From the NCBI GenBank assembly GCA_040768005.1, contig JAXGNL010000004.1, positions 18,153 through 82,152 of the forward strand: 64,000 bases of DNA. The letters are read 5' to 3'. This document shows, one piece after another, positions 1 to 64,000 of the stretch. The notes under the pieces are model-generated. The model searched no databases. It was not told the DNA's origin and was given only the letters and a program-made list of their open reading frames with translations. Each line of letters opens with the position of its first letter. Within the stretch, counting starts at the first letter, position 1. The position numbers were made by a program, and so were the translations under genes. The stretch is from Kiritimatiellia bacterium. GTDB taxonomy: Bacteria > Verrucomicrobiota > Kiritimatiellia > CAIQIC01 > Lenti-01.

Positions 1-750
1 GCCCTCGCCGCGCAACTCCGCGCCGCCGGCCTGTGGTCCGTCTGCGTCAGCCTCGATGCCGACACGGCCGAGGCCCACGACGCCGCCCGCGGCCCCGGCT
101 CGTTTGCCGTGGCCCTCGAGGCTCTGCGCCTCGCCCGCGCCCAGGGCTTCTACACCATGGCCGGCATGGTCGCCACGCCCGCCGCCGTCCGCGCCGGCAT
201 GCCAAACCGCATCCACCGCCTGCTCGCCGGACTGCGCGCGCACGAACTGCGCATCGTCGAAGCCATGCCCTGCGGCGGACTCTCCGGCTGCGCCGCCTCG
301 GCGCTGCTGGCGCCCGGCGACATCGCCGCCCTCCGGCGGTTCCACGTCGAAACCAACCGCGCCCGGCACGGCCCCAAAGTCTGCGCGTTCAACCATGTCG
401 AAAGCCCCGAGATCTTCGGCTGCGGCGCCGGCACCCAGCACCTCTTCATCGAACCCTCCGGTGTCGTCTGCCCCTGCGACTTCACCCCGCTCGGCTTCGG
501 CAACGTCCGCGACACCCCCCTCGCCGACCTCTGGCACCGCATGAACCTCGCCATGGGCGACAATCCCCGCACCCATTGCTTCATCCAGCGCCACCGCGAT
601 GCCGTCCAGGCCCGCGCCGCCGCCGGCTTTCCCCTGCCGCCCGACCTCAGCGAGCAGATCTGCCGCGAGGCCGGCCCCGAACCCCTCCCCGCCTATTTCG
701 CCCTCGTCACGTCGAACACCCGCGCCCCAACACCCGGAGATGCCCCATGA
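1..750 (+). CDS. radical SAM enzyme, C-terminal SPASM/twitch-domain portion; 5' end lies outside the window
   Basis: Frame 1 is open from nt 1 to a TGA at 748-750. Translation contains the Cys-rich auxiliary-cluster motif CGAGTQHLFIEPSGVVCPCDF typical of SPASM-domain radical SAM proteins. Confidence 0.65.
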   Translation, partial: ALAAQLRAAGLWSVCVSLDADTAEAHDAARGPGSFAVALEALRLARAQGFYTMAGMVATPAAVRAGMPNRIHRLLAGLRAHELRIVEAMPCGGLSGCAASALLAPGDIAALRRFHVETNRARHGPKVCAFNHVESPEIFGCGAGTQHLFIEPSGVVCPCDFTPLGFGNVRDTPLADLWHRMNLAMGDNPRTHCFIQRHRDAVQARAAAGFPLPPDLSEQICREAGPEPLPAYFALVTSNTRAPTPGDAP

Positions 751-1331
751 GCCTGACCCAACGCAAGGTGCTGTTTGTTCTCGTTGCCGCCGCCGCCGGC
801 TTCATTAGCGGACTGCTCGTTCCTCTCGTGTTCGGCGTGCGCGGCGCCATTCTCGGCGGGGCGCTGGCCATCGGCGCTCTTTTCCTGCACCCGCGCCCCG
901 GCGACGGGACTCCTGCGCCCAGGAACCTGGCCGCCACCCTGGGGCTGTCCCTGGCCGTGGCCGCCGCCGCCTTTGCCGCCATTTGCCTTTGGCAGCTGCT
1001 CGTTCCCCATATCCTGCGCCAGACTGACTTCGACGTCACGGGCCTCCCCCCGGCAGCCTCCGCGCTGACCACCTGGTCCTATGCCGCCACCCTCCTGCTG
1101 TTCTACCGCGAACGCCAGGCCGGCCGCCGCCGCGCCTGGGCGTGGTTCGCCGCCGCCCCCCTCCTGGGCACCGCCCTCCGCGCGTGGGGATTCCATGAAC
1201 TCGCCGCCGTCCCCTACATCTTCATCCAAGGCGCCCTCCCCTTCACCGCCCTCTGGCTGCTCGCCGCCCTCCTCGCCGATCCCGCCTGGACCCGCAAGCG
1301 CAGAAGCCGTTACGGGCTTCGATCTCCCTGA
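747..1331 (+). CDS. small integral membrane protein (hypothetical), translationally coupled to the radical SAM gene
   Basis: ATG 747 overlaps the upstream stop (ATGA). About 190 aa with 3-4 hydrophobic helices (LFVLVAAAAGFISGLLVPLVFGV..., AATLGLSLAVAAAAFAAICLW...). No recognisable family. Confidence 0.5.
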   Translation: MSLTQRKVLFVLVAAAAGFISGLLVPLVFGVRGAILGGALAIGALFLHPRPGDGTPAPRNLAATLGLSLAVAAAAFAAICLWQLLVPHILRQTDFDVTGLPPAASALTTWSYAATLLLFYRERQAGRRRAWAWFAAAPLLGTALRAWGFHELAAVPYIFIQGALPFTALWLLAALLADPAWTRKRRSRYGLRSP

Positions 1332-1412
1332 CCCCTTCTCTCCGTTCCCTCTGCACCCGGCCCCCTTGTTCCCGGGCTTGACCCGCCGCCCGGGTTGCAG
1401 GACAGTTTCCCC

Positions 1413-2525
1413 ATGCGCCGCCTGCTTGTCCTCATCCTGTCCGGAGCCGTCATGACCGCTTCCGCCTCCCCCCCCCTGCGCGTCGCCTGCGTCGGCGACA
1501 GCATCACCTACGGCGACCGTCTCGACGACCGCCTCCGCGACGCCTATCCCGCCGTCCTGAACCGCCTCGCCAACGGCCGCTTCGTCGCCGGCAATTTCGG
1601 CGTCAACGGCGCCACCGCCATCGCCGGCATTCCCTTCCGCTCCTGGTCCGCCACCCAGGCCTGCCGCGACGCCATGGCCTTCCACCCCGATATCGTCGTC
1701 GTCATGCTCGGCATCAATGACCTCGCCTTCCCCGATCTCCACAACCGCTATCCCCGGGATCTCCGCGACCTCGTCGAACGCTTCCAGGCCCTGCCCTCCG
1801 CTCCGCGCCTCTTCCTCTGCACCCTGACCCCCGTGGCCGCCGATGCCCCCGACGCCCCCGTCAACCGGACCATCCGCGGCACCCTCAACCCCGCCATCCG
1901 GACCGTGGCCGCCCAGACCGGTGCCGGCATCATTGATCTCTCTCCGGTTTTCGACAACCGCTTCCACCTCTTTCCCGACGGCCTGCATCCCGACCCCGAA
2001 GGCGCCGAACTCATCGCCCGAACCGTCCTGAAGTCCCTGGAGTCCGCCGCCGCGCCGGCCGGCTCCCTCCCCCCGGCCCCCGTCTCCGGCCCCCCCTCGG
2101 AATCCATCCGCCGCGAAGCCCGGGCCGCCCGCTTCCGCGCCGAACTCTGGCTTCAGGACCACCCCGCCCCGGTACCGCCCTCCCAACCGGACGCGCCGGA
2201 AACGGAACAGCCTCCCACGCGCCCCGAAGACCTCGCCGCCCTGCTGCCCCTGCTCGAAGGCGCCATTCCCGCCGGCCTCGCCGACCCGTTCTGCGCCTGC
2301 GCCGAACTGGCCGAGGCTCTCGCCCGCATCGGACACGATACCGTGTTCCTCGACGACTCCCGCCCCGTCGCCTGGCGCGAAGCCCTCCTCCACCAGCTCG
2401 TTCAGCGCCAGCGCATCGATTCCCGCGGACGCGGCTTCTGGGGCGACGGCGACGAGGCCGCCGAACTCGCCCGCTCCACCGCCTGCGCCCTCCGGGCCCT
2501 CGAAGCCGCCGGCATCGGCCCGTAA
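1413..2525 (+). CDS. secreted SGNH/GDSL-family hydrolase with ~170-aa C-terminal extension of unknown function
   Basis: Signal peptide MRRLLVLILSGAVMTASA. GDSIT block (VACVGDSITYGD) and a downstream DGLHP block characteristic of SGNH hydrolases. ATG at 1413 is in frame with the track ORF 1395..2525. Confidence 0.7.
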   Translation: MRRLLVLILSGAVMTASASPPLRVACVGDSITYGDRLDDRLRDAYPAVLNRLANGRFVAGNFGVNGATAIAGIPFRSWSATQACRDAMAFHPDIVVVMLGINDLAFPDLHNRYPRDLRDLVERFQALPSAPRLFLCTLTPVAADAPDAPVNRTIRGTLNPAIRTVAAQTGAGIIDLSPVFDNRFHLFPDGLHPDPEGAELIARTVLKSLESAAAPAGSLPPAPVSGPPSESIRREARAARFRAELWLQDHPAPVPPSQPDAPETEQPPTRPEDLAALLPLLEGAIPAGLADPFCACAELAEALARIGHDTVFLDDSRPVAWREALLHQLVQRQRIDSRGRGFWGDGDEAAELARSTACALRALEAAGIGP

Positions 2526-2792
2526 AAATATCGCGTTGCGTTCGCTGCGGGCCACCCGCGGCTGTCATCCCGAGCTTGCTTGCCTCGCCGGAGCCTTGCG
2601 CGAAGGCGGGTCGAGGGATCTCGATCCCGGTCCCGCCGGCCCGCCGTTGGGATCAGGCCGGGATATTTCGACTCCGGCGCGATGCGCCTTCGCTCAATAT
2701 GACCCGAGCTTGCACCCAATCGCAGATGCGCCCCGCCCCCCCCGCCGTGCTTTTGGCTGGTGTCCGGCCGCGCCCTGCGGCAGGATGCCCCC

Positions 2793-3587
2793 ATGATGCG
2801 TCCCGACCATTTGAAAATCTCCGCCTGCGTCACCGCCGGCAACGAGGAGGACAAGATCGCCGCCTGTCTCGCCAGCCTGTCCTGGTGCGATGAAACCATT
2901 GTCGTGGACTCCTTCAGCCGGGACAAAACCTTCGAAATCTCCAAACAGTACACCCCCCACGTCTATCAGCACGCCTGGGAAGGCTACATCGCCCAGAAAA
3001 ACTACATCCGCTCCCTCGCCCACTATCCCTGGATCCTGTTCGTGGACGCCGACGAAGTGGTCTCCAAGGCCCTGCGCGACGAAATCGAGACCGAATTCCA
3101 GCGCGGCCCCGGCGACGTGGCCGGCTACAGCTTCCCCCGCATGGTCCATTATCTCGGCAAATGGATCCGCCACGGCGAATGGTACCCCGACATCAAACTG
3201 CGCCTGTTCCGGAAGGACCGCGGCCATTCCGAAGGCCAGGAACCCCACGACCGCGTCGTCGTGGACGGCCCCGTCAAAACCCTCCGCGCCCCCCTCTACC
3301 ACTTCACCTACGACAACCTCGCCGACCACATCCATACCATCAACCGGTTCTCCTCCATCACCGCCAACGAGAAATACCACCGCGGCGACGTCTTCCGCTG
3401 GCGCGATCTGTTCTTCCGCCCCCCCTTCCGCTTCTTCAAGTCCTACATCCTGAAAACCGGCCTCCTCGACGGCCGCCAGGGCTTCATCATCGCCGTCCTG
3501 TCCGCCTTCGGCGTCTTCGTCAAGTATGCCAAGCTCCTGGAACTCGGCATCCAGCACCGCCCCCCCGATCCCCGGCCCCATGACTGA
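2793..3587 (+). CDS. family-2 glycosyltransferase, LPS-core type (WaaE/KdtX-like)
   Basis: ORF 2760..3587. ATG 2793 gives MMRPDHLKISACVTAGNEED...VDSFSRD...FVDADE, the GT-A fold with a DxD-like DADE motif. Its stop overlaps the start of the next gene by 8 nt. Confidence 0.75.
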   Translation: MMRPDHLKISACVTAGNEEDKIAACLASLSWCDETIVVDSFSRDKTFEISKQYTPHVYQHAWEGYIAQKNYIRSLAHYPWILFVDADEVVSKALRDEIETEFQRGPGDVAGYSFPRMVHYLGKWIRHGEWYPDIKLRLFRKDRGHSEGQEPHDRVVVDGPVKTLRAPLYHFTYDNLADHIHTINRFSSITANEKYHRGDVFRWRDLFFRPPFRFFKSYILKTGLLDGRQGFIIAVLSAFGVFVKYAKLLELGIQHRPPDPRPHD

Positions 3588-5670
3588 ACCCGCCTGGCAG
3601 ACGCGCGGCCCCTGGCGCCTCCTCATCGCCTCCGGCCGGGACCGGCCCGGCTTCGATGAAACCCTCGCGCGCCTCCCGTTTCTCGTGGAAAAAGAGGCGG
3701 CCCCCCTCGTCCGCCCCGGCCGCCACCGCGTGGACCGCCTCCTGCTGTCCTGCGGCGACGCCACCATGGACGCCGTCGTCAAATCCTACGGCGCGCAGGC
3801 CGCCTGGCGCGACCGCCTCGCCCTGCGGCACGGCTCCAAGGCCGAACGCGCCTTCCGCACCGCCCTCGCCCTCCGCGACGCCGGCGTCGGCACCCCCGCC
3901 CCCATCGCCGTCGTCGAACGCTGGGAAGGCCCCCGCCTCCGCGACAGCCGCCTCGTCTCCGCCTTCGTCCCCCGCCTGACCAGCTTCCGCGACGAACTCG
4001 ATCGCCTCTATGCCGAAGCTCCCCGCTGCACCCCCCTCATGGACCTGCTCCAGGCCGTCGCCGGCGCCGTCCGGGCCCTGCACGATGCCGGCATCCTCCA
4101 CCGCGACCTCGGCAACCAGAACATCGCCCTTCAGCGCGACCCCGATCAGCCCGGCGCCCCCTGGAACGTCCTGTTTCTCGACCTCAACCGCGCCCGCCAG
4201 ATCCCCGCCCCCACCCCCGCCCAGCGCGGCGCCGATCTCGCCCGCCTCGACCTGCCCTCGGATTTCCGCCGCGTCTTCCACGCCATGTACCACCACGGCC
4301 ATTCCCCGCCGCCCGAGTTCGCCGACGCCGAACAACGCGCCCGCGCCGCCTTCGACCGCCATACCGCCCTGCGCCCCCTCCGCCATCCCCTGCGCGAAGC
4401 CCGCCTCCGCCGCCAGAACGCCGGCGTCACCCCCCCCCTGCGCGGACGCGACATCTGGATCTGGGACGACCGCTCCGCCCAGGCCATCCCCGCCTATGCC
4501 CCCCGCGACCGCCGGCGCCTCCTGCCCGCCGCCAACGTCACCGCCGCCCTGCGCGGCATCGCCCGTACCGGCCTCGCCATCCGCCGCCGCCACCGCGACC
4601 TTCTCCGGCAGAGCTTCCAGGCCCCCGTGCCGTTCGACGGCGCCATCGGCATGACCCTCGACGCCGAACCCGCCGCCTGGTCCCGCCAGCTCGCCTTTCT
4701 CGATCAGCTGCAGGGCGAACAGAAACTCCCCCTCCTCCTCCGCCTCTATCATCACCAGAATCCCGAGGCCTGGCACTGGACCCTCGACCAGGCCCTGAAC
4801 CTCCACCGCCGCGGGCATTCCGTCGCCCTTGCCCTCGTCCAGGACCGCCGCGCCATCCGCGAACCCAAAGGCTGGCGCCAGATGGTCACCCTCGCCTTCG
4901 ACCGCGCCCACACCTTCGCCGACTTCTTCGAAATCGGCCACGCCGTCAACCGCTCCAAATGGGGCATCTGGGATTTCCGCGACTACGCCCGCCTGCTCGA
5001 CCCCGTCCGGTCCAGCCTCATCCAGTATCCCGACGCCCGGATCACCGGGCCCGCCTGCATCGATTTCGAACCCCACGCCCTCGCCGCCCTGCTCGAGATC
5101 CTTCCCCCGGACATCCGCTTCCACGCCCTCTCCCACCACCTTTACGTGGACCGCCGCGGCGCCCCCGAAAACCGCCAGGGCCCTCACGACACCGTCTCCA
5201 AATGCGCCCTCCTGCGCGCCTTCGCACGCGTCCATTCCTTCACCGACGACCGGCCCCTCATCACCGAAGTCAACTGGCCCCTCGCCGGCACCGGCCCCTG
5301 GTCCCCCGTCACCTCCCCCTACGAAACCCTCGCCCCCCGCCAAAACGATCCCTCCGTCAGCGAAGACACCTACGCCGCCTACATGGCCCGCTACCTCCTG
5401 CTGACCATCGCCTCCGGCCACATCGCCCGGGTCTACTGGTGGCGCCTCGCCGCCCGCGGCTTCGGACTCGTGGACGACACCGATCCCGCCGCCTGGCGCC
5501 CCCGCCCCGCCTTCACCGCCCTGCAAACCATGCTCCGCCAACTCCGCGGCGCCGCCTTCTCGCGCAAACCCGAAACCCCTCCCGGCGAAGTCGCCCTCGA
5601 ATTCACCCGCCCCGACGGGTCCCCCCTCACCGCCCGCTGGACCCTCGACACCCCCCCCGTGTGGGACTGA
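3580..5670 (+). CDS. two-domain protein: N-terminal lipopolysaccharide kinase (Kdo/WaaP/InaA family) domain fused to a C-terminal clan GH-A-like TIM-barrel domain
   Basis: ATG 3580 (MTEPAWQ...) lies inside ORF 3526..5670. N-terminal ~300 aa carry kinase-like HRDLGNQNIAL ... LFLDLNRA motifs. C-terminal ~390 aa carry glycoside-hydrolase-like strands (FFEIGHAVN, PLITEVNWP). It is a single uninterrupted frame of 696 aa. Confidence 0.6.
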   Translation: MTEPAWQTRGPWRLLIASGRDRPGFDETLARLPFLVEKEAAPLVRPGRHRVDRLLLSCGDATMDAVVKSYGAQAAWRDRLALRHGSKAERAFRTALALRDAGVGTPAPIAVVERWEGPRLRDSRLVSAFVPRLTSFRDELDRLYAEAPRCTPLMDLLQAVAGAVRALHDAGILHRDLGNQNIALQRDPDQPGAPWNVLFLDLNRARQIPAPTPAQRGADLARLDLPSDFRRVFHAMYHHGHSPPPEFADAEQRARAAFDRHTALRPLRHPLREARLRRQNAGVTPPLRGRDIWIWDDRSAQAIPAYAPRDRRRLLPAANVTAALRGIARTGLAIRRRHRDLLRQSFQAPVPFDGAIGMTLDAEPAAWSRQLAFLDQLQGEQKLPLLLRLYHHQNPEAWHWTLDQALNLHRRGHSVALALVQDRRAIREPKGWRQMVTLAFDRAHTFADFFEIGHAVNRSKWGIWDFRDYARLLDPVRSSLIQYPDARITGPACIDFEPHALAALLEILPPDIRFHALSHHLYVDRRGAPENRQGPHDTVSKCALLRAFARVHSFTDDRPLITEVNWPLAGTGPWSPVTSPYETLAPRQNDPSVSEDTYAAYMARYLLLTIASGHIARVYWWRLAARGFGLVDDTDPAAWRPRPAFTALQTMLRQLRGAAFSRKPETPPGEVALEFTRPDGSPLTARWTLDTPPVWD

Positions 5671-5749
5671 TCCCCCGCCCGGCAAACCGGGCGTCGTCCC
5701 CCGGGCACTCGTCCCCGCAACCCTCGAGTCCAACCGTCTCCCCCCCTGC

Positions 5750-5858
5750 ACGGTGTTTATAAACTCCGATACCCCCGAATCAATACTGTCTTCTATAACG
5801 CTTCTTACTTGCTCATGAATAAGCAGATATGAAGTGAACGGTGTTTATAAACTCCGAT
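5750..5858. repeat. two identical 21-bp direct repeats (ACGGTGTTTATAAACTCCGAT), each a near-palindrome, flanking a 67-bp AT-rich spacer between convergent gene ends
   Basis: Copies at about 5750-5770 and 5838-5858, seen directly in the sequence. The core GTTTATAAAC is self-complementary. Local GC is far below the ~70% window average. Confidence 0.8.
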
Positions 5859-5875
5859 CACTTTCTGAAGAGTGT

Positions 5876-6523
5876 TCAGGGCAGGACGTGCCAGAGGATG
5901 GCGCAAAAATGACAGGCGGCGCCCGCCAGCACCAGCAGGTGCCAGACCGCGTGGTGGTATCGCACGCGCTTGAACAGATAGACCACCGCGCCCGCGGTGT
6001 AGCACAGCCCCCCCGCCCACAGCCAGCGCACCCCCGCCGCCGACATGTGCTCCACCAGCGGCTTCATCGCAAACACGATCACCCACCCCATCAGCACGTA
6101 CAGCGCCGTGCTCGCCGCCTTGAACCGCCCCGTGAAGAATCCCTGAAAGACCATCCCGACCGCCGCGATCCCCCACACCACCCCGAACAGCGTCCAGCCC
6201 AGCGCTCCCCGCAGCGTGATCAGCACGAACGGCGTGTACGTCCCCGCGATCATCAGGAAGATCATCTCGTGATCCAGCACGCGGAACACCCGCTTCACCC
6301 TCGGCCACGGAAAGCTGTGGTACAACGTGGACGTCGTGAACATCAGCACCATCGCCGCCCCGTAGATCGCGCACGGCGCCACCTGCCAGGCCCCCTCCCC
6401 GCGCTGCACCGCCGCCACCATCAGCACCACCAGGCCGGCAATCCCCAGCACCGCCCCCAGCCCGTGCGTCACCGCATGGGCAATCTCCTCGCCCACCGTG
6501 TATCTGGACGCCGAAGCGCTCAT
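5876..6523 (-). CDS. hemolysin-III / PAQR family membrane protein (YqfA-like)
   Basis: ORF 5876..6634. ATG at 6523 gives MSASASRYTVGEEIAHAVTHGLGA..., with seven hydrophobic helices and the conserved His-rich termini of the HlyIII family. Confidence 0.8.
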   Translation of the reverse strand: MSASASRYTVGEEIAHAVTHGLGAVLGIAGLVVLMVAAVQRGEGAWQVAPCAIYGAAMVLMFTTSTLYHSFPWPRVKRVFRVLDHEMIFLMIAGTYTPFVLITLRGALGWTLFGVVWGIAAVGMVFQGFFTGRFKAASTALYVLMGWVIVFAMKPLVEHMSAAGVRWLWAGGLCYTAGAVVYLFKRVRYHHAVWHLLVLAGAACHFCAILWHVLP

Positions 6524-6590
6524 GCCGCCTGCCCCGGTTCCCCGCGACCTTGTGCGGCCGGCCCCAGACCCCCGCGCCCTCGCGCCGGGA

Positions 6591-6662
6591 TTTTCCACGC
6601 CATGGAAAACTGTTCCGCCGGTTTTCCACGCCATGGAAAAGATTTTTCCACACCGTGGAAAA
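6591..6662. promoter_or_regulatory. array of three 19-bp palindromic sites TTTTCCAC-N3-GTGGAAAA upstream of the hemolysin-III gene
   Basis: ttttccacgccatggaaaa at 6591-6609 and again at 6622-6640, and ttttccacaccgtggaaaa at 6644-6662. Centre-to-centre spacings are 31 and 22 bp. The array lies between the hndD 3' end and the hlyIII start, 68-140 bp upstream of the hlyIII ATG. Confidence 0.6.
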
Positions 6663-6698
6663 TCCGGAAAATGCCGATCCCTGTCACGATCCCGGCTC

Positions 6699-8442
6699 CT
6701 AGCGCTTGTACTTCCGCCGCGGCCGGTAGCCCGTGTGCAGCAGCTCGTGGGACTTGTGCCCCAGCGGCGCGCCCAGGAAATCCTTGTAGAGCTTCTGGAT
6801 CATCGGATTTTCGTGCGAACAGCGGAACGCGCTCTTTTCATCGTCGCGGTAGATGCCCGCCGCGCGCTGCGCGCGGATCTCGTCGGTGGCGCCGTACGGC
6901 TGCCCGCCGCCGCCCACGCAACCCCCGCGGCACGCCATCACCTCGATGAAGTGGAACGGCGTCTCCACCCCCTTCTTCCGTGCCGCGCGCACCTTGTCGA
7001 GCACCTTCTCGATGTTGGCCATCGAGTGGGCCACCGCCACGCGCACTTCCTTGCCCGCCACCTGCAGCGTCGCCTCCTTCACGCCGTCGAGCCCGCGGAT
7101 CGCCGTCAGTTCCATCGTGGGCAGCCGCCCTTGTCAGCGCTCCAGTGCGCCGTGCGCAGCGCGGCCTCCATCACGCCGCCGGTCACGCCGAAGATCGTGC
7201 CCGCCCCCGTGTAGTCGCCCAGCACCGAGTCCACCCTGCTCGTCGTCGGGCAGGTTCGGGAAGTCGATCCCCGCGCTCTTGATCATCCGGCAGAGCTCGC
7301 GCGTCGTCAGCGAATAATCGATGTCCTGCTGCCCGAGCTGCTCATCTCCTCGCTGCGGCGGATCTCGAACTTCTTGGCCGTGCAGGGCATGATGGACACC
7401 ACAAACAGGTCCTTGGGATCCAGCCCCAGCCGCTTGGCGTAGTAGGCCTTCAGCGCCCCCACCATCGCCTGCGGCGACTTGGCCGTCGAGAAGTTCGAAT
7501 GAAGTCCGGCGCGAATTTCTCCATGTAGTCGGTCCACGATTGGCAGTAGTTGGTGATCAGCGGCAGGTCGCCCTCGCTGTTCACGAAGCGCTCGATGAAC
7601 TCGGAGCCCTCCTCCATGATCGTCAGGTCCGCGCCGAAATTCGTGTCGAACACCGCGTTGAACCCCAGCCGCCGCAGCGCGGCGTAGATCTTGCCCGTCA
7701 GCAGCGTCCCCGGCTCGTAGCCGAAATCCTCCTCCAGCGCCACGCGCACCGCCGGGGCGATCTGCACCACGCAGCAGCCGGGTCCGCCAGCGCCGCGTAC
7801 ACTTCCTTCGCGTGGCTGTGCTCGTAGATCGCCCTCACCGGACAGTGCGCCGAGCACTGCCCGCACTGGATGCACGGCGATCGCCAGCGTCACGTCCGCC
7901 GCCGGCGCGATGCGCGTGGTCTCCCCGCGCCCGATGAACTCCAGCGCCCACACCCCTGCATCTGCTGGCACACCGCCGCGCACCGCCCGCACAGAATGCA
8001 CTTCTCCGGATTCAGGATCAGCGCATCCCGTCGTGTCGTCCGCCGGCAGGTCCCGCAGCCGCTTGCCGTAGGGCGCCTCGCGCACCCCGAACTCCGCCGC
8101 CAGCCGCTGCAGCTCGCAGTTGTTGTTGCGCGGGCACTGCAGGCAGTCGTCCGGATGCGTCGAGAGAATCAGCTGGATCACCGTGCGCCGGATGCCGTAG
8201 AGCTCCGGATCGTGGGTCGTGACCTCCTGGCCGTCCGCCGCCGGCGCCACGCACGCGCGCACCAGCTTGTTGAACCCCTTGATCTTCACCACGCAGATCC
8301 CGCACGCCGCCCACGCCGGCAGGTCCGGGTGGTAGCACAGGCTCGGAATCTTCACCTGCACCTGCTTCGCCGCGTTCAGGATCGTCGTGCCCTCCGGCAC
8401 CTCCACCGGCAGCCCGTTGATGGTCAGCTTGACTGTCTTCAT
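6699..8442 (-). pseudogene. hndD: [FeFe]-hydrogenase catalytic subunit (HndD/HydA-type), interrupted by multiple frame breaks
   Basis: Consecutive pieces of one HydA homolog lie in three track ORFs in different frames (7450..8607, 7307..7537, 6699..7115), and further pieces lie in untracked frames. The N-terminus has a 2Fe-2S block (CYHPDLPAWAACGICVV) and a His-ligated 4Fe-4S block (HPDDCLQCPRNNNCE). The ferredoxin motifs CILCGRCAAVC and CIQCGQCSAHCP are only recovered in alternative frames. H-cluster motifs MPCTAKKFE and FIEVMACRGGCVGGGGQP are present. I counted at least 6-8 frame switches by hand. The start ATG overlaps the hndC stop (ATGA). Confidence 0.85.
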
Positions 8443-10248
8443 CGTTCCATCCCTCTCGCCTGGCGGCTCACGGCGCCGAACTTGCACGCCTTGAGGCACT
8501 CGCCGCACTTGATGCAGTTCTCCTGGAGGATCCGGTGCGGCTTCTGCCGCTCGCCCTCGATCGTGTTCACCGGGCACTTGCGCGCGCACAGCGTGCAGCC
8601 GATGCACTTGGCCGGATCGATCTCGTAGGTCACCAGCTTCTTGCAGACCCCGGCCGGACAGCGATGGTCCTCGATGTGCGCCCGGTACTCCTCCGCGAAA
8701 TAGTGCACGTCGAGAGCACGGGTCGGGCGCCGGCCTGCCCCAGCCCGGCCAGCGCCGCCTTCTGCATCGCCGCGCCCACCTCCCGGATCTTGTCGAGATC
8801 CTCCGCCTCGCCGCGCGCCCTCGCGCAGATCTTCTCGAGCAGGTTCAGCAGCGTCCGCGTCCCGATCCGGCACGGCGCGCACTTGCCGCAGCTCTCCTTG
8901 TCCACGCAGAATTCCTGCAGAACTGCGCCACGTACAGCATGCAGTCGTCCTCGTCCATCACGATCATGCCGCCCGAGCCCATGATCGACCCCAGCTCCTG
9001 CAGATGCTCGTAGTCGATCGGCGTGTCCAGATACTCCGCCGTGATCACCCCGCCCGACGGCCCCCCCGTCTGCACCGCCTTGAACGCCTTGCCGCCCCGG
9101 ATCCCCCCGCCGATGTCGTAGATGATCTCCCGCAGCGTGATGCCCATCGGCACCTCGATCAGCCCCGAATTGATGATCTTGCCCGTCAGCGCAAACACCT
9201 TCGTGCCCGGGCTCTTCGGCGTGCCCACCTTCGCGAACGCCTCGCCCCCGTTGAGCAGAATCACCGGAATGTTCGCGTACGTCTCGACGTTGTTGATCAC
9301 CGTCGGCTTCTGCCACAGCCCCGACACCGCCGGGAACGGCGGACGCGGAATCGGCATGCCCCGCTTGCCCATGATCGACGCCAGCAGCGCCGTCTCCTCC
9401 CCGCAGACGAACGCCCCCGCCCCCAGCCGGATCTCCACGTCGAAATCAAACCCCGATCCCAGGATGTTCGCACCCAGCAGCCCGTACTCGCGCGCCTGCG
9501 CGATCGCCGTCTCCAGGTGCTCGATCGCCAGCGGATACTCCGCGCGGATGTAGATCACCCCCCTGGACGCCCCCACCGTCCGCCCCGCGATCGCCATCGC
9601 CTCCAGGATCGAGTGCGGATCGCCCTCGATCGTCGACCGGTCCATGTACGCCCCGGGATCCCCCTCATCCGCGTTGCACACCACGTACTTCTCGCCGCCC
9701 GGCGCGTCCTTCGTGAACTTCCATTTCATCCACGTCGGAAACCCCGCCCCGCCCCGCCCCCGCAGGCCGGACTTCTTCAGCTCCTCCACCACCTGGTCCG
9801 GCGTCATCTCCGTGAGCACCTTCGCCAGCGCCTCGTACCCCATCCGCGCGATGTATTCGTCGATCTTCTCCGGATCGATCACCCCGCAGTTGCGCAGCAC
9901 CATGCGGTACTGCTTCTGGTAGAACGACAGCTCCTCCATCCGGATCAGCGAGCGGTCCCGCCCCTTTTCGTACAGCAGCCGCTGCACCGGACGCCCCTTC
10001 AGCACGTGCTCGGCCACGATCTCCCGCGCGTCCGACGGCTGCACGCTGACGTAGAACGTCTCGTCGGGCAGGATCTTCACGATCGGCCCCTTCGCGCAGA
10101 AGCCGAAGCAGCCCGTCCGCACCACCTGCACCTTCCCCTGCGCCCCCTGCGCCGCCACCTCCTGCACCAGCGCCTCGTAGAGCTCGTTGCTGTGCGTCGC
10201 CACGCAGGCCGTTCCCCCGCACACCAGAATGTAGGTCTTGATCGCCAT
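8439..10248 (-). pseudogene. hndC: NAD(P)H-binding flavoprotein subunit of hydrogenase (HndC / NuoF-like), two frame breaks near the 3' end
   Basis: ORF 8845..10248 (MAIKTYILVCGGTAC ... GGMIVMDEDDCMLYVAQFC) continues in a different frame in ORF 8630..9316 (EFCVDKESCGKCAPCRIGT ... PVLST) and then in ORF 8439..8882 (LDVHYFAEEYRAHIEDHRCPAGVC...CIGCTLCARKCP...CIKCGEC). This is a NuoF-like core plus C-terminal 2x[4Fe-4S]. Confidence 0.85.
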
Positions 10249-10263
10249 CGCCCGGTCCTTCCT

Positions 10264-10656
10264 CTACTTGTGTATGATGTCCACCGCCGGCCGGTCGAAA
10301 ATGTGGTCGTCCACCAGCAGCTTCCGGACAATGTGCTGGTTCACGATCTTGCGCGCCGTCTCCGCATCCACGTTCCCGTAGATCACCGCCGGCATCCCCG
10401 GCGCCAGCACCTCCACCGTCGGCTCGCTGTGGCACAGGCCCATGCACCCCGTGTGCCGGATGCGCACGCGCCGCACCCCCGCCTTCACCAGCTCCTCCGC
10501 AAACACCGTCAGCAGGTCGATCGCCCCCGCCGCGATCCCGCACGTGCCCATCCCCACGATGATCTGCACCTCCAGCACGTCCGCCTTGCGCACGTGGAAC
10601 TCCGCCGCGCGCGCCTCGCGCAGCTTCCTCAGATCCTCCAATGCCAGCTTTGCCAT
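10264..10656 (-). CDS. hndB: small thioredoxin-like [2Fe-2S] ferredoxin subunit (HndB-like)
   Basis: ATG 10656 gives MAKLALEDLRKL...IVGMGTCGIAAG...RHTGCMGLCHSEP. A GAGG ribosome-binding site lies upstream. Confidence 0.7.
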   Translation of the reverse strand: MAKLALEDLRKLREARAAEFHVRKADVLEVQIIVGMGTCGIAAGAIDLLTVFAEELVKAGVRRVRIRHTGCMGLCHSEPTVEVLAPGMPAVIYGNVDAETARKIVNQHIVRKLLVDDHIFDRPAVDIIHK

Positions 10657-10673
10657 CCCGCACCTCGCTTCCG

Positions 10674-11186
10674 CTATTCCGCCCGCGCCTTCGCCTGGTA
10701 CTGCGCCACGATCCCCGCCACGTCCTCGCGCTTCAGGTTCCCGTGCATCGTGCCGTTCACCGACATCACCGGCGCCAGCCCGCAGCACCCCAGGCACCGC
10801 ACCGCCTCCACCGAAAACAGCCCGTCCGGCGTCACCGTGTTCAGCCCCACCCCCAGGATGTTCTCCAGCTCCTGCAGCAGATCCGCCGCCCCCTTCAGAT
10901 AGCACGCCGTGCCCATGCACACCGAAATCTGGAACCGCCCCGGCTTCTTCAGCTTGAAGAAATGGTAGAACGTCAGCACCCCGTACACCTTCGCCAGCGG
11001 GATCCCCAGCTGCTCCGCCACCTGGAACGCCGCCGGCCGCGGCACATACCCGAAATGCTCCTGCACCTTGTGCAGCACCATGATCAGATTGCCCGGCTCG
11101 TTCTTCCACTTCCGGATGAACGCCTCCAGCTCCGGCGTCAACGCCTCGTCCGCCGCCGGCTCCTTTTCCTGTTCCTTCGTGCCCAT
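10674..11186 (-). CDS. hndA: NuoE-like [2Fe-2S] subunit of NADP-reducing hydrogenase (HndA)
   Basis: 170 aa with a NuoE/HoxE-type Cys pattern (SVCMGTACYLKG ... CLGCCGLAPV). First gene of the minus-strand operon. Confidence 0.85.
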   Translation of the reverse strand: MGTKEQEKEPAADEALTPELEAFIRKWKNEPGNLIMVLHKVQEHFGYVPRPAAFQVAEQLGIPLAKVYGVLTFYHFFKLKKPGRFQISVCMGTACYLKGAADLLQELENILGVGLNTVTPDGLFSVEAVRCLGCCGLAPVMSVNGTMHGNLKREDVAGIVAQYQAKARAE

Positions 11187-11244
11187 CTCATTCCTCCATC
11201 CATCGGGATGTAAATGCTCACAGGCTATGGAAACGCTTTCCCGG

Positions 11245-11280
11245 ATTCAAGTGTTATTTTATTCATGATTTCACTTGAAT
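11245..11280. promoter_or_regulatory. 9-bp inverted repeat ATTCAAGTG-N18-CACTTGAAT in the AT-rich hndA/rex divergent promoter region
   Basis: Seen in the sequence at 11245-11253 and 11272-11280. Additional CTTGA/TCAAG half-sites occur at about 11316 and 11349. The intergenic region 11187-11342 has markedly low GC. Confidence 0.35.
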
Positions 11281-11342
11281 TGCATATTCCATCATTTTAT
11301 GGTCTTTTTGTAATAATATTCATGACTTGATAAGGATATATC

Positions 11343-11984
11343 GTGAAAGTCAAGAACATGATGATGCAAAAGGACATGATCCAGCGCCTGATTCGCTATA
11401 AAAACGCCCCTGCAAGAAATTCGAAGTCGCTGGGATTGACCCGAGTCTTCTCCGACAATCTGGGCGAAGCCGCCGGAACTTCCGCCGCGCTGGTGCGCAA
11501 GGACATCTCGCTGGCCGGCCTGACGGTCGGCAACAAGCGCGGGGGCTATCCCATTGACGCCCTGCTGCAGGGCCTCGACGCCCTTCTCGGCACCGACACC
11601 CAGCAGCGCGTCATCCTGGTCGGCTGCGGCAAAATCGGCACCGCCCTCATGCACTATCCCGGATTCTCCTCCGAATCCATCCAGATCGTCGCCGGATTCG
11701 ACAACAAACCCGACCGCCTGGACCCCGATGCCGCCATTCCCATTCTCCCGGTCGGCCAGCTCCCCGCGTCTGTGAAGGAAAACGGCATCCAGGTGGCCAT
11801 CCTGGCCGTGCCGGAATCCGCCGCCGCGGCGGTCTTTGATCAGCTCGCCGCCGCCGGCATCCAGGGCGTGCTCAATTTCTCCCCCGTCCAGCTCAAACCC
11901 GCCCCCGCCCTCATCGTCCAGAACATCAACATCGCCCTCGAAATCGAAAATCTCTTCACCTGCATCCGCTTCAACCAGCGGTGA
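11343..11984 (+). CDS. rex: redox-sensing transcriptional repressor Rex
   Basis: N-terminal winged-helix block (IQRLIRY ... RKDISLAGLTVGNKRGGYPIDALL) followed by an NAD(H)-binding Rossmann fold (RVILVGCGKIGTALMHY ... VAILAVPESAAAAVFDQLAAAGIQGVLNFSPVQL). The track start is a GTG at 11343. ATGs at 11358-11364 are alternative starts. Confidence 0.85.
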   Translation: MKVKNMMMQKDMIQRLIRYKNAPARNSKSLGLTRVFSDNLGEAAGTSAALVRKDISLAGLTVGNKRGGYPIDALLQGLDALLGTDTQQRVILVGCGKIGTALMHYPGFSSESIQIVAGFDNKPDRLDPDAAIPILPVGQLPASVKENGIQVAILAVPESAAAAVFDQLAAAGIQGVLNFSPVQLKPAPALIVQNINIALEIENLFTCIRFNQR

Positions 11985-12002
11985 CCCGCCCCCCCCTTGC
12001 CG

Positions 12003-13093
12003 GTGTCAGGCACTGACAATGTTGACAATTCAGGCGGCTAGCCCGCAGAGGTCCATGCGGCCGATAGTTGCTCCATAATCGCGTTGAGTTCCGAATCCTC
12101 CGCCATTCTCTGCCGAAGGCGCGCTGCCTGGCGACACACAGCGCCCGCTGTTTCGAATCCCAGAAACTCCGCCACGGCGCGTTGCGTCATGCGGCTATGC
12201 CGCATCAGCATGGATACGGCCGCCGCCCGGGCCTTTCCGCCATAGGACCGCCGAAACAGGGACTCCTCCTCCACCCCGAATGCCAGCGCCACCCGGTGAA
12301 CCACTTCTTCCGGCTCGATACGGACCGCCACCCGCCGCATGGCCTCCGAGCGAGTCCCGCGAATCGTTTCCGGCTCCGTGGAAGTCCGTTCCGAAACCTT
12401 GTCGCGAGATTGTTCCAATCCACTCTCCTGCTCCAGCCGGGACCAAGACCATGAAAGGCCCGTCTCAACAAACCGGCGATAGGCGGCACGCCGATGGGCC
12501 ATTTGTTTCTTCCCCATCAAAGCCAGGAGCGGCTTGTCATCCAGCATCTCCGACGCCGGAGCCAGGCCGGCATAAACCCGAAAGCTGCTCCAGGGATATC
12601 CACTCAAATAAGCCAACCTCTGCCTGTGTGAACCTTGCGGAGTCAACTCGCGGTTCACGGGATTCAGATGGATATACCGAGACAGATTCAGCAAATAGCG
12701 ATCCCCCTTCACCAGGACCGCCCCGTACCGCCCCTGCATCAGATGGCCGGTGCGGTCGTGCCGCAGATTGAAGTACAGCGTATAGGCCGTTTGCAACCGA
12801 TGCATGAAGCGGCTGAGATTGCCCCGCGGAGTTTCCACCAGCAAATGAAAATGGTTGGGCATGAGGCAGTACAGATAGAGACGAACGCCATCCTGCTCCA
12901 CGGCCAGGTCCAGGTTCTCCATAAAACGCCGCCGGTCTGCGTCGTCCATGAAAATCAATCCGCGACCCACTCCCCGCTGCGTCACGTGATAGATCGCACC
13001 CTCGTATTCAACTCGCCGCTTTCTGCCCATGCCATCATCCTGCCGGTTCTTTGTTCCCCCTGCAAGCAAATTGTCAGTGTCAGGCACTGACAT
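12003..13093. mobile_element. ~1.09-kb IS200-like mini-element (copy 1) bounded by REP-like hairpins
   Basis: The sequence GTGTCAGGCACTGACA (stem TGTCAG/CTGACA) occurs at 12003-12018 and 13077-13092, and each is followed by a TGACAATT-like segment. Between them lies a single transposase gene. Confidence 0.6.
12038..13030 (-). CDS. IS200-like HuH (Y1) transposase with C-terminal DnaA-like HTH domain (RAYT-like)
   Basis: ATG 13030 (MGRKRRVEYEGAIYHVTQRG...). HuH motif LMPNHFHLLVETP and catalytic-Tyr region GRYGAVLV...YIHLNP. The C-terminal ~100 aa resemble DnaA domain IV. Confidence 0.8.
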   Translation of the reverse strand: MGRKRRVEYEGAIYHVTQRGVGRGLIFMDDADRRRFMENLDLAVEQDGVRLYLYCLMPNHFHLLVETPRGNLSRFMHRLQTAYTLYFNLRHDRTGHLMQGRYGAVLVKGDRYLLNLSRYIHLNPVNRELTPQGSHRQRLAYLSGYPWSSFRVYAGLAPASEMLDDKPLLALMGKKQMAHRRAAYRRFVETGLSWSWSRLEQESGLEQSRDKVSERTSTEPETIRGTRSEAMRRVAVRIEPEEVVHRVALAFGVEEESLFRRSYGGKARAAAVSMLMRHSRMTQRAVAEFLGFETAGAVCRQAARLRQRMAEDSELNAIMEQLSAAWTSAG

Positions 13094-13167
13094 TTTATTT
13101 TTGACATATGTTGTTGCCGGATTGACGGGGATGGCATGAACGGTATCTTGAAAGAGGAAGTAATCCC

Positions 13168-16116
13168 GTGAAACGAATCCGCCGTATTTTCCGACTGGCG
13201 GCAGGGGCGTGTCTCCTGCTGGCGGCAGGCGCTGCCGCCGGCTCCCCGAACGCCTTCCGCACCCTGGTCGTCGTCAATACCAACTCGCCCGATTCGGTGG
13301 AACTCGGCACCTACTACGCGGAGCAGCACGGCATCCCCGCCCACCACATCTGCTCCCTCGGCATCGCCACCAATCTGGTTTCCGCCGGGTCCAACCAGTT
13401 CCACTCTCTGCTGCGAACCCCCGTCACCAACCACATCGCCGCCGAAAACCTCGACAGCCAGATCGATTTTGTCGTGCTGTGCGGAGCGTTTCCCACCCGG
13501 GTGGAAACCGTAGAGGGCGTCAGCGCCTCGCTGTTCTACGGCTTCCAGAATGCCCCCGGCTACAACGAAGGCGGCATCGGCTGCAACCTGCCCGATTTCA
13601 CCTCCAACGCCTACTTTCGCGCCGAGCGCGCCTTCCGCTCCGCCGACGGCTGGAACGATACCAACGGCTTCATCGCCTTTCATCTCATCGCCTCCAACCT
13701 GCCCGTCGCCAAACTGGTGGCGGACCGCGGCGCCGCCGCCCAATCCACCTTTCCTCCCTCGTCTTTCAATCTGCACATCCTCGGCAGCATCGGGCGCAGC
13801 GTCCGCGAAGCCCGCTTTGCCCACACCCGGTTTTCCTTCACCGCGCTGCCCGGCCTGGTTCCCCGGTGCCTCCTCGGCCCCTATCTCCAATACCTCTCCG
13901 GCAGCACCAATGCCATGGGCTATCACGACGGCTTCGGAAACATCCCGGCGATCTGCCGCACCAACAATATCTGGCTGCCGGGCGCGTATGCCGACCACAT
14001 GACCTCCTGCGGGGGAATGATCCCGGATCCCTGCGACAATCAATCCACCGTTCTGGACTGGATGGAGATCGGCGCCACCGCCTCCTACGGCACCGTGGAC
14101 GAACCCTGCAACTACCTGGAAAAATATCCGGATCCCCTCATGGCCTTCTGGTACGCCCGCGGATTCACCATCGGCGAAGCCTACGCCATGTCGCTTGAAG
14201 CCCCCTACCAGGGCCTGCTGGCCGGCGATCCCCTCGCCGCTCCCTTTGCCGCCGGCCCGCTGATCACCGTCACGTCGCCCGTCCCCTGGCAGATCGTCAC
14301 CGGCTCCATCCCGGTTCAGGTCTCCGCCGGCGCGCACCCCCAGGGGGGGCCGGCCGCCGCCCTCGACCTCTACCTTGACGGCCGCTGGCAGGCCGCCCTG
14401 ACCAACCTGGCCCCGACCCCCGGCAATGAACTCTCGGTTGTCGTCGGCGACCGCACCAACACGGTGGCCGTCAGCCCGGGCGACACCCTCTGCGATGCCG
14501 TCTCCAACCTGGCGGAAGCCGTCAATGCCGACGCCGCCTGCGTCGCCTCCGCCCGGGCGTGGGGCGACCGCCTTGAACTGGTTTACAAACACTTCGATCT
14601 CGCCGGCGACCATGTCCCGGTTTCCGCCTTCGCCGCCACGGGATCCGCCTCCGTTCTGACCCTCGGCACCGGCCTGGCCGCCACCAATCTCCATCCCAGC
14701 ACCTACTTCGCCCGCAAACGCCTGTTTCTTTTCGCCCATACCAACGGGATGTCCACCAACGTCGCCAACGCCGGCGACACCATCACCCTCGCGATCACCC
14801 TGACCAACGGCGTCGCCGTCACCAATCAATTCGTCGCCACCGCCGGGCAAACCATCACCAGCCTGATCGAGCAGATCCAGTTCGCCATCAACACCAATCC
14901 CGTTCTCAAGGCCAACAGCGGCGTCCGCTTCACCTATCTGGCCAACGGCATCGGCAACGTTCTGAATGACGGAACCCTCCTGGCCCGCACCGCGGGCCCC
15001 CGGGGCGGCACCAACCGGGTGGACTACACCGTCACGCCCGTCACCACCAACTACGGGCTGAGAACCAATTTCAATTTCTCGGGCTTCATGGACGACAATC
15101 CCGATGACGTCCGCCCCCGCGCCAATATTCTGTTCCACCTCACCCCCGGCAGCGGAAATCTGGAGGCCGCCACCTCTCTCGACACGGTTCCCCTCGACGA
15201 CGGCATCCACACGCTGGATGTCATCGCCCGCGACGGCTCCGCCGTCGCCGCCGCGTCCCGCCTGTCTCTCCCCCTGGCCGTTGCCAACACCTCGCTCGCA
15301 CTCCGTGTCTCCTCCGCCCACGGCAGCGGCTCCCCGCCTGCCGGGGTTTTCATCCATCCGCCCGGCGCCGTCCTGACCAACTCCATATCCGTCCCGGCTT
15401 CCTCCAACGGCACCCAGTTCGTCTGCACCGGCTGGGTCCTGACGGGCAACGAACCGCTGTCCGGCTCCGCCACGAATTTCACGATGACCCTGACCAACCA
15501 CGCCGAACTCACCTGGCTGTGGACCACCAACTACTGGCTCGATACCGAAGCCGGCGAACATGGCGCCGTCAATGTCCCGGACTCCTGGCAGCCCGGCGGC
15601 GTCTCCACCCAGATCACCGCCCTCCCCGACGCGTATTACGGCCTGGCGGAGTGGACCGGAGACGCCTCCGGAACGAATAATCCCCTGGACCTGCTGATGG
15701 ACGCCCCCCAAACGGTGCAGGCGACCTTCACCGCCCTGCTGGCCACCAACGGCACCCCCCAGTGGTGGCTGGCCGGGCACGGCTGGACCAACGACTTCGA
15801 CGCCGCCGCCACGAACGACGTGGATGAAGACGGCCGTTTCACCTGGCAGGAATATGTCGCCGATACCGACCCGACCAACGCCGCCAGTTTCCTGCATCCG
15901 CTGAGCACAACGGGCACCGTGGATTCGCTGGTCATCGGCTTTGATCCCACGTCCACCGGACGCCACTACTGGATCGACGCCACGGCGCTCATCGAATCCC
16001 CCGACTGGTCCAACCTCACCAACGCTCCCGGCACCGGCGGCGCCTGGCAGCCGGAATGGATCCCCCCCGCCACCGGGCTGCATTTCTACCGCGGACGGGT
16101 TTCCCTCCCCCCGTAA
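13168..16116 (+). CDS. large secreted repeat protein (982 aa) with C-terminal InlB-B-repeat-like/Ig-like domains
   Basis: Signal peptide MKRIRRIFRLAAGACLLLAAGAAAG. Thr/Asn/Gly-rich beta-repeat composition. Blocks of the C..GW...G....F and YGLAEWTGD type resemble the divergent InlB B-repeat. No catalytic motifs recognised. Confidence 0.55.
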   Translation: MKRIRRIFRLAAGACLLLAAGAAAGSPNAFRTLVVVNTNSPDSVELGTYYAEQHGIPAHHICSLGIATNLVSAGSNQFHSLLRTPVTNHIAAENLDSQIDFVVLCGAFPTRVETVEGVSASLFYGFQNAPGYNEGGIGCNLPDFTSNAYFRAERAFRSADGWNDTNGFIAFHLIASNLPVAKLVADRGAAAQSTFPPSSFNLHILGSIGRSVREARFAHTRFSFTALPGLVPRCLLGPYLQYLSGSTNAMGYHDGFGNIPAICRTNNIWLPGAYADHMTSCGGMIPDPCDNQSTVLDWMEIGATASYGTVDEPCNYLEKYPDPLMAFWYARGFTIGEAYAMSLEAPYQGLLAGDPLAAPFAAGPLITVTSPVPWQIVTGSIPVQVSAGAHPQGGPAAALDLYLDGRWQAALTNLAPTPGNELSVVVGDRTNTVAVSPGDTLCDAVSNLAEAVNADAACVASARAWGDRLELVYKHFDLAGDHVPVSAFAATGSASVLTLGTGLAATNLHPSTYFARKRLFLFAHTNGMSTNVANAGDTITLAITLTNGVAVTNQFVATAGQTITSLIEQIQFAINTNPVLKANSGVRFTYLANGIGNVLNDGTLLARTAGPRGGTNRVDYTVTPVTTNYGLRTNFNFSGFMDDNPDDVRPRANILFHLTPGSGNLEAATSLDTVPLDDGIHTLDVIARDGSAVAAASRLSLPLAVANTSLALRVSSAHGSGSPPAGVFIHPPGAVLTNSISVPASSNGTQFVCTGWVLTGNEPLSGSATNFTMTLTNHAELTWLWTTNYWLDTEAGEHGAVNVPDSWQPGGVSTQITALPDAYYGLAEWTGDASGTNNPLDLLMDAPQTVQATFTALLATNGTPQWWLAGHGWTNDFDAAATNDVDEDGRFTWQEYVADTDPTNAASFLHPLSTTGTVDSLVIGFDPTSTGRHYWIDATALIESPDWSNLTNAPGTGGAWQPEWIPPATGLHFYRGRVSLPP

Positions 16117-16130
16117 CCCCCCTCTCTCCG

Positions 16131-16188
16131 AAAACGAAAAAGCGAAGCCCGCAGGCTTCGCTTTCTTCCCGTTCACGATTCGGTGAAC
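16131..16188. terminator. bidirectional rho-independent terminator pair between the convergent 982-aa gene and infA
   Basis: Hairpin AGCGAAGCC-CGCA-GGCTTCGCT (16141-16162) flanked by an A-tract (AAAACGAAAA) on one side and TTCTT on the other. A second hairpin GTTCAC-GATTCG-GTGAAC lies at 16171-16188. Read on the minus strand the pair is followed by TTTTTCGTTTT. Confidence 0.6.
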
Positions 16189-16192
16189 CGTC

Positions 16193-16417
16193 TCAGGTTT
16201 TTTCGCGGAACGTGATCCGCCCCTTGGTCAGGTCATGCGGACTGATCTCCACCGTGACCTTGTCCCCGGTCGTGATCTTGATGAAATGCCGCCGCATCTT
16301 CCCCGAAATATGCCCCAGGATTTCGTGCCCGTTCGACAGCCGCACGCGGTACATCGTCGCCGGCAGCACTTTCACCACCTCGCCGGATACCGTAATCAGA
16401 TCGCTTTCCTTCGCCAT
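16193..16417 (-). CDS. infA: translation initiation factor IF-1
   Basis: ATG 16417 gives [71 protein letters not shown], a near-canonical S1-fold IF-1. Confidence 0.95.
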
Positions 16418-16612
16418 AGGGCCACATAACTCCTTACTGCCAGCCAGGGAAGCTATCAGGATTTCCCCGCCCCATGCAACTGTTTTCACGACAGCGCCCC
16501 CCAGGCGGTCGGATCCATGGGCGAATCAGGTCCGCCTCTTCACCGCCCCCCTGCGGCCTTTCTTCCTGCCCGTGATTTTGCAAACGCCGCCAACTGGGGT
16601 ACGTTGCCAACC

Positions 16613-18949
16613 ATGACCCGCCCTTCCCATCTGGGCACCTCGCCGGCCCGCACCGACGCCCCGGCCAAGGTCACGGGTACGCTCCGCTACACCGACGATC
16701 TCGTCCGCCCCGGCACCCTCCACGCCGCCATCCTCGCCAGCCCCCACGCCCACGCCCAGATCCAATCCATCCACACCGCCGCGGCCGCGGCCGCCCCCGG
16801 CGTCCGCGCCGTCTTCACCGGCGCCGACTGGCCCGGCATCCTCATCGGCCTCTACCTGGGCGACAAGCCCCCCCTCGCCCGCGGAAACGTGCGCCACCAC
16901 GGCGAACCCGTCGCCGTCGTCGTCGCCGACGACGAAGCCGCCGCCCGCCACGCCCTGCCCCTGCTGCACGTCGCCTATGCCCCGCTTCCCGCCCTCGGCA
17001 GTCCGCGCGAAGCCCTCGCCCCCGGCGCCCCCGTCCTGCATCCCGGCATGGACGCCTATGCGCGCATCCCCGACATCCTCCCCGAACCCGGCACCAACAT
17101 CGCCAACCGCACCCGCATCCGCAAGGGCGACACGGAACAGGCCTTCGCCGGCGCCGACGCCGTCGTCGAAGGCGACTTCTCCTTCCCGCCCGGCGATCAC
17201 GTGGCGCTGGAACCCCGCGTCGTCATCGCCGAATACGGCGCCGACGGCCGCCTCGAAATCGACAGTTCCACCCAGTCGCCGTTCGAGGTCCGCAACCTGC
17301 TCGCCCGCGCCCTCGGCCTGCCCGAGCGCCGCATCACCGTCCGCGCCGCCCCCATCGGCGGCGGGTTCGGCGGCAAAGCCGGCATCATGAATGAACCCCT
17401 CGCCGCCCTGCTGGCCATGCGCTTCCCCGGCCGCCCCGTCCGCCTCGCCAACACCCGCGAGGCCGACATGCTCTCCAGCCCCGGCCGCCCCGGCCTCCAG
17501 GCGCGCGTCCGCCTCGCCGCCCGCGCCGACGGCACCCTGCTCGGCGCGGAGATCGAGTTCCTCTTCGACTCCGGCGGCTACGCCGACTACGCCGTCAACG
17601 TCTCCCGCGCCGCCGCCATCTCCTGCACCGGTCCCTACAACATCCCCAACGTCCACGCCGACTCCCTCTGCGTCTATACCAACCACCCCTTCGCCACCGC
17701 CTTCCGCGGGTTCGGCCATATCGAACTCTCCTACGCCACCGAACGCGCCATGGACCTCCTCGCCGATCGCCTCCGAATGGATCCCGCCGACCTGCGCGCG
17801 AAAAATCTGATCCGCCAAGGCGACCTCACCCCCACCGGCGCCCCCATGGACGACAATACCGGCGACCTGCCCGCCTGCCTCGCCAAGGTTCGCGAACGCC
17901 TCCGGTGGGACTCCGCTCCGCACCGCCGGGTCATGCCCGACGGCACCATCCGCGCCAAGGGCATCTCCTGCTTCTGGAAAGCCCCCGCCATCCCCACCTT
18001 CACCGACGCCGGAGCCGTCCTCTTCTTCGCCGAGGACGGCAGCGCCACCCTCTCCACCGGCGTCATCGAAATCGGCCAGGGCGCCCACGACGGCCTGCGC
18101 ATGCTCATCGCCGAAGCCTTGAAAACCGACCTCGACCGCGTCCGCGTCACCCGCCGCGTCGATACCGACCTCTCCCCCCACGACTGGGCCACCGCCGCCA
18201 GCCGCTCGCTCTTCATGGCCGGACGCGCCGCCCTCGACGCCGTCGCCGACGCCCTCGACCAGATCAAGCAGACCGCGGCCGTCCCCCTCGCCTGCGCCCC
18301 CGAAAACCTCGACGTCGCCGGCGGCCGCGTCTTCCTCCGCGACGAGCCTTCCCGTTTCCTCCCGCTGGAAAAAGTCGTCCTCGGCTATGTCTATCCCAAC
18401 GGCAACTCCATCGGCGGCCCCGTCATCGGCCGCGGCCGCTACATCACCCCCGACCTCTCTTCCATAGACCCCGAAACCGGCGCGGGCAAGCCATGGCTCG
18501 AATGGACCCTCGGTGCCGAAGGCGTCGAGGTCGAAATCAATCCCGCCGACGGCGCCATCCGCGTCTTGACCGCCGCCTGCACCATGGATGTCGGCAAGGT
18601 GGTCCACCCCGCCCTCGCCCGCGGGCAGGTCGTCGGCGCCATGGGCATGGGCATCGGCTACGCCCTCACCGAAGGCTTCGTCTTCGACGCCCGCCAGACC
18701 GTCCGCAACGGCTCCCTCCGCGACTACAAAATCCAGCGCTACGGCGAAGACCCCGACTACATCGTCGATTTCGTCGAAACCCCGCAGGCCGACGGCCCCT
18801 TCGGCCTGCGCGGCCTCGGCGAACAGGGGATCGTCGGCATGCCCGGCTGCCTCGCCCAGGCCGTCTCTCTCGCCATCGGCCGGCCCGTGACCGAACTGCC
18901 CATGACCCCTGAATGCATCTGGCGGAAATCCCGGGAGGCCGCGCCATGA
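16613..18949 (+). CDS. xanthine dehydrogenase / aldehyde oxidase family molybdopterin-binding large subunit
   Basis: ATG 16613 (MTRPSHLG...). It carries the Ald_Xan_dh_C N-terminal block (AKVTGTLRYTDDL), the GGGFGGK motif and a C-terminal Mo-binding fold. Its stop overlaps the next start (ATGA). Confidence 0.85.
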   Translation: MTRPSHLGTSPARTDAPAKVTGTLRYTDDLVRPGTLHAAILASPHAHAQIQSIHTAAAAAAPGVRAVFTGADWPGILIGLYLGDKPPLARGNVRHHGEPVAVVVADDEAAARHALPLLHVAYAPLPALGSPREALAPGAPVLHPGMDAYARIPDILPEPGTNIANRTRIRKGDTEQAFAGADAVVEGDFSFPPGDHVALEPRVVIAEYGADGRLEIDSSTQSPFEVRNLLARALGLPERRITVRAAPIGGGFGGKAGIMNEPLAALLAMRFPGRPVRLANTREADMLSSPGRPGLQARVRLAARADGTLLGAEIEFLFDSGGYADYAVNVSRAAAISCTGPYNIPNVHADSLCVYTNHPFATAFRGFGHIELSYATERAMDLLADRLRMDPADLRAKNLIRQGDLTPTGAPMDDNTGDLPACLAKVRERLRWDSAPHRRVMPDGTIRAKGISCFWKAPAIPTFTDAGAVLFFAEDGSATLSTGVIEIGQGAHDGLRMLIAEALKTDLDRVRVTRRVDTDLSPHDWATAASRSLFMAGRAALDAVADALDQIKQTAAVPLACAPENLDVAGGRVFLRDEPSRFLPLEKVVLGYVYPNGNSIGGPVIGRGRYITPDLSSIDPETGAGKPWLEWTLGAEGVEVEINPADGAIRVLTAACTMDVGKVVHPALARGQVVGAMGMGIGYALTEGFVFDARQTVRNGSLRDYKIQRYGEDPDYIVDFVETPQADGPFGLRGLGEQGIVGMPGCLAQAVSLAIGRPVTELPMTPECIWRKSREAAP

Positions 18950-19776
18950 TCGCCGCCGATATCGTCTATCTCCGCCCCGAAACCGCCGAGGAAGCCGTCG
19001 CCGCCTGGACCCGCCACGACGGCGCCCGCTACCTCGCCGGCGGCACCGAAATCACCACCGCCGCCCGCCGCGGCGCCGCCGCCCACGACCTCCGCGCCGT
19101 CATTGACATCAAGCGCATCCCCGAAGCCAGCATCCACGAAATCTGCGGCGACTGCTTCCGCCTCGGCGCCGCCCTGAACCTCTCCGATATCATTGACGGC
19201 GAGGCGTTCCCTCTCCTCAACGCCGTCCTGCGCGGCATCGCCGACCATACCGTCCGCAACCGCCTCTCTCTGGGCGGCAACCTCGCCGGCCTGCTCCCCT
19301 ACCGCGAAGCCGTTCTCCCCCTCCTCCTCGCCGACGCCTCCGTCCTCACCCTCGCCCCCGGCAAGGGCGAGGCCCCGCCCGTCCGCTCCGAACGCCGCCT
19401 CCGCGACGTCTTCGACAAGCGACTGCTCCTCGCCCCCGGCGAACTCGTGCTCTCGTTCTGCATCCCCCTCGACGCCCCCGAATGGCCCTGGTCCCACCGC
19501 CGCAAAACCCGCACCTCCGCCGTCGATTATCCCCTCGTCACCACCGCCGCCGTCCGCGACGCCGACCACCGCATCCGCTTCGCCCTCGCCGGCGCCCACC
19601 CCTTCCCCTTCCGCTCCGACGCCGTCGATGCCGCCCTCTCCGAACAGGGCCCCGACGCCCTCCCCGCCGTCCTGGAAACCCTCGGCCCCCTCCGCGACGA
19701 TTCGCGCGCCTCCGCCGACTACCGTGCCCATCTCCTGCGCACCATGATCCGCGCCGCCCTGGAGGAACTCGCATGA
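18946..19776 (+). CDS. FAD-binding medium subunit of the xanthine-dehydrogenase-family enzyme (CoxM/XdhB-like)
   Basis: MIAADIVYLRPETAEEAVAAW ... AGGTEITTAARRG, a FAD-binding PCMH fold. ATGA-coupled on both sides. Confidence 0.85.
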   Translation: MIAADIVYLRPETAEEAVAAWTRHDGARYLAGGTEITTAARRGAAAHDLRAVIDIKRIPEASIHEICGDCFRLGAALNLSDIIDGEAFPLLNAVLRGIADHTVRNRLSLGGNLAGLLPYREAVLPLLLADASVLTLAPGKGEAPPVRSERRLRDVFDKRLLLAPGELVLSFCIPLDAPEWPWSHRRKTRTSAVDYPLVTTAAVRDADHRIRFALAGAHPFPFRSDAVDAALSEQGPDALPAVLETLGPLRDDSRASADYRAHLLRTMIRAALEELA

Positions 19777-20267
19777 AAACCCTCGCCGGCACCGTCGAGC
19801 TGATCCTGCTCGTCAATGGCGAGGAACGCCGTGCCGTCGTCCGCCCCGGCGACACCCTCCTGCGCGTCCTCCGCGAAAAACTCGGCCTCACCGGCGCCAA
19901 GTGCGGCTGCGAAAACGGCGACTGCGGCGCCTGCACCGTCCTTCTCGACGGACGCCCCGTCAAGTCGTGCATGGTCCTCGCCGTCGAATGCGACGATGCC
20001 GCCGTCACCACCATCGAAGGCCTCCGCGACCACCCGGTTCAACAGGCCTTCGCCGAGGAAAACGGATTCCAGTGCGGCTTCTGCACCCCCGGCCAGATCC
20101 TCAACGCCGCCGCCCTCCTCGAATCCCACCCCGACCCCGACGACGACGCCGACCGCGAATGGATGCAAGCCAACCTCTGCCGCTGCACCGGCTACGAAGG
20201 CATTCGCAATGCCCTCGCCAATGCCCGCCGACGCCAAAAGCCCCCCAGGCCCCCGCGGCAGGGGTGA
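19773..20267 (+). CDS. [2Fe-2S]-binding small subunit of the xanthine-dehydrogenase-family enzyme (CoxS/XdhC-like)
   Basis: The sequence [13 protein letters not shown] ... [12 protein letters not shown] ... CRCTGY shows the two classic 2Fe-2S Cys clusters. Confidence 0.9.
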
Positions 20268-20347
20268 ATCTGGTCGTTCCAAGAGCCGCCGCCGCCCAAA
20301 ACCGGCATTGAACCCCTCCCCCGGGTTTGCTCTACTGGCCCGCACGG

Positions 20348-22864
20348 ATGAGCAAGAGCCAGACAACCCCCATGATGGCGCAATATCGCCGCGCCAAGGC
20401 GGAAATCGATCCCGGCACCATCCTCTTTTTCCGGCTCGGCGATTTCTATGAAATGTTCTTCGAGGACGCCGTCGTCGCCTCGGACATCCTCGGCATCGCT
20501 CTGACCAAGCGCCAGAGCGTCCCCATGTGCGGCATCCCCTACCACGCCGCCGACCTCTATCTCGCCAAGCTCCTGCGCGCCGGCAAAAAAGTCGCCCTCT
20601 GCGACCAGATGGAGGATCCCGCCCTCGCCAAGGGCATCGTCAAGCGCGAGGTCACCGGCATCGTCACCCCCGGCACCGTCCTGACCGACTCCGTTCTCGA
20701 CGCCGCCCGCCCCAATTATCTCGCCGGCCTCCACCGGCTCGGAAAAATCTTCGGCCTGGCCATGCTCGACCTCTCCACCGGCGATTTCTGGATGGAGGAA
20801 TCCGCCGATGCCGACGCGCTGTTCGACGATCTCGCCCGCTACGCCCCCCCGGAAGTCATCCTCTCCGAATCCCTTCATGCCGACGAACGCTTCCTGAACG
20901 CTCTCCAGGCCGCCGGCGCCCATGCCGTCACCGCCCGCGAAGACTGGATCTTCGACCCGGCCACCTCCGTGGACGGCCTGTGCCGCCATTTCGGCGTGCA
21001 GTCCCTCGACGGCTTCGGCGGCGAAGGCCACCCCGCGGCGGCGGCCGCCGCCGGCGCGCTGCTGTATTATGTCACCCGCGACCTCCGCCGCACCGCCGCC
21101 CATGTCCGCCGCATCCGCTTCCGCGCCGCCGCCGATGCGATGATGCTCGACGAATCCACCCTCTCCAATCTCGATCTCGTCGCTTCCCGCGGCTCGTCCC
21201 GCTCCGATGCGCCCACCACTCTGCTGCAGGCGCTGGACTCCACCCGCACCGCCATGGGCTCGCGCCTCCTCCGCGACTGGCTCGTCCGCCCCCTCCAGAA
21301 CCTGCCCGCCATCGTCGCCCGTCACGACGCCGTCGAATCCTTTTTGAACAACCGCCGCGACCTCGACACCCTCCGCGGCATTCTCGCCGAGGTCAAGGAC
21401 CTCGAACGGCTCCTCTCCCGTCTGTCCTCCGGGTCCGGCAACGCCCGCGATGTCCGCGCCCTCGGCGCCTCCCTCGCCCGCCTCCCGGCGCTCAAGGACG
21501 CCCTGGCCGCCCCGTCCGCCGACCGCCTCCGCGAACTCGCCGGCGCCGTCGAACCGCAGGACGGCCTCGTCGCCCATATCGACCGCGCGCTCGTCGACGA
21601 GCCCCCCATGGCCATCAAGGAAGGCGGCGTCATCCGCAAGGGCTTCCATGCCGGACTCGACGAGCTGCGCTCCGCCGCCCACGACGGCAAGCAATGGATC
21701 GCCGAACTCCAGGCCCGCGAAATCGAACGCACCGGCATCAAGTCCCTCAAAATCCGCTTCAACAAGGTCTTCGGCTACTTCATCGAAGTCACCAAGTCCA
21801 ACCTCGCCCAGGTCCCCGACGACTACATCCGCAAGCAGACCGTCGTCAACGGCGAGCGATTCATCACCCCCGAACTCAAGGAATGCGAGCACAAGATCCT
21901 CGGGGCCGAAGACAAGTCCATCGCCCTCGAGTACGAGCTGTTCCTGGAATTGCGCGGGGAGGTCATCGCCCATACCGCCGCCATCCAGCAGACCGCCGCC
22001 GCCGTCGCGGAAATCGACGTGCTGGCCGCGTTCGCCGAACGCGCCCTGGCCTGCCGCTATGTCCGCCCCGCCATGACCGCCGACGGCGCCCTCTCCATCC
22101 GCGACGGCCGCCATCCCGTCGTCGAACTCCTGCCCGAATCCGGGCGCTTTGTTCCCAACGACACCCGGCTCGACACCGCCGACAACCAGCTCCTGATCAT
22201 CACCGGCCCCAACATGGCCGGCAAGTCCACCTATATCCGCCAGGTCGCCCTGATCGTCATCATGGCCCAGATGGGCTGTTTTGTTCCCGCCGCCGAAGCC
22301 GAAATCGGCGTCGTGGACCGCGTGTTCACCCGCGTCGGCGCCGGCGACGACATCGCCCGCGGCCGCTCCACCTTCATGGTCGAGATGCAGGAAACCGCCA
22401 ACATTCTGAACAACGCCACCCCCCGCTCCCTGATCGTCCTCGACGAGATCGGCCGCGGCACCTCCACCTTTGACGGCATCTCCATCGCCTGGTCCGTCGC
22501 CGAATACCTGCACAACCACGCCGAGGTCAAGGCCAAGACCCTCTTCGCCACCCACTACCACGAACTCACCGACATCGCCCTCACTCTCTCCGGCGTCAAG
22601 AACTACAACGTCCTCGTCAGCGAAAAGGACGACCGCATCGTCTTCCTGCGCAAGATCGTCCCCGGCGCCGCCGACAAGTCCTACGGCATCCAGGTCGCCC
22701 GCCTCGCCGGACTCCCCCTCGAAGTCGTCACCCGCGCCAAGGACATCCTCGCCAACCTCGAAGAGCAGGAACTCAGCGAGGCCGGCCAGCCCAAGCTCGC
22801 CCAGCCCCGCGCCCGCAAACCCAGGATCGCCGACACGGATCAGCTCTCCCTGTTCGACTCCTGA
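20348..22864 (+). CDS. mutS: DNA mismatch repair protein MutS
   Basis: N-terminal mismatch-binding block (TPMMAQYRRAKAEIDPGTILFFRLGDFYEMFFEDA), Walker A GPNMAGKSTY, and TFMVEMQE and DEIGRGTSTFDG motifs. 838 aa counted from the ATG at 20348. Confidence 0.95.
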   Translation: MSKSQTTPMMAQYRRAKAEIDPGTILFFRLGDFYEMFFEDAVVASDILGIALTKRQSVPMCGIPYHAADLYLAKLLRAGKKVALCDQMEDPALAKGIVKREVTGIVTPGTVLTDSVLDAARPNYLAGLHRLGKIFGLAMLDLSTGDFWMEESADADALFDDLARYAPPEVILSESLHADERFLNALQAAGAHAVTAREDWIFDPATSVDGLCRHFGVQSLDGFGGEGHPAAAAAAGALLYYVTRDLRRTAAHVRRIRFRAAADAMMLDESTLSNLDLVASRGSSRSDAPTTLLQALDSTRTAMGSRLLRDWLVRPLQNLPAIVARHDAVESFLNNRRDLDTLRGILAEVKDLERLLSRLSSGSGNARDVRALGASLARLPALKDALAAPSADRLRELAGAVEPQDGLVAHIDRALVDEPPMAIKEGGVIRKGFHAGLDELRSAAHDGKQWIAELQAREIERTGIKSLKIRFNKVFGYFIEVTKSNLAQVPDDYIRKQTVVNGERFITPELKECEHKILGAEDKSIALEYELFLELRGEVIAHTAAIQQTAAAVAEIDVLAAFAERALACRYVRPAMTADGALSIRDGRHPVVELLPESGRFVPNDTRLDTADNQLLIITGPNMAGKSTYIRQVALIVIMAQMGCFVPAAEAEIGVVDRVFTRVGAGDDIARGRSTFMVEMQETANILNNATPRSLIVLDEIGRGTSTFDGISIAWSVAEYLHNHAEVKAKTLFATHYHELTDIALTLSGVKNYNVLVSEKDDRIVFLRKIVPGAADKSYGIQVARLAGLPLEVVTRAKDILANLEEQELSEAGQPKLAQPRARKPRIADTDQLSLFDS

Positions 22865-22909
22865 TCTTCCGCCCCCTCACGCGCCCCTCGGAAGCCGGAT
22901 ACGGCTTTC

Positions 22910-23764
22910 CTATTCCACCCGCAGATCCGGACGGTCGGCATCCCCTTCGTCCGTGACCCGCCATACCCGGCCGTCGCCCGTCCGCTGCACCATGATGTCC
23001 TGCGCCTTCCCCTCGACTATCCCGGCGATCCAGTCGGGATGATTGGACCATTTCTGGTTGTCCAGCTTCAGGCCCTCCGGCGCCGACAGCCGTTTCTGCT
23101 CCCGTCCGGTTCGGGCATCCACCAGCGCCAGCTGCCCATGCCCGTCCAGATTCACGGTCGCCAGCCGCCCGCCGGGCGACAGGCTGGCCGAGCAGCCCCG
23201 CGCCAGGTCCGTGGATTCCCCCGACGGCAGATCCACCCGGCGGACGCGCCAGCCCAGCGATTTGACCGTGCCCACCCAGAACCCGCCGGTATCCGCCACG
23301 TCCAGCTCATGGAAGGCGGCGCCGCTGTGCACCGTGGCGGATTGGCCATCCGCCAGCGAAACCGCCTTCACCGTCCGTCCTTCCGCCACCAGCACCTGCC
23401 GGCCGTCGGGATGAACCGCCAGCGTTCGCGGATCCTTCATCTCCGCCACCGTGACTTCCGCGCCGGACTCCAGGTCCAGCCGCAGAATCCGGTTTCCGCG
23501 CAGAAAGACAATGGACCGGCCGTCCGGCGCCCAGCGCGGCCAGGTTCCCTCGGACGCCAGCCGCCGGGGCTTTCCCTTCCCCAGCACACGCAGAAAAATG
23601 CCGTCCGGGCGCTGATAAACCAACCGGGCCCCGGCCAGGCCGGGCGGCGTCTCCAGCGGCAGCGCCCCGGCGTCCCCCCGGCGCGCTTCCGACGATCCGC
23701 AGCCCGCCAGCGCCGCCGCCATCAGGCAGGCAAACCCCAATCGCTGAAATCCCGAATATCTCAT
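22910..23764 (-). CDS. lipoprotein with TolB-like / PD40 beta-propeller repeats
   Basis: ATG 23764 gives MRYSGFQRLGFACLMAAALAGCGS, a lipobox LAGC. Repeated DGR..V/DG..L blocks are typical of PD40/WD40-like propellers. Confidence 0.6.
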   Translation of the reverse strand: MRYSGFQRLGFACLMAAALAGCGSSEARRGDAGALPLETPPGLAGARLVYQRPDGIFLRVLGKGKPRRLASEGTWPRWAPDGRSIVFLRGNRILRLDLESGAEVTVAEMKDPRTLAVHPDGRQVLVAEGRTVKAVSLADGQSATVHSGAAFHELDVADTGGFWVGTVKSLGWRVRRVDLPSGESTDLARGCSASLSPGGRLATVNLDGHGQLALVDARTGREQKRLSAPEGLKLDNQKWSNHPDWIAGIVEGKAQDIMVQRTGDGRVWRVTDEGDADRPDLRVE

Positions 23765-23799
23765 CGTCTTTCCCCTCCCGGCATGATAGGTAGAGGCCC

Positions 23800-24843
23800 A
23801 TGGTTGCCAATCACCGCCGCCTGAAGTCTTTTCTGTATATCGCAACCAGCCTGCTGCTGGCAATCGGCGTATTCAGCTGGCTGCTCGCGCACGTCACCTG
23901 GCGGCAGGTGGCCGATCTGATTCTGTCCATCCATCTTCCGCTTCTCGGACTGTTTTTCGTCCTCTCGATGGCCATGCAGATCGTGCGTACCCTGCGTTAC
24001 CGCGTCGTGTTGAAGTCGGTCGGCCAAACCCCCGGCTTTTTCCGCCTGTTCCTGGTCGTGCTGGTCCGGGGACTGTGCGTGGATCTGCTCCCCGCCCGCA
24101 CCGGCGAACTGGTCTATATCTATCTCCTCCGGGCCAAACTGGGCGTGGAACTGGGCGCGGCCACCGCCAGTTTCGCGCTGGCTTTTCTGTTCGATCTGAC
24201 GGCCCTGGCCCCCCTGCTGGTCGCGGCCCTGCTCCTGGCCGGAACCGGGATCCCGTTCTCCCCCTGGGTGCTGGCGGCCGCCGGCGGCGGCCTGCTGCTG
24301 CTGGCCCTGCTGGCCCTGCGCCTTCTGCCCGCCGCGCTGCGCCTGGGCTTCCGGCTCTGCCCCCCCGGCCCCGGCCGAACCGCGCGTTTCCGCCGCTGGG
24401 CCCGCCACTTCCTGGCCGCCACCCATCGGCAGATCCGCCGCGCCCGCGCCCGGGGCATCGACGCCCCCCTGTTCGGTCTCTCCCTCGGCGTGCGCCTGTT
24501 GAAATATTCCGCGCTCTATGTCCTGCTGCTCGCCATGCTCCGGCCGCAGGGCTACACCCTGGCCACCCTGCCGTTCCCCAAGGTGTTTCTCGGACTGTGC
24601 GCCGCCGAGATGGCCGCCAGCCTGCCCGTGTCCGGCATCGCCGGTTTCGGCGCCTACCAGGGCGCCTGGGCCGGCGTCTTCATGCTGCTGGGCTTCCCCG
24701 CGGACATGGCCAAGGCCACCAGCATTTCCCACCATGTGTTCACCCAGGCCTACGGCTACCTCATCGGCGGCGCCAGTGTGCTCGCCCTTCTCCTCCTCCC
24801 CTCCGTCCTCCCGGCCCGAACCGCCCGCCCCGATCCCCCATGA
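23800..24843 (+). CDS. polytopic membrane protein, flippase-like / lysylphosphatidylglycerol-synthase TM-region family (UPF0104-like)
   Basis: 347 aa, about 8 TM helices, Arg-rich loops. Confidence 0.55.
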   Translation: MVANHRRLKSFLYIATSLLLAIGVFSWLLAHVTWRQVADLILSIHLPLLGLFFVLSMAMQIVRTLRYRVVLKSVGQTPGFFRLFLVVLVRGLCVDLLPARTGELVYIYLLRAKLGVELGAATASFALAFLFDLTALAPLLVAALLLAGTGIPFSPWVLAAAGGGLLLLALLALRLLPAALRLGFRLCPPGPGRTARFRRWARHFLAATHRQIRRARARGIDAPLFGLSLGVRLLKYSALYVLLLAMLRPQGYTLATLPFPKVFLGLCAAEMAASLPVSGIAGFGAYQGAWAGVFMLLGFPADMAKATSISHHVFTQAYGYLIGGASVLALLLLPSVLPARTARPDPP

Positions 24844-25043
24844 CCATCCTCGTCATCCTGAGCCACCCCAGCCCCGGCAGTTTCAATCACGCCCTTGCCG
24901 AGACTGCCTGCAGCACCCTGCGCCAGGACGCTCATGTCGTCCTCTTCCACAACCTGGCCGCCGTGGGTTTCGCCCGCGGCTGCCGACAGGGCAAACGATC
25001 CGAATTGCATTGCCCCCCTGCGACGGTTAAATTGCCTCCATGA
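24840..25043 (+). pseudogene. 5' remnant of a flavodoxin-like NAD(P)H-dependent oxidoreductase gene, truncated by the downstream TA module
   Basis: MTILVILSHPSPGSFNHALAETACSTLRQDAHVVLFHNL is the canonical N-terminus of the FMN-dependent NAD(P)H oxidoreductase fold. The reading frame then diverges and stops after 67 aa. No matching C-terminal part is found downstream. Confidence 0.55.
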
Positions 25044-25363
25044 GCAGTCGGCAAATCCAGAACGCCGTGCACGCAGTTCTGCCAGGCATCATCGCCCAGG
25101 CGGCACCTCTGCGAGTGCTCCTGTTCGGTTCGGCGATTCGCGGCGGGAACAAACCCGTTCGCGATCTGGATTTTCTGGTGGTTGTCCCCGACCGCGAACA
25201 TCCGGCGGCCGTTGCGGACCGCCTTAATCTGGGCGTCCGGCGCAAGCCCATGCCATGCGACTTTCTCGTCGCTACGCCTTCCATGCTTGCCAGACACCGT
25301 CACCGCCGCGATTCCGTATTCGCTTCCGCCTTGAAGGAAGGCCGCGAGATATATGCCCGCTAA
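25040..25363 (+). CDS. minimal nucleotidyltransferase (MNT/MntA-type antitoxin)
   Basis: LLFGSAIRGGNKPVRDLDFLVVV matches the GS-x(9-13)-DxD NTase motif. ATGA-coupled to the upstream remnant and overlaps the HEPN gene by 11 nt. Confidence 0.8.
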   Translation: MSSRQIQNAVHAVLPGIIAQAAPLRVLLFGSAIRGGNKPVRDLDFLVVVPDREHPAAVADRLNLGVRRKPMPCDFLVATPSMLARHRHRRDSVFASALKEGREIYAR

Positions 25364-25757
25364 TGTGCCAGCCGAATGGCTCCGTGACGCAAGAGGAGAT
25401 CTGGCGTTAGCCTCCATAACCAAGACACCGGCCATCCGCTATGCCCACCTGTGCTTCCATGCCCAGCAAGCTGCCGAAAAATCTCTTAAAGCCATCTTTT
25501 CGGCGCTTGACCAGGATATTCCCCGAACCCACGATCTGGCCTTCTTGATGGACAATCTTCCGGCAACCACGGTGGTTCCCCTGGCCATCATTACGCTTCC
25601 CACGTTGACCAAATTTGCTGTTCAATATCGGTATCCCGGTCAAGGAATCCCCGTAACCCGCCGGGATTGGCAAAAGGCGGTTGCTCTCGCTCGTGAAACC
25701 CTCTGTTGGGCAGAAAACACGCTTCCCCGCCTGCGGCGTACCAAACTGCATCCCTGA
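25353..25757 (+). CDS. HEPN-domain protein (HepT-type toxin partner of the MNT)
   Basis: Rx4-6H motif (RTHDLAFL), size of 134 aa, and position immediately downstream of an MNT gene. Confidence 0.75.
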   Translation: MPANVPAEWLRDARGDLALASITKTPAIRYAHLCFHAQQAAEKSLKAIFSALDQDIPRTHDLAFLMDNLPATTVVPLAIITLPTLTKFAVQYRYPGQGIPVTRRDWQKAVALARETLCWAENTLPRLRRTKLHP

Positions 25758-25840
25758 TCGCGCTTGTTTTCCCCTCTTCCGCCCCGACCTTGTTCCCTTG
25801 GCGCCGACATGGTACAAAGCCATCCAACCCGCCAATCCCT

Positions 25841-28105
25841 ATGAACCCGACGCTGAGCAAACTTGAATCCATGGCCATCCGCATCCCCGCCAGGGAATCC
25901 GCCCGGTTTTTCTACGGCGACAATGTCGAAGGCTACTTCGAAGGCTTCACCCATTCCACCGCCCGGGGCTCCGGCTACTGGCTCGACGGCCAGCCCCTGT
26001 TCCGCGACATCGCCGTTCACGATGGAACGCGGCGCCTGCCGCACGAAACCGCCCTCCGCGCCGATATCCTCCCCCACGCCATCCGCCATTTCCACCCCAC
26101 CGCCGTTGACGAAATCTCCATCCTCCACCGCCGGCGCGCCGTCGCCGTTTGCATCCAGTCCCCCCGCCGCGCCCGAATCGGCGCCGAACTCCTGTTCGAT
26201 GCCGGCGCCGGCGCTCCCCGCCTCGAAGCCCGCGGCACCGATTTTCTCGCCACCTTCCCCGGCCATGCCCTCAAGGCCGGCATCGCCGCCTCTCTCGGCG
26301 TCCGTCACGAACCTGCCGCGCCCCTCAACGGCCAGCCGTCCCTGGCCTTCCGGACGCGCTGCGCCGCCTGCCGCCTCGTCGTCTATCTTGCCTTCGATTC
26401 CTCTCCCGCCCGTGCGCTCGCCAAGGCCCGCCGCCTGCGCGACGAAAACGCCCTCGCCGCCCACGCCCGCGACATCGCCGGCCTCCTCTCCCGCAGCCAG
26501 ATCGCCACCGGTGATGCCGAGTACGACCGCGCCGTCGCCTGGGCCAAGCTCTCCAGCGTCTTTCTCGTCACCGAGGAGTTCGGCAAGGGCATCTGGGCCG
26601 GCCTGCCGTGGTTCAAGCACAACTGGGGCCGCGACACCTTCATCGCCGTCCCCGGCACCCTCCTGGTCTCCGGCCTCTTTGACGACGCCCGCGACGTCAT
26701 CCTCAACTTCCTGCGCTGGCAGGACACCGATCCCGCCTCGCCCACCTGCGGCCGCATTCCCAACCGCGTCTGCAGCGCCACCGACATCATCTACAACACC
26801 GCCGACGGCACGCCCTGGCTCATCCGCGAACTCTACGAATACCTCCAGACCACCGGCGACCTCTCCCTCGCCCGCCGGACCTATCCGCAGATCCGCCTCG
26901 CCCTCGACAGCGCCCTCGAGCGCGAAACCGATGCCGAAGGCTTCCTGACCCATGACGACGCCGACACCTGGATGGATGCCCGCATCGAAGGCAACCGGCC
27001 CTGGTCTCCCCGCGGCAACCGCGCCAACGACATCCAGGCGCTCTGGCACAACGCCCTGCTTGTCGGCGAACGCCTCGCCCGGTACGCCGGCGATCCCGGC
27101 TCCGCCCGGCGCTGGCGCGCCGCCGCCGACCGGCTGCGCGCGAATTTCACGCGGCGCTTCTGGAACCCGAAAACCCGCCGCCTCGCCGACCGCATCCATG
27201 CCGACAACCGCCGCGACGAAAAGGTGCGCCCCAACCAGCTCATGGTCCTCTCCATCCCCATGATCGAACCCCTGCTCGATGAGGAACAGGCCGACCTGGT
27301 CGTCGCCAACGCCGTCTCCGAACTGCTGTTCCCCCACGGCATCGCGTCCCTCAGCCCCCGCGACCCCTGGTTCCACCCGTACCACCACAACGACGCCTGG
27401 CACCACTTCGACGCCGCGTATCACAACGGAACCGTCTGGGGCTGGAACGCCGGTTTCACCGTCACCGCCCTCTGCCAGCGGCGTCAGACCGGACTCGCCG
27501 CCCGGCTCGCCGGCCACCTCGCCCGGCAGATTCTGGACCTCGGCTGCCGCGGATCCATGAGCGAACTGGTCGAAGCCATTCCGCGCCGCCGCGGCCGGCT
27601 CGTGCTCTCCGGCACCTGGGCCCAGGCCTGGAGCACCGCCGAGTTCTGCCGCAACGCCCACCAGGATTTCGCCGGCTTCCATCCCCGCCTCCTCGACGGC
27701 GCCCTCCGCCTGAATCCCCACATCCCCTCCGGATGGAACACGCTCGATGCCCGGTTCCCCTTCGGAAAACACGCCGCCCTGCATCTGCGCTTCCGGCGCG
27801 ACGGGAAAAACGCCCGGTTCACGTTCCGCATGGACGGCCATCCCGCCCCTCTTGAGTTGCAGTTTTCCGTCGAACTCGACAACCGCCGCTATGCCTTTGC
27901 CGCCCCTCTCGCGCCCGGACGACCCCGCACCCTTTCCATCCGGAACGGCCAGGCCATCCTCGGCGGAAAAACCCCCATCCCCGGCGAACGCCTCCCCCGC
28001 ATCAAGCCCCTGCGCTTCGTCCGGCCGGTGCTGGATCAGCCGCCCCCCTGCCTGCGGCGGAAACACGCTCTTCAAACCCTCATCGAATCCGGCCGCGTCC
28101 GCTGA
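25841..28105 (+). CDS. glycogen debranching enzyme, amylo-alpha-1,6-glucosidase family (GDE_N + GDE_C)
   Basis: GKGIWAGLPWFKHNWGRDTFIA and downstream (alpha/alpha)6-barrel blocks typical of the archaeal/bacterial-type GDE. ATG 25841 (MNPTLSKLES...). Confidence 0.75.
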   Translation: MNPTLSKLESMAIRIPARESARFFYGDNVEGYFEGFTHSTARGSGYWLDGQPLFRDIAVHDGTRRLPHETALRADILPHAIRHFHPTAVDEISILHRRRAVAVCIQSPRRARIGAELLFDAGAGAPRLEARGTDFLATFPGHALKAGIAASLGVRHEPAAPLNGQPSLAFRTRCAACRLVVYLAFDSSPARALAKARRLRDENALAAHARDIAGLLSRSQIATGDAEYDRAVAWAKLSSVFLVTEEFGKGIWAGLPWFKHNWGRDTFIAVPGTLLVSGLFDDARDVILNFLRWQDTDPASPTCGRIPNRVCSATDIIYNTADGTPWLIRELYEYLQTTGDLSLARRTYPQIRLALDSALERETDAEGFLTHDDADTWMDARIEGNRPWSPRGNRANDIQALWHNALLVGERLARYAGDPGSARRWRAAADRLRANFTRRFWNPKTRRLADRIHADNRRDEKVRPNQLMVLSIPMIEPLLDEEQADLVVANAVSELLFPHGIASLSPRDPWFHPYHHNDAWHHFDAAYHNGTVWGWNAGFTVTALCQRRQTGLAARLAGHLARQILDLGCRGSMSELVEAIPRRRGRLVLSGTWAQAWSTAEFCRNAHQDFAGFHPRLLDGALRLNPHIPSGWNTLDARFPFGKHAALHLRFRRDGKNARFTFRMDGHPAPLELQFSVELDNRRYAFAAPLAPGRPRTLSIRNGQAILGGKTPIPGERLPRIKPLRFVRPVLDQPPPCLRRKHALQTLIESGRVR

Positions 28106-28121
28106 CGCCCCTCCAGCGGCC

Positions 28122-28149
28122 TTGTATAGTTATTGCAATATGTATACAA
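28122..28149. promoter_or_regulatory. 28-bp AT-rich imperfect palindrome TTGTATA-N4-TTGCAA-N4-TATACAA about 210 bp upstream of the ETF-QO gene
   Basis: Seen in the sequence. It sits in an otherwise GC-rich intergenic region. The outer 7-bp arms and the central TTGCAA are perfect. Confidence 0.35.
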
Positions 28150-28361
28150 AACGGATGCCACCGGGCATATCCCCGTTTCATTGACCTCCATCGGCGGCTG
28201 GAAGCCGCCGGTCCCTTGGGATTTGACGGGACGGGCGGCATCCTGTCGCCCCTTTTCATGAAAATGGGTTCTGGGTCAGTGAAACGGGGATGCGCCCCTT
28301 TCCCCCGCCGCCGGCGGCCGGGCTTGAACTCCGGGCCCGATTTGCTACCGTCAGTCCGCTC

Positions 28362-29891
28362 ATGCACTCCGAACACAGCCAGTTGACGACCGACATTCTG
28401 ATTGTCGGCGCGGGGCTGGCCGGGCTGGCCTGCGCCATTCGCCTGGCCCGCGCCGCCGCCGGCGAAAAACAGATCCTCCTGCTGGAAAAATCCGCCCATC
28501 CGGGCGGCCATCTGCTGTCCGGCGCCGTCCTGCGTCCGGAATCCCTGAAAACCATTCTGACCGATGACGAATATGCCGGCCTGCCCTTCGGACCCGCCGT
28601 CCGTCGCGAATCCTTCCATGCCCTGACGCCGCGGCACTCGTTCCGCCTGCCGTTTGTTCCGCCTAAAATGCGCATGAAGGGCCTGCCCCTGGTATCGGTC
28701 TCGGCCCTGGGCCGCGCGCTGGCGAAAATCGCCGAGGATCTCGGGGTGGAACTCATGACCGCCCAGACCGCCGATGCGCTGGCATGGGACGGCGACCGCG
28801 TCGCCGGCGTCCGCTGCGAAGACGACCGGATTCTGGCGCCGGTCACCGTGCTGGCCGAAGGACCCGCCGGCCTGCTGACCCGCGAGCTGCTCGCCCGCCG
28901 CCCGGAGATGCGAGGGATCAACGGCCCTTCGCATGCCCTCGGCTTCAAGGAACTGATCGAAATCCCGGCCCGCCCCGGCTCCTCGGGAACCGTGGCGCAT
29001 ACCTTCGGCTTTCCCCTCGGCCTGGGCCTCTACGGCGGCGGGTTCATCTATCATGTGGACGACGCGCATGCGGCCCTGGGCCTGGCCATCGCCCTGGACG
29101 GCGCCGATCCGGCCCCGCATCTGCACGAACTGTTCCGCACCTGGAAGCGGCATCCCCTGGTGCAGGAGCATATCGCCGGGGGCAAAACCATCGCCTATGG
29201 CGCGCGGCTCGTGCCGGAAGGCGGCTGGCATTCGCGCCTCCGCCTGCAGGCCCCCGGCGTTCTTCTGGCCGGCGACACCGCCGGTCTGGTGGATACCATG
29301 GAACTCAAGGGCCTTCACCTGGCCGTGGAATCCGGCCGCGCCGCCGCCGAGGCCATCCTGAACGGCACCCCGGTCCGCGACGACGCTATTCCGTCGCTGG
29401 AAGGCCTGCGCCGCACCCCGAACTACCGCGCCGCCTTCCGCGCCGGACTCCCCTTCGGCATGGCCGGCGCCGGCCTCGCCTGGCTCAGCGGCGGACGCAT
29501 CCCCTGGGGACGCATTCCCCAGCGCGACGAACGCACCAGCCTCAAGCCGATCGGCACTCGCCCCCCCGTGACGGCGGCGCCCGACAACGGGCCGCTCGAT
29601 CTCGGGCTGGACTCGGATCTGTTTCTGGCCCACCTCCGCAGCCGGGAAGGCGCCGAACACATCGAAATCAAGGATGCGGCGAAATGCCGCGAGTGTTTCG
29701 ACCGGTACGGCGCGCCCTGCCTGCGCTTCTGTCCCGCCGGCGTCTATTCCGCCGCGGAGGGCCGCCCGGCCATCCAGGTCCGCGCCGACAACTGCATCCA
29801 GTGCCGCTGCTGCACGCTGAAATGCCCCTTCGACAACATCCTCTGGGAAACTCCGCGCCACGGCGTCGGGCCGGACTACCGGGAGATGTAG
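28362..29891 (+). CDS. electron-transfer-flavoprotein:quinone oxidoreductase (ETF-QO / FixC-like) with C-terminal 4Fe-4S ferredoxin domain
   Basis: FAD-binding motif ILIVGAGLAGLACA at the N-terminus. C-terminal Cys pattern CRECFDRYGAPCLRFCP ... CIQCRCCTLKCP. Confidence 0.85.
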   Translation: MHSEHSQLTTDILIVGAGLAGLACAIRLARAAAGEKQILLLEKSAHPGGHLLSGAVLRPESLKTILTDDEYAGLPFGPAVRRESFHALTPRHSFRLPFVPPKMRMKGLPLVSVSALGRALAKIAEDLGVELMTAQTADALAWDGDRVAGVRCEDDRILAPVTVLAEGPAGLLTRELLARRPEMRGINGPSHALGFKELIEIPARPGSSGTVAHTFGFPLGLGLYGGGFIYHVDDAHAALGLAIALDGADPAPHLHELFRTWKRHPLVQEHIAGGKTIAYGARLVPEGGWHSRLRLQAPGVLLAGDTAGLVDTMELKGLHLAVESGRAAAEAILNGTPVRDDAIPSLEGLRRTPNYRAAFRAGLPFGMAGAGLAWLSGGRIPWGRIPQRDERTSLKPIGTRPPVTAAPDNGPLDLGLDSDLFLAHLRSREGAEHIEIKDAAKCRECFDRYGAPCLRFCPAGVYSAAEGRPAIQVRADNCIQCRCCTLKCPFDNILWETPRHGVGPDYREM

Positions 29892-29897
29892 CCGCGT

Positions 29898-31502
29898 CTA
29901 TTTCCGGGACCGGCGCGCCCCGCGATCGCGCACCACCACGGCATTCGTTCCGGGAGCCAGCGTCAGTTCCGGGTGCTTCCGGATGTAGTCCATCACCATC
30001 TGCCGCGTGGTGATGTCTCCATGCTGCAGCCGGGACTGGGGGCGGTTCACCACGCGCGTCAGTTCCGGAAAACGCCCCCCCCCGCCCGCCAGGTGATAGC
30101 TGTTGAAGGCCACCTTCAACCGCGTTTTGGGATGGATCACGCCGCCGTCCGCCGCGCGAAGGCCGCGGATGCGGCGTCCCGGCGGCGCGTCGGGATGCAG
30201 CTCGTACTGCAAGCCCCAGGCCCCGAAGTACCGGTCGGTCCCCAGATACGCCGTCGCCTCTTCCATGATCTCCCGGATTTCCGCCGTCGTCAGCCAGGCG
30301 CAGCCCGTCGTGTTTTCATAGGGCACCACCCGCCAGACATCCGCCACGCGGATGTCGCCCGCCGGAATGGATTGCGACGACAGCACCCCGTGCAGCACCA
30401 CGTCCGCTCCGGTGGAATCCGCGATGGCCGCGCACAGCAGCTGCTGCACCGGACACAGCCCCGCCCCCGCCAGCGAACAGCTCAGGTCCCCGGCGGTGCG
30501 GCCGATCACCGTTCCCATCCACTCGTCGGCCGCCGCCAGGTCGCCGGCCACTTCCGCCGCCAGGTCCGGGTCTTCGGGGGTTTCCTCCCACACCGGCAGA
30601 TAATCGAACGTCTTGTGCACGACCGCCCCCTCGACCGTATCGTACACCAGATCGATCCGCATCACCCCGCCGCCGCCCGACCCCGCCTGGGCGTAATCGG
30701 TCCGCCCGATGCGCGCGCCCGCCAGCACCCAGTGCAGATGTCCGCCCAGCACCACGTCGAATTCCGCAAAACGCCGGCAGATGGCATTGATCTCGTTGGC
30801 GTCGTCGTCGCGCGAAAGCAGCCCCTGGTGCACCAGCAGGATCAGGATGTGCGGGCGCTCGCGCCGGACCAGCGGCAGGACCTGCTCCAGCGCCCGCCGC
30901 GATTTCATGGTTTGCAGGCCGGCCTCTTCCAGGCCGCGGAACCAGTTGGGCAGGTTGGGCGTGGTCAGCCCGACAATGGCCACCTTGATCCCGTCCACCT
31001 CCCGGATGACATACGGCCGGATGCGCGAAAACCCCGCCGGCGCCCGGTCATCCGCCCGCAGATTCGCCGCCAGCGGCGGCGCCTGCATCTGCTCCAGCAG
31101 CCCCCCCAGCACCTCCACTCCCCAGTCGAATTCGTGGTTGCCAACCGCCCACGCGTCGTACCCCAGGGCGTTCATGGCCCGCGCCATGGCGCCCCCTTTC
31201 GACAAAAAGCTCTCCGCCGTGCCCTGGAACACATCCCCGCAGTCCACCAGCAGCGTGTTCGGATTCTTCGCGCGGATTCCCCGGATGATGGTGGCGCACT
31301 GGAGCAGGGATCCCTCGTTGTGGTCCACATAGGTCCCCGGCGTGCGGCGGATCGACCCATGCAGGTCCGTGGTGTTCAGGATCGTCACCGCCACCTGCCG
31401 CGCCGGGGCGGAGACCGCCGCCAGGGCCAGACTCAGCGCCCCCGCGGCCAGCCGTCCGTGCAGACGGCAAAAGCGGTGCGGGGGAGCGGTCCGGAGGTTC
31501 AT
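29898..31502 (-). CDS. secreted bifunctional metallophosphatase / 5'-nucleotidase (UshA-like)
   Basis: Signal peptide. Calcineurin-like motifs DLHG, GNHEFD and GDVFQG, and a C-terminal 5'-nucleotidase domain. ATGA-coupled to the clpX stop. Confidence 0.8.
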
Positions 31503-32806
31503 CCCGCCGCGTCCAGGGCTTTTTCCGCCGGCGGGGCCGGCGCAACCTTCTCTTCGGCGTCCAGCGCGCTGGCATGGCCGCGGACCACGTCGTCCGTAAT
31601 GACGTAGCGGCCCGCCTTTTTGCGCCGGGGCGCCTCGTACATCACGTCCAGCATCAGGTTTTCGAGCAGCGAGCGGAGTCCCCGCGCCCCGGTGTTGCGC
31701 CGCAGCGCCTCGCGGGCCAGTTCGCGCAGCGCCGCCGGCGTGAACTGCAGGTCCACGTCTTCCATCTTCAGCAGCTTCTGGTACTGGCGGATCATCGCGT
31801 TCTTCGGCTCGGTCAGAATGTGCACCAGGTCGTCTTCGGTCAGCGATTCCAGCACGGCCACCATCGGCAGGCGCCCGATGAATTCGGGAATCATGCCGAA
31901 CTTGATCAGATCTTCCGGCTCCACCGGGGGCATCACGGGGTGCGCCGCGGAGGCGCGGGCGCGGTTCTCGTGCTCGAACCCGATCACCCCCTTGCCGATC
32001 CGGCGCTTGATGATGTCGTCCATGCCGACAAACGCCCCGCCGCAGATGAACAGGATGTTTTCGGTGTTGATCTGAATCATCTCCTGCTGGGGATGCTTGC
32101 GCCCGCCCTGCGGCGGCACGCTGGCCACGGTCCCCTCCAGGATCTTCAGCAGCCCCTGCTGGACCCCTTCGCCCGACACGTCGCGCGTGATGGACACGTT
32201 CTCCATCCGCCGCGCCACCTTGTCGATTTCGTCAATGTAGACAATGCCCAGCTCGGCTCGGGCGATATCGCCGTCCGCGGCCCGGATCAGGCGCAGCAGG
32301 ACGTTTTCCACGTCCTCGCCCACGTAGCCGGCCTCGGTGATCGTCGTGGCGTCGGAAATGCTGAACGGCACATCCAGCACCCGCGCCAGCGTCCGGGCCA
32401 GCAGCGTCTTGCCGCTGCCCGTCGGACCGATCATCAGGATGTTGCTCTTGTCGATCTCCACCCCGTCGTCGTCCCGATCCCCGTCCAGGCGCGACTTGAC
32501 GCGCTTGTAGTGGTTGTGGACCGCCACGGCCAGGACCTTCTTGACCCGCTCCTGGCCGACCACAAACTCGTCCAGCCGGGCCTTGATCTCATGCGGCCGG
32601 GGCACCGTCAGGCGGCGCGACGCCGGGACGCCGGCCTTGCCCCCCCGCCGGGAATCCGGATGCTGCAGCACCGTGTTGCAGATGTCCACGCACTCGTCGC
32701 AGATGCTCAGCCCGTCGGGCCCCGCAATCAGCGTCTTGACGGCCGAGCGCGGCCGGCCGCAGAACGAGCAGGTCGGCTCGGACGAATGGTTTTTCTTGCC
32801 GGCCAT
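31499..32806 (-). CDS. clpX: ATP-dependent Clp protease ATP-binding subunit ClpX
   Basis: Zinc-ribbon CSFCGR ... CDEC, Walker A GPTGSGKT, and GYVGEDVE and IGF(E/I) pore-loop regions. ATG at 32806. Confidence 0.95.
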
Positions 32807-32810
32807 GGCC

Positions 32811-33428
32811 CTACGCCTTCGATGGGGCCGCGCCCAGCACGTCGTCCACAATGCCGTACTTCACGGCCTCTTCCGCGGACATGAAGAAATCCCGGTCCGT
32901 GTCCTTGGCCACGGTCTTGAGGGGCTTGCCGGTGTGCCTGGCCAGAATGCCGTTGAGATACTCCTTCAGACGCAGAATTTCCTGCGACTGAATGTGGATA
33001 TCGCTGGCCGCGCCCTGGGCCCCGCCCCACGGCTGATGGATCATGATGCGCGCGCCGGGCAGCGCGTGCCGCTTGCCTTTGGATCCCGCCGCCAGCAGCA
33101 CCGCACCCATGCTCGCCGCCTGCCCGACGCAGTAGGTCACCACGTCGCACTTCAGAAACTGCATCGTGTCGTAGATCGCCAGCCCCGCCGTCACCGACCC
33201 GCCCGGCGAATTGATGTACACGCTGACGTCCTTGGTGGCATCCTCGCTCTGCAGAAACAGCAGCTGCGCCACCACCAGGTTCGCCAGATCGTCCGTGACC
33301 TCCGAACCGATGAAGATGATCCGCTCCTTCAGCAGGCGCGAATAGATGTCATAGGACCGCTCGCCGCGGCCCGTCTGCTCCACCACGATCGGTATCAGAT
33401 AGGATTGTTCGCCCTTGTGCCTGTTCAT
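32811..33428 (-). CDS. clpP: ATP-dependent Clp protease proteolytic subunit ClpP
   Basis: ATG 33428 ([19 protein letters not shown]...). Catalytic triad context GQAASMGA ... MIHQP. Confidence 0.95.
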
Positions 33429-34780
33429 TCCTTCGCCTCCTCCTTGACTGCGGGCGCCGCCGCGCCGTCGCCCGTCAGCGTGGCGCTCGCCAGCAGGAAA
33501 TCGATCGTCTTGGTCGTCAGCAGGTCCTCCCGCAGGCCCTTGCGCACGTCCTTTTCCTTGAGCTTGGCCGCCTGCAGCCATTCCTTCGCCGTCCGGTGCC
33601 CCGACCGCATCGCCTGCGCCGCCATCAGCGACGTCACCTCCGCGTCGGTCACCGCCAGCTTCTCCTCGCGGGCGATCCGCCGCAGCAGGTAGCGCAGCTT
33701 GACGCGGTCCGCGGCCGCCGCCTGGGCCGATTCCGTGATCTTGCCGATGTTGTCGCGGATTTCCTTTTCCGGCACGCCGCGCCGGACGTTCTCGTTCACC
33801 ATCTCGTACACGATGTGGTTGGTCTCGGTGCGCGCCTCGCTCTCCGGCACCTCCACGGCCGCGGTCTTCATCAGGGTGTCCAGCACCTGGTTGCGGCGGC
33901 GGGCGCGCTCCTGCGAGTCCGCCTCGCGCTCCAGCATCCGGCGGAACGTCTCGCGCAGCTCCGCCTCGTCCTTCACGCCCAGCGACTTGAACAGCGCCTC
34001 GTCCAGCTCCGGCTTTTTCCGCGCCCGGATCTTTTTCACCGTCGCACGGAACACCCCGGTCCGGCCGCGCAGCTCCTCGATCGGCGACTGCTCGTCAAAC
34101 GACACGGAAATCTCTTTGGTTTCGCCCGGCTTCAACCCTTCCAGCTGTGGCCCGAACCCCGGCAGAAAGGAGTATTCCTCGCTGGCAATCACCCAGAAAT
34201 CCCGGCCGGTCGCCAGGTCCTTGGCCTTCTCGGACACCTCCGCCATGGGCTGGCCGTCCACCGTGGCGTCGTAGTCCACCGCCACCATGTCGTTCGCCTG
34301 CACCGGGCGCGGCTCGGTCACGTCTTCGTACTTGCCCGTGCCCTCCAGATAGCGGTCCACGGCCTCCGTCACCGCCTCGTCCGCGATCTCCACCTTGCGC
34401 GCGTCCACTTCCAGCCCCTTGTAGGCCGGCAGATCGAACTGGGGCGCCACGTCCAGCGTCACCGAATACGAAAACGGCTGCCCCGCCTTCAGCTCCGATT
34501 CCTCGAGATTCATCTCCGCGATCGGCTCGAACCCGTGCTCTTTCATGGCCTGCTGGTAGCCTTTCGCCAGCAGATGCTCCCGCAGCCCTTCCAGAATCTG
34601 CTTGTCGTACTGCCGGCGAATCATCTCCAGCGGCGCGCGGCCCGGACGGAACCCCTTGACGCGCCCGTGCTTGGCATAGACCGCCAGCGACTCGTCGTAT
34701 TCCTTCCGGATCTCTTCGGCTTCGAACTCCACGCGGAGCGTCTTGCGGCAGGGGCCTGTGGTGTCTACGGTGACCTTCAT
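33425..34780 (-). CDS. tig: trigger factor
   Basis: 451 aa with an N-terminal ribosome-binding domain ([24 protein letters not shown]), a central PPIase domain and a C-terminal arm. ATGA-coupled to clpP. Confidence 0.95.
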
Positions 34781-34866
34781 AAAAGCGGTTTCCCTTCAAT
34801 CAATATACGGATGCCATCCACCTGGATGAAACAGCGCGCCACCATACCCCCCCCGGCCCCGCCCCG

Positions 34867-36078
34867 TCAAGCCGGCCCGGGGGCCGACCACGCGCAGGGG
34901 ATCCGGCACACCCCCTCGAACCGGCTGTCGCTTGTCACCGTGATGGCAAAGCAGTGGTCCAGCCGGTGGTAGTTGGTCCGGTGGTCCGACGAATGCAGCG
35001 AAAACGAAAACAGGTAGTGCCCGGCCGCCACCGGCAGCCCCCCGAGATCCAGCACCACCTCGCCCTCCCCCTCGATGGCCGGCAGCCGGAATCCCTCGAT
35101 CTGCATGTTGCTCCCGAAAATCAGCCGCGCATTGGCGTCCGACAGCGCAAAGCCGAAAACCGGCTCCTCGATGCGGTGCTCCGCCCGGTAGCGGATCCGG
35201 CAGCGCACCGTCCCGCCCGACTCGAACAGGTCCGTCTCCCGGCCGCTCCCGTCTTCGAACGTCACGCCTTCGATGCGCGCCTCCCCCGTGCCCCATTCGC
35301 GCTCGTAGCCGCCGGTCTGCCGCGAACGCGCCAGGGCCCGGTACCGGCCGATCACCTCCCGCGGATCCCCGATCCCCTCGATCCGCCCCTGGTCCAGGAA
35401 CAGAATCCGGTCGCTGATGGACTGGATGGTGGACAAATCGTGCGAAATGATCAGCATCGTCTTGCCCGCCCGCCGGAAGGCGTCGATCTTCTGCAGGCAC
35501 TTCTTCTGGAAGTTCTCGTCCCCCACCGCCAGCACTTCGTCAATCAGCAGGATGTCGGGGTCCACCTCCACCGCCACCGAAAACCCCAGCCGGACGTACA
35601 TCCCCGACGAGTAGTGCTTCACCGGCTGGTCAATGAAATCCCGCATGCCCGCGAACTCCACGATCGCGTCGAACCGCTCGCGCATCTGGCGGCGCGACAG
35701 CCCCATGATCGCCCCCGCCAGAAAGACATTCTCCCGCCCCGTCAGGTCCGGGTGGAACCCCGCCCCCAGCTCCAGCAGCGAGGAAATCGTTCCCGTGGTC
35801 CGGATGCGCCCCGTCGTCGGCACCTTCGTCCCCGCCAGCAGCGACAGCAGCGTGCTCTTGCCCGCCCCGTTCGCCCCCACGATCCCCAGCGTCTCCCCGC
35901 GGTTCACCGCGAAATCCATGTCCTGCAGCGCCCAGAACGCGTTCTTGCCCGCCCCCCGGTTCCGCATCAGGTCCAGCATGGCCGACTTGATCGTCCGCGT
36001 CCCCGACCGCTGCAGCCGGAAGCGCTTGCCCATCCGCTCGACGACAATCGCCGGCCCGCTGGATTCCGTCCCGCTCAC
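34867..36078 (-). CDS. polysaccharide/O-antigen ABC exporter ATP-binding protein (Wzt/TagH/KpsT-like) with C-terminal Wzt-type extension
   Basis: GTG start at 36078 overlapping the permease stop (GTGA). Walker A GANGAGKST, signature YSSGM, Walker B LLIDE, plus a ~140-aa C-terminal beta-sandwich extension. Confidence 0.8.
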   Translation of the reverse strand: MSGTESSGPAIVVERMGKRFRLQRSGTRTIKSAMLDLMRNRGAGKNAFWALQDMDFAVNRGETLGIVGANGAGKSTLLSLLAGTKVPTTGRIRTTGTISSLLELGAGFHPDLTGRENVFLAGAIMGLSRRQMRERFDAIVEFAGMRDFIDQPVKHYSSGMYVRLGFSVAVEVDPDILLIDEVLAVGDENFQKKCLQKIDAFRRAGKTMLIISHDLSTIQSISDRILFLDQGRIEGIGDPREVIGRYRALARSRQTGGYEREWGTGEARIEGVTFEDGSGRETDLFESGGTVRCRIRYRAEHRIEEPVFGFALSDANARLIFGSNMQIEGFRLPAIEGEGEVVLDLGGLPVAAGHYLFSFSLHSSDHRTNYHRLDHCFAITVTSDSRFEGVCRIPCAWSAPGPA

Positions 36079-36851
36079 AGCTCGTCTCCAAACCGCGGCT
36101 CCGCCGCCCGGAACACCAGCAGCCCCGCCCCGAACACCGCCCAGGCCACCCCGAACGACATCGCCACCAGCCCGCCGTCCACCGCCGGCGGCGTCAGCAG
36201 CGCCGCCCGGTACGCCGTCAGAATCCCGCTCATCGGATTCAGGTAAAACGCCACCTGCACCCACCGGGGAAACCCCTCCATGATCATCTCCGGCTCGTAA
36301 ATCACCGGCGACAGGAAAAACCACGCCAGCATGATCACCGACATCACGTGCTCCGTGTCGCGGAAGAACACATTCGCCGATCCCACGATCATCGCCATCC
36401 CCAGGCACAGCGCCGCCTGCGTCAGCATGATCGCCGGCAGCCACCCCGCCCCCCCGAACGACGCCCCCGCGATCACCAGATACACCGACAGCACCACGAA
36501 CGAAAACAGGAAGTTGAGCGCGTTGGCCCCCACCATGGACAGCGGCAGGATCATCCGCGGAAAGGCCGCCTTCGTCACCAGGTTCGCGTTGCCCACGATG
36601 CTGTACAGCGAATCCCCCATGCACATCGCCAGGAACTGCCAGGCGATGATCCCCGTCACCAGCGTCGGCAGATGGATCGGAAACTTCAGCACCCCCAGAA
36701 ACAGGCTGTAGATGAAAATCAGGAACAACGGACTCAGCAGCGACCAGAAAAAGCCGAGAAACGAACTCTTGTAGCGGATTTTGAGGTTCCGCTCGATCAG
36801 AATCCACACCAGCTCGCGCCGATTGGCTATGTCACGCACCCATCCCAACAT
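36075..36851 (-). CDS. ABC-2 type polysaccharide exporter permease (Wzm/TagG/KpsM-like)
   Basis: Six TM helices. ABC-2 signature region NLKIRYKSSFLGFFW. Confidence 0.8.
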   Translation of the reverse strand: MLGWVRDIANRRELVWILIERNLKIRYKSSFLGFFWSLLSPLFLIFIYSLFLGVLKFPIHLPTLVTGIIAWQFLAMCMGDSLYSIVGNANLVTKAAFPRMILPLSMVGANALNFLFSFVVLSVYLVIAGASFGGAGWLPAIMLTQAALCLGMAMIVGSANVFFRDTEHVMSVIMLAWFFLSPVIYEPEMIMEGFPRWVQVAFYLNPMSGILTAYRAALLTPPAVDGGLVAMSFGVAWAVFGAGLLVFRAAEPRFGDEL

Positions 36852-36932
36852 GCATCGCATCCTCGGGTTTGTCCCCGGGCTTGTCAATCCCCGTCCCATC
36901 CGGCCCGCCCCCGCGGAGCCCCGGGACCGGCC

Positions 36933-37848
36933 TCACCGCGGCGCCGGCTTCTCCAGCCCCTTCAGCAGGAAGGGCCAGACCACAAAGATCCACAGCGGGC
37001 ACGCCGCGGCCAGCGCATACATGGCCCCGTTCTCTCCCAGCCACGGCGCCGTCAGCCGCCGCAGATGCCCCATCATCAGCGACAGCACCAGCACGCCCAC
37101 CGCCACCGCCACGATGCGGTAGGCGCCCAGCCGGGCCGGGTCGTAGCGCACATGGGTCCGTTCGATGTGCCAGGCCGCCGCGAATGCCAGCAGCGCCGCC
37201 GCCGCCCGGTACGTGTCGCGCCCGAAGCGGGCCAGGTCCGCCCCCTCCGGGACCGGACGCCAGTGCATGAACGCCATGCCCGCCGCCGCCAGCAGCGCCG
37301 CCCCCCCCAGCACGATCCACGCCTGCGAAGGCGTCTGCTCCGTCCGGCGAACCGCCCGGCACGCCGCCCACACCACCGGAACCGCCAGCAGCCACGACCC
37401 CGCCACGTCCACCGGCGTATGCACGCCCAGATACACCCGGGACACCCCCGTCAGCCCGATCCAGGCCAGCGCCGGAATCCACAGCCACCAGCGCCGCGCC
37501 GCCGCCGCAATCCCCCCCCACAGCAGCGCCGAACTCGACGCATGCCCGCTGGGAAACGAATAACCGAACGCCCCCCACTGCGCGTCGCCCACCGTCAGGA
37601 TCAGCGGATCGCGCACCCACGGACGCGGAATGCAGCAGGCGTTTTTCACCACGCTCGACAGCAGGTCCCCGCCAGCAGCGCCAGTCCCGCCCGGTAGGCC
37701 ACCCTCCCCCGAACACCCAGAACAGCACCCCCAGCACCGCCATCAGCCAGAACCCCTCCCCCATCCCGTCACCCGCAGAAGAATTCCTCGCCCCCGGTGT
37801 GCGGTGCTCCTGCATCCACTTCAGGAAATTCAATCCCAGTTCGTTCAT
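36933..37848 (-). pseudogene. PAP2-family membrane phosphatase, frame-disrupted near codon ~60
   Basis: N-terminal part lies in ORF 36832..37848 (MNELGLNFLKWMQ...VLFWVFGG). PAP2 motifs KNACCIPRP, PSGH and SRVYLGVH lie in ORF 36933..37652 in another frame. By hand there appear to be two closely spaced 1-nt frame slips at G-runs around 37680-37720. Confidence 0.65.
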
Positions 37849-37993
37849 GACGCGTCCCTTCCTTGGACCGCCAACCTAGCACGCCCGGTTTGAGATTGTC
37901 TATTGGCAAACCGGAAGCCGCACGCCCGGAACAAAGCAAAAAAAAGGCGGAACGGCCTGCGCCGTTCCGCCCGTTCGAGGTGCAGCCCTCCGA

Positions 37994-39342
37994 TCAGAAC
38001 CGCTTCCAGAAGTCGGCCGCCTGCTTGCGGGACTCGGCGCAGATCTTCTTTTCGTCGAGACCCTGCAACCGGCCGCCCTGCATCAGCACCTTGCCGTTCA
38101 CGATGGTGGAATCCACCCGCGCCGCGCAGATGCCGAACAGGTAGTGGCCGAGGAACGTGTTGCCGTTCATCGGGGTCGGCGGCTGGTAGTCCATCACCAC
38201 CACGTCGCCGTAGCACCCTTCTTCAGCTCGCCCACCGGGCGGTTGAAAGCGGCTGGCGATCTGCGCGTTGTTCTTCATCAGCAGGTTGCAGGCCTCGACA
38301 AAGAACACCTGCGAATTCTTCGCGGCGTGCTTGTGGAAGACGTTGGCCACGCGGACCTCCGCCTTCATGTCGGTGGTCATGGCGTCCGTGCCCAGCCCGA
38401 CCAGCACGCCCTTCTCCATCATCTTCATCACGGGGGAGACGCCCACCGCGTTGTTCATGTTGGATTCGGGATTGTGCACCGCGCAGGTGCCGGTCTTGGC
38501 CATCAGCCCGATTTCCTTGTCGCTGACGTGCACGCAGTGGATCGCCAGCGTCTTGGGCCCCAGCCCGCCCGCCGCATGCAGCCGCTCGATCACGGACTTG
38601 CCGTACTGCTTCTTGTTCGCCACCTGGTCGGCCTTGTCTTCGGCGATATGCACGTGCATCCCGCAGTCGAACTCCCGGGCCAGGTCGCAGGATTTCTTCA
38701 GCGACTTGTCGTTCACCGTGAACAGCGCGTGCAGGCCCATCATCCCCGACACCAGGTCGTCGCCCTTTTCCGCTTCGCCTGGATCTTCTTGAGGAACTGG
38801 ACGTTCTCTTCGATGCCTTCCCCGCCCTTCTTGTAGCGGTCGGAAATGCCCAGCGTCAGCACGCTGCGCACCCCGGCCTTCCGGCAGGCCTTTTCGATCA
38901 CCGACAGGCTGCCGGTCTGGAAGCTCTGGCTTTCGTGGTGGTCGATAATGGTGGTCGTGCCGTTCTTGATGCAGTCAATCAGCGGAATCAGGCTGCTGTA
39001 GAGCACGTCCTTGCCGTTCAGGGCCTTGTCCAGCGGCCACCACAGGCGTTCGAGCACCTCGACGAAATTGGTCGCCGGCGGCTGCTTGGGCGAGAGCCCG
39101 CGGCAGAACGTGGAATACAGGTGCATGTGGGCATTGATGAAGCCCGGCATGATGACCTTGCCCCCGGCGTCCAGCACCTTCGCGCCGCGCGCCTGCTTCT
39201 TCACCGCCGCGGCCTTGCCGACCGCCTGGATCACGCCGTCCACCACCAGCACCGCGCCGTCGCTGATGATCCGGTTGTTGTCGCCCAGGGTCACCACGGT
39301 TCCGTTGGTGATCAGCAGGGACTTGCTCTTCTTCTGCGCCAT
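37994..39342 (-). pseudogene. ATZ/TRZ-family amidohydrolase (SsnA / chlorohydrolase-like), one frame break
   Basis: ATG 39342 with an AGGAGA ribosome-binding site. N-terminal part (MAQKKSKSLLITNGTVV...PGFINAHMHLY...) lies in ORF 38740..39729. The remainder (GMMGLHALF...HVHIAED...HCVHVSDKE...GTDAMT) lies in ORF 37994..38752 in a different frame. The junction is at about 38750. Confidence 0.7.
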
Positions 39343-39404
39343 GTTGTTCTCCTCTTTTGGGTGTTCAAACGAATCACGGGGCCGGACGGCCCGTGAGCAG
39401 ATGG

Positions 39405-41917
39405 CTAGGCGTGCATCGCCTGCTTCTCTTTCGGCGTGCGGTCGCGCAGGCGAAGCGCCTTCGCGGGGCACTGCAGCACGCACAGGCTGCACCCGATGCA
39501 CTTGGACGGATCCGTCTCCGGATAGCCTTCCGAATTCAGCGAAATCGCCAGGTACGGGCAGCGCGTGCAGTTGCCGCACTGGACGCACAGGTCCTCGGTG
39601 CAGTCGGAAATCTGCTTGGTGCCGTCCAGGTCCATGAACCCGCGGATCGGGTCGGGCTGGGCGATGCCCACCAGCTGCGAAACCGACTTGATCCCGCGCG
39701 CCTGCATCAGATGGCTCAGGCCCGAGCACAGCTCGTCAATGATCGCGTAGCCGTGCTTCTCGACCACGGTGCAGAACTGCACGGTGTTGGTGCCCAGCGC
39801 CAGGAAGTCCGCCGCCGCCTTGTAGTTCACCGGGCCGGCGTTGCCGGAGATGGTCACCCCCAGGCCGCCGGCGCTCGCGAGGCACAGGTAGCTGACCGGG
39901 GTGATGCCCTCGCCGCTGATGCCGGAGACCACGCCGTCCTCCCAGACCTTCGGGCCCGGCTTGAACGCCAGCGACGGGAAGGTGTTCGCCAGCGTCACGC
40001 CCGCCTTCGATTTCGGATACCGCTCCAGCACCGGCTTGATCGCCTTCAGGATGCTCTTGATGTCCGTCACCGCGCTCGTCAGCTTGAACAGCTTGGGAAT
40101 GGCGGGGTTGCCGACCTCCAGCACCCAGCCGATGATCTTGGCCGACAGCGCCGCGTTCTGCGAAACGATGTCGCCCTCGGCGCCTTCGCCGCCCTGCGGG
40201 CAGGACAGGCTGTATTCGATCACCATCGCGCCCCGCCTTCTCCAGCTTGCGCGTGTTGCTCTGCCAGCTCTTGCGGTCGCTCGCGTCGTTGCCCGACACG
40301 TTGCCGCCGGTGGACGCGCCGGTCAGGCGGTCGGGATATTCCTGATCAGCCGCTTGACTTCCTTGCACACCCGGTCAATCGGGTGGTCCGACACGTTGTC
40401 GCAGTTGCCCCACGTCGTGTCGTTGAAGCACGTCATGTAGGCCGCCGGAATGTGGATCAGCAGGTTGTCGAAAGCGGTCTTCATGATGCCGCCCGCCCAG
40501 CCCGCCTCGTAGGCCTTCTTCATCTGTTCGTAGCCGTCCGACGCCGGCGACGCCGACAGCAGGAACGGGTTGATCAGCTTGCGGCCGAAGAAATCGGTCT
40601 GCAGCGAGACCGGCACCTGGTTGTAGCCTTCGACCAGCACGCGGCTCTTCTTCGGATCCGGCACCTTCGGGGCCTTCTGGCGGTTCAGCTCCGCATCCAC
40701 CGCCATCGCGCAGTTCTTGCCCGCGCCGAGGCCGTCACCACGAACGTCGGGCCGTTCGCGATGTCGCCCGCGTAGTACACGCCCTTGGCCGGCTTGACGG
40801 GAATCGTCCCGCGCGCGCCGATCGCCATGACGACCGCCCGGATGTCCCCGCGCGTCTGCTCCGTGCCCGCCACGTCCTTCAGCGCGCCCACGTTGAACGT
40901 TTGGCCCGCCGGCAGCTCGACCTTCTGCGTCCGGATCCCGGCGACCTTGCCGCCCTTTTCCAGAATCCCGACCACGCGCATGCGGCCGTTCACATCAATG
41001 CCGTGCTCCACCAGGTCCTGTTTCTCGCGCGTGGTCAGCGGCATCTCGCCGACGTTCTCCAGCGCGATCATTTCGACGGACCTGGCGCCCGCGAGCTTCG
41101 CCGCCACCGCGCAGTCCAGCGCCGTCGCGCCGCCGCCGACCACCGCCACCTTCTTGCCGCGCACCCCGAAGCTCTTCGGCTTCTTCAGGGAAGTCAATCC
41201 CGCCGATCGCCAGCTCTTTGTTCGGAATGTTCAGAATGATCGGCTCCCACAGGCCCGCCGCGACGATTACCGCCTTGTACCCCTTCTTCAGCAGCGCCTT
41301 GGGGTCGGTAATCTTCTGGCCGGTCTTGAGCTGGATGCGGCCGCCGCCCATTCCCAGGCAGAACGCGACGTCCTTCTCGAGCATTTCCTTGTACAGGCGG
41401 TGCTCCGGAATCAGCCGGCACATGCCGCCGCCCTTGTCGTTTTGCTCGAAAATATCGACCTTGTAGCCCTTCTGGACCAGCGTGACCGCCGCCGCAAGGC
41501 CGCCGGGCCCGCGCCGATCACCGCCACCTTGCGGCCGTTGAGCTTCGCCTTCGCGAAGGCCGGAAACACGCCGTACCCGCGCGCCTTCGCCACGATCGTC
41601 GCCTGCACCGCCGGTATGTTCACCGCGCAGTCCATTTTCTTGTGCACGCACGCGCCCATGCACAGCGTGTCCGGACACACCATCCCGCAGATGCCGCCCA
41701 GCGGATTCTTCGACATGATCTCCGCCGCCGCCCGCTGGAAGTCCGCCGGCGTCCCCAGCTTCACCGCCATGATGAAATCCGCCGGCGAGCAGTCGCACGG
41801 ACAGGCTTCCTTGCAGGGCTTCTCTTCGCAGAATTCGCACTTTTCAATTTCGGCCCGCAGCTGGGCATCGGTCAGAATCGGGTTGTTGAACAACATCCGC
41901 TTGGCGCTAATCGTCAT
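39405..41917 (-). pseudogene. fused PreT-PreA (eukaryote-DPD-like) dihydropyrimidine-dehydrogenase-family oxidoreductase, about 5 frame breaks
   Basis: Five successive track ORFs on the minus strand carry consecutive parts of one protein. ORF 41411..41917 has N-terminal 4Fe-4S helices (CEFCEEKPCKEACP) and the first Rossmann fold (GRKVAVIGAGPA). ORF 40995..41840 has the FAD domain. ORF 40685..41197 has the second Rossmann fold (KKVAVVGGGATALD). ORF 40323..40706 has the DHOD-like N-terminus (NPFLLSASP). ORF 39405..40226 has the TIM-barrel plus C-terminal 2x[4Fe-4S] ferredoxin (CVQCGNCTRCP ... CIGCSLCVLQCP). No stop separates the PreT-like and PreA-like parts. Confidence 0.75.
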
Positions 41918-42186
41918 GTCTTGTCTTCTCCTGGGGGTTCACCTGGATTCGTTGAGAATCGGTCGCAAAATCTAACAGCCCGCCCCCCCCTTGCCAACCT
42001 TTGATTGCGCTCAACCGCGAATTCCGTCGAACCGTTTCGACAGCCGGGACGCCCGCCGCATCCGTCCTCGCCTCCCCGGCTCGATCCTCCATCCGGTCCG
42101 GTGAACCCTCCGCAAGGAAAGGCTTTCCCTCCGGAGAAATTCCGCCTAGGATGCCTTCCTGTTCAATTCAGAACCCAGGAGTGTTT

Positions 42187-42903
42187 ATGAAACCGATCCG
42201 CCTGATTCCGTTCCTGCTGCTGGCCGTCTTTCTCGCAGTCCCCGCGTTGGCCCAGCAGGCGCCGTCCACGCCCTGGATGCAGTTCGAGCAGGAACTGGGG
42301 CTGGCCACCACCTACTCCGTGGACATGACCATCCAGGCGATGGGCATGAACATGGAATCGAAAATCATCCGCGACGGCGGCAAGACCCGCACCGAAATGG
42401 TCATGCCGTTTTTCAATCTCAAAACCGTCATTCTGGAAATCCCGGAAAACGGGCGGACGGTTTCCTATTCCCTGTTCCCGGAAAAGCAGAAGTATCTGCT
42501 GAACGAAGAAGACGACGACGCAACGCCGGCGGCCGCGCCGAAGATCGAAGAGCTCGGGACGGAAACCGTGGACGGCGTGGCATGCACCAAGCGGCGCATC
42601 CGCATGACCGAAGACGGCGTCTCCAGCGAAGTCACGATGTGGTTCTCCCCGGCGCAGAAGAACATGCCGGTCAAGATGGTGGCGGCGGCGGACGTGCCCA
42701 TGCAGCCCGGCCAGCCCGGCATGCCCATGCAGTCCACCATCCTGTTCAAGAACTACGACTTCTCCACCCCCGCCGCCGGCCTGTTCGAGGTGCCGGCCGG
42801 CTATGCGAAGATCAGCGACATGATGGAAGTCATGATGGACGGGTCCGCCGGCGGACTCGGCGCCCTCATGCAGCAGATGCAGCAGATGCAGGTCGAGGAA
42901 TAG
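42187..42903 (+). CDS. secreted DUF4412/LolA-like fold protein (hypothetical)
   Basis: Signal peptide MKPIRLIPFLLLAVFLAVPALAQ. Lower GC and different codon usage compared with its neighbours. Confidence 0.5.
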   Translation: MKPIRLIPFLLLAVFLAVPALAQQAPSTPWMQFEQELGLATTYSVDMTIQAMGMNMESKIIRDGGKTRTEMVMPFFNLKTVILEIPENGRTVSYSLFPEKQKYLLNEEDDDATPAAAPKIEELGTETVDGVACTKRRIRMTEDGVSSEVTMWFSPAQKNMPVKMVAAADVPMQPGQPGMPMQSTILFKNYDFSTPAAGLFEVPAGYAKISDMMEVMMDGSAGGLGALMQQMQQMQVEE

Positions 42904-42910
42904 ACCGGCG

Positions 42911-43744
42911 TCAGTATACGTCCGGCACGAAGTGCTGGTCGGACAGCGGCGGGCGCACATAGCCCCGCCGCTTTTGTTTCGGCGGCAGCTTGATCGGGGC
43001 GGGCGTCAGGTCCTTGTAGGGAACCTGCTGCAGCAGGTGGTGGATGCAGTTCAGCCGCGCCCGCTTCTTGCTGTCGGCATTGACCACGTTCCAGCGCGCC
43101 TGCGGAATGTCGCATACCTCGAACATGCGGTCCTTCGCCTTGGAGTAGTCCACCCAGCGCGACCGCGCCGTCAGGTCCATCGGGCTGAGCTTCCAGCGCT
43201 TGGTCGGATCGTCGATCCGCGCCTTGAACCGCTTCTCCTGCTCCTCGTCCGACACCGAGAACCAGTACTTGATGAGAAGGATGCCCGACCGCACCAGCAT
43301 GCGCTCGAATTCGGGGCAGGACCGGAAGAACTCTTCGTATTCCTCCTGCGTGCAGAAGCCCATGACGTGCTCGACGCCGGCGCGGTTGTACCAGCTGCGG
43401 TCGAACAGCACCATCTCGCCCGCCGCCGGCAGATGGGCCACGTAGCGCTGGAAATACCACTGGCTCTTTTCCTTGTCGGTGGGCACACCCAGCGCCACCA
43501 CCCGGCAGTTGCGGGGATTCAGCCGCTGCGTGATGCGCTTGATCACCCCGCCCTTCCCCGCCGCGTCGCGCCCCTCGAACACCACCACCACCTTCAGCCC
43601 CTTGGCCTTCACCCACTCCTGCAGCTTCACCAGCTCCACCTGCAGCTTTGCCAGCTCGTCGGTGTAGGTCCAGTGCTTCTTGGGCTTCGCTGCCGCCGGT
43701 TTCGGCTTCCCCGCCTTTTTAGCGTTCTTCGTCTTCATGCGCAC
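42911..43744 (-). CDS. polyphosphate kinase 2 (PPK2)
   Basis: Walker A-like FEGRDAAGKGG, lid region, ~275 aa single-domain PPK2. The N-terminal Lys-rich tail is typical. Confidence 0.85.
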   Translation of the reverse strand: MRMKTKNAKKAGKPKPAAAKPKKHWTYTDELAKLQVELVKLQEWVKAKGLKVVVVFEGRDAAGKGGVIKRITQRLNPRNCRVVALGVPTDKEKSQWYFQRYVAHLPAAGEMVLFDRSWYNRAGVEHVMGFCTQEEYEEFFRSCPEFERMLVRSGILLIKYWFSVSDEEQEKRFKARIDDPTKRWKLSPMDLTARSRWVDYSKAKDRMFEVCDIPQARWNVVNADSKKRARLNCIHHLLQQVPYKDLTPAPIKLPPKQKRRGYVRPPLSDQHFVPDVY

Positions 43745-43787
43745 TCCTCATGGTTATCGCCGGGGCTTGCCAAGGCCTGTCCTGGTT

Positions 43788-44051
43788 TCATGTCCGATAA
43801 GCGTCCTTGCGATGCCGCACCCTGACAATGACAAGGACAAGAATCCCCGCATGGATTTCATAAATGATGCGATAATCGCCGATCCGGATCCGAAACGCAT
43901 TCTCAACGCCAGTCAACTTCCGACTGCCGACAGGATTGGGGCTGGAGGCCAGAGACTCGACGGCGGCGAGCACTTTGGGAACAATGGAACGGTCAAGGCG
44001 TCTCAATTCCCGAATCGCGGATGACTTCCATTCAATCCGGAAGGTATCCAT
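43788..44051 (-). CDS. RelE/ParE-family type II toxin
   Basis: 87 aa ending in GDYRIIYEIHAGILVLVIVRVRHRKDAY. Overlaps the upstream antitoxin by 20 nt. Confidence 0.75.
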   Translation of the reverse strand: MDTFRIEWKSSAIRELRRLDRSIVPKVLAAVESLASSPNPVGSRKLTGVENAFRIRIGDYRIIYEIHAGILVLVIVRVRHRKDAYRT

Positions 44052-44238
44052 CCGATTTCAACTCCTTGACCAGCTGGTCATGGGGAACGGTTGGCTCGGA
44101 GAGCCGTTCGGTCAAGGAGGCCAGGTCGTCCAGATCCTCCAGCAAGGCATGATATTCCTCAAGAGACAGTACAACACCTGTCTGACGGCCTTCCGGATCA
44201 ACAATGAATTGGGGATGAAGGGTTGTTGCTTTGGTCAT
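44032..44238 (-). CDS. type II antitoxin (Phd/YefM/DinJ-like)
   Basis: 68 aa, acidic C-terminus. Sits directly upstream of and overlapping the RelE/ParE gene. Confidence 0.65.
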   Translation of the reverse strand: MTKATTLHPQFIVDPEGRQTGVVLSLEEYHALLEDLDDLASLTERLSEPTVPHDQLVKELKSDGYLPD

Positions 44239-44293
44239 AGGCCTACCTCATGTGACTCGAGCCTAATTCACTCCTTGCAGAAACTCAACCCAA

Positions 44294-46519
44294 TCATTCC
44301 ACGGCGATTCGCACGCGGTCGCTGAGCCCGCGGGCGCTGGCGCAGACGATCTGATGGTTGCCGGGTTCCAGCGGCCAGAACAGGGATTCGCCGGGGCGGG
44401 AGCGTCCCACGGGGCGGTCGTTGACGAACCAGTGCAGCGTCTCGCCGGGGGTCTGCGAGGCGGCCTGCAGCGCCAGGCGCTGGCGCAGGGTGTCGTCGCC
44501 GGGCAGGCGCCGGTACACGCTGTCACCGGCGGGCGACAGGATCCGCAGATCCGCCGTCGGCGACTCCGCAGGCGCGGCCGCCCGGCGTGGAAACGGCGCG
44601 GCCGTGGCCACCGGCAAGCCGCTGTCGCCGGTCTCGTGCGGCAGCGGACAGGGATCGAAGCGCGAGACCCGGGCGATGCTCCAGTCCGAGGCCCGGTGCG
44701 GACACGACGCTCCGGGCGCGCAGCCGCTCTCCCGGCAGACCGTTCGCGGCACGACATCCGCGGGCCGCGCGAAAGCCGGCCCCTCGTTGTCCGGATACAG
44801 CCGCCGGAACACATCCCACGCGATGGGCGTCGCCGCCAGCCGCCCCACCAGCTCGTCGGACCCGGATCCATCCGGATTGCCGACCCAGACCCCCACCACC
44901 ACCTCGGGATTCCACGCGACGGTCCAGGCGTCGCGCAGCCCGGCCGACGTCCCGGTCTTCCAGGCCACCGGCGGCAGGCGGACATCCGCCGCATGGCCCG
45001 TGGCATCCAGCGCCCGCTCCTCGCCCGACAGGATGTCGGCCACCAGCCAGCAGGCGGCCGGCGAAAACACCGGCGTTCCGTTCAGGGGCGCCGCGTCCTC
45101 CACGAACCGCACCGGCGCCCACTCCCCCCCCCGCGCCAGGCAGGCGTAGGCATTCGCCAGATCCAGCAGCCGGACCTCGGCCCCGCCCAGCACCAGCCCC
45201 AGCCCGTAGTGGTCCGGCGAACGCTCCAGCGTGCCGAACCCCAGCTGCCGCAGCACCGCATGAAACCGCTCCGGCCCGACGCGCCGCACCAGGTCGATCG
45301 CCGGCAGGTTCAGCGAAGTGACCAGCGCCTCGCGCGCCGTGACCCTTCCGCGAAAATCCCGCGAAAAATTCTGCGGCACGAAATCCCGGAATTTCATGGG
45401 AACGTCCTGGAGCATCGTGGCGGGCGTGGCGAGCCCCCGGTCGAACGCCAGCGCATAGGCGAACGGCTTGAGGGTGGACCCCGCGGCGCGCGGCGCGAGG
45501 GCGCCGTTCACCTGTCCGGCGCGGGGATCCCGGTAATCCGGCGATCCCACCAGCGCGCGGATGCCGCCGGTGGCCACGTCGAGCACCACAACGGCTCCGC
45601 CGGCGGCCGTCCGCTCCGCCAGGTGCCGCCGCAGAATGCCCTCGGCCGTCCGCTGCCAGCCCGCATCCAGCGTCGTCCGGACCGCCCCGCCGCCGTCCGG
45701 CGCCGCCGGCACCCCGACCTGCTCGCAAAAATGCGGCGCGCGGAACGGATACCGCCCCGCCCGCACCGTCAGCGGCTGCGCCCAGGCCGCCGCGCGTTCC
45801 GCCGGCGTGATCTCCCCGCACGCTTCCATCCGGTCCAGCACATAGGCCTGGCGTTCCTTCGCCCGCTCGAAATGACGGTCCGGGCGCAGCCGCGACGGCG
45901 ATTGCGGCAGGCCGGCCAGCAAGGCCGCCTCGGCCAGGCTGAGCTGCGCCGCCCCCTTTCCGAAATAGCGACGAGCGGCCGCCTCGATGCCGACGAGGTT
46001 GCCCCCGAACGGCGCCCGGTCCAGGTAGTGCGCCAGGATCTCGCGCTTGGTGCGGCGCCGTTCCAGCTGCAGCGCCCGGAAGGCCTCCACCGCCTTGGTC
46101 CAGAGCGTCCGCCGCCGCGGTTCCGTCATCCGGATGACCTGCGTCGAAAGGGTCGAAGCGCCCGACACCCGGCGCCCGAACCAGAGGTTCTGGCCGACGG
46201 CCCGCGCCAGCGCCAGCGGATCGATTCCGCCGTGCGTCCAGAAGCGCTGGTCCTCGGCCGCCACGATGGCCCGCGCGATCCAGTGCTCCGGTTCGGGCCG
46301 GTAGCCGGGGCGGCAATCCATGTCGCCCGTGCCCAGCCGCACCCGCAGCGGTTCCCCGTGCCGGTCCGCCAGCACGACGGCGATCGGCAGCCGGTCCAGC
46401 GCCGCGTCGGGAAACGGAACCCAGCGAACCGCGGCCCAGAACATACCGATTGATATCGTGCAGGCCAATAGAGGTAGGGCGAGGCGTCCCCGCCGAGCCG
46501 GGCTGTTCGAGCGGCTCAC
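44294..46519 (-). CDS. pbpC: penicillin-binding protein 1C (PbpC), glycosyltransferase + transpeptidase
   Basis: GT51 motifs (EDQRFWTHGGID, GASTLSTQ, RKxxE) and transpeptidase motifs STLKP, SRN-like and KTGT. Start uncertain. I chose an in-frame GTG preceding the single TM helix LALPLLACTISIGMFWAAV. The first ATG is at 46444. Confidence 0.8.
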   Translation of the reverse strand: MSRSNSPARRGRLALPLLACTISIGMFWAAVRWVPFPDAALDRLPIAVVLADRHGEPLRVRLGTGDMDCRPGYRPEPEHWIARAIVAAEDQRFWTHGGIDPLALARAVGQNLWFGRRVSGASTLSTQVIRMTEPRRRTLWTKAVEAFRALQLERRRTKREILAHYLDRAPFGGNLVGIEAAARRYFGKGAAQLSLAEAALLAGLPQSPSRLRPDRHFERAKERQAYVLDRMEACGEITPAERAAAWAQPLTVRAGRYPFRAPHFCEQVGVPAAPDGGGAVRTTLDAGWQRTAEGILRRHLAERTAAGGAVVVLDVATGGIRALVGSPDYRDPRAGQVNGALAPRAAGSTLKPFAYALAFDRGLATPATMLQDVPMKFRDFVPQNFSRDFRGRVTAREALVTSLNLPAIDLVRRVGPERFHAVLRQLGFGTLERSPDHYGLGLVLGGAEVRLLDLANAYACLARGGEWAPVRFVEDAAPLNGTPVFSPAACWLVADILSGEERALDATGHAADVRLPPVAWKTGTSAGLRDAWTVAWNPEVVVGVWVGNPDGSGSDELVGRLAATPIAWDVFRRLYPDNEGPAFARPADVVPRTVCRESGCAPGASCPHRASDWSIARVSRFDPCPLPHETGDSGLPVATAAPFPRRAAAPAESPTADLRILSPAGDSVYRRLPGDDTLRQRLALQAASQTPGETLHWFVNDRPVGRSRPGESLFWPLEPGNHQIVCASARGLSDRVRIAVE

Positions 46520-46572
46520 CCGGAGGGTTCGCCCTACCCGAAATCCGCGATCCCGATTGGTCCCTTTCTCCC

Positions 46573-49500
46573 TCACGGCCGGACCACGAGCTCCCCGCCC
46601 TCGCCCGCGCCGCGGAACTCCGGCTCGTACATGCCCGCCACCGTCGGCGGCGGCAGCACGAACGTTCCCGGGGTCACCGCCCGCACGGCGTAGTGGAAGG
46701 CGGTTTCCTCGCCCGGGATCGGTCCGGTGAAGATCAGCATCCGGTCGTCGCGCGCCTCGCGGTGCCGGTCGCCTTCGCCTTTCTTCTTCTTTTCCAGCCA
46801 CGGCACGAGCTGGGCCGTGGCCAGGTTGGCGTTTTCAATTTCGAGGCCCGCCGGCAGCAGGTCTTCGATCACCAGCTGATCCAGGCGGTTGCCCTGCGGA
46901 TCGACCGTCAGCCGCGCCACCAGCAGGTCGCCCTGCCGGACGGCATCCGGTTCAATCGGATTCCCGTTCAGGTCCAGCCACTCGCGCCGGATGGCCACGC
47001 CCTGGCTGGAAGCCGGTTCGGGCTCCGCGGGAACGCCTTCGTACCGGACGCACAGATAGGCCTTGCCCGGCCCGTCGTTGCGGATCTCCACCCCGCCGCC
47101 CCCGCCCGGCGCGGTGGACCACGACACGTCGTTGGTGGCGGCGAATTCCCGCACCGTTCCGTCCGGCAGACGGACGGAGCCGGCCAGGGGCTGTTCTTCG
47201 TCCGGCAGGCGCCGCGCCAGCTTGCCGAACGCCAGCAGCGCCAGCGCGTTGTCCTGCGTATTGCCCCAATGGCCGTCGCGCTGCAGATCGCGCAGCCGCT
47301 GGGCCAGCGCCGGCACCGCCGCGTGGTCCGGATCGATTTCCAGCCACGCCGACAGCAGCAAGGCGGCATCGCGGACTTCGCTGTCCAGCAGGCGGCCCGG
47401 CACGCGGGCGCGGGGCGCCGGCATGGGCAGGGCCTCCATCAGGGCCACGGCCTGGCGCGGCTCGCCGGCGTGCAGCAGCGCCGCCGCCGTGTGAACCCGG
47501 GCCGCATAGTCCAGCCGCCCGGACTGTTCGGCCAGGCGCGCCGCCCAGCCCGCATCCGGGTGTCCGGCCAGCGCCAGGATCTGGCAGGCATAGGCCCGCC
47601 GGCCCATTTCGATCCGCCAGTCTTTCTCTTCGAGATCCGGCGAAACGGCCTTCTCCAGCCGGTTCCGCAGCCAGTCGAGGCCGGCCTTCAGATGCGTCTC
47701 CGGCACGGGGAATCCCGCCGCCTGCGCCTCCACGAGGAAATGCAGCGCATAGAGGGTCTCGGGATCGGACACGCCGCGCTGGAAAGGCCAGAGGGCAAAC
47801 CCTCCGCCTTCCTGCTGCATGGACAGCACCCGCGCCACGGCCGCCGCCGTCAGGCCCTCGACGTCGCCCAGCGCGCGGTCCGAAGGCAGCAGGCGATGGA
47901 TCCAGTCCTGGGCCCGCAGCAGCGGAAACGCCCCGGACACCGTCTGTTCGAGACAGCCGTAGGGATAATGCACCACGTAGTCCAGCGCGCGGCCGAGCTG
48001 GGCCGACGGCAGGGACGACAGCGTGCCCGACATCGCCAGCGAAGCCGGCAGCCAGCCGGCCGGCGGCTCCAGCCGGACGGTTTCGCCCGGCGCCACGACC
48101 TTCATCACGGTCTCCACCCGCGTGCCCGCGGCCGGCCGCACCGCGAGCTCGATGGATTCGCGATAGGTCTCGGTTCCGGCCTCGACCTCCAGATGGAACA
48201 CGGCCTTGCCCGGACCGGGCCCCGCCTCGAGATCAAAGACGGCCTGCGCGGACCCGCCGGCCGGAAGTTCGACGGTCTGGTCGGGCGGATCGGCCCGCAA
48301 CGGCCCGCCGCAGGAGACACGGATCCGGGCCTCGACCGGCTGGCCGGTTCCGTTGTGCAGCGCCGCCCCGCCCTGCGCCCGGTCGCCGATGGCCAGGAAC
48401 CGCGGCAGGGCGGGCTGCACCACCACGTCGCGCTTCACCGTCACAGGCCGGTCCTCCGATCCCGTCCGGGTGTCGTCCCAGGCCACCGCCATCAGCCGCA
48501 GCTCGCCGGTGAATTCCGGCACCTCCAGGCGGAACCCGGCCTGCCCGTTTTCGTCGAGCGGCAGCGCCGCCGCCCACAGCGCCACCGGCTTGAAACGGTC
48601 GGCCTTGATGGGATTCAGCCGGCGCCGCAGCGCCGCGCCCATGCCGCCGCCGGGAGCCGGCGTCCCCTCGAGCCGCTCTTCGGTGATCGGCATCAGTTCG
48701 CTGTAGAGATCGTATCCGCTCACGGCCAGCCCCCGCCGCGCGGTGAAGACCGTCAGGGGATCCGGCGTCTCGTAGTCCGTCAGCAGGCAGATGGCTTCGT
48801 CCACCGCCAGGACCGTCACCCGGCCGCGGGCGGGCTGTCCGGTTTCGTCGCGGACGCTCACCGTGCCGGCCAGGGGCGTTTTCGGCCGGATGCGTTCCGG
48901 GGCCGCCAGCTCCACCTGCATGCGGCGGTCCGGCCGTTCCACCGGCAGCGCGAGGGTTCCGATGGCCCGGTGCGCGTTCCATACCGCCTCCGCCTGCGCC
49001 GGGCGGATCACCGACAGCGTGCACCACGCGTTCGGGGCCAGCTCTTCGTCCACCGCAATCTCCAGCTCCGCGGTGTTTCCGGCCAGCTCCACCACCCGGG
49101 TCTCATGGATGCGGTCGGTCTCGATCGTGAGCAGCGCCGGCCCGGCAAACGGCGCGCGCACCTGCAGGCGGGCCGTGTCGCCGGGACGGTAGCGCTCGCG
49201 GTCCCACGCCAGCTCCACCCGCCCCGGTTTTTCCCGGCTCCACGCCGCCCAGGACGGATCCGACGACGCCGCCCAGAACTCGATGCGCGCGGCCGTCCCG
49301 GATTCCGGATCGGCGGCCGCCAGCGTGTACACGCCCGGCGACGGCACGGCAAAGGCCCAGTCCGCCGGTACGCCGCCCGCGGCCAGGGTGTCCTGCCGCA
49401 CCTCGACCACCTGGCGCTCGGATGTCCATTCGTAGCGCCCTTCGCGGTTGCGGCGCAGCACGGAGTTCCAGGTCACCCGCGACAGCGTCAGGATCAGCGG

Positions 49501-51987
49501 CTTGCCCTCCGCCACCGGTTCGCCGTCCGGCCGCACTTCCGCCACCGCCACGCGCTGGGTTTCGCCCGCGCGGACCGCCCCCTCCCAGCCCGGCCTCAGG
49601 CCGACATAGAACGGATACGGGTCGATCTGCGCCGCGCCGTAGGCCGTCACGGAACGCCCGCTGGTCTCCATCACCGTGGCGCCCAGCACCACCTGCAGCG
49701 CCGCGGGGGGCCGCCACGCCTTGCGCGTGTCCACCATGAATTCCCCCCGCCCGTCCGCATCCAGCGCTCCCGCGCCGATCGGCTTGTGGATCGGCGCGAA
49801 ATCCTTCTCGCCGTCCCCGAAGTGCCAGCCCTTCCAGTTCTCCGGCGCAAACGGCGCGGGCGTGAAAGTCGCCGTCGCCGTCGTTTTCAGCCCGGCGGCG
49901 GGCCGCCCGAACAGGTGATCGCCCCGGACGCCGAAGCGCAGCACGTCGCCGGCGGGACGCCGCTCCGGCGGCGCCTCCACGTCCACGCGGATCTGCGGCG
50001 GCACGAAATCCTCCAGGGCCGCCGTCGTGCGCCCCAGGACCGTATGGGTGCCCGGCATCGCCAGTTCGAAGGCGTAGCGCCCCGTCGGCAGGAATTCCGG
50101 CAGCCGGATTTCGCCGTGCGCCGCCCCGGTCTCGTCCAGCTCCAGCGGCACATCGCGGTACACCCGGCCGTCCGGCCGTTTCACCCGCAGCAGCACCGGG
50201 AACGGCTCCGGCGCCCGCATCCGGTCGTCCCGGGCGATGGCCTGGACAAAGACCGTTTCCCCGGGCCGGTAGATGCCGCGTTCGGTGAACACCGCCGCCT
50301 CGACCTCGCCCGGCTGCAGATAGGCCGCGCCGCCGGTGTCGCCGCTGTTCACTCCCGTGGCCTCCAGATCCAGATACGTCAGGTCGCCGCCGGCTTCGGC
50401 CACCACCACGAACGGATGCGCGTCGTTCGGAAGCACCGCCAGGACCTTGCCCTGTTCATCCGTGACGCCCCGCGCCAGCACCTGGTTGTTGCGCGCATAG
50501 ACCGTCACGGCGGCATTCGTGACGGGCGTCGCGCCGGACAGCGAGTTGACCCACGCCAGCAGCCCGCCGCGGAACGACCGGACGGCCAGCCCGAGATCCG
50601 TCACCACCAGCAGCCGCGAATCGCCCGCCGCGTCCGGAGCGCCCACCTCGAGCCAGTACACCCCGCGCGGCTCCCCGGCCGTCAAATGCCGCAGCTCCAC
50701 CATGCCCCGCACCGGCCCCCCGTCGGCCGACGGCGCCAGGAAATTCGTCACGACCGGCGCATCGCCCGTCAGGTCGTCCACCGTCCCGCCCCAACAGCGG
50801 GATGATCCGGATTCGCGCTGCGCCAGCTGGATCAGGTTGTTGGCATACACCCGCCTCAGCTGCGCCGTGAAGCGCTCCACATTCGCGCCGGCCACCGGCA
50901 CCGCCAGCGCGCCCCCGGGCGCCAGGTACCGCCCCGGCACATCCACCTTCACCGCCTTCTTGCGCGGGGGCACGTGCACCGTCCGTGCAAGGTCCTTCGG
51001 CAGGCTGGAGCCGTTCGCCGCCGGCAGCCCCTCCTTGAACGTCACTTGATAAATCTCCCCCGGATGGAAATCGCCCCGCAGCCGGAATCCCTCCTTCCAC
51101 CACCTGCCGATCGGCTCCACCGTGAACGCCGTCTGCGGCTCCACGGCCACAAACTCCTTCACCTCGTTGAGTTCGGGCGCCACGTTGAACTCCACTTCCA
51201 GAACCGGCGCGTCGAAGGACGGGCTGTCGACCTCGACCGACCGCAGCAGCATGTTCATGTCCATCGTGAGCGTCCCGCGCTCCTCGCGGTCCGCGGGAAG
51301 GGCCTCGCCGGTCGAGGGCATGCCCGCTTGCAGCACGTACTCCATTTTCTCGGTCAGGACCGGATCGGTTTCGATCAGCAGGGCCTCGCCGCCCATGGCC
51401 TCCATCAACCGGTAGTCCAGGGGGCCTTCGCCGACGGCATGCAACCGGAGAAAGCGGGTCAGTTTCGTCCGGTCCGGCTCGGCGCTGAACATCAGCCGCA
51501 GGATCAGGCGGCGCTCCGGCGACACATCCACCTGCTCCACCTTGCGCAGGCGCAGCACCCGTTCGCCCTTCGGCGCGGCCTGTTCCGTCGCGGGCGGTCC
51601 CGATTCGATCGCCTCCCGCCGCGACAGGTAATCCGTCCAGCGCCAGACGCCGTAGGTGTTCACCAGCAGGAATGCGACAGCCAGCGCGAACCAGCGCGCC
51701 CCGCCGCGGCGGGCCGCCGCCGCCCCGGCCCCCGGCGCCGCGCCGTCCGTCGGGTCCGCGGCCGCCTCGGCGAACGTTTCCGGCGGATCCATCTCCGCCA
51801 GGATGCGGTCCATCGCCTCCGTCTCCGCCTCGCCCCGTTCCGCGGCCCGGCGCCTCGCCTCGGCGATATGGTCGCGCAGCCCCGCGGTCACCTCCCGGCG
51901 CACCGCCTCCGGCTTGTGCGCCAGCTGCCGCTCCACCTCGCGCAGATATGCCTCCGCCCGCCGTTCCGCTTCGCCTCGATTCTTCAT
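46573..51987 (-). CDS. bacterial alpha-2-macroglobulin (YfhM-like) with N-terminal HAAS (DUF1700-like) cytoplasmic domain and single TM anchor
   Basis: ATG 51987 overlaps the PadR stop (ATGA). Residues 1-80 are MKNRGEAERRAEAYLREVERQLAHKPEAVRREVTAGLRDHIAEARRRAAERGEAETEAMDRILAEMDPPETFAEAAA, followed by a TM helix WFALAVAFLLVNTYGVWRW. A ~1700-aa periplasmic A2M then follows with MG domains and thioester-domain-like blocks. 1804 aa. Confidence 0.85.
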   Translation of the reverse strand: MKNRGEAERRAEAYLREVERQLAHKPEAVRREVTAGLRDHIAEARRRAAERGEAETEAMDRILAEMDPPETFAEAAADPTDGAAPGAGAAAARRGGARWFALAVAFLLVNTYGVWRWTDYLSRREAIESGPPATEQAAPKGERVLRLRKVEQVDVSPERRLILRLMFSAEPDRTKLTRFLRLHAVGEGPLDYRLMEAMGGEALLIETDPVLTEKMEYVLQAGMPSTGEALPADREERGTLTMDMNMLLRSVEVDSPSFDAPVLEVEFNVAPELNEVKEFVAVEPQTAFTVEPIGRWWKEGFRLRGDFHPGEIYQVTFKEGLPAANGSSLPKDLARTVHVPPRKKAVKVDVPGRYLAPGGALAVPVAGANVERFTAQLRRVYANNLIQLAQRESGSSRCWGGTVDDLTGDAPVVTNFLAPSADGGPVRGMVELRHLTAGEPRGVYWLEVGAPDAAGDSRLLVVTDLGLAVRSFRGGLLAWVNSLSGATPVTNAAVTVYARNNQVLARGVTDEQGKVLAVLPNDAHPFVVVAEAGGDLTYLDLEATGVNSGDTGGAAYLQPGEVEAAVFTERGIYRPGETVFVQAIARDDRMRAPEPFPVLLRVKRPDGRVYRDVPLELDETGAAHGEIRLPEFLPTGRYAFELAMPGTHTVLGRTTAALEDFVPPQIRVDVEAPPERRPAGDVLRFGVRGDHLFGRPAAGLKTTATATFTPAPFAPENWKGWHFGDGEKDFAPIHKPIGAGALDADGRGEFMVDTRKAWRPPAALQVVLGATVMETSGRSVTAYGAAQIDPYPFYVGLRPGWEGAVRAGETQRVAVAEVRPDGEPVAEGKPLILTLSRVTWNSVLRRNREGRYEWTSERQVVEVRQDTLAAGGVPADWAFAVPSPGVYTLAAADPESGTAARIEFWAASSDPSWAAWSREKPGRVELAWDRERYRPGDTARLQVRAPFAGPALLTIETDRIHETRVVELAGNTAELEIAVDEELAPNAWCTLSVIRPAQAEAVWNAHRAIGTLALPVERPDRRMQVELAAPERIRPKTPLAGTVSVRDETGQPARGRVTVLAVDEAICLLTDYETPDPLTVFTARRGLAVSGYDLYSELMPITEERLEGTPAPGGGMGAALRRRLNPIKADRFKPVALWAAALPLDENGQAGFRLEVPEFTGELRLMAVAWDDTRTGSEDRPVTVKRDVVVQPALPRFLAIGDRAQGGAALHNGTGQPVEARIRVSCGGPLRADPPDQTVELPAGGSAQAVFDLEAGPGPGKAVFHLEVEAGTETYRESIELAVRPAAGTRVETVMKVVAPGETVRLEPPAGWLPASLAMSGTLSSLPSAQLGRALDYVVHYPYGCLEQTVSGAFPLLRAQDWIHRLLPSDRALGDVEGLTAAAVARVLSMQQEGGGFALWPFQRGVSDPETLYALHFLVEAQAAGFPVPETHLKAGLDWLRNRLEKAVSPDLEEKDWRIEMGRRAYACQILALAGHPDAGWAARLAEQSGRLDYAARVHTAAALLHAGEPRQAVALMEALPMPAPRARVPGRLLDSEVRDAALLLSAWLEIDPDHAAVPALAQRLRDLQRDGHWGNTQDNALALLAFGKLARRLPDEEQPLAGSVRLPDGTVREFAATNDVSWSTAPGGGGGVEIRNDGPGKAYLCVRYEGVPAEPEPASSQGVAIRREWLDLNGNPIEPDAVRQGDLLVARLTVDPQGNRLDQLVIEDLLPAGLEIENANLATAQLVPWLEKKKKGEGDRHREARDDRMLIFTGPIPGEETAFHYAVRAVTPGTFVLPPPTVAGMYEPEFRGAGEGGELVVRP

Positions 51988-52325
51988 CTTCCGGGTTCCT
52001 TCCCCTGCTTCAACTGCTCCATCGCCTCCACCAGCACCGGCCAATAGGCATTCATCTCCGCCAGCCGCACCTTGCCCCGCAGCGTCAGCGAGAAATACCG
52101 CCGCGGCGGCCCCGCGTCCGACGGCTTGTCGCGCGACTTCAGGCACCCCTCCGCCCGCAGCCGCCCCAGGATCGGATATACCGTGCTCTCCGACACCGAC
52201 AGATCCTCGATCCGCTTCAGCGCCTGCACGATCTCATAGCCGTAGCTCTCCCCCCGCCGCAGCACCAGCAGCACGCAGTACTCCAGCAGCCCCTTGCGCA
52301 GCTGCGTGATCCAGCCCTCGATCAT
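51984..52325 (-). CDS. PadR-family transcriptional regulator
   Basis: LRKGLLEYCVLLVLRRGESYGYEIVQALKR ... VSESTVYPILGRLRAEGCL ... RRYFSLTLRG, a canonical PadR winged helix. 113 aa. Confidence 0.85.
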   Translation of the reverse strand: MIEGWITQLRKGLLEYCVLLVLRRGESYGYEIVQALKRIEDLSVSESTVYPILGRLRAEGCLKSRDKPSDAGPPRRYFSLTLRGKVRLAEMNAYWPVLVEAMEQLKQGKEPGR

Positions 52326-52518
52326 GACCTACTCCGCATCATGTATTACGCAATACATAATACCGGGCCGGCTGTCAAGGGCGTTCCGTCCCGCGGCATC
52401 CGCCTGAATCCGGATCCCTCGCCGCCGGCTTAATGCATTTTTAATATCCCCTTGTCTTCCGGTCCGGCGGATGCTATTGGAACCTCATGGCCCACTGGCT
52501 GTTCGAAAGGAATGACAC

Positions 52519-53655
52519 ATGAAAGCCGGCATTGCCTTCAGCGACCATTCCGACCCTTCCCGGGCAGGCCGGGAAGCGGCGTCCCGGGCCGTGGCCCTCT
52601 CCGGCCCCCCCCGGCTGGCCATTCTCTTCACGACCGACGCCTACCCGCCCCCGCCCGTGCTGGAAGCCGTCCGTCTCGAAATCGGAGACGCCAAACTGGT
52701 CGGATTCTGCTGCGGCGGGATTCTGGCCGATGACGCCTGGCATCCGCAGGGCGTCGGCATCTGCACCCTGGGCGGCGACTTCCAGGTCCGCACCACCCTT
52801 CAACGCGGACTGGACCGCGACCCGTTTGAAACCGGGTGCCGCACGGCCGACGCGCTGCTGGCGAACGGGGTCGCCGAAGGCACGGTCATGGTCCTGCCGG
52901 ACGGCTTCGAGGCCAATCTCTCCGAACTCCTGCGCGGGCTCTACACCCGGTGCGGCGCGGACTTCCAGTATGTGGGCGGCGGCGCCGGCGACAACCTGAA
53001 GTTCTTCAAAACCCACCAGTTCACCGAACAGGGCTGCGCCAGCCGCGCCGTGGCCGCCGCCGTCATCCAGGGCCTGAATCTCGTCACGCGCATCGGCCAC
53101 GGCTGGGTGCCCATGGGCGATCCCCTCGTCATGACCCGCACCCGGGGCAAAATCGTTCATGAAATCGACGGCATGCCCGCCTTCGCGGCCTATCAGCAGC
53201 ATCTCGGCCCGATCTCCCGGGAGGAGTTCAGGACCCGCGGCATGCTGCACCCCCTGGGCTTTCCCGACGTGTTCGGACGCTACACCATCCGCGACCCCCT
53301 GGCCGTGGAAGACGGCGACAGCATCCGGTTCGTCAACGAGGTGCCCTCCCAGGCCGTCGGCAACATCATGGACGGCAACATCAACCAGCTCATCGACACC
53401 GCCGGCAAGACCGTGCGCGAAGCCGTCAGCGCCGTCCCCGATGCGGCTTTCCTGCTGCTGTTCGACTGCATCTCCCGCGCCACGCTCATGGGCGACCGGT
53501 TCCGGGAGGAACTGCGCGCCATCCGCAAGGCCGCCGGCCCCCGCCTCCCGATCCTGGGCGCCCTCACCTTCGGCGAAATCGGCGCGGCCGGCGACGTGCC
53601 GCAGCTCCACAACAAAACCACCGTCGCCGTCGCCGGAGGACCCCTCCCGGCATGA
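52519..53655 (+). CDS. FIST-domain sensor protein (FIST_N + FIST_C)
   Basis: 378 aa. FIST-type blocks (LAILFTTDAYP ... GFCCGGIL ... YVGGGAGDN ... LTFGEIG). ATGA-coupled to the downstream kinase. Confidence 0.7.
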   Translation: MKAGIAFSDHSDPSRAGREAASRAVALSGPPRLAILFTTDAYPPPPVLEAVRLEIGDAKLVGFCCGGILADDAWHPQGVGICTLGGDFQVRTTLQRGLDRDPFETGCRTADALLANGVAEGTVMVLPDGFEANLSELLRGLYTRCGADFQYVGGGAGDNLKFFKTHQFTEQGCASRAVAAAVIQGLNLVTRIGHGWVPMGDPLVMTRTRGKIVHEIDGMPAFAAYQQHLGPISREEFRTRGMLHPLGFPDVFGRYTIRDPLAVEDGDSIRFVNEVPSQAVGNIMDGNINQLIDTAGKTVREAVSAVPDAAFLLLFDCISRATLMGDRFREELRAIRKAAGPRLPILGALTFGEIGAAGDVPQLHNKTTVAVAGGPLPA

Positions 53656-55640
53656 TCTTCGGCAGGTCAGCCTCGCCCCCGCGTTCCCGCAAGGCCCCCG
53701 ATTACGCCATCGTCGCCGAACTCTCCGCCCTGCATGAGCTGTCCGCCCTCGCGCTGGTCTCCGGCGAGGAACAGCTCGCCAGCGAAACCGCCGAGAAAAT
53801 CACCCGCCTCTTCGGCACCCGGCGCTTCGCCATCCTCACCGGGCTGCCCCCCCGCCAGCGCGTCGTGGTGGCCTCCGGTTTCAAGGCCGGCGAATCCCCC
53901 GCGGCCGCCCTGCCCCGGTCCCGCAACGATCCCCACCGCCTGGTGCTGGTGTTCAACGAAGGCAAGGAGGAACAGGACACCCTGTTCTTCGAGCAGGCCC
54001 AGCCCCTGGACAAGCGCCTGCGCCGCCTCTACAACGTCCTCTCCAGCCGCATCGAAGAACGCCTGGCCTTCTTCCGCCACGAGGCGCAGCGCGCGCGCAT
54101 GGAACGGGACCTGCGGGAAAGCGAAGCCCGCAACCGCGCGATTCTCGACGCCATCCCCGATCTGATGTTCGTGTATGACCGCGACGGCACCTATCTCGAC
54201 TACCACGCCGCCAAAGCCGCCCTGCTGGCCGTCTCCCCCGATCAGTTCCTCGGCCGCAACATCCGCGACGTCCTGCCCCCGGACGCGGCCGAACGTCTCC
54301 TGAACGGCTTCCGCCTCGCCCTGGAATCCGGCCGCCCGCAACGCGTGGAATATGCTCTCGACCTGGCCGGCGAAGTCCGCGCCTTCGAAGCCCGGATCTG
54401 TCCCCTCGACGACCACCGCCTCCTGGTCATGGCCCGCGACATCACCGATCTCAAGCAGGCCGAAGCCGACCGGGACACCTTGCAGGACAAGCTCGCCCAG
54501 GTCCGGAAAATGGAATCCATCGGCCGGCTCGCCGGCGGCGTCGCCCACGACTTCAACAACATGCTCTGCGCCATCCTCGGCCATGCCGAGCTGGCCCTGA
54601 ATGTCCCCGGCTCCCCCGACCCCGTCCGGGACCATCTCGACGAAATCCGACAGGCCGGCGAACGCTCCGCCGATCTCACCCGCCAGCTGCTGGCCTTCGC
54701 CCGCAAGCAAACCGTCTCTCCCCGGCGGCTCGATCTCAACCAGGCCGTCGAAGGCATGCTCAACATGCTCCGCCGTCTCATCGGCGAATCCATCCGGCTG
54801 GACTGGCAGCCCGGCCCCGATGCCGGCCAGGTCCGGATCGATCCCTCCCAGCTGGATCAGATCCTGGCCAACCTGTGCCTCAACGCCCGGGACGCCATCG
54901 GCGACTCCGGCACCATCCGGATCGATACCGCGGTCGTCTCCCTCGATGCCGCCGCCACGCCCGCCCTCGAAGGCGCCGCCCCCGGCGAGTATGCCTGCCT
55001 GACCGTCCGCGACGACGGCACCGGCATGGACCGCGACACCCTCGCCCGCATTTTCGAGCCGTTCTTCACCACCAAGGAAATCGGCAAGGGCACCGGTCTC
55101 GGCCTGGCCACCGTGTACGGCGCCGTCCGGCAGAACAACGGGTTCATCCGGGTGGACAGCGCACCGGGCCGGGGCAGCGCCTTCCAGGTGTTTCTGCCCC
55201 GCCTCGCCCCCGGGCCCGGCGAAGAGAAAACGCCCCCCGCGCCCCCGCCGCCGCCCGCCGCCGCCGGCCACCAAACCGTTCTGGTCGTCGAAGACGACCC
55301 GGCCATCCTCCAGATCACCGCCAGGCAGCTGGAATCCATCGGCTATGCCGTGCTGGCCGCCGATTCAACCGAATCCGGACTGCGCCTGGCGCAAACGCAC
55401 GACGGCCCGATCGCCCTGCTCATGACCGACGTGGTCATGCCCGGCATGAACGGCTTTGAACTCGCCAAGGCCGTCCGGACCGTGCTCCCGAACCTGCCGT
55501 GCCTGTACATGTCCGGCTATACCCCCGCCGACATCCCCGATCCGGTCGCCTCCGCCTGCCCGGGACCCATCCTTCAGAAGCCCTTCTCCCGCGACACACT
55601 GGCAAACGCCGTGCGGCAGGCGTTGATGCAACCCGCCTGA
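53652..55640 (+). CDS. hybrid sensor histidine kinase (PAS - HisKA - HATPase_c - receiver)
   Basis: PAS region (RNRAILDAIPDLMFVYDRDGTYLDYH). H-box GGVAHDFNNML. N and G boxes (NLCLNARDAI ... GTGMDRDTLARIFEPFFTTKEIGKGTGLGL). Receiver domain VLVVEDDP ... LMTDVVMPGMNG. Confidence 0.85.
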   Translation: MIFGRSASPPRSRKAPDYAIVAELSALHELSALALVSGEEQLASETAEKITRLFGTRRFAILTGLPPRQRVVVASGFKAGESPAAALPRSRNDPHRLVLVFNEGKEEQDTLFFEQAQPLDKRLRRLYNVLSSRIEERLAFFRHEAQRARMERDLRESEARNRAILDAIPDLMFVYDRDGTYLDYHAAKAALLAVSPDQFLGRNIRDVLPPDAAERLLNGFRLALESGRPQRVEYALDLAGEVRAFEARICPLDDHRLLVMARDITDLKQAEADRDTLQDKLAQVRKMESIGRLAGGVAHDFNNMLCAILGHAELALNVPGSPDPVRDHLDEIRQAGERSADLTRQLLAFARKQTVSPRRLDLNQAVEGMLNMLRRLIGESIRLDWQPGPDAGQVRIDPSQLDQILANLCLNARDAIGDSGTIRIDTAVVSLDAAATPALEGAAPGEYACLTVRDDGTGMDRDTLARIFEPFFTTKEIGKGTGLGLATVYGAVRQNNGFIRVDSAPGRGSAFQVFLPRLAPGPGEEKTPPAPPPPPAAAGHQTVLVVEDDPAILQITARQLESIGYAVLAADSTESGLRLAQTHDGPIALLMTDVVMPGMNGFELAKAVRTVLPNLPCLYMSGYTPADIPDPVASACPGPILQKPFSRDTLANAVRQALMQPA

Positions 55641-55740
55641 CCGGTCCGCCGCCGCCCCGGCGTCCGGGCAGGGCCATAAAAAGGACTCGTCATCCGCCGC
55701 CCAAAACGGCTAGGTTCCGTGCAACAGAGCGGAGGCTTGC

Positions 55741-56343
55741 ATGAACATTGTTGCCATCATGGCCAGCTATCGGAAGGGACGCACGATTGACACGCTCGTG
55801 GACCGGGCCATCGCCGGCGCGCTGGCCGCCAATCCCGGCGCCACGGCCGAAAAAATCACCCTGATCGACAAGCACATCGAATACTGCCGCAACTGCATGG
55901 CCTGCCGGGACGACGACCCGTCCAAGCCTCTCGCCCGCTGCGTCATTCAGGACGACATGCAGGCCATCTATCCGGTCCTCGACGCCGCCGACGCCTATAT
56001 CATCGGCACCCCCATCAACATGGGCAACGAAACCGCCCTGTTCAAGACCTTCGTCGAACGCTGCTGCTTCGTCTTCGCCAAGCCGGGGAACTTCCCCATG
56101 AAAGGCGTCCCCACCCCCCGCGGCACCCGCAAGCGCCGGGCCGTCGCCATCCTCAGCACCGGCGTCGTCCCGCCCTGGATGCGCCTGTTCTGCGACGATG
56201 CCACCCCGTTGATCAAGGACTTCTGCAAAACCATGCTCAACGCCCGCCTGCTCGACACCCTCTACGCCGGCGCCATCGAAAAACGCACCGTGGACCATTA
56301 CACCCGGGCCGCCTTCCGGCTCGGACGGGAACTGGTCCGCTAG
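55741..56343 (+). CDS. flavodoxin-like iron-sulfur flavoprotein / NADPH-dependent FMN reductase family
   Basis: MNIVAIMASYRKG... is a flavodoxin-like fold. The compact Cys cluster CRNCMAC is reminiscent of Isf-type iron-sulfur flavoproteins. Confidence 0.6.
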   Translation: MNIVAIMASYRKGRTIDTLVDRAIAGALAANPGATAEKITLIDKHIEYCRNCMACRDDDPSKPLARCVIQDDMQAIYPVLDAADAYIIGTPINMGNETALFKTFVERCCFVFAKPGNFPMKGVPTPRGTRKRRAVAILSTGVVPPWMRLFCDDATPLIKDFCKTMLNARLLDTLYAGAIEKRTVDHYTRAAFRLGRELVR

Positions 56344-56376
56344 CGGACGCCCGGCCCGGCACCGCCGCTCCGCCCC

Positions 56377-57793
56377 ATGCCCCCCGCCTCACTGACCATC
56401 CTGGGCGCCGGCCCCGCCGGCTATCCCGCCGCGTTCCTCGCCGCCGATCTCGGACTGTCCGTCACCCTGATCGACCGGGAAAATGCCCTGGGCGGCACCT
56501 GCCTGCATCGCGGCTGCATTCCCTCCAAATCCCTCCTGCATGCCGCCCGCCTGCTCTCCGATGCCCGCGAGGCCTCCGCCCTGGGCCTCGACTTCGCCCC
56601 GCCGGCCATCCGTCTGGAGGCCTTGCGCGAGTGGAAGGAATCCGTCAGCGCGCGCCTGGCCAACGGCCTCGCCCAGCTGGCCAAGGCCCGCCGTATTTCC
56701 GTCCTCCACGCGCAGGCCGCCCTGGCGTCGCCCGCACAGCTTCAGCTGACCGGCCCCGACGGCACGGTCCGCCCCCTGGATTTCGACACCCTCCTGCTGG
56801 CCCCCGGCTCCGTCCCGGTGCGGCCTCCGGGATTCCCCGCCGGCCACCCCCGCCTGTGGGACTCCACCGCCGCCCTGGCCCTCCCGGAAATCCCCCCCTC
56901 CCTCCTCGTCGTGGGCGGCGGCTATATCGGCCTGGAACTGGGTTCGCTCTATGCCGCCCTCGGCTCGCGCGTGACCGTCGTCGAAATGACCGGCGGCCTG
57001 CTGCCCGGCGCGGACCGCGATCTCATCGTGCCCCTCGCCAAGCGCCTGCGCAGCCGGTTCCACGCCCTCCATCTGAACACCCGCGTGGCCGACATCGCCG
57101 ACGATCCGGACGGGCTGCGCGCCACCCTGGAAGACCTCAAGACCGGCGAAACCCGCAGCGAGCCCTTTGCCAGGATCCTGGTAGCCGTCGGCCGCCGGCC
57201 GAACACCGGCGAACTGGCGCTCGACCGCGCGGGCCTCGCCGCCGACAATCGCGGGTTCATCCCCGCGGACGCCGAGGGCCGCACCGTCCAGCCGCGGATC
57301 TACGCCGCCGGCGATGCCGCCGGCAACCCCATGCTGGCCCACAAGGCCACCCACGAAGCCCGGGCCCTCGTCGCACGGCTTGCCGGACGCCCCGCGCACG
57401 TTTCGCGGCATGTCCCCGCCGTCGTGTTTACCGACCCGGAAATCGCCTGGGTCGGCCTGACCGAAACCGAGGCCCGCGAACGCGGCATCGAGGTCAAGGT
57501 CTCCAAATTCCCCTGGGCCGCCAGCGGACGCGCCCTCACGCTCGACCGCGCCGACGGCTCCACCAAGCTGCTTGCCGACCCCGGAACCGGCCGGCTGCTC
57601 GGCGCGGGCCTCGCCGGGCCCGGCGCCGGCGATCTGATTTCCGAAGCCGCCCTCGCCACGGAAACCGGCGCCGCCGCGGCGTGACCTCGCCCGCACCATC
57701 CACCCCCACCCCACCCTCTCGGAAACGCTCGGCGAAGCCGCCGAACTCCACGAAGGCCTCTGCACCCACCTCTACCGCCCGGCCAGGCGTTGA
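56377..57793 (+). pseudogene. lpdA: dihydrolipoyl dehydrogenase (E3), frame break about 37 codons before the 3' end
   Basis: FAD and redox-disulfide motifs (ILGAGPAGY ... GGTCLHRGCIPSK). ORF 56377..57684 stops after ETGAAAA. The conserved C-terminal interface and active-site segment [21 protein letters not shown] continues in another frame to a TGA at 57791-57793. Confidence 0.75.
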
Positions 57794-57916
57794 GGGTTCC
57801 GCTGCAGACCGGCACGCGGTCGGGCCGGCTCCGAACAGCCGGATGATTCTCGTCTTTGGAGCCCCCGGCTGCCTGCCCGCCGGTGGAGGGACCCCGTCGG
57901 GGGTATGATTCTGCGC

Positions 57917-58825
57917 TTATCGCGGCGGTTGCGCGAACCGCGCGAGGCTTTCGAGATAATCCTCCGGCGTGCCGAAATCAAACCGTTCGGCGCGGGTCAT
58001 GTCCAGCGCCAGGTATCCCTCGCGCCGGCGCAGCATCTCCTGGGCGCGGGTCAGCTGGATCTCGCCGTTGTCCCGCACGTCGTCGCGGATCATCTGCTCC
58101 AGCACGTCGTAAAGAGACGGCGCCAGCAGATGCAGCCCGAACCAGCCCAGGAATTCATCGTCGCCCAGTCCATCCACGCGCAGCTCGCGCCGCGCCGTGT
58201 CCGCATCGGGCTTCTCGATGATGCGGGTCACGTCAATCAGCCGCGGCTCTTCCGCGCGCCGGGTTCCGGCAATGGTGCCGTAGCCCCGGAGCTCCCCGGG
58301 ACCGATGCGGTTGACGGCCGACACACACCGGCCGCCGCTGCGCCCCGCCATCTCCGCCAGCTCGCGGCAGGGCGAATCCGGCGCGCCCCGGAACAGATGG
58401 TCGCCCAGGCACAGCAGCACCCTGTCCCCGCCGGCAAACGCCCGGCTCTGATACACCGCGTGGCCGTAGCCGTCGGCCTCGCCCTGCACCGCGAACCGCA
58501 GGCGCTCGTTGAACTCCGGCAGGCGCCGCGCCTCGTCCGCCAGCGCCGGGGTGTTCTCCAGCCGCCGGAGCAGGCCCGCCTCCGGCTTCGCAAAATACGC
58601 GCGTATCACCTCTTCATCGCCGGGCTGGACCACCAGGCAGATTTCCTCGATGCCCGCCGCGACCAGCTCGATCAGATGCCAATGGATCATGGCACGGGCC
58701 ATGCCGTCGGGCCCGACCACGGGCATCAGCTCCTTTTTCACGGCCCGCGACGCCGGAAAGAGCCGCGTCCCGAGACCCGCCAACGGAATCACCGCCTTGG
58801 TCGCCGCGCCTATATGGCTTGCCAT
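57917..58825 (-). CDS. sugar-1-phosphate nucleotidylyltransferase (UTP-glucose-1-phosphate uridylyltransferase, GalU-like)
   Basis: AVIPLAGLGTRLFPASRAVKKELMPVV matches the GalU/GlmU-type G-x-G-T-R motif and activator Lys context. Confidence 0.75.
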   Translation of the reverse strand: MASHIGAATKAVIPLAGLGTRLFPASRAVKKELMPVVGPDGMARAMIHWHLIELVAAGIEEICLVVQPGDEEVIRAYFAKPEAGLLRRLENTPALADEARRLPEFNERLRFAVQGEADGYGHAVYQSRAFAGGDRVLLCLGDHLFRGAPDSPCRELAEMAGRSGGRCVSAVNRIGPGELRGYGTIAGTRRAEEPRLIDVTRIIEKPDADTARRELRVDGLGDDEFLGWFGLHLLAPSLYDVLEQMIRDDVRDNGEIQLTRAQEMLRRREGYLALDMTRAERFDFGTPEDYLESLARFAQPPR

Positions 58826-60207
58826 GTCCAGCCTCCCGCCCGGGGCGCATACCGCCGCGCTCCGAATTCAAACGCCCCCGGTGATGTGCCCCCAAACACG
58901 TCGGGCGCCGTCCCCATCCTCCGCGCATGCTCCGCCGCAATCCCGGGGATGTGCTTCTTCAAGGCTTCCCGACGACCGAACACCGCCACCGTGCCGCCCG
59001 CGCCCCCGCCCGTGATTTTCGCGCCGTACAGCCCCTTCCGCGGACCGATCCGCCGGACCGCTTCGACCAGCGCATCCACCTCGGGAACCGACAGCCGGCA
59101 CTCGTCGCGATAGCTCTCGTGAGCCGCCAGCATTTCCCGCCCCGCCGCCGCGCACCCGGACGCGTCGCCGCTCCGCGCCGACCGCAGCGCCTCCATGAAC
59201 CGCAGCACCCGTTCGTTTTCCAGCACCGCATGGCGGACCGGACCCCGGATGCGGTACACCGTGCCGGGACGAATGACCGTCGCCGCGTCTTCGTGCGTCC
59301 GGTAACGCGCCAGAAAATCCGCCCCGGTCATTTGCCTGGGCACCTGCCGCTCCTCCGCCGCCAGCTCCGCTCCCGACAGCTCCGTCAGATGGGACAGCGG
59401 CGGCAGCCCCTTCTGCTTCCGCAGGCGGTTGAGAATCCGCCGGCCCATGAACGCGCCGATGCGCACATCGCCGTACGGCGCCGCCGCCACGGAATGGCGC
59501 ACCATCGAATTGATCCCGACAAACCCCGTCCCCTTGGGAACGTCCACCCGTCCCTCCACCGATCCCGGCCGGCACAGAATGTGCACCAGCTTCCCCCGCC
59601 GCCCGCTGGCAATGGCGATCTGATCCATGATGCCGCACGGCGCCCCCACCACCCGGTTCTCCGCAATCTGCCCCAGCTGCGCAATCCGATCCGCCCCCAG
59701 CCCGAGCCCCAGCCAGGCGTTCAGCGCGCACAGGGTGCTGATCTCCACCGCCGCCGAGCTGGCGATCCCCGCATTCATCGGCGCCGTCGCCAGCAGCCGC
59801 AGGGTGAATCCCGCCGGCGGCCGGATCCCTTCTTCCCGGAGCAGCGCGACCAGGCTGCCGCCGGCATACGCCGCCCACGACGCCAGCGAATGCGCCGCAA
59901 ACCGCGCCCGGATGGACTCGTAACCGGCGGCGTCCTCCATCTCCTCCAGCGGAAATTCCGTCTCCGCCGGCAGGCCCGACCCGTCCGCCCGTTCCGTCCG
60001 GATGCGCACGAGCCGGTCCCGGCGCGCCTGCACGGCCGCCAGCACCCCGGCGCCCAGCGTCGCCTGGCAGACATTCGCCCCGGAATAGTCCGCGATGCCC
60101 CCCATCACGTCCAGCCGCGCCGGCACCCGCGCCACCCAGACGGGTTTGGCCCGAATAAAACCGTTCAGCCGTCGCTCGAAATCCGCGACCTCGGAGGGCT
60201 TCATCAT
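58810..60207 (-). CDS. GHMP-family sugar kinase (galactokinase-like)
   Basis: ATG 60207 (MMKPSEVADFERRL...). GHMP motifs ARVPARLDVMGGIADYSG, PMNAGIASSAA and ITGGGAGGTV. Overlaps the GalU-like gene by 16 nt. Confidence 0.75.
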   Translation of the reverse strand: MMKPSEVADFERRLNGFIRAKPVWVARVPARLDVMGGIADYSGANVCQATLGAGVLAAVQARRDRLVRIRTERADGSGLPAETEFPLEEMEDAAGYESIRARFAAHSLASWAAYAGGSLVALLREEGIRPPAGFTLRLLATAPMNAGIASSAAVEISTLCALNAWLGLGLGADRIAQLGQIAENRVVGAPCGIMDQIAIASGRRGKLVHILCRPGSVEGRVDVPKGTGFVGINSMVRHSVAAAPYGDVRIGAFMGRRILNRLRKQKGLPPLSHLTELSGAELAAEERQVPRQMTGADFLARYRTHEDAATVIRPGTVYRIRGPVRHAVLENERVLRFMEALRSARSGDASGCAAAGREMLAAHESYRDECRLSVPEVDALVEAVRRIGPRKGLYGAKITGGGAGGTVAVFGRREALKKHIPGIAAEHARRMGTAPDVFGGTSPGAFEFGARRYAPRAGGWTWQAI

Positions 60208-60284
60208 CTGATGCGCTGGCGCAGGCATGACGCAACAGAATCTCCCGTCCCACCCCGTTTGCAAAGCAAAAACCCCTTCCATCG

Positions 60285-61365
60285 GGGTCAGACCGTAAAT
60301 ATTCACTTTCGGGTTGACTTGCCTAAATGCACAGGGTAGGAAATTAACATGCCTAGACCGCCTCGCACGGAATTCGAGCATGCCCTGTATCATGTCACAA
60401 GCCGGGGAAATGCCCGCCAGGTGTTATTTCACACCGACAGTGACCGAATTCGTTTTTTAGGCCAGCTGCGTGACAATCTCGAAACGTATGGGGTGGTACT
60501 TTATGCGTGGGTGCTGATGGATAACCATTTCCACTTGGTGCTCAGAACTCCACGGGCAAACTTAAGCCGTTTCATGCAAAGGCTCAACAGCAGCTACAGC
60601 CTGTACTATCGTTACAAACACGGGAAGCCGGGCCATGTGATGGGAGGCCGTTTCAAGGCCCCCGTCATTCAAGACGATACCTATCTGCTTTCGGTAACAC
60701 GATACGTTCATCTGAATCCGGTGCAGACCCAGAGACAACAACAACGAACCGCCAAAGAACGAATGGCGTTCTTGAATGCCTATCCCTGGAGCAGCTTTCC
60801 GAACTATGTCCGAAACACCCCTTTCCCGGATTGGATGAGCAATTATGTGCTGAAAGCCTATGGACGAAACCTGAAAGAGGCCCGTAAACGCTACAGGTCT
60901 TTGGTGCTCTCCGGCATGACGCGGCAGAAGGAAGCGGCCCAGGACCTGATGAAGTCCAGCCCATACGCGATTGGCAGCGCCGATTTCGTGGATAGAACCA
61001 CGCGGGAGTTATCCCAGCGCGCAACGGGCGGACCTCAAGATAGAGACATTTCGCTGCCCCGGACCGGCATGGCGTTGAACGAAATCGACCGGGTGGTTAG
61101 TCAATACTTTGGTTTATCGCCAGCCGAATTGCAGCAACACGGACGCATAGCCGGCCCTGCCAAAATAGTGGCACTGGAGTTGGCCGCCCGCTGGAGCGGG
61201 AAAACCCTCCGCGCCATTGGACAATACTATGGGCAGATCAGTAGCCAAGCCGTCACCATGGCCCGCAAGCGTGCCAAACAGATACAGAAAGTCGAATGGG
61301 ATAAACTGGGTCGCGAATTGGAAGCGGCTCAACAGACGTTAAAGTGATAATTTACGGTCTGACCC
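60285..61365. mobile_element. 1.08-kb IS200-like element (copy 2) with perfect 16-bp terminal inverted repeats
   Basis: GGGTCAGACCGTAAAT at 60285-60300 and its reverse complement ATTTACGGTCTGACCC at 61350-61365 bracket a single transposase gene. Internal GC (~50%) is far below the window average. Confidence 0.7.
60349..61347 (+). CDS. IS200-like HuH (Y1) transposase with DnaA-like C-terminal HTH (paralog of 12038..13030, roughly 50% identical over the catalytic domain)
   Basis: LYHVTSRGNARQVLF ... LMDNHFHLVLRTP ... GRFKAPVIQDD...YVHLNPV. 332 aa. Confidence 0.8.
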   Translation: MPRPPRTEFEHALYHVTSRGNARQVLFHTDSDRIRFLGQLRDNLETYGVVLYAWVLMDNHFHLVLRTPRANLSRFMQRLNSSYSLYYRYKHGKPGHVMGGRFKAPVIQDDTYLLSVTRYVHLNPVQTQRQQQRTAKERMAFLNAYPWSSFPNYVRNTPFPDWMSNYVLKAYGRNLKEARKRYRSLVLSGMTRQKEAAQDLMKSSPYAIGSADFVDRTTRELSQRATGGPQDRDISLPRTGMALNEIDRVVSQYFGLSPAELQQHGRIAGPAKIVALELAARWSGKTLRAIGQYYGQISSQAVTMARKRAKQIQKVEWDKLGRELEAAQQTLK

Positions 61366-61374
61366 AGATGGGGA

Positions 61375-63336
61375 TCAATCCTCCACCAGCCAGAGCAGTT
61401 CGTAGGGCGCCGTTTCGACGATGCCCCCGGTCGAAAACGTGCGGCCGGTGAATACATCCCGGAAGAAGTGCGCCAGCCCCTGGGCGCGCCAGCCGCGCAG
61501 ATCCATGACCTGGTCCTGCTCGGAAAAATTGGCCAGCACGGCGAGCCGGTGGCTGCCGTTCTCGCGAAGGTAGGCCAGCACGTGGGGATTCTCGCCGGGC
61601 AGCAGGCGCATGGCCGCTCCCTGCAGGGCCGGCTGGCGCCTGCGCTCGGCGAACAGCGCGCGCATTCCCTCGAAATGCCGGTTCCGGAGCGTGCCCTCCT
61701 GCTCCACCTCGTCCCGGAACAACTCCCAGTCGGCGGCGGGCCGGTGAATCCAGCGGCTGTCGTCGGCCTTGTCGGGCTGCTTCACGTAAGAGTAGTCGTT
61801 CAGCACGGCCCATTCCTCGCCGAGAAAAATCAGCGGAATGCCCCCGATGCTGCTCAGCACGCCGTAGAGCATGTGCAGGCGGCGCAGCGCCAGCCCGGCC
61901 AGGGCCTCGTCCCGCTGGCGCAGGGCCTGCTCCAGGCCCGCCAGCGAGGCCGCCGTGCCGCAGATGCGCATGTCGCCCGTGTCCTCGTTGTGCTGGAACG
62001 GCACCCCCGCCGCAAACGACCCCTCGAACCGCCCCGTGTAAAAGCGGTTGAGAAAGTCGCGGTGGTCGCCCGGCCGGATGCCCACCGCCTCCGCGTCGTC
62101 GTTGGCGAACGCCCAGCCGATGTCGTCGTGCCCGCGCAGATAATTGACCCAGGCCGTCCCTTCCGGCAGCCGGTGGCGGTGGCCCAGCGACTGCTTCAGC
62201 AGCCGCACCTCGCGCGTCGCCGCGCTCTCCCACAGCAGCGCCATCAGCGCCGGGTTGTAGGACAACGGACATTCCTCCCGGCCGATGTAGCGCACGACCT
62301 CGTCGGGATGCACGATGGCCTCGGACTTGAATACCAGCCCCGGCGCCGCGATCCGGCACAGCGCATTGAACGCCTGGATCAGCAGGTGGGCCTCGGGCAG
62401 GTTCTCGCAGGACGTCCCCATCTGCTTCCAGATGAACGCCACCGCATCCAGCCGCAGGATTTCCACCCCCGTGTTGGCCAGAAACAGCATTTCCGCCGCC
62501 ATGGCCCGGAACACTTCCGGATTCGCGTATTTCAAATCCCACTGGAAGCTGTTGAACGTGGTCCATACCCACCGCTGCATGCCCGAGTGCCACGTGAAAT
62601 TGCCGCGGCGCACCGTCGGAAAAATCTCCCGCAGCGTCTTCTCGTACTGATCGGGAACCGTCCGGTCCTCGTATAGATGGTAGTACTCCATGTGCTCGCG
62701 GTCGCCCTCCTGGGCCCGGATCGCCCACACGTGGTCCTCGGACGTGTGGTTGAACACGAAGTCCAGCACCAGCGAGATGCCCGCCTGCCGCAGGTCCGCC
62801 GCCAGCGCGCGCAGGTCGTCAATCGTGCCGAGCCGGGGATCCACCGACCGGTAGTCGCTGATGGCATAGCCGCCGTCGCTGTTGCCGGGGCGCGAGGCGA
62901 ACAGCGGCATCAGGTGCAGATAGGTCAGCCCCAGCCGCTGCAGATAGGGAATCTTCTCCCGCAGCCGCGCCAGATCCCCCGCAAACAGGTCCACGTACAG
63001 CGAGCCCCCGGCCATCCGCTCGGACAAATGCCACCCCGGATCGTTCTCGCGCCGCAGATCCAGCTCGTACAGGTCGTCCGGCCGCTCCAGCCAGCAGTCC
63101 ACCGCCGTCAGCGTGATGCTTTCCAGATAGTAGAAGAAGTCGTAGTGGCTTCCGTAGAGCCGGTGCAGCAGGCCGAAGAAGCGCGGCCAGTGCTCCGCCA
63201 GCCGCGCCTCGATCGTTTCCACCCACCGCTCCGCCCCGAAGCGCGAATCGCACGCCTCCTCGATGCGCCGGAGGATCCGGGGCCGGATGCGCCGCAGCGA
63301 CCGCTCCGCTTCGTAGGCTGCGTCGAATTCAGGCAT
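61375..63336 (-). CDS. amylosucrase (GH13 sucrose glucosyltransferase)
   Basis: ATG 63336 ([14 protein letters not shown]...). Amylosucrase-specific N-terminal helical domain. GH13 conserved regions [38 protein letters not shown]. Confidence 0.8.
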
Positions 63337-64000
63337 GGGGCTCCGCCGGGCCGGACGCCGCCCCGTTGTTCCCGTTGCCGTTGCCGTTCGCCGCCTTGTC
63401 GGCTTCGATCGGCGCGTCGTTCGGAATCGTGATCTGGTCGAGGAAGTGGTAGAACCGGATGCCCTCGATGATGCCGGCGGCATGGTGCGCCTGCGCGAAG
63501 TACACCCGCGGATATTTCCGCAGCTTCTCCAGCTCGGGGCCGTAATTGCCCACGACCACGCCCAGCGCATTCACCGACAGCATCCCTTCGTCGTTGCCCG
63601 AATCCCCCGCCGCCAGGATGTGCTCCAGCGGGAAATTCCACTTGTAGGCGATGTGCCGCACGCTCACCCCGCTGCCCGCGCGGGTCGGAATCACGTCCAG
63701 GAACATCCCGTGCGACAGCACCACCTTGGCCTGCAGCCCGTTTTCGCGCAGCATGCGCTTGATCCGGTTCACCTTCGGCGACACCGCCGGGTCGATCTGG
63801 TAGCTGACCTTGAAGGCCGACTGCTCGTGGTCCGGCTGGCGGTAGAACCCCGGCTGGCCGTCGAGCACCTCGCGCACCCGCTCCGGCTCCCACCGGAACC
63901 CGATGTGCTTGTGCCAGCTCCGGTCCATCGTGAAGTTCTTCCCGTAGTAGATTTCCGTCCCCACCGAGGTGATCAGCACTTCCGGACGCGGAATGTCCAG
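63329..64000 (-). CDS. sucrose-phosphate phosphatase-like HAD hydrolase (5' end beyond window)
   Basis: Frame is open to the window edge ([19 protein letters not shown]...). HAD/SPP-like blocks [26 protein letters not shown]. Stop at 63329-63331 overlaps the amylosucrase start. Confidence 0.65.

What the first reader, a model, noticed from the sequence alone, without database searches (positions are those of the whole stretch)
2793..5670. LPS-type kinase (Kdo/WaaP family) fused in one frame to a glycoside-hydrolase-like TIM-barrel domain, coupled to a GT2 gene
The GT2 gene (WaaE-like) overlaps by 8 nt a 696-aa ORF. The first ~300 aa of this ORF have the catalytic-loop signature of the lipopolysaccharide kinase family (ILHRDLGNQNIAL ... 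LFLDLNRA). The last ~390 aa look like a clan GH-A (beta/alpha)8 barrel: a FFEIGHAVN strand where GH5-like enzymes have the (N)E acid/base, and PLITEVNWP where they have the nucleophile (I/V)TE. The acid/base Glu appears replaced (HA instead of NE), so the barrel may be catalytically altered or may be a binding module. A fusion of an envelope sugar kinase with a hydrolase-like domain is unusual and suggests a coupled remodelling activity on a core oligosaccharide or a capsule.
Basis: partly seen in the sequence, partly recalled or inferred. Interest (0 to 1): 0.55.

Follow-up and report, generated by a model that had tools for sequence, protein, structure and literature searches.

The report
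LPS kinase fused to acid/base-less glycosidase barrel
One conserved gene in a Kiritimatiellia-type bacterium joins an intact lipopolysaccharide sugar kinase to an unannotated GH39-like barrel that keeps its catalytic nucleophile but never has the usual acid/base residue, which suggests undescribed chemistry on the inner part of lipopolysaccharide.

Summary
A GT2 gene (2793..3587) overlaps by 8 nt a 696-aa ORF (3580..5670). Residues 1-280 are a catalytically complete Kdo/WaaP-family kinase: it scores above the PF06293 cut-off and its best solved relative is P. aeruginosa WaaP. Residues ~290-696 match no Pfam, NCBIfam or PDB sequence, but they fold with high confidence (pLDDT 91) into a clan GH-A barrel. 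The closest structure is PslG (GH39; Foldseek E 4e-14). A profile-profile alignment to GH39 (94% probability) puts A455 on the acid/base Glu and E563 on the nucleophile Glu. Among 246 relatives the acid/base position is never Asp or Glu, whereas E563 is kept in 245. Nearby N457, R458, K460, D495, D524 and K541 are essentially invariant.

The fusion is not an assembly artefact. It recurs in every complete ORF among the 80 PVC genomes retrieved (of at least 590 matched). Distant lineages encode kinase and barrel as adjacent overlapping genes. Neighbours elsewhere are LPS genes: LpxK, GT9, LpxL, WaaY, an EptA-like gene, and ArnC/ArnT-like genes.

The most likely reading is a bifunctional cytoplasmic enzyme of the LPS inner core whose barrel handles a phosphate-linked or otherwise anionic glycoside. 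The substrates are inferred, not shown. This is a new variant of known kinds.

The parts
1395..2525 (+). GDSL/SGNH esterase gene (376 aa) with an N-terminal signal-like hydrophobic segment. It is the conserved upstream neighbour of the GT2 and kinase-barrel pair in close relatives only.
   Evidence: PF13472 E 2e-28. Orthologue directly upstream in 8 of the 10 closest loci, L008-L013 and L016. Hydrophobic N-terminus.
2793..3587 (+). GT2 glycosyltransferase gene (264 aa from the Met at 2793; the mechanical ORF starts at 2760). It has a C-terminal amphipathic or hydrophobic helix.
   Evidence: PF00535 E 4e-12. Homologues are ~265 aa. An orthologue (54-83% id) lies adjacent to or within ~2 kb of the fusion gene in L001-2, L007-13, L016, L028, L033, L037, L047, L053 and L057. 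Maximum Kyte-Doolittle score 1.92 at aa 242.
3580..3587 (+). 8-nt overlap ATGACTGA: the start codon of the kinase-barrel gene lies inside the end of the GT2 gene. This suggests translational coupling.
   Evidence: Sequence read directly. Similar 4-nt overlaps with a glycosyltransferase or sugar-nucleotide enzyme gene occur in L001, L004, L005 and L006.
3580..5670 (+). Kinase-barrel fusion gene, 696 aa plus stop. No transmembrane segment or signal peptide, so predicted cytoplasmic.
   Evidence: Full-length AlphaFold2 model pLDDT 93.5, pTM 0.91, with a structured (not floppy) connection between the halves. Maximum Kyte-Doolittle(19) score 1.07.
3580..4419 (+). Kdo/WaaP-family kinase domain (aa 1-280), including C-terminal helices with the invariant basic motif RHTALRPxRHPxRE (aa 260-273).
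   Evidence: PF06293 above cut-off. Best PDB sequence hit is WaaP 6dfl, E 1e-9. Foldseek finds PRPK/Bud32, WaaP and Rio1. K68, H174, D176, N181 and D201 are invariant.
4105..4107 (+). Codon of D176, the catalytic Asp of the HRD loop. Other kinase catalytic codons: K68 at 3781-3783, N181 at 4120-4122, D201 at 4180-4182.
   Evidence: Invariant columns. Coordinates checked. Aligned to HRD and IDL of WaaP.
4456..4626 (+). Start of the barrel module: two short N-terminal strands (WIWDDRSAQ, aa 293-301) and a long helix (aa 317-343). Together with the C-terminal strands these build the side beta-domain, as in GH30 and GH39.
   Evidence: Secondary structure of the models. W295, D296 and Q301 are invariant and also present in stand-alone barrels.
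4627..5544 (+). (beta/alpha)8 barrel proper (aa ~350-655), related to GH39 and clan GH-A.
4939..4944 (+). Codons H454-A455, which occupy the Asn-Glu (general acid/base) position at the end of beta4. Invariant N457, R458, K460 and W461 follow at 4948-4962.
   Evidence: hhalign to GH39: H454 aligns with Asn159 and A455 with Glu160 of XynB1 (same). Census: position 455 is A233/T6/V5/C1/G1 of 246 and never D or E.
5266..5268 (+). Codon E563, equivalent to the catalytic nucleophile at the end of beta7 (TEVNWP).
   Evidence: Aligned to Glu278 of XynB1. Conserved in 245 of 246 relatives.
5545..5667 (+). C-terminal beta-strands (aa ~656-696) that complete the side beta-domain.
   Evidence: Strands 659-662, 670-676 and 682-688 in the model. 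Weak sequence match of this region to the GH39 structure 5jvk, E 0.0026.

Best explanation
The gene encodes one rigid, cytoplasmic, two-domain enzyme that works on the inner part of lipopolysaccharide (lipid A, Kdo and heptose region).

Shown:
- The N-terminal half is a catalytically complete WaaP/Kdo-family kinase.
- The C-terminal half is a GH39-related clan GH-A barrel. It keeps the nucleophile Glu (E563) and most of the GH-A signature (R388, H520-x-Y522, W620).
- In the whole family the general acid/base Glu is replaced by Ala.
- The catalytic face carries invariant N457, R458, K460, D495, D524 and K541, and nearly invariant R525 and R526.
- Kinase and barrel are linked in evolution: fused in PVC bacteria, and adjacent overlapping genes elsewhere.

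Inferred:
- The kinase uses ATP to phosphorylate a core sugar, either heptose or Kdo.
- The barrel is a working catalyst derived from a retaining beta-glycosidase. It acts on a glycoside whose leaving group or acceptor is anionic (a phosphate, possibly the one installed by the kinase, or a polyprenyl-phosphate or sugar-phosphate). Such a substrate needs no general acid. The basic residues would hold the phosphate.
- The translationally coupled GT2 supplies or extends the sugar involved.

Net effect: coupled phosphorylation and glycosyl remodelling of the LPS inner core before export.
For: Kinase:
- PF06293 at 42 bits against a cut-off of 21.3.
- RfaP and KdkA are the best NCBIfam hits.
- WaaP 6dfl is the best PDB sequence hit and lies among the top fold matches, after human PRPK.
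- K68, D176, N181 and D201 are invariant in 88 homologues.

Barrel:
- AlphaFold2 pLDDT 90.7.
- Foldseek finds PslG at E 4e-14, TM 0.62.
- hhalign to GH39 gives 94.3% probability, E 1e-7, with A455 on the acid/base and E563 on the nucleophile (same register).
- PslG's catalytic pair is Glu165/Glu276 (PMC11912335).

Pattern typical of catalysis:
- Conserved residues sit at the C-terminal ends of beta2 to beta8.
- They survive down to ~27% identity.
- Position 455 is never acidic in 246 members, while E563 is kept in 245.

Coupling of the two halves:
- Fusion in all complete ORFs of 86 loci and in 97 of 150 representatives.
- One reversed-order fusion and one GT4-kinase-barrel triple fusion.
- Separate overlapping genes in L089 and L093/94.
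- pTM 0.91 for the whole chain.

LPS context:
- L006: LpxK, GT9, fusion, two LpxL genes, MurJ.
- L003: rml genes, GT4, WaaY, GT25, EptA-like gene.
- L004: GT2, WaaY, GT4, UDP-glucose dehydrogenase.
- L089: GT9, kinase, barrel.

Link to phosphate-sugar chemistry:
- ArnT-like PMT_2 GT-C genes, some with ArnC-like GT2 genes, lie next to stand-alone barrels (L090, L091/92). One is fused to the kinase upstream of a barrel (L093). Others lie next to the fused gene in L037, L069 and L030.

Cytoplasmic location: no TM segment or signal peptide, and the kinase needs ATP.
Against: - No substrate, product or activity was observed; all chemistry is inferred.
- In this window the gene is not inside an LPS cluster. 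Only the GT2 and a GDSL esterase accompany it; the other neighbours scanned (hydrogenase, MutS, molybdenum hydroxylase and others) are unrelated to LPS.
- Loss of the acid/base is also the hallmark of non-catalytic pseudo-glycosidases.
- Another acidic residue (E451, D495, E497 or D524) might serve as acid/base, which would make this an ordinary hydrolase.
- I could not superpose coordinates, so the position of the basic residues relative to the -1/+1 subsites is deduced only from strand order.
- Some stand-alone relatives are membrane-anchored and probably periplasmic, so the substrate must exist on both faces of the membrane or differ between clades.
- The kinase scores far below the equivalog cut-offs for WaaP (36 against 170 bits) and KdkA (26 against 142), so its acceptor sugar is unknown.
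- The only PVC LPS structure I read (Akkermansia) does not report core phosphates.
Confidence: 0.5

Rival explanations
1. The barrel is a pseudo-glycosidase. It is a non-catalytic carbohydrate-recognition module (like chi-lectins, or Klotho domains that have lost a catalytic Glu) that docks the kinase onto the right core oligosaccharide. Only the kinase is an enzyme.
For: The canonical acid/base is absent from the entire family. The two halves are predicted to form one rigid body (pTM 0.91), which would suit a substrate-positioning role. No glycosidase family HMM recognises the domain.
Against: The nucleophile Glu and about a dozen polar or charged residues at the catalytic face are invariant down to 27% identity. 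That is more than binding usually requires. The barrel also exists alone, sometimes membrane-anchored and paired with a GT-C glycosyltransferase rather than a kinase. It therefore has a role of its own.
Confidence: 0.22
2. The barrel is an ordinary retaining glycoside hydrolase in which the acid/base has moved to another strand (for example E497 or D495 on beta5, D524 on beta6, or E451). It trims or edits a core or polysaccharide intermediate, as PslG does for Psl. The kinase simply acts on the same molecule.
For: The closest structure is PslG, a glycosidase encoded in a polysaccharide biosynthesis operon. D495, E497 and D524 are invariant or nearly so and sit at strand ends.
Against: In every clan GH-A family the acid/base sits on beta4 (established knowledge of the clan), and no relocation is known there. 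The beta4 loop has instead gained an invariant N-R-x-K-W motif. A cytoplasmic location is unusual for a polysaccharide-trimming hydrolase.
Confidence: 0.18
3. The kinase half is a protein kinase or ATPase of the Bud32/RIO type that regulates the barrel or other envelope enzymes. It is not a sugar kinase.
For: The best fold matches include human PRPK/Bud32 and Rio1. Some sources annotate homologues as 'Bud32'. The catalytic loop HRDLGNQN resembles HRDLKPxN of protein kinases.
Against: PF06293 is the only family above its cut-off; Pkinase scores 17 bits against a cut-off of 31.7. WaaP is the best sequence match in the PDB. Genomic neighbours are LPS core and lipid A enzymes.
Confidence: 0.07
4. 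The single ORF is an artefact: a lost stop codon, a frameshift or an assembly error has joined two separate genes.
For: Nearby genes in this window (hydrogenase and NuoF-like, 6699-10248) look broken by frameshifts, so the assembly or the genome does contain indels.
Against: The same uninterrupted fusion, of the same length, is found in hundreds of independent assemblies at 38-99% identity. The junction region is well conserved and confidently structured.
Confidence: 0.01

Closest known systems
WaaP (RfaP), LPS core heptose(I) kinase, e.g. P. aeruginosa WaaP (PDB 6dfl); and KdkA, Kdo kinase
   Same: Same Pfam family (PF06293) and same eukaryotic-like kinase fold with the Lys, HRD-Asp, Asn and metal-binding Asp. 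Found in LPS core gene neighbourhoods in relatives. Cytoplasmic.
   Different: Only ~23% identity (Foldseek alignment). Scores far below the WaaP and KdkA equivalog cut-offs. The catalytic loop is HRDLGNQN rather than HRDCYxxH. It is permanently joined to a ~410-aa barrel that WaaP and KdkA lack. The acceptor sugar is unknown.
PslG of Pseudomonas aeruginosa (GH39 endo-beta-glucanase of the Psl operon; PDB 4zn2, 9g17)
   Same: Best structural match (E 4e-14, TM 0.62, 19% id). Barrel plus side beta-domain. Encoded among glycan biosynthesis genes. The nucleophile Glu is conserved.
   Different: PslG has the Glu165 acid/base, whereas here the position is Ala. PslG is membrane-anchored and works outside the cytoplasm, whereas the fused protein has no anchor. 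There is no kinase in PslG. The sequence is not recognised by the GH39 Pfam model.
GH39 beta-xylosidase XynB1 of Geobacillus stearothermophilus (PDB 1w91, 2bs9; E160A mutant 2bfg)
   Same: Profile alignment covers beta4 to beta8 with FE(I/V)xxx, HxY and (I/L)TE(V/Y)N in register.
   Different: The natural protein here looks like the engineered E160A acid/base mutant. The mutant chain (2bfg) actually scores better than wild type.
Myrosinase (GH1 thioglucosidase), a natural clan GH-A enzyme without the acid/base Glu
   Same: A retaining GH-A barrel that keeps the nucleophile but lacks the acid/base, because its substrate has an anionic, good leaving group. This rests on established knowledge and was not tested here. 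It is the precedent for the proposed mechanism.
   Different: Different family (GH1), Gln rather than Ala at the position, extracellular plant enzyme, no kinase, unrelated substrate.
TreS-Pep2 (trehalose synthase-maltokinase) fusion of actinobacteria
   Same: A glycosidase-type TIM barrel and a eukaryotic-like-fold sugar kinase in one polypeptide, acting in sequence on one sugar. This is established knowledge offered as an analogy only.
   Different: GH13 (clan GH-H) barrel with an intact catalytic triad. The kinase belongs to the maltokinase/APH family, not PF06293. The domain order is opposite. The pathway is cytosolic glucan synthesis, not LPS.
ArnC/ArnT-type lipid A and core modification systems (polyprenyl-phosphate sugar synthase GT2 plus PMT_2 GT-C transferase)
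   Same: PMT_2 and ArnC-like GT2 genes recur next to barrel genes, and in one lineage PMT_2 is fused to the kinase. These systems decorate LPS phosphates using phosphate-linked sugar donors.
   Different: No ArnT-like gene lies in this 64-kb window. The known Arn, Lgm and Flm pathways contain no GH-like barrel and no WaaP-like kinase.

Membership tests
Lipopolysaccharide kinase (Kdo/WaaP) family, PF06293 | Match to the family HMM above the curated gathering score | tested here: met
   42 bits against a cut-off of 21.3, E 9e-11, aa 87-224. The same family is precomputed for all 120 listed homologues.
Lipopolysaccharide kinase (Kdo/WaaP) family, PF06293 | Complete kinase catalytic set: ATP-binding Lys, HRD Asp, Asn, and the metal-binding Asp of the DFG-equivalent | tested here: met
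   K68, H174-R-D176, N181 and D201 are invariant in 27 and in 88 homologues. They align to HRD and IDL of WaaP 6dfl.
WaaP (heptose I kinase) or KdkA (Kdo kinase) as exact functional equivalents | Score above the NCBIfam equivalog cut-off | tested here: not met
   RfaP 35.9 bits against 170; KdkA 26.4 bits against 142. The protein belongs to the family but cannot be filed as either enzyme.
WaaP (heptose I kinase) or KdkA (Kdo kinase) as exact functional equivalents | ATP-dependent phosphorylation of a defined LPS core sugar | not testable with these tools
   Needs enzyme assays with lipid A-core acceptors.
Clan GH-A glycoside hydrolases (GH39-like) | (beta/alpha)8 barrel with structural similarity to clan members | tested here: met
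   Model pLDDT 90.7. Foldseek finds PslG at E 4e-14, and 74 PDB chains at E <= 0.001; the 50 best listed are all clan GH-A families.
Clan GH-A glycoside hydrolases (GH39-like) | Nucleophile Glu at the end of beta7 | tested here: met
   E563 aligned to Glu278 of XynB1. Conserved in 245 of 246.
Clan GH-A glycoside hydrolases (GH39-like) | General acid/base Glu (Asn-Glu pair) at the end of beta4 | tested here: not met
   H454-A455 occupy the Asn-Glu positions. Position 455 is Ala, Thr, Val, Cys or Gly and never Asp or Glu in 246 relatives. It should therefore not be filed as a conventional GH-A hydrolase.
GH39 (Pfam PF01229) | Match to the family HMM | tested here: not met
   No Pfam hit in aa 280-696 even at E <= 1. 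The relation shows only at profile-profile level (94.3%) and at fold level. This is a separate, unannotated sequence family with 464 clusters at 50% identity.
PslG-like biosynthesis-operon endoglycosidase | Membrane anchor or export signal placing the barrel outside the cytoplasm | tested here: not met
   No hydrophobic segment in the fused protein (maximum KD 1.07). Four stand-alone relatives do have N-terminal anchors (KD 2.35-2.85).
GT2 glycosyltransferase (partner gene); 'WaaE-like' | GT2 family HMM match; specific orthology to WaaE/LgtF (beta-1,4-glucosyltransferase on heptose I) | tested here: inconclusive
   PF00535 was met. No WaaE-specific model or named WaaE homologue turned up; source names are generic. 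WaaE orthology was not tested against a reference sequence.

The most novel reading that the evidence does not exclude
The barrel is a natural 'glycoligase': a retaining glycosidase scaffold that evolution has stripped of its acid/base so that it makes or breaks glycosyl-phosphate bonds. One possibility is that it takes a beta-linked phosphate-activated donor (a polyprenyl-phosphate or sugar-phosphate). Another is that it transfers a glycosyl residue onto the very phosphate that its fused kinase has just put on the LPS core. Either way it would be a glycoside-hydrolase-derived, non-Leloir route to phosphodiester-linked sugars on lipopolysaccharide, conserved across the PVC superphylum.
Probability: 0.15. 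Interest if true: 0.85.

Novelty: new variant of a known kind. Interest (0 to 1): 0.6.

Why it matters
LPS inner-core phosphorylation controls outer-membrane stability and antibiotic and host-peptide resistance. It has been studied almost only in Proteobacteria.

This finding shows that a whole superphylum uses a different, two-headed enzyme. The superphylum covers Kiritimatiellia, Lentisphaerae and Verrucomicrobia, including Akkermansiaceae, relatives of gut symbionts. The second head is a sequence family absent from Pfam and unrecognised by the GH39 model.

For carbohydrate enzymology it is a large natural family of clan GH-A barrels with the nucleophile but without the acid/base. That state is otherwise known mainly from engineered glycoligases and from myrosinase. 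It therefore makes directly testable what such a scaffold does in nature.

For annotation, the homologues that carry a source name are currently labelled 'hypothetical', 'Bud32' or 'InaA family kinase', and the barrel is not mentioned in any of these names.

Tried and rejected
- **Single-sequence searches of the C-terminal half.** Searches against Pfam, NCBIfam and PDB sequences gave nothing. Profile and fold methods were needed.
- **Full-length profile against PDB.** The output was swamped by protein kinases. I rebuilt a barrel-only profile from stand-alone relatives (A3).
- **PslG sequence.** I could not obtain it for a direct alignment. Instead I used the XynB1 fragment printed to collect GH39 fragments and ran hhalign. 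That search returned only short fragments, so the GH39 profile covers beta4 to beta8 only.
- **Coordinates.** Model coordinates are not exposed, so no superposition, electrostatics or docking was possible.
- **Frameshift or mis-assembly artefact.** Rejected.
- **Capsule context.** No capsule export or polymerase genes were seen near any homologue. The LPS inner core is favoured.
- **Literature.** Searches for a described kinase-glycosidase fusion or for PF06293 architectures found nothing relevant. The Akkermansia LOS structure paper gave no core-phosphate information.
- **LPS cluster in this window.** The idea does not hold, because the surrounding genes scanned are unrelated to LPS.
- **PHROGs, PADLOC and viral libraries.** Not used, because nothing suggests a phage or defence role.

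Full report
**1. What is in the sequence**

On the + strand a GT2 glycosyltransferase ORF ends with TGA at 3585-3587. The next gene starts with ATG at 3580-3582, so the two overlap by the 8 nt ATGACTGA. The mechanical GT2 ORF is 2760..3587, but homologues of ~265 aa fit a start at 2793.

The second ORF runs uninterrupted to the stop at 5668-5670 and codes for 696 aa. An upstream in-frame ATG at 3526 would give 714 aa, but all close homologues begin at the 3580 Met. GC content is 64-74% here, as in the rest of the region. Upstream lies a GDSL/SGNH esterase gene with a signal-like N-terminus (1395..2525). Downstream, on the other strand, lies a haemolysin-III family gene.

**2. The N-terminal half is an intact LPS-type kinase**

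- Residues 87-224 match PF06293 (Kdo/WaaP) at 42 bits against a gathering score of 21.3. Protein-kinase models score below their cut-offs.
- The best NCBIfam models are RfaP/WaaP and KdkA, but far below their equivalog cut-offs.
- The best solved relative by sequence is P. aeruginosa WaaP (6dfl, E 1e-9).
- The full-length model matches PRPK/Bud32, WaaP and Rio1 folds.
- K68, H174-R-D176, N181 and D201 are invariant in 88 homologues.

The kinase half is therefore a member of the family with all catalytic residues, but it is not an orthologue of a characterised enzyme. Its acceptor is unknown.

**3. The C-terminal half is a GH39-related barrel without the acid/base**

No Pfam, NCBIfam or PDB sequence match exists for aa 280-696. 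AlphaFold2 with 88 homologues gave pLDDT 90.7 and pTM 0.92. The model has eight beta/alpha units plus a small beta-domain built from N- and C-terminal strands.

Foldseek against the PDB put PslG (GH39) first at E 4e-14, TM 0.62 and 19% identity. GH30 xylanases and other clan GH-A families followed.

A profile of the barrel that includes distant stand-alone relatives gave a weak hit to the GH39 xylosidase XynB1. Tellingly, the E160A acid/base mutant chain 2bfg scored better than wild type. I then built a GH39 profile and ran hhalign, which gave 94.3% probability, E 1e-7 and 149 aligned columns. The register is as follows:

| This protein | GH39 (XynB1) | Role |
|---|---|---|
| F450-E451-I452-G453-H454-A455-V456-N457 | F-E-V-W-N159-E160-P-N | beta4; E160 is the acid/base |
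| H520-L-Y522 | H-x-Y | beta6 motif |
| T562-E563-V-N565 | T-E278-Y-N | beta7; E278 is the nucleophile |

A455 therefore sits on the general acid/base and E563 on the nucleophile. PslG's corresponding pair is Glu165/Glu276 (PMC11912335).

**4. This is a family trait, not decay**

Among 246 relatives that cover beta4 to beta8:
- Position 455 is Ala in 233 and Thr, Val, Cys or Gly in the rest. It is never Asp or Glu.
- E563 is kept in 245.
- R388, Q421, N457, R458, K460, W461, D495, D524, K541 and N565 are essentially invariant.
- R423, R525, R526, Y522 and W620 are nearly invariant.
- H454 is conserved in the fused clade but varies in distant members (H, Q, R, E, V, S, N).

All these residues lie at the C-terminal ends of the barrel strands, which is the catalytic face. 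The pattern combines three things: the nucleophile and the -1 subsite signature are retained, the acid/base is gone, and an invariant N-R-x-K-W loop plus an R-R pair have been gained. This argues for a working active site adapted to an anionic group rather than a dead domain, but that is inference.

**5. The fusion is real, old and functionally meaningful**

- The word-indexed search found 558 homologues. Nearly all of the 120 listed are ~700 aa and carry PF06293.
- An exhaustive search with the barrel alone found 464 clusters at 50% identity.
- Of the best 150 representatives, 97 carry kinase and barrel in one chain: 93 canonical, 3 with extra N-terminal domains including a GT4-kinase-barrel protein, and 1 in reversed order. 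A further 47 are fragments, and at least 6 are complete stand-alone barrels.
- In one-genome-per-species data, at least 590 genomes encode a relative. The 80 best are Kiritimatiellia, Lentisphaerae/Victivallales, Opitutales, Verrucomicrobiales and Akkermansiaceae MAGs.
- In every locus with a complete ORF the two halves are fused.
- The full-length model has pLDDT 93.5 and pTM 0.91, and the connection between the halves is helical and confident. This suggests one rigid body. No PDB entry spans both halves.
- In distant lineages the parts are separate but adjacent with overlapping stop and start. In candidate division CSSED10-310 the order is GT9, then a membrane domain fused to the kinase, then the barrel. 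In another lineage a 1242-aa PA14-PMT_2-kinase protein is followed by the barrel.

**6. Context**

In this window only the GT2 and, in close relatives, the GDSL gene travel with the fusion. The other neighbours scanned are unrelated to LPS. In other lineages the neighbours are LPS genes:

| Locus | Neighbouring genes |
|---|---|
| L006 | LpxK, GT9 heptosyltransferase, fusion, two lipid A acyltransferases, MurJ |
| L003 | rml genes, GT4, WaaY-like kinase, GT25, an EptA-like transferase |
| L004 | GT2, WaaY, GT4, UDP-glucose dehydrogenase |

A second recurring partner is the ArnT-like PMT_2 GT-C transferase, some with an ArnC-like GT2:
- It overlaps TM-anchored stand-alone barrels in L090 and L091/92.
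- It is fused to the kinase in L093.
- It lies next to the fused gene in L037, L069 and L030.

The fused protein has no TM segment or signal peptide, so it is cytoplasmic. Four stand-alone relatives have N-terminal anchors.

**7. Most likely mechanism**

*Shown:* a cytoplasmic two-domain protein with an intact WaaP-family kinase and an acid/base-less, nucleophile-bearing GH39-like barrel, evolutionarily locked together and associated with LPS inner-core and lipid A genes.

*Inferred:* the kinase phosphorylates a core sugar. The barrel acts on a glycoside whose leaving group or acceptor is a phosphate or other anion, so no general acid is needed. The precedents are myrosinase and engineered acid/base mutants (glycoligases). 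The basic residues would hold the anion, and the coupled GT2 would supply the sugar.

I give this overall reading about 0.5. The rivals are:
- a non-catalytic recognition module, 0.22;
- an ordinary hydrolase with a relocated acid/base, 0.18;
- a regulatory protein kinase, 0.07;
- an artefact, 0.01.

**8. Comparison with known systems, and novelty**

The kinase belongs to PF06293 but is neither WaaP nor KdkA by the equivalog test. The barrel works on the GH-A scaffold and is homologous to GH39 at profile and fold level. It fails two defining tests, the GH39 HMM and the beta4 acid/base. It should therefore not be filed as a GH39 or a conventional GH-A hydrolase.

Functional analogies are PslG (a glycosidase in a glycan biosynthesis operon), myrosinase (a natural acid/base-less GH-A enzyme) and TreS-Pep2 (a glycosidase barrel fused to a sugar kinase).

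I found no description of this architecture in the searchable literature. Named homologues are annotated only as hypothetical, Bud32 or InaA-family kinase. I rate it a new variant of known kinds, with interest 0.6. It is widespread, conserved, unannotated and mechanistically suggestive, but there is no experimental handle yet.

**9. Limits**

- No coordinates were available for superposition or electrostatics.
- The GH39 profile covers only beta4 to beta8.
- 'WaaE-like' for the GT2 was not tested.
- All substrate assignments are inferred from neighbours in other genomes.

Noticed in passing
window 5752-5770 and 5840-5858: An exact 19-bp direct repeat, GGTGTTTATAAACTCCGAT, occurs twice 88 bp apart. 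It lies in the AT-richer gap between the kinase-barrel gene and the convergent HlyIII gene. None is expected by chance and there are no other copies in the window. It could be a regulatory or terminator-region element or a small repeat.
   Followed up: partly
window 6699-10248 (- strand): The [FeFe]-hydrogenase-like and NuoF-like (Complex1_51K) genes appear broken into several overlapping ORFs in different frames, with garbled stretches (6699..7115, 7134..7286, 7307..7537, 7450..8607; 8439..8882, 8630..9316, 8845..10248). This indicates either pseudogenes or indel errors in the assembly. The kinase-barrel gene itself is intact and 99% identical to a database protein.
   Followed up: partly
window 1395-2525: This GDSL/SGNH esterase has a signal-like N-terminus and an extra ~150-aa C-terminal region with no Pfam match. 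It is conserved directly upstream of the GT2 and kinase-barrel pair in the closest relatives only (L008-L013, L016). It might add or remove O-acyl groups on the same glycan.
   Followed up: partly
L093 3276-7004 and L094 505-4233: A 1242-aa protein combines PA14, an ArnT-like PMT_2 GT-C glycosyltransferase and a Kdo-family kinase. A stand-alone barrel gene follows with a 4-nt overlap. A GT-C transferase fused to a WaaP-like kinase is itself an unusual architecture.
   Followed up: partly
L089 6496-9287: In a candidate division CSSED10-310 MAG the kinase is fused to an N-terminal PEMT/ICMT-like membrane domain (501 aa). The barrel is a separate gene whose start overlaps the kinase stop. A GT9 heptosyltransferase lies directly upstream.
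   Followed up: yes
P0124 (= L033 1126-4467), P0169, P0187, P0225: Variant architectures of the family: GT4-kinase-barrel (1113 aa); barrel followed by kinase (745 aa); and N-terminal FAD synthetase/riboflavin kinase or TsaE domains in front of kinase-barrel. The last two may be gene-calling read-throughs rather than real fusions.
   Followed up: partly
window 4357-4398 (aa 260-273): A nearly invariant basic motif, RHTALRPxRHPxRE, lies in the helices that join kinase and barrel (R265, R268, H269 and P270 are invariant). It could bind the membrane or the anionic lipid A region. Its role is unexplained.
   Followed up: no
L019, L021, L026, L032, L039, L041, L081, L084: Some loci carrying typical PVC-type fusion genes come from MAGs labelled Enterobacteriaceae, Bacteroidaceae, Sphaerochaetaceae, Syntrophobacteraceae, Marinimicrobium or Burkholderiales. 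These are more likely mis-binned contigs or loose labels than lateral transfer, but this was not checked.
   Followed up: no
window 23800-24843: This is an LPG_synthase_TM (flippase-like) family gene. The same family sits in the ArnC/ArnT-like cluster beside a stand-alone barrel in L090. Here it lies 18 kb away, so it is probably unrelated.
   Followed up: no
window 1-750: This is the C-terminal part of a radical-SAM/SPASM-domain protein, cut by the window start (PF13186).
   Followed up: no

Follow-up and report, generated by a model that had tools for sequence, protein, structure and literature searches.

The triple dyad upstream of hlyIII is probably one copy of a lineage-specific family of dispersed intergenic repeats in the Kiritimatiellia (PVC superphylum), which is REP/BIME-like and predicted to be a protein-docking site. 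The family is dispersed and lineage-restricted. Its units are spaced in quantised steps, its modules have sharp ends and conserved linkers, no orientation bias is seen, and it is absent from the orthologous hlyIII loci of related genomes. The family is apparently undescribed, as no earlier description was found in the searched literature on Kiritimatiellia palindromes and the motif. Its host lineage, the Kiritimatiellia of anaerobic digesters, is uncultured and poorly studied, and the repeat architecture is unusually strict.

The DNA analysed is a stretch of 64,000 nucleotides (the window). Three 19-bp dyads (TTTTCCAYRCCRTGGAAAA) are located in it between the stop codon of an hndD-like [FeFe]-hydrogenase gene and the start of hlyIII. 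The features of the locus are as follows.

5876..6523, minus strand: hlyIII, with its ATG at 6523 (Pfam HlyIII, E = 2e-42); context, outside the repeat
6584..6696: stretch between the 8-bp inverted repeat GCCGGGAT / ATCCCGGC, comprising the module and 26 extra bases
6591..6609, no strand: unit 1, asymmetric type 'A', TTTTCCACGCCATGGAAAA, with the half-sites TTTTCCACG and TTTTCCATG
6610..6621: long linker of 12 nt, CTGTTCCGCCGG, giving the 31-bp spacing; a member of the semi-conserved class A.tTTTtCGCGAtT in an alignment of 33 modules
6622..6640: unit 2, asymmetric type 'A', a copy of unit 1 (TTTTCCACGCCATGGAAAA) in the same orientation
6641..6643: short linker of 3 nt, GAT, giving the 22-bp spacing
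6644..6662: unit 3, symmetric type 'S', TTTTCCACACCGTGGAAAA, a perfect 8-bp dyad whose left half TTTTCCACA matches the DnaA-box consensus
6663..6673: partial or degenerate half-unit TCCGGAAAATG (minus strand CATTTTCCGGA), adjoining the S unit
6699..7115, minus strand: 3' end of the hndD-like [FeFe]-hydrogenase gene (Fe_hyd_lg_C and Fe_hyd_SSU); context, outside the repeat

An earlier, sequence-only reading of this DNA had described three palindromes, two of them identical and the third with a perfect 8-bp dyad, at spacings of about 31 and 22 bp. All three were recovered (6591-6609, 6622-6640 and 6644-6662), with TTTTCCACGCCATGGAAAA present twice and TTTTCCACACCGTGGAAAA once. The start-to-start spacings are exactly 31 and 22 bp, and the whole module measures about 72 bp. 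The further GGAAAA half-site, previously placed at about 6664, does exist and occupies 6666-6671. A half-unit remnant like that at 6663..6673 also stands beside the array in locus L117.

The triple dyad is far above chance expectation. When up to 3 mismatches were allowed, the dyad pattern gave four matches in the 64-kb window, three of which belong to the array; dinucleotide-preserving shuffles of the window gave a mean of 0.06 matches, and none of 100 shuffles reached four. No second good copy of the dyad was found outside the array in the window. The 240-bp region around the array is 100% identical in four other, independent assemblies (L001, L002, L003 and L005), two of which are public genome or metagenome records, and therefore the array is not an assembly artefact.

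With respect to hlyIII the array is 68-139 bp upstream; the hydrogenase stop codon precedes it by 37 bp. The minus-strand ORF ending at 6699 encodes the C-terminal domains of an HndD-type [FeFe]-hydrogenase; upstream of this gene are genes for NuoF-like and 2Fe-2S subunits, followed by a divergent Rex-like gene. The gene context given earlier, with the array between the 3' end of a hydrogenase operon and the start of hlyIII, is thus correct.

The same earlier reading had placed the array in the hlyIII promoter and had proposed a comparison of the upstream region among related genomes. Six orthologous loci were compared, whose HlyIII proteins are 87% (L132), 85% (L134), 85% (L136), 83% (L008), 82% (L006) and 74% (L010) identical to that of the window, and the dyad was absent upstream of hlyIII in all six. 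In the closest relative (L132), only 17 bp separate the hndD stop codon from the hlyIII start. The other loci in which hlyIII is linked to the hnd genes (L134, L136, L006 and L008) have spacers of 86-112 bp with unrelated G+C-rich hairpins; in L010, hlyIII is located away from the hnd genes. Since the dyad is absent from these six orthologous loci, the array represents a lineage-specific gain of the window's species and does not belong to a conserved hlyIII promoter. Measured against the 17-bp spacer of the closest relative, the gained DNA may correspond to the stretch 6584..6696. An operator specific to hlyIII was rejected on the same six loci.

The motif was next found to be widespread outside this locus. 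A genome collection with one genome per species (596 Gb) was scanned with a pattern of two adjacent units, for which the taxonomic range and the copy numbers are lower bounds. At least 118 stretches, with arrays of 2-9 copies, were present among the matches listed; by our own estimate, about 0.002 matches would be expected by chance. All the matches listed fall in about 29 MAGs assigned to Kiritimatiellae, Verrucomicrobiota, Lentisphaerae or Opitutia (28 bear one of these labels, and one is a plain 'uncultured bacterium'). The array-bearing MAGs have several arrays per contig. In the relatives used for the hlyIII comparison, the unit likewise recurs away from hlyIII: three units stand directly upstream of alaS in L006, and L010 has six units between tRNA-Val and pheS, and eight units, one of them degenerate, within a MoxR/VWA gene cluster. 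Conspecific copies were also sought; no scan locus among the matches listed came from the window's species, and the window itself holds a single copy. The density is about one array per 40-65 kb, i.e. tens per genome, which is an estimate from array-centred loci and the window rather than a count.

The exact A-A unit pair of the window was found in 93 metagenome stretches; clustering at ≥95% identity reduces these to 61 distinct loci. One metagenome sample contributed eleven contigs with the A-A pair, all of similar coverage. Only two viral contigs matched, each with the same module as the other, and a phage element was rejected on this basis.

The family unit is a 19-bp dyad, T-TTTCCA-C-R-S-N-R-TGGAAA-A. 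Among 422 units, the arms TTTCCA and TGGAAA are near-invariant, the flanking T and A are about 90% conserved, and the centre is C-R-S-N-R; the flank consensus preceding TTTCCA is g/a-T. Two unit types occur, a symmetric one (S; C...G) and an asymmetric one (A; C...A, with the halves CCAC-R and CCAT-N). The units are joined by a short linker of 3 nt (22 bp), a long linker of 12 nt (31 bp) or, rarely, one of about 23 nt (40-43 bp). In the genome loci, 126 spacings were about 22 bp, 159 were 30-32 bp and 12 were 40-43 bp; the corresponding numbers for the metagenome loci were 95, 177 and 14, the last group lying at 41-43 bp. These centre-to-centre spacings are near two, three and four turns of B-DNA. 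Common descent from a single master module, and not a constraint of helical phase, could be part of the reason for this quantisation.

The A units share one orientation in 100 of 110 arrays, and the most frequent architecture, A-31-A-22-S, is that of the window's own array. Alignment of 33 three-unit modules from many genomes showed sharp ends, semi-conserved linkers (A.tTTTtCGCGAtT and AaatG) and unrelated flanks. Because the linkers are conserved alongside the dyads, the module appears to spread by copying as one piece and not site by site. Direct and inverted repeats in the flanks were at or below a shuffled-pairing null, and a MITE-like insertion was rejected.

The genomic positions of the arrays were determined from 122 loci, with genes called by a simple and crude GC3-based caller. 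Tandem gene pairs flanked 67 arrays (369 background gene pairs), convergent pairs flanked 24 (24%, compared with 118 or 20% of the background), and divergent pairs flanked 10 (10%, compared with 94 or 16%). The median distance of an array from a facing stop codon was 41 bp, and in tandem contexts the stop codon was nearer than the start in 44 of the 67 arrays. Orientation with respect to transcription was unbiased (67 vs 67 units). Array orientation was also uncorrelated with GC skew (Fisher p = 0.42), and a replication-oriented polar element was rejected accordingly. The genes starting within 150 bp of an array encode 56 proteins with 84 Pfam families and no common theme. The recurring downstream genes were orthologous loci only (pheS five times, an outer-membrane efflux protein three times and trpD twice), and no recurrent regulator gene was found among the 56. 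This distribution fits REP-like or neutral insertions and not a regulon.

These data bear on the possibility that a dimeric regulator, dedicated or global, binds the three dyads cooperatively and controls hlyIII, the other arrays being its regulon. The dyad symmetry of the units, their helically phased spacing and the independent variation of their half-sites are all in keeping with operators. Divergent, promoter-containing regions are among the array contexts (10), and some arrays stand directly before start codons and are conserved, such as those 0-48 bp upstream of pheS in five species. However, the six orthologous hlyIII upstream regions have no motif, convergent genes enclose 24 of 101 arrays, and the arrays tend towards stop codons. 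The 84 Pfam families of the 56 downstream proteins offer neither a theme nor a regulator gene. The linkers are conserved across unrelated loci, which is unlike the prediction of independent operator evolution, and a search for a sigma-70-like promoter in the array region found none. Regulation of this kind is therefore considered unlikely. The regulon that a motif scan had been expected to define did not emerge, as the downstream proteins show no coherent function; with orthologues that lack the motif, dispersed copies and heterogeneous genes, the proposal of a regulon-defining operator array in the hlyIII promoter was not supported. The more general part of that proposal, cooperative sites for a dimeric, possibly nucleoid-associated protein, is still plausible, given the phased spacing and the independent half-sites.

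The preference for gene 3' ends also raises the possibility of an RNA element, in which transcribed hairpins would terminate transcription or block exonucleases and so stabilise the upstream hnd mRNA. For the REP sequences of E. coli, a role as an mRNA-stabilising exonuclease barrier has been proposed. The median of 41 bp after stop codons, the common convergent contexts and the nearer stop codon in 44 of 67 tandem cases agree with such a role. The intergenic RNA folds far better than its shuffles (z = -4.3), the coding strand has one weak terminator-like hairpin, with a T-rich tail, at 6662-6644, and a palindrome works either way round, which is consistent with the lack of orientation bias. 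An intrinsic terminator has a G+C-rich stem directly before a U-tract. The terminator-like match has an 8-bp stem with three G-C pairs and takes its T-run from the next unit, and the stems in general are A/T-rich and are followed by A-runs. Against an RNA role, the stems are A/U-rich with only three G-C pairs, and an A-run instead of a U-run comes after the stem. The A units have a C-A mismatch on one strand, but strand preference is absent (67 vs 67). No pairing covariation was seen, as only one of seven double changes was compensatory and the inner positions are independent, and helical-turn spacing has no obvious meaning for an RNA. The Rfam search returned no match except a chance-level miRNA model (20.9 bits, against a gathering score of 63). 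A strand-specific RNA element was rejected, because the U-G-compatible orientation is unbiased with respect to transcription and Rfam gave no match; an RNA 3'-end function as a whole seems improbable.

The half-site TTTTCCACA is also the DnaA box used in cyanobacteria (PMC4674748), and the arrays might accordingly be DnaA-box clusters that titrate the replication initiator or are regulated by it. This half-site matches TTWTNCACA and is the commonest of the family (272 of 844); S units often have two such boxes, and the S unit of the window has one. In the window, the consensus is matched by one of six half-sites; across the family the figure is 32%, and 54% of the units contain one or more matching half-sites. 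Against a DnaA cluster, the fit is limited to this 32%, and the A units keep a T at box position 8, where DnaA requires a C. Successive boxes face opposite ways and are separated by 1 or 3 bp; the arrangement preferred by E. coli DnaA is in tandem, with 2-3 bp between boxes (PMC11317965). The dnaA gene is absent from about 1.7 Mb of array-bearing loci, and the window has no GC-skew switch, the skew being uniformly negative. A replication origin or DnaA cluster was rejected on the negative skew, the one perfect box in the window, the 32% fit and the lack of a nearby dnaA gene, and a link to the initiator is very unlikely.

The window also contains two Y1_Tnp ORFs, which raises the question of whether the units are RAYT substrates. 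They would then be mobilised by these Y1 (HUH) transposase-like proteins, with a DnaA-domain-IV-like C-terminus reading the DnaA-box-like arms. Weak Bac_DnaA_C similarity was detected at the C-termini (E = 0.002; tblastn against E. coli DnaA, E = 0.004), and the architecture of a Y1 domain with such a C-terminus is that of TnpA_REP subclass 2.1.2, or TIRYT, according to Quentin et al. (PMC6006769). A Y1 gene of this kind is found 1.5 kb away from the largest array, which has nine units (L128/L142). However, no units flank the Y1 genes of the window, L128 and L085, and both Y1 copies of the window are bracketed by their own TIRYT-type terminal inverted repeats, including GGGGTCAG. In our reading of the sequences, conservation is lacking at the residues that align with the DnaA base-contacting motif DHTTV. 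The Y1 genes are not enriched near arrays, and a PDB search with one of the window's Y1 transposase-like proteins gave nothing useful. The RAYT/REPtron link was rejected, because the Y1 genes have no flanking units and carry their own TIRYT-type inverted repeats, and it must be regarded as extremely improbable.

The units show signs of constraint and appear to be recognised as double-stranded DNA. The arms are perfect in 371 of 403 in-register units and are conserved across species-level MAGs. Some orthologous gene boundaries have kept their arrays between species with varying unit number; at the pheS boundary, arrays of 3 to 8 units stand 0-48 bp upstream at five loci in five species. Arrays conserved in this way leave room for a possible real cis-regulatory role at places such as pheS. 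Within a species the unit number is stable, being identical in conspecific contigs (≥95% identical loci) from different samples, and on this constancy a VNTR (hypervariable tandem repeat) was rejected. In the S units, variation at inner position 8 is independent of that at inner position 10, with 61 A/T pairs observed against about 63 expected. Variant arms are few for a covariation analysis, and one of seven arm double changes was compensatory. From this independence, the two half-sites, TTTTCCAC-R, seem to be read one by one on double-stranded DNA and not as the paired bases of a hairpin. Because the half-sites are independent and the units helically phased, protein docking is favoured as what would keep the arms.

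The probable course of events under the repeat-family reading is as follows. The module was gained in the lineage of the window's species, in a spacer that is short or filled with other hairpins in its relatives, and it would have been propagated by copying, in the manner of REP/BIME. The arms would be kept invariant through binding of a putative host dimeric DNA-binding protein, and the putative dimers might stack on one helix face every two, three or four turns. The element would then serve the chromosome at large as a site for docking or insulation, and blocked read-through from the hnd operon, like any other effect on hlyIII, would be incidental, with no dedicated regulation. No binding protein or mobilising enzyme for the family was found in this analysis.

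A more specific version can be offered only tentatively, and is rather doubtful at present. The arrays might be docking sites of a putative Kiritimatiellia-specific DNA-organising protein (a nucleoid-associated factor, a transcription insulator or a roadblock factor), the dimers of which would polymerise along one helix face. Such a protein would account for the grammar of two, three and four turns, the near-invariant arms and the fact that some orthologous gene boundaries have kept their arrays. If this is true, the PVC superphylum would possess a new, site-specific system for structuring the nucleoid, and the repeats would form its genome-wide address code. More generally, if the helical-phase grammar does reflect protein binding, the repeats would give a handle on a new DNA-organising protein.

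There are also practical consequences for annotation. Labelling the element an hlyIII operator, or deriving a regulon from it, should be avoided. Any ORF prediction that runs through the repeat is an artefact, and a 242-aa 'long' HlyIII in public collections (P0001) is apparently one such case. Moreover, the repeats account for contig breaks in MAG assemblies of the group and could be used as lineage markers.

Comparison with known systems showed several similarities to the REP/BIME class. REP/BIME elements are short (20-40 bp), imperfect extragenic palindromes with many dispersed copies per genome. The Kiritimatiellia repeats are also short, imperfect and intergenic, with a 19-bp dyad that is just under this size range and probably tens of arrays per genome. 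Like REP/BIME, they form mosaic clusters from a few unit types and discrete linker classes, and are frequent at gene 3' ends and between convergent genes. Their sequence is likewise lineage-specific, and some positions are conserved between species whereas others are not. The differences are also clear. The units here are shorter (19 bp), with an A/T-rich stem of 7-8 bp, and the linker lengths correspond to whole helical turns. The A units are co-oriented in 100 of 110 arrays, whereas REP clusters alternate. The REP palindrome has a conserved GTAG or CGTC tetranucleotide at one end (Di Nocera 2013, PMC3733652); here, GTAG occurs within 8 nt of only 3 of 453 units and CGTC of 10 of 453, so that there is no such tag. 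No unit-flanked RAYT gene was found within about 1.7 Mb of sampled loci.

Among phased operators, the ARG boxes (two 18-bp palindromes 3 bp apart), the NrdR boxes (about 31-32 bp centre to centre) and the ComK boxes are similar, in that dyads are repeated at two or three helical turns, a pattern that points to oligomer binding along a single DNA face. These boxes belong to promoters that together make up a coherent regulon, and orthologous promoters keep them; the Kiritimatiellia repeat, in contrast, is dispersed, orientation-free, common at 3' ends and absent at orthologous hlyIII, and its linkers are conserved between loci. DnaA-box clusters (datA, DARS and the B. subtilis DBCs) are also intergenic, and TTTTCCACA is a valid box; whereas in the present family only a third of the half-sites fit, the boxes are inverted, the copy number is far higher and a link to dnaA or oriC is missing. 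MITEs and Correia/ERIC-type repeats share the discrete module (about 72 bp here), the sharp ends and the unrelated loci, but the present family has no terminal inverted repeats or target-site duplications above chance, and is a tandem array with variable unit number. CRISPR arrays have 23-47-bp repeats and unique spacers of similar length; a CRISPR array was rejected, since the linkers here are of 3 or 12-14 nt and are conserved between loci. In the tag, the flanking RAYT gene and the alternating orientation the family departs from canonical REP, yet its closest analogue is the REP/BIME class.

Arrays of three to eight copies of the 19-bp dyad unit are kept immediately upstream of pheS in several species. 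They were located in the following loci of related MAGs:

L010, 12224-12377: pheS-upstream array
L076, 6592-6692: pheS-upstream array
L092, 3540-3649: pheS-upstream array
L091, 3094-3329: pheS-upstream array
L083, 6432-6501: pheS-upstream array
L034, 2937-3006: pheS-upstream array

Of the five clustered loci, four have the array 0-48 bp ahead of the predicted pheS start; in L034 the distance is 124 bp. A conserved TTTTCGTGCTTTCCATT also precedes the pheS arrays in four loci (L010, L076, L092 and L034). The repeat element may have gained a local role at the pheS site.

Linkers of the rare 41-43-bp class contain an inserted G+C-rich mini-hairpin (ATCCCGC-N-GCGGGAT), whose length is such that the units on either side remain separated by complete helical turns. 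Mini-hairpin linkers and a second palindrome were found at these positions:

L013, about 3545-3570: mini-hairpin linker
L078, about 561-586 and about 729-753: mini-hairpin linkers
L091, about 3142-3166: mini-hairpin linker
L111, about 2695-2720: mini-hairpin linker
L045, about 4152-4180: 26-bp palindrome CTATCACTTATAATTATAAGTGATAG
L064, flank of the array 1376-1445: 26-bp palindrome CTATCACTTATAATTATAAGTGATAG

The latter is a perfect palindrome adjoining arrays at two separate loci of one MAG, and may be a member of a second repeat family.

At the hlyIII locus of the window, the module plus 26 further bases is enclosed by a perfect 8-bp inverted repeat, GCCGGGAT / ATCCCGGC (6584-6591 and 6689-6696), which may mark an inserted segment or may have arisen by chance. 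The longest hlyIII ORF of the window (5876-6634) encodes 252 aa from the ATG at 6634, and its N-terminus (FHGVEN...) reads through the repeat array. Public gene calls include a 'long' HlyIII of 242 aa (P0001), which exceeds the 215 aa of the form starting from the ATG at 6523. The 242-aa protein is taken to be a putative gene-caller artefact of the same kind as the 252-aa ORF, produced by the open hlyIII frame of the repeat. Between the convergent 3' ends of hlyIII and a 714-aa Kdo/WaaP-kinase-like ORF is a short AT-rich stretch (5750-5850; 38% GC, against about 68% for the genome). Over 1-64000 the GC skew stays strongly negative throughout (about -0.04 to -0.33), also where plus-strand genes predominate.

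The hndD- and hndC-like genes of the window (6699-10250) are split into several ORFs; in the MAG contigs L001-L003, which carry the same array region, they are unbroken (584 and 595 aa). Divergence between the window and these contigs is about 2%, with 28 gap openings over 6.7 kb, which suggests either indel errors in the assembly of the window or true pseudogenes of the strain. Rex, rather than the palindromes, is the obvious candidate for the regulator of the hnd operon. The Rex-like gene is divergent from this hydrogenase operon, and the same arrangement is kept in relatives (L002, L006 and L008). It and two TIRYT-type elements lie in the window as follows:

11343-11984, plus strand: Rex-like redox-sensing repressor gene (Put_DNA-bind_N plus CoA_binding)
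11998-13092: TIRYT-type element 1, with Y1 (HUH) transposase-like ORF 12038-13093 on the minus strand
60279-61371: TIRYT-type element 2, with Y1 (HUH) transposase-like ORF 60349-61347 on the plus strand

The two Y1 ORFs share 33% identity, and the C-terminus of both has weak DnaA-domain-IV-like similarity. Their homologues occur about once per 190 kb among the related loci sampled. Each element is enclosed by its own terminal inverted repeats, of 23 nt in the first and 31 nt in the second; those of the second contain GGGGTCAG, which matches the published TIRYT consensus.

Follow-up and report, generated by a model that had tools for sequence, protein, structure and literature searches.

Window-specific frame breaks and substitutions in a 2-kb patch of a rex–hndABCD hydrogenase operon of a Kiritimatiellia bacterium are probably a poorly resolved consensus

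The rex–hndABCD locus

The stretch of DNA analyzed (the window) comprises 64,000 nucleotides from a Kiritimatiellia bacterium. The locus is a standard rex and hndABCD operon of the HydABC type (group A3 / NCBI 'A6'), coding for a putative electron-bifurcating [FeFe]-hydrogenase (Table 1). The original prediction had recognized an Hnd operon with the gene order hndA–hndB–hndC–hndD and had described hndA, hndB and rex as undamaged, and on all these points it was right; the four hnd genes lie on the minus strand. In the profile search, hndA gave NuoE/HoxE-family matches (E 1e-38 to 1e-47) that remained under the equivalog cut-offs, and the HndA of related assemblies, equal in length to that of the window, carries PF01257. 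The match of hndB to the 2Fe-2S ferredoxin family was weak (E 4.5e-9), and a 130-aa gene is present at its position in all the relatives.

Table 1. Features of the locus in window coordinates.
Feature	Position	Strand	Remarks
Palindrome of 19 nt, TTTTCCACGCCATGGAAAA	6591-6662		three copies, immediately 3' of hndD
hndD, [FeFe]-hydrogenase catalytic subunit	6699-8442	minus	three frames; 584 aa in relatives
Anomalous patch	6921-8937		30 window-only substitutions and 17 window-only indels in alignment to nine relatives
hndD indels	8024, 7957, 7882, 7779, 7498, 7452, 7335, 7237, 7141, 7131	minus	alignment to relatives
L1 motif codons	7534-7560	minus	LITNYCQSW; LITSCCPSW in relatives
hndC, NuoF-like flavoprotein subunit	8456-10248	minus	broken; 595 aa in relatives
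hndC indels	8918, 8899, 8819, 8733, 8720, 8708, 8461	minus	alignment to relatives
Natural allele tract, 3' part of hndC	8529-8968	minus	ten differences from closest relatives
hndB, small subunit	10264-10656	minus	frame-2 translation, 130 aa, intact
hndA, NuoE-like 2Fe-2S subunit	10674-11186	minus	ORF of 170 aa, intact
hndA–rex spacer	11187-11342		34.6% GC, against ~67% for the window
rex, redox-sensing repressor	11343-11984	plus	intact, divergent; passes NF003996

Orthologs of the window genes were compared with HydABC of Thermoanaerobacter kivui and Acetobacterium woodii (8A6T/8BEW, 7Q4V/8A5E) and of Thermotoga maritima (7P5H). Their best PDB matches were bifurcating enzymes: 8A6T_A and 7Q4V_A (HydA1), 7Q4V_B and 8A6T_B (HydB), and 7T2R_B of a bifurcating NiFe enzyme. 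Full-length matches were obtained for the orthologous HndD with HydA1 (E 1e-178 and 2e-175) and for the orthologous HndC with HydB (E 3.5e-249 with 7Q4V_B), and both systems share a NuoG-like N-terminus with an H-domain and a NuoF-like flavoprotein with C-terminal 2x[4Fe-4S]. The window operon differs from HydABC in having an extra, separate small HndB gene, and thus four genes instead of three, and the window copy has no single readable frame.

The label 'NADP-reducing' used in the original prediction is an outdated legacy. The Hnd of Solidesulfovibrio (Desulfovibrio) fructosivorans, originally named NADP-reducing, couples H2 oxidation to the reduction of NAD+ and ferredoxin by bifurcating electrons from H2 to these two acceptors (PMC7820892, PMC10084766), and its NADP label does not carry over to the window operon. 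This enzyme belongs to another phylum and is likened to the window operon by gene set, having the same tetrameric composition in the order A-B-C-D; no Hnd entry was present among the PDB matches returned for the orthologs. Homology, together with the work on Hnd (PMC7820892), suggests that the enzyme of the lineage would couple H2 to the reduction of NAD+ and ferredoxin, or run in reverse.

Damage in hndD and hndC

The catalytic subunit gene was found in pieces, as originally claimed: an intact ortholog (P0001) aligned by tblastn to the window in frames -2, -1 and -3, and the ferredoxin-type motifs CILCGRCAAVC and CIQCGQCSAHCP occur solely in a frame other than the start frame of hndD. The single continuous frame of about 570-585 aa that characterizes group A (NF040763 / TIGR02512) was present in the nine relatives and absent from the window, where the hndD ORF fragments scored 263.9 and 163.4, while the intact ortholog scored 799.9, above the NF040763 cut-off. 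The breaks had been estimated as 6-8 single-nucleotide switches; they exist, but their number and size differ, as the alignment shows ten indel events of 1, 1, 2, 4, 1, 3, 1, 1, 1 and 2 nt, nine of them frame-shifting.

In place of the L1 motif of group A (TSCCPxW), the window reads TNYCQSW at 7534-7554, through four window-only substitutions inside 11 nt (7550, 7547, 7541, 7540). The non-canonical L1 reported earlier is thus present, but it is a trait neither of the enzyme family nor of the lineage: a comparison with orthologs, which had been proposed as a check, found the canonical TSCCPSW in all nine close relatives. Among the homologs the residues altered in L1 are C in 168/168, P in 168/168 and S in 165/168 sequences. 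Two further residues of HndD are struck, by G204R in the CPxG motif and by G235E; G204, G235, C297 and P299 are each invariant in 168/168 homologs, and all four are altered in the window. The other two H-cluster motifs, L2 (MPCxxKxxE) and L3 (ExMxCxxGCxxGGGQP), were found as SIMPCTAKKFE and EVMACRGGCVGGGGQP on separate frame pieces.

The intact L2 and L3 and the retention of the H-cluster-ligating Cys of L1 would suit a gene that is functional as written, its product being a variant with TNYCQ in L1, for example a sensory enzyme or one with no proton relay, expressed through recoding or programmed frameshifts. Such a reading was considered extremely improbable. It would require 14 frame-shifting events, which have no slippery context in common, and N, Y and Q at the altered L1 positions occur in 0/168 homologs. 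Relatives at 98-99% nucleotide identity have the canonical motif in a single frame, G204R and G235E fall on invariant residues, and a hand-repaired HndD of 579 aa scored 742.6, under the NF040763 cut-off of 765, and 458.1 against 405.95 for TIGR02512.

In hndC, the reading frame holds only from 10248 to about 8918. The 467-aa ORF at 8845-10248 covers just positions 10-327 of the 410 of the NuoF profile, and the C-terminal ferredoxin domain was found in other frames, so that the window hndC does not give a complete NuoF-like subunit (N-terminal 2Fe-2S, FMN/NADH site, N3-type 4Fe-4S and C-terminal 2x[4Fe-4S]). Nucleotide alignment to intact relatives detected seven indel events, of which five are frame-shifting; the two frame switches originally counted in this gene were real breaks, but too few. 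Also the stop codon is gone (TGA>CGA at 8458), and a cluster-ligand Cys is lost (C>G/S at 8749/8748).

Intact alleles in related assemblies

The comparison set consisted of nine public assemblies, independent of one another, which represent the same lineage or sister lineages at 93-99% nucleotide identity; they are NCBI MAGs, ENA MEGAHIT/SPAdes contigs, a Logan contig and JGI contigs. For the loci of Kiritimatiellia MAGs (GCA_035447565.1, GCA_035404485.1, GCA_964405875.1; SRR13282997, ERZ27257475, ERZ795048, Ga0123327/8), DNA identity over window positions 1-19522 was 97-99%, or 93-95% in the case of the more distant L006, L007 and L009. The gene order is the same as in the window (Kdo-like kinase, HlyIII, hndD, hndC, hndB, hndA, rex), and HndA and HndB are as long as their window counterparts (170 and 130 aa).

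All nine relatives have a single-frame HndC (595 aa) and a single-frame HndD (584 aa) with LITSCCPSW. Their HndD sequences are 97.4-100% identical to P0001 and their HndC sequences 95.6-100% identical to that of one relative (L002), which indicates strong purifying selection on both proteins in the lineage. The 17 indels and 30 substitutions of the patch are present in the window alone and in none of the relatives.

A window-specific 31-mer was absent from the two DNA collections searched, and the protein search returned no record of the broken fragment products, the closest match of the broken 330-aa fragment being just 79% identical. While at least nine intact alleles were found, no second copy of the broken allele was detected in independent samples.

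Extent of the patch

Window-only changes were defined as differences from the relatives after removal of polymorphisms shared with them. The patch of 2,017 bp contains 47 such changes, and the 4,040 bp of flanking sequence compared contain one. Both of its ends lie within genes, near codon 437 of hndC and near codon 508 of hndD. Neither hndA nor hndB nor the initial 1.3 kb of hndC has any window-only change, synonymous sites included, and the last 220 bp of hndD are likewise unaffected, synonymous sites included. One run of 430 bp within the patch (8025-8457) is free of errors. The features named in the original prediction are present at their positions, and the concentration of the 47 changes is far beyond chance.

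Even if every site of the patch is allowed a rate fourfold above the upper 95% limit for the flanks, only 11 changes are expected against the 47 seen (Poisson test, P = 1e-15). A local excess this large (P ≤ 1e-15) cannot be accounted for by relaxed selection. This bears on ordinary in-place pseudogene decay, in which an inactivating lesion in hndC or hndD would have been followed by neutral mutations and the loss of H2 metabolism. The many inactivating lesions, including those of the HndC cluster Cys, the L1 proton-relay Cys and the stop codon, are what decay would leave behind. However, the branch leading to the window is very short, with one unique change per 4,040 bp of flank, and even under full neutrality the patch should have 2-11 changes instead of 47 (P 1e-15 to 1e-47). 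Damage also ends inside both genes, with clean sequence beyond it. Simple in-place decay was rejected on this flank comparison and the intragenic boundaries, and we regard it as highly unlikely. The original prediction had offered two readings, decay and a higher local error rate; of these, local error is favored by the evidence, as the patch ignores gene boundaries and its excess is too large for decay.

Character of the changes and nearby divergent tracts

The changes in the patch are unique to the window, clustered, rich in indels and unselected in character. The substitutions disregard codon position, 25 of the 30 being non-synonymous, and at 27 of the 30 sites a species with 85% identity retains the reference base. 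The indels are of 1-4 nt, 14 of the 17 frame-shifting and three in-frame with 3 nt; they lie mostly outside homopolymers and amount to 0.57 events per substitution. Of the gaps between events, 36% are of at most 5 nt, while 11% was expected and 29% was the maximum in 5000 simulations, and there are local scrambles such as AAGAAGCACTGC > GCTGCTGC. Transitions outnumber transversions 23:7. The spectrum shows no AT bias (AT>GC 0.0163 per AT site against GC>AT 0.0105 per GC site), whereas the usual bacterial mutation bias runs in the opposite direction. Such an indel ratio, the clustering within 5 nt and the spectrum are all atypical of natural pseudogene decay.

The natural divergent tracts of the window are, unlike the patch, indel-poor and mainly synonymous. 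In the 5' part of rex, which is about 10% diverged, 30 of the 38 substitutions are synonymous, and in a 982-aa gene 28 of the 47 fall on codon position 3 with no gaps. At its upstream end, the patch is overlapped by the natural allele tract of hndC (8529-8968); the ten differences of this tract from the closest relatives are common to L006, L007 and L009, and eight of them are synonymous. No L007/L009-specific alleles were found in the hndD part of the patch.

Elsewhere in the 64-kb window no split genes were found, and MutS, ClpX, ClpP, trigger factor, an 1857-aa alpha-2-macroglobulin and PBP1C are full length.

Origin of the patch

A poorly resolved consensus over the patch, in an otherwise clean assembly, is probably what produced the frame breaks, TNYCQ and the loss of the hndC stop. 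The cause of the changes would then be technical, as their pattern suggests, and HndC (595 aa) and HndD (584 aa) are most likely encoded intact in the cell, just as in every close relative. For example, correction of a long-read or hybrid assembly could have missed this stretch because depth was low, strains were mixed or reads mapped ambiguously. In assemblies of these types, frameshifting indels that remain and stretches that escape correction have been described (10.1101/2021.08.23.457338; PMC8812927; PMC9262707); as in the window, conserved genes that relatives keep intact are broken by small indels, and the uncorrected stretches can persist where read alignment is unreliable. A similar picture is given by L010, a 381-kb contig ('contig_59231') of a related species from a visibly noisy long-read-style assembly, in which EF-G is in three pieces and hndA in two, and in which hndD has single-base non-homopolymer indels and local scrambles like those of the patch.

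The window differs from such cases in having one 2-kb patch within 64 clean kb, with many substitutions and non-homopolymer indels, and because the remainder of the 64 kb looks clean, an artefact requires a special local cause. Against a consensus artefact also speak the error-free 430 bp inside the patch and the three in-frame indels and the scarcity of homopolymer indels, which are unlike the residual errors classically left in nanopore assemblies after polishing. Real mutation would be compatible with the transition bias as well.

A genuine strain-specific broken allele is a minority possibility. Slightly less likely again is that hndCD is dead in this strain through a local non-standard process, either the import of a long-decayed 2-kb tract or error-prone repair or hypermutation. 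Import could have taken place by homologous recombination, the donor being an unsampled lineage with a long-standing hndCD pseudogene. Recombinant tracts do lie nearby (the 5' part of rex and the L007/L009-like 8529-8968), the sharp boundaries of the patch agree with a recombination tract and the absence of codon-position bias with unselected evolution, and the clean remainder of the window speaks against a generally poor assembly. However, a donor-like or identical allele was absent from every collection searched, the hndD part of the patch lacks L007/L009-specific alleles, and the indel ratio, close clustering and spectrum of the whole patch are atypical of natural pseudogene decay. A dead copy replacing a strongly conserved functional gene should moreover be selected against, and to our knowledge no bacterial mechanism gives about 2.3% mutation over 2 kb. 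If the broken allele were true, the species would contain a segregating natural knock-out, with hndA, hndB and rex pristine and the enzyme otherwise under very strong purifying selection. Confirmation of the stretch would thus give a modestly interesting strain with no bifurcating hydrogenase, not a novel type of system.

With the consensus reading preferred, the operon is most likely an ordinary one and the patch neither a new enzyme variant nor ordinary gene decay. The patch is chiefly of value as a quality flag, and it should be re-examined against the reads before annotation or metabolic inference. Taken at face value, it would lead to two false claims, that H2 metabolism has been lost and that there is an [FeFe]-hydrogenase with Tyr for the proton-relay Cys, while the nine near-identical relatives show that the bifurcating hydrogenase of the lineage is canonical and strongly conserved.

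rex, the spacer and the 3' flank

Rex scored 198.2 bits with NF003996 (cut-off 138) and is 95% identical to the 207-aa Rex of the relatives, comparison with which places its true start likely at the ATG at 11358. The low GC content of the spacer bears out the earlier statement that rex diverges from the operon across an AT-rich intergenic region. No match to the canonical Rex operator TTGTGAA-N6-TTCACAA was found at up to three mismatches in the entire window; the spacer holds an invariant inverted repeat, ATTCAAGTG-N18-CACTTGAAT at 11245-11280, which is unlike that operator. Rex probably regulates the hnd operon in response to NADH/NAD+. At the other end of the operon, the palindrome cluster immediately 3' of hndD is probably its terminator region.

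Organization and identity of the hnd operon

The hnd genes of the window (GC approximately 67%) are separated from rex by a spacer of 156 bp with 34.6% GC. The operon is of a known kind, and near-identical intact copies are already present in public MAGs. The orthologous HndD passed the NCBIfam model NF040763 with a score of 799.9 against a cut-off of 765, while the hand-repaired HndD of the window stayed under it (742.6). Among the solved structures, the top matches of the orthologous HndD were HydA1 of T. kivui (8A6T; E 1e-178) and of A. woodii (7Q4V/8A5E; E 2e-175). The orthologous HndC matched HydB of 7Q4V (E 3.5e-249), with subunit B of a NiFe bifurcating hydrogenase (7T2R; E 4.6e-252) as the only structure placed above it. 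The four-gene A-B-C-D layout is shared with the Hnd of S. fructosivorans, and as this characterised enzyme uses flavin-based bifurcation, oxidising H2 and reducing NAD+ and ferredoxin (PMC7820892, PMC10084766), the label 'NADP-reducing' of the original prediction is an outdated legacy name.

Features of the hnd region and of the other variable stretches in the window
Feature	Position	Strand	Description
hndD	8442 to 6699	minus	[FeFe]-hydrogenase
hndC	start 10248	minus	NuoF-like
hndB	10264-10656	minus	130 aa
hndA	10674-11186	minus	170 aa, NuoE-like
rex	11343-11984		divergent from the hnd genes, across the spacer
hnd patch	6921-8937		from inside hndC to inside hndD
second-strain-like tract	8529-8968		3' part of hndC
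rex tract	11331-11770		5' part of rex and leader
inverted repeat	11245-11280		in the hndA-rex spacer
palindromic spacer	6591-6662		directly 3' of hndD
transposase gene	12038-13093		IS200-like Y1, 351 aa, between rex and the 982-aa gene
variable region	15100-15440		within the 982-aa gene (intact; Flg_new_2 surface protein)

Frame breaks and intact relatives

Three-frame translation showed repeated frame changes in hndD, with CILCGRCAAVC and CIQCGQCSAHCP readable only outside the starting frame of the gene, and LITNYCQSW in the place of the H-cluster motif L1 (canonical TSCCPxW). Also the GC3 frame plot showed frame hopping at 6.6-8.9 kb against long unbroken frames elsewhere in the window, so that the original description of a broken hndD, with its ferredoxin motifs in alternative frames and a deviating L1, was accurate. 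No frame damage was found in the rest of the window by profile coverage and by ORF and GC3 tiling, 36.9-43.7 kb being assessed from the tiling only. Complete profile coverage was recorded for MutS (845 aa, five domains), ClpX, ClpP, trigger factor, a 1857-aa alpha-2-macroglobulin, PBP1C, a xanthine-dehydrogenase-family pair, a hybrid histidine kinase and others.

A search with the hand-repaired HndD returned many 584-aa proteins from Kiritimatiellia MAGs, with identities of up to 96% and the name 'NADH-dependent [FeFe] hydrogenase, group A6'. Five public assemblies whose contigs (L001-L005) encode such proteins had DNA identities of 97.6-99.3% to positions 1-19522 of the window with the gene order kept, and each included rex (207 aa where complete), HndA (170 aa where called), HndB (130 aa), HndC (595 aa) and HndD (584 aa). 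A conserved 30-mer identified four further assemblies (L006-L009) with 93-97% identity. HndC and HndD were in a single frame in all nine relatives. The HndD sequences were 97.4-100% identical to the intact ortholog P0001 and the HndC sequences 95.6-100% identical to the copy of L002 even at a DNA identity of 93%, and therefore strong purifying selection acts on hndC and hndD in the lineage. The closest ortholog has the L1 motif LITSCCPSW; LITNYCQSW is not the lineage's own motif but the product of four window-only substitutions within 11 nt.

Distribution and character of window-only changes

Positions 5212-12015 of the window were aligned with the relatives, and a column was kept only if no relative shared the state of the window. 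These differences formed two clusters, the rex tract and the hnd patch. The patch included 30 substitutions and 17 indel events (seven insertions and ten deletions; eleven of 1 nt, two of 2 nt, three of 3 nt and one of 4 nt). A single window-only change was present in the remaining 4,040 bp, which include HlyIII, hndA and hndB in full, the initial 1.3 kb of hndC and the final 220 bp of hndD.

The patch substitutions ignored codon position, 25 of the 30 being non-synonymous. In HndD, the reference residues replaced by G204R, G235E, C297Y and P299Q are found in all 168 full-length homologs and the one replaced by S296N in 165 of them, and in HndC a cluster Cys was lost and the stop codon TGA had become CGA. 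The 85%-identical contig L010 of a related species keeps the reference base at 27 of the 30 substitution sites. Gaps of at most 5 nt made up 36% of the distances between events, where 11% was expected and none of 5000 simulations exceeded 29%, and local scrambles occurred (e.g. CCGAAGAAGCACTGC > CCGGCTGCTGC). The ratio of transitions to transversions was 23:7, and the per-site rate was higher for AT>GC (0.0163) than for GC>AT (0.0105). No shared methylation-type or homopolymer motif was found in the context of the 17 indels, and only five of them were located in runs of two or more identical bases.

The natural divergent tracts of the window differ in kind from the patch. In its 5' part and leader, rex was approximately 10% diverged from all relatives, and 29 of the 38 substitutions in the rex tract were at codon position 3 and 30 were synonymous. 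The tract also includes two insertions (+2 and +1) separated by 12 nt (NAPARNSKSL vs NA-LQKFKSL in the relatives), and judged from its substitutions it is a natural, selected and divergent allele of the DNA-binding domain, probably of recombinant origin. The 982-aa gene had 47 substitutions and no gaps in comparison to L005, and codon position 3 accounted for 28 of the substitutions. The variable region inside this gene, with approximately 30 gap-free differences to L005, the sole relative covering it, is natural. In the 3' part of hndC, ten additional differences, mostly synonymous, are common to L006, L007 and L009 and missing from the closest relatives; in sequence terms this second-strain-like tract is a natural allele, a small mosaic overlapping the upstream end of the patch.

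Origin of the hnd patch

A sequence-quality problem is the most probable explanation of the anomaly. The patch would be a poorly resolved stretch of consensus in an otherwise well-polished assembly, and the organism quite likely carries the canonical enzyme seen in its relatives. Of the two readings offered originally, a locally raised error rate is thus favoured, its technical cause being presumed, over decay of the operon with loss of H2 metabolism. Frameshifting indels are documented in long-read (meta)genomes (10.1101/2021.08.23.457338; PMC9262707), and errors can outlast short-read polishing at sites of unreliable read alignment (PMC8812927). The overlap of the patch with the second-strain-like tract might, speculatively, point to mixed-strain reads.

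Exact look-ups of HndA and two fragment products gave no record, and a window-specific 31-mer over L1 had zero matches in the GTDB species genomes and JGI metagenomes. Among 5.8 billion proteins, nothing above 79% identity to the broken 330-aa fragment was found, but the search detected P0121, a 333-aa broken HndD of the related species on L010 (ERZ25039603 contig_59231, 381 kb). Within positions 1-17002 of this contig, EF-G is in three pieces, hndA and hndD are each in two and hndC is partial; because EF-G, hndA and hndD are fragmented, L010 is a generally noisy, error-laden public assembly. The lesions of its hndD resemble those of the patch, consisting of single-base non-homopolymer indels and local scrambles, and show that technical error does generate damage of this type in hndD.

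Some more specific sources were rejected. A chimeric consensus with another species was discarded, as L010 has none of the 30 bases peculiar to the window, and gene conversion from a functional paralog likewise, as the window-specific residues occur in none of the 168 homologs. Hypermutation by a diversity-generating retroelement was dismissed on reasoning, the changes not being restricted to adenine, including indels and spanning 2 kb. Error hot spots common to the window and L010 were unconvincing: two insertions share alignment columns, but lie 3-6 nt apart or in a diverged stretch.

Against an artefact count the clean rest of the window and the patch indels, which are unlike the classic homopolymer type. 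The main rival, a real dead hndCD allele that a local process would have produced (error-prone synthesis, or a tract imported after long decay elsewhere), is considered rather unlikely. Simple decay of hndCD in place is very improbable: the window-specific branch is very short, with one change per 4,040 bp, and neutral evolution at four times the flank rate would give 2 events against the 47 seen (P = 7e-47), or 11 at four times the upper 95% limit of that rate (P = 1e-15). The patch also crosses gene boundaries and leaves the remaining operon untouched, a pattern that relaxed selection is unable to give. A functional variant hydrogenase or recoding has hardly any probability at all, and both this and decay in place are effectively excluded. 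Neither loss of the hydrogenase nor a new L1 motif should be inferred from the window sequence.

Regulatory and intergenic features

Rex passed its family model, and no canonical Rex box was found in the window. The spacer between hndA and rex includes the inverted repeat ATTCAAGTG-N18-CACTTGAAT, a candidate operator that does not vary among the relatives even where the spacer around it diverges. The spacer behind hndD, the most variable stretch among the relatives, includes three copies of the 19-nt palindrome TTTTCCACGCCATGGAAAA, with no copies elsewhere in the window; one of the three, which has a T-run, has a terminator-like score. The transposase gene is present in L002 and L003 and missing from L005, so that within the species this insertion is polymorphic. 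Over the whole of positions 1-64000 the plus strand is C-rich regardless of gene strand (GC skew -0.04 to -0.33 per 2 kb); for a genome of 67% GC, this strand asymmetry is strong.

Follow-up and report, generated by a model that had tools for sequence, protein, structure and literature searches.

Bacterial alpha-2-macroglobulins (A2Ms) are believed to protect the periplasm once the outer membrane has been breached. They are single-use inhibitors, in which cleavage of the bait region brings about an irreversible change of shape, and their pairing with the penicillin-binding protein PbpC is well known. We know of no described transcriptional circuit that is built into any bacterial A2M.

A separate line of work concerns the pairing of HAAS domains with PadR regulators, which has been proposed on computational grounds as an alternative two-component system, in which HAAS passes on to PadR the state of the membrane sensors that it is fused with (Ravi et al. 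2024, mSystems, PMC11237479). The HAAS partners described there are PspC, LiaI-LiaF-TM, Toastrack, permeases of the FtsX/MacB type, FtsW/RodA, VanZ, uncharacterised multi-TM domains, and pentapeptide repeats; A2M is not mentioned in the text or the text-form supplement of that paper. In Listeria monocytogenes, PadR-type repressors encoded beside DUF1700/HAAS membrane proteins are autorepressors of their own operons by experiment, with repression and autoregulation shown by promoter fusions and RNA-seq (PMC6624303).

Here we describe a locus at which these two themes meet, in DNA from an uncultured Kiritimatiellia bacterium. Within the window (the whole 64-kb stretch of DNA that was analysed), padR, an A2M gene whose product begins with a HAAS domain and a transmembrane (TM) helix, and pbpC follow one another in that order on the minus strand, forming a single self-contained cassette of approximately 8.1 kb (Table 1). 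As the best explanation of this arrangement, we propose that padR, HAAS-TM-a2m, and pbpC make up a three-gene envelope-defence cassette, expressed as one translationally coupled unit; moreover, since the HAAS domain is always accompanied by a padR gene (see below), the trap probably controls its own operon. The first-pass annotation of this DNA knew of no description of such an A2M architecture, and this holds within the literature that we searched, where no description of a fusion of the HAAS–PadR pair with the A2M–PbpC pair was found.

Table 1. Features of the cassette and its upstream region, in positions of the window.
Feature	Position	Strand	Basis or detail
Conserved non-coding footprint upstream of padR	52326..52379	-	Alignment A4
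Operator-like 18-bp imperfect palindrome ATGTATTGCGTAATACAT	52341..52358	-	8/9 mirrored pairs
padR, 113-aa short-type PadR-family winged-helix regulator	51984..52325	-	Pfam PadR, 71.3 bits (cut-off 27)
ATGA overlap of padR stop codon and A2M start codon	51984..51987	-	Direct sequence, ...GGAAGATGAAGAAT...
A2M gene, 1804 aa, ATG at 51987 to TGA at 46573	46573..51987	-	Uninterrupted ORF
HAAS domain, A2M residues 13-75	51763..51951	-	Pfam PF22564; whole helical N-domain is residues 2-76
Predicted flexible Ala/Gly/Pro-rich linker, A2M residues ~77-96	51700..51759	-	pLDDT < 50 at 78-93
Predicted single transmembrane helix, A2M residues ~97-119 (RWFALAVAFLLVNTYGVWRW)	51631..51699	-	Sole hydrophobic segment of the N-terminal region
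Alpha-2-macroglobulin body, predicted periplasmic, A2M residues ~120-1804	46573..51630	-	Pfam and PDB alignment
Bait-region domain, A2M residues 925-1069	48781..49215	-	Pfam A2M_BRD, 66.3 bits (cut-off 22.7)
Thioester motif CLEQ, A2M residues 1345-1348 (YPYGCLEQT)	47944..47955	-	Direct sequence
pbpC (penicillin-binding protein 1C)	44294..46576	-	NCBIfam TIGR02073 (PBP_1c), 609 bits (cut-off 494)

The outer genes of the cassette are as the first-pass annotation had read them from the letters alone: the upstream ORF, which it took for a PadR regulator, passes the Pfam PadR model, the overlap that it noted where padR ends and the A2M gene begins is present, and the gene directly downstream is indeed pbpC. 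Among NCBIfam models, the top match of padR is TIGR03433 (padR_acidobact) at 56.5 bits, under the cut-off of that model, and among solved structures, short PadR-family regulators come closest, including 5h20, 4esf, and 3hhh (PDB relatives of 98–131 aa); the window holds no second PadR. The pbpC product also matches the Pfam domains Transgly, Transpeptidase, and BiPBP_C. A GTG at 46576 is the probable start of pbpC (with an alternative GTG at 46519) and overlaps the TGA of the A2M gene as GTGA, so that translational coupling may extend to all three genes. Gene calls at loci L003, L005, L034, and L035 likewise place the next gene over the A2M stop by 4 nt (pbpC in each case except L034, where that gene was not identified), and pbpC lies downstream at every evaluable orthologous locus but L006/L007. 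The divergent FIST and hybrid-kinase genes were considered as further members of the system and rejected, since the upstream neighbours at other loci are unrelated to them.

The body of the A2M opens with a linker and an undefined N-terminal domain, and becomes YfhM-like from residue ~302 onward. The structures of E. coli YfhM and Salmonella A2M (5a42, 4ziq, 4u48) align to residues 302–1804 with E = 3.5e-110, and seven Pfam A2M-family domains (bMG3, MG2, bMG5, bMG6, A2M_BRD, A2M, and bMG10) score above their cut-offs. The Pfam TED model reaches 12.6 bits, under its cut-off; the thioester motif itself is present, and each of the 15 full-length representatives of HAAS-A2M clusters that were tested has CxEQ in matching context. 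Judged by its sequence, the protein is a thioester protease trap of the YfhM/ECAM type.

Ahead of this body, the first-pass annotation had proposed a HAAS-like segment and one transmembrane helix in the place of a lipoprotein signal, and each part of that proposal was borne out. The HAAS model PF22564 scores 32.8 bits in the full protein and 38.6 bits on residues 1–110, against a cut-off of 27, and matches 17/17 diverse orthologous N-termini at E <= 0.01 (best E-value 3.7e-10). AlphaFold2 predicts a helical N-domain with helices at residues 2–21, 27–51, 55–65, and 70–76 (pLDDT ~90), broken at a motif MD[P/A]PE of which M66, D67, P69, and E70 are invariant, as are the HAAS residues Y14, R30, and L37; indeed, positions within the HAAS helices and the kink at this motif are invariant across N-termini that are 33–60% identical. 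This predicted pattern would fit the published description of HAAS (PMC11237479), three consecutive helices of which the third is kinked at a conserved motif with a proline. A Foldseek comparison of the N-terminal model with the PDB returned generic helical bundles alone (all E > 1), and a search of the N-terminal alignment profile against PDB sequences gave nothing under E = 0.36 and did not recover 2O3L, the DUF1048 structure cited in the 2024 HAAS–PadR paper (PMC11237479); the basis of the HAAS assignment is thus the Pfam profile, together with the helix pattern that AlphaFold2 predicts. We note in addition that the HAAS match is already present in the precomputed Pfam annotations of HAAS-A2M proteins.

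Given the abundance of Glu, Arg, and Ala in the N-terminus, a full-protein HAAS score that stands only 6 bits over the cut-off, and the origin of all the data in metagenome-assembled genomes, one might suspect an artefact, whether from a wrongly called start, from a chimera in the assembly, or from a chance match of the profile to a charged, helical, low-complexity segment. However, dozens of independent contigs, of differing sample and source, carry the same uninterrupted ORF of ~1800 aa, every one of the diverse N-termini matches HAAS, and a HAAS profile built from the N-termini retrieves 1503 cluster representatives at E <= 0.001; we therefore regard an artefact as effectively refuted, with a negligible chance of accounting for the architecture.

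The charged, helical N-terminus shows no hydrophobic segment ahead of residue 96. It lacks a lipobox, and no cysteine occurs before residue 398, so that it is not a lipoprotein signal; nor is it a cleavable signal. AlphaFold2 predicts one long helix at residues 97–128 that covers the transmembrane segment, within which N110 never varies and W99, F106, and W115 hardly do. The same helix motif, including the invariant Asn, is retained in relatives that lack HAAS, and is thus not specific to signalling. Counts of Lys and Arg flanking the helix do not discriminate its topology (1.78 before vs 1.76 after). We infer that one N-in/C-out helix, rather than a lipid, anchors the A2M in the inner membrane and leaves its HAAS domain in the cytoplasm. 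The linker between HAAS and this helix spans 12–39 residues across 77 orthologs (median 21; A 32%, G 15%, P 9%) and is predicted to be disordered and of low complexity, a flexibility that would make a rigid conformational relay (piston or rotation) through the helix to HAAS unlikely.

Equal length and the same kind of N-terminus are found in approximately 70 orthologs at 41–68% identity, and in an exhaustive profile search the HAAS-TM-A2M fusions fell into 18 or more protein clusters (50% identity), whose members all come from uncultured genomes of the PVC group. A genome scan with four closer sequences found 24 genomes; given how narrow its patterns were, this number is a lower bound, and cultured isolates may carry the fusion as well. 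Across the 28 distinct evaluable HAAS-A2M loci, deepest branches included, padR lies directly upstream without exception; the junction is the 4-nt ATGA overlap in 20 of them, and falls between -17 and +11 nt in the remaining 8. The membrane-anchored A2M relatives without HAAS (32–41% identity) have no padR upstream in 3/3 cases, while the A2M, the membrane helix, and pbpC persist. These HAAS-less relatives are basal or sister to the HAAS clade in the tree, a position that suggests that HAAS and padR were gained or lost together. A single candidate for a natural PadR–HAAS fusion (P0216) was rejected, as its contig looks frameshifted.

The region upstream of padR carries a conserved footprint, which we delineated in alignment A4. 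This alignment takes in 18 orthologous upstream regions, taken at loci where the N-terminal part of the A2M shares 31–62% identity with that of the window. In order, the footprint consists of CTTGACA (52373–52379), ~11 variable bases, GGTATTATGTATTGCGTAATACATGATGCGGAGTAG, and GGAG (52332–52335) six bases ahead of the ATG; it is near-identical in the 13 closest loci, with unrelated sequence farther upstream. An imperfect palindrome (Table 1), flanked by the CTTGACA box on one side and the ribosome-binding site on the other, contains the heptamer GTAnTAC, which is invariant throughout the alignment; the palindrome occurs a single time in the window, where 0 matches are expected (100 shuffles, <=3 mismatches). 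Deep-branching loci have other sequences at this place that are still inverted repeats (of the CTAC...GTAG type, with a tandem duplicate in L035), so that what the deepest branches keep is the inverted-repeat character alone and not the operator sequence. A simple sigma-70 scan upstream of padR found no canonical promoter, which leaves the promoter assignment tentative; we provisionally take the CTTGACA box as a promoter-like element, and the operator-like palindrome as a candidate site for PadR in its own promoter region.

The presence of padR at every HAAS locus, its absence from the HAAS-less loci, and the retention of the palindrome in closer relatives give strong comparative support to a functional link between PadR and the HAAS-A2M, and a coupling of PadR to the cytoplasmic tail of the trap is, on this comparative evidence, well supported. 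Classical PadR regulators are responsive to small molecules, and one could imagine PadR here as an ordinary ligand-responsive repressor, with the HAAS-like segment serving as a spacer or anchor that makes no contact with it and with adjacency reflecting co-regulation; contact between HAAS and PadR is a prediction in all systems so far, and the fold search gave the HAAS domain no independent support. Such an account is quite improbable in our view: HAAS and padR are jointly present and jointly absent while the rest of the locus persists, a spacer would not need the invariant helix positions and the MD[P/A]PE kink, and this PadR is of the short form, in which the large C-terminal domain found in long PadR proteins is missing, although binding of small molecules is known for some short members.

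The circuit that we envisage instead builds on coupling between PadR and the trap. A PadR dimer would bind the conserved palindrome that separates the promoter-like box from the ribosome-binding site and thereby repress the operon, padR included, and the HAAS tail of the A2M would bind PadR with a strength that depends on the state of the A2M outside the membrane. When the A2M is spent on an invading protease, PadR would be inactivated at the membrane, by capture or in some other way. The signal might be carried on the A2M side by a change in shape, by clustering, or by turnover; a change of oligomeric state, clustering, or turnover of the reacted A2M is a more plausible carrier than a rigid relay. 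De-repression would then allow fresh trap, repair enzyme, and repressor to be made together, which would reset the circuit; the place of PbpC in the cassette would be that of the A2M's usual partner in peptidoglycan repair. Since an A2M is used once and changes its shape irreversibly, a feedback loop that senses its consumption would be physiologically sensible. Taken as a whole, the cassette with a self-regulating consumption circuit of PadR and HAAS-A2M is the reading that we consider reasonably probable. Protease attack, whose action on the bait region the first-pass annotation had suggested could be transduced directly to transcription, is what we infer to be the signal of this circuit, and we hold tentatively, as a possibility that falls somewhat short of probable, that covalent protease capture by the periplasmic A2M is reported by its own HAAS tail across the inner membrane to PadR, so that a thioester protein would act as a signalling receptor and the cell would answer with more trap and more wall-repair enzyme.

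The loop might also be real without a protease as its signal. PadR and the HAAS tail would then provide feedback on dosage, on insertion, or on general envelope stress, with HAAS reporting the amount of correctly inserted A2M or A2M–PbpC complex, or a perturbation of membrane or wall of the kind proposed for other HAAS–PadR systems, and with bait cleavage uninvolved. The published HAAS partners are membrane-stress modules (PspC, LiaI-LiaF-TM, Toastrack, FtsX, FtsW/RodA; PMC11237479), a flexible linker suits tethering or titration better than conformational relay, and translational coupling would yield PadR and HAAS-A2M in proportion; furthermore, with pbpC in the operon, cell-wall damage is an equally plausible cue. 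However, constitutive one-to-one binding of HAAS and PadR would make the repressor pointless, so that some regulated step would be needed, and the thioester motif in all full-length representatives tested, together with a bait domain kept in the clade, points to a working protease trap, which is an obvious candidate for the input. On balance, we judge feedback of this protease-independent kind to be rather unlikely, and retain the consumption circuit as our preferred reading.

If it is correct, the cell would directly detect proteases that attack its envelope, and a self-reporting trap would explain how supply of a single-use inhibitor is matched to demand in this Kiritimatiellia lineage. Protease sensing would then be the first defined input of any HAAS–PadR system, and the circuit the first regulatory one known within a bacterial A2M. 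HAAS–PadR signalling is a widespread, purely predicted alternative to two-component signalling, and a HAAS domain on a protease trap offers both an obvious stimulus that an experimenter can supply and just one helix to take apart. Because the cassette is compact and self-contained, its reconstruction in E. coli would be feasible despite the uncultured state of its hosts.

Each of the described systems resembles part of this locus. With the trap-and-repair module of E. coli YfhM (ECAM) or Salmonella A2M and PbpC, it shares the MG array, the bait domain, CLEQ, a C-terminal MG10, and the adjacent pbpC; the solved homologs, however, are named lipoproteins by their depositors, whereas the Kiritimatiellia A2M has a predicted TM helix, a putatively cytoplasmic domain, and a dedicated repressor gene. 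The E. coli repressor Mlc is captured at the membrane by PtsG, and so provides a precedent, by analogy alone, for a soluble repressor that is inactivated via a membrane protein reporting an external condition; the families are unrelated and we claim no homology. The likeness to the HAAS–PadR pairs of Ravi et al. (PMC11237479) extends to a standalone short PadR gene directly upstream, an N-terminal HAAS domain, predicted to be cytoplasmic, and an operon that appears autoregulated; the predicted kink of the last helix at a conserved proline motif may correspond as well (MD[P/A]PE here vs GxP there). Unlike the HAAS proteins described there, the partner here is a thioester protein of 1700 residues, predicted to be periplasmic, that follows a long disordered tether and a single helix. 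The Listeria LltR-Lmo0600-Lmo0601 and LstR operons likewise begin with a PadR-type repressor followed by a DUF1700/HAAS membrane protein (PMC6624303). Those systems are Gram-positive, they pair the repressor with either an FtsW/RodA homolog or a multi-spanning membrane protein of unknown function, and they have no known inducer, whereas the A2M of the present cassette comes with a known class of biochemical trigger, namely proteases.

The cassette lies in a region of 67-73% G+C and consists of three head-to-tail genes, padR, a2m and pbpC. The padR product matches the Pfam PadR family at 71.3 bits (cut-off 27), and its nearest relatives of solved structure are short-type regulators of that family (e.g., 5h20, 4esf). 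The ATGA overlap described in the first-pass annotation is read directly in the sequence, with the padR TGA overlapping the a2m ATG as ...GGAAGATGAAGAAT..., and pbpC is indeed found directly downstream of a2m, its product matching NCBIfam TIGR02073 (PBP1C) at 609 bits (cut-off 494) as well as Pfam Transgly, Transpeptidase and BiPBP_C. At the second junction, a GTG at 46576 that is in frame with pbpC shares bases with the a2m TGA, giving GTGA (46573-46576) and mirroring the padR/a2m junction; an alternative pbpC start is the GTG at 46519. Given stop/start overlaps at both junctions, the second of which (4 nt, between a2m and the next gene) is repeated in the gene calls of four related loci (L003, L005, L034 and L035), all three genes are probably translationally coupled.

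Coordinates of the cassette and of neighboring features (window positions unless a related locus or residues are named)
Feature	Position	Strand	Remarks
padR	51984-52325	-	113 aa
a2m	46573-51987	-	uninterrupted ORF, 1804 aa; TGA at 46573
Thioester motif CLEQ	A2M residues 1345-1348		
pbpC	ends 44294	-	
Conserved block upstream of padR	52326-52379		alignment of related loci
18-bp imperfect palindrome	52341-52358		inside conserved block
FIST-domain protein	52519-53655	+	divergent from padR
PAS-containing hybrid histidine kinase with receiver domain	53652-55640	+	overlaps FIST gene stop
TTTTCCAC repeat clusters	L001 5513-5560, 13700-13747		
TTTTCCAC repeat clusters	L010 11495-11564		
TTTTCCAC repeat clusters	L024 8454-8531		
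TTTTCCAC repeat clusters	L025 11908-12029		
TTTTCCAC repeat clusters	L031 8456-8565		

From residue ~302 to its end, the A2M aligns with the E. coli YfhM and Salmonella A2M structures (E about 1e-110), and Pfam identifies bMG3, MG2, bMG5, bMG6, the bait-region domain, A2M and bMG10. We note in passing that the stretch of ~170 residues separating the membrane helix from the YfhM homology (residues about 130-300; about 51088-51600) has no Pfam match, and that in longer orthologs (about 1895 aa) this stretch holds additional sequence with faint Big_5 matches.

The N-terminus is of a different kind. Pfam HAAS (PF22564) matches residues 13-75 at 32.8 bits in the whole protein (cut-off 27), rising to 38.6 bits in a scan restricted to residues 1-110. 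An AlphaFold2 model built from a 17-sequence N-terminal alignment places helices at residues 2-21, 27-51, 55-65 and 70-76 (pLDDT about 90), a disordered stretch at 78-93, and a single long helix at 97-128. Helices 55-65 and 70-76 are separated at an MD[P/A]PE motif (M66, D67, P69 and E70 invariant), and in the model this break fits the published picture of a third HAAS helix kinked at a conserved proline motif. The A2M has no hydrophobic segment before residue 96 and no cysteine before residue 398, and therefore lacks both a cleavable signal peptide and a lipobox. The earlier proposal of a HAAS-type domain followed by one membrane helix, in place of a lipoprotein signal, is thus borne out. One membrane helix is compatible with a HAAS in the cytoplasm together with an A2M body in the periplasm, a topology that we infer; simple charge counts flanking the helix did not discriminate between orientations.

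The fusion is conserved. The identical protein is deposited at NCBI as "MG2 domain-containing protein [Kiritimatiellia bacterium]", and about 70 orthologs (41-68% identity) share its length and N-terminus; Pfam HAAS is matched by all 17 of the diverse aligned N-termini (E <= 0.01). An exhaustive HMMER search with that alignment over 1.84 billion cluster representatives yielded 1503 proteins at E <= 0.001. Of the 150 top-ranked matches, 18 exceed 1000 aa, and all of these run on into an A2M core: the 16 that were tested, and P0063 and P0076, already annotated as A2Ms. CxEQ is present in 15/15 full-length HAAS-A2Ms tested and absent from a 1028-aa partial sequence. Scanning a single genome for each GTDB species with narrow patterns, which make the count a lower bound, gave at least 24 HAAS-A2M loci, all 24 in metagenome-assembled genomes labeled by submitters as Kiritimatiellia, Verrucomicrobiota, Lentisphaerae or Spartobacteria. 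An artefactual origin of the architecture deserves virtually no credence, given its recurrence on dozens of independent contigs. On frameshift-filled contigs (the whole of locus L032, and that of protein P0216), PadR and HAAS as a result seem joined in one ORF, which looks like sequencing error rather than a natural fusion.

To follow the regulator, we mapped padR, pbpC and the start of the A2M in each locus fetched, relying on called genes where these existed. In all 28 distinct loci with sequence upstream of the A2M start, including the deepest branches (P0146, P0149 and P0129), padR is the adjacent same-strand upstream gene; the ATGA overlap is identical in 20, and the other eight junctions range from -17 to +11 nt. 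Three relatives at 32-41% identity (P0080, P0082 and P0083), basal or sister to the HAAS-bearing clade in a neighbor-joining tree of the A2M core, keep the membrane helix and A2M body, with pbpC where the contig allows, but their helix is preceded by only about 12 residues. All three lack padR upstream, and a missed HAAS exon would not fit in their intergenic gaps of 108-294 nt. HAAS and padR therefore occur, or are missing, as a pair, whereas the other parts of the module are retained. With L006/L007 as the only exception, pbpC is downstream in all evaluable loci, so PadR and HAAS are linked no less tightly than A2M and PbpC in the classical pairing. There is good support for coupling of PadR to the A2M tail; a non-signalling spacer role for HAAS, with PadR an ordinary ligand-sensing repressor, is improbable in view of this joint presence and absence and of the invariant HAAS residues.

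The membrane helix is itself unusually conserved (residues 99-117; 51637-51693; WFxLxxAFLLVNxYGVWxW, Asn110 invariant), and P0080 and P0082, relatives without HAAS and PadR, retain the same motif, Asn110 included. This retention suggests a role beyond anchoring, e.g., self-association or contact with the PbpC anchor. Asn110 could serve helix-helix association, and is not signalling-specific, because it occurs in the HAAS-less relatives too.

Upstream of padR, the aligned loci are unrelated until a shared block that opens with CTTGAC, continues through about 11 variable bases to GGTATTATGTATTGCGTAATACATGATGCGGAGTAG, and reaches the ATG after a further three or four bases. The palindrome within it, ATGTATTGCGTAATACAT, has one copy in the 64-kb window, with none expected in shuffles (up to three mismatches); nor does the window hold a second PadR or HAAS. 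The heptamer GTAnTAC is invariant in 18/18 aligned loci, and in deep-branching loci the sequence differs but remains an inverted repeat of the CTAC...GTAG type. In L035, which encodes a 2303-aa HAAS-A2M, a 21-bp inverted repeat, CTACTCnGnATCGCGAGGTAG, is present twice in tandem (about 3570-3657) directly upstream of padR, replacing the single palindrome of the window's clade. Lying between a promoter-like box and the padR ribosome-binding site, the palindrome suits a candidate autoregulatory operator. A simple scan found no canonical sigma-70 promoter upstream of padR, which leaves the promoter assignment at the CTTGAC box tentative.

The FIST and hybrid kinase genes apparently do not belong to the cassette: among related loci whose upstream genes were examined, L010 alone shares upstream DNA with the window. 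Elsewhere in the window (6588-6664) are three copies of a 17-19 bp palindrome, TTTTCCAC-N4-TGGAAAA, which forms tandem clusters. In several related genomes it lies between genes, close to padR on its upstream side or to pbpC on its downstream side; it has the look of a REP-like or terminator-like intergenic repeat that is lineage-wide in Kiritimatiellia. GC skew is negative over the whole window (1-64000): it is strong over 1-28 kb (-0.2 to -0.33) and then, near 28 kb, becomes abruptly weaker (about -0.1), a pattern that could reflect gene strand bias or replication direction.

A 2024 computational study defined the HAAS-PadR pair as an alternative to two-component systems and proposed that HAAS passes the state of the membrane sensors fused to it on to PadR (PMC11237479); in Listeria, PadR repressors beside DUF1700/HAAS membrane proteins repress their own operons (PMC6624303). 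By analogy with these systems, we propose, as the most likely mode of working, a feedback scheme in which PadR would repress padR-a2m-pbpC at the palindrome, the HAAS tail of the A2M would capture or inactivate PadR depending on the state of the trap, and de-repression would restore trap, repair enzyme and repressor together. The linker from HAAS to the helix is 12-39 residues long (median 21), one third alanine with glycine and proline, and predicted to be disordered. Rigid transmission through the helix is unlikely with such a linker, which limits the first-pass idea that protease attack is transduced directly to transcription. Oligomeric change, clustering or turnover of reacted A2M would be a more credible signal carrier, because it would change how avidly two HAAS tails bind a PadR dimer. 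An A2M is a single-use inhibitor, so a loop that senses its consumption makes physiological sense. Protease sensing by the cassette is a tentative reading, which may well not hold; a loop responding to dosage, insertion or general envelope stress, with bait cleavage uninvolved, we regard as a serious rival, if less likely than not.

The components (PadR, HAAS, a YfhM-type thioester A2M and PbpC) are all already known. As far as we can tell, the HAAS-A2M fusion is undescribed, as the first-pass annotation had supposed: A2M is absent from the HAAS partners in the text and text-form supplement of the 2024 paper (PMC11237479), and literature searches on macroglobulin with PadR, PbpC, HAAS or Kiritimatiella found nothing relevant, although the HAAS match is already visible in the precomputed Pfam annotation of these A2Ms and the fusion was therefore latent in databases. 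Compared with the published HAAS-PadR pair, the window's cassette shows both the profile match and the adjacency; compared with bacterial A2Ms of the YfhM type, its A2M has the domains, the thioester and the neighboring pbpC, but not the lipoprotein anchor.
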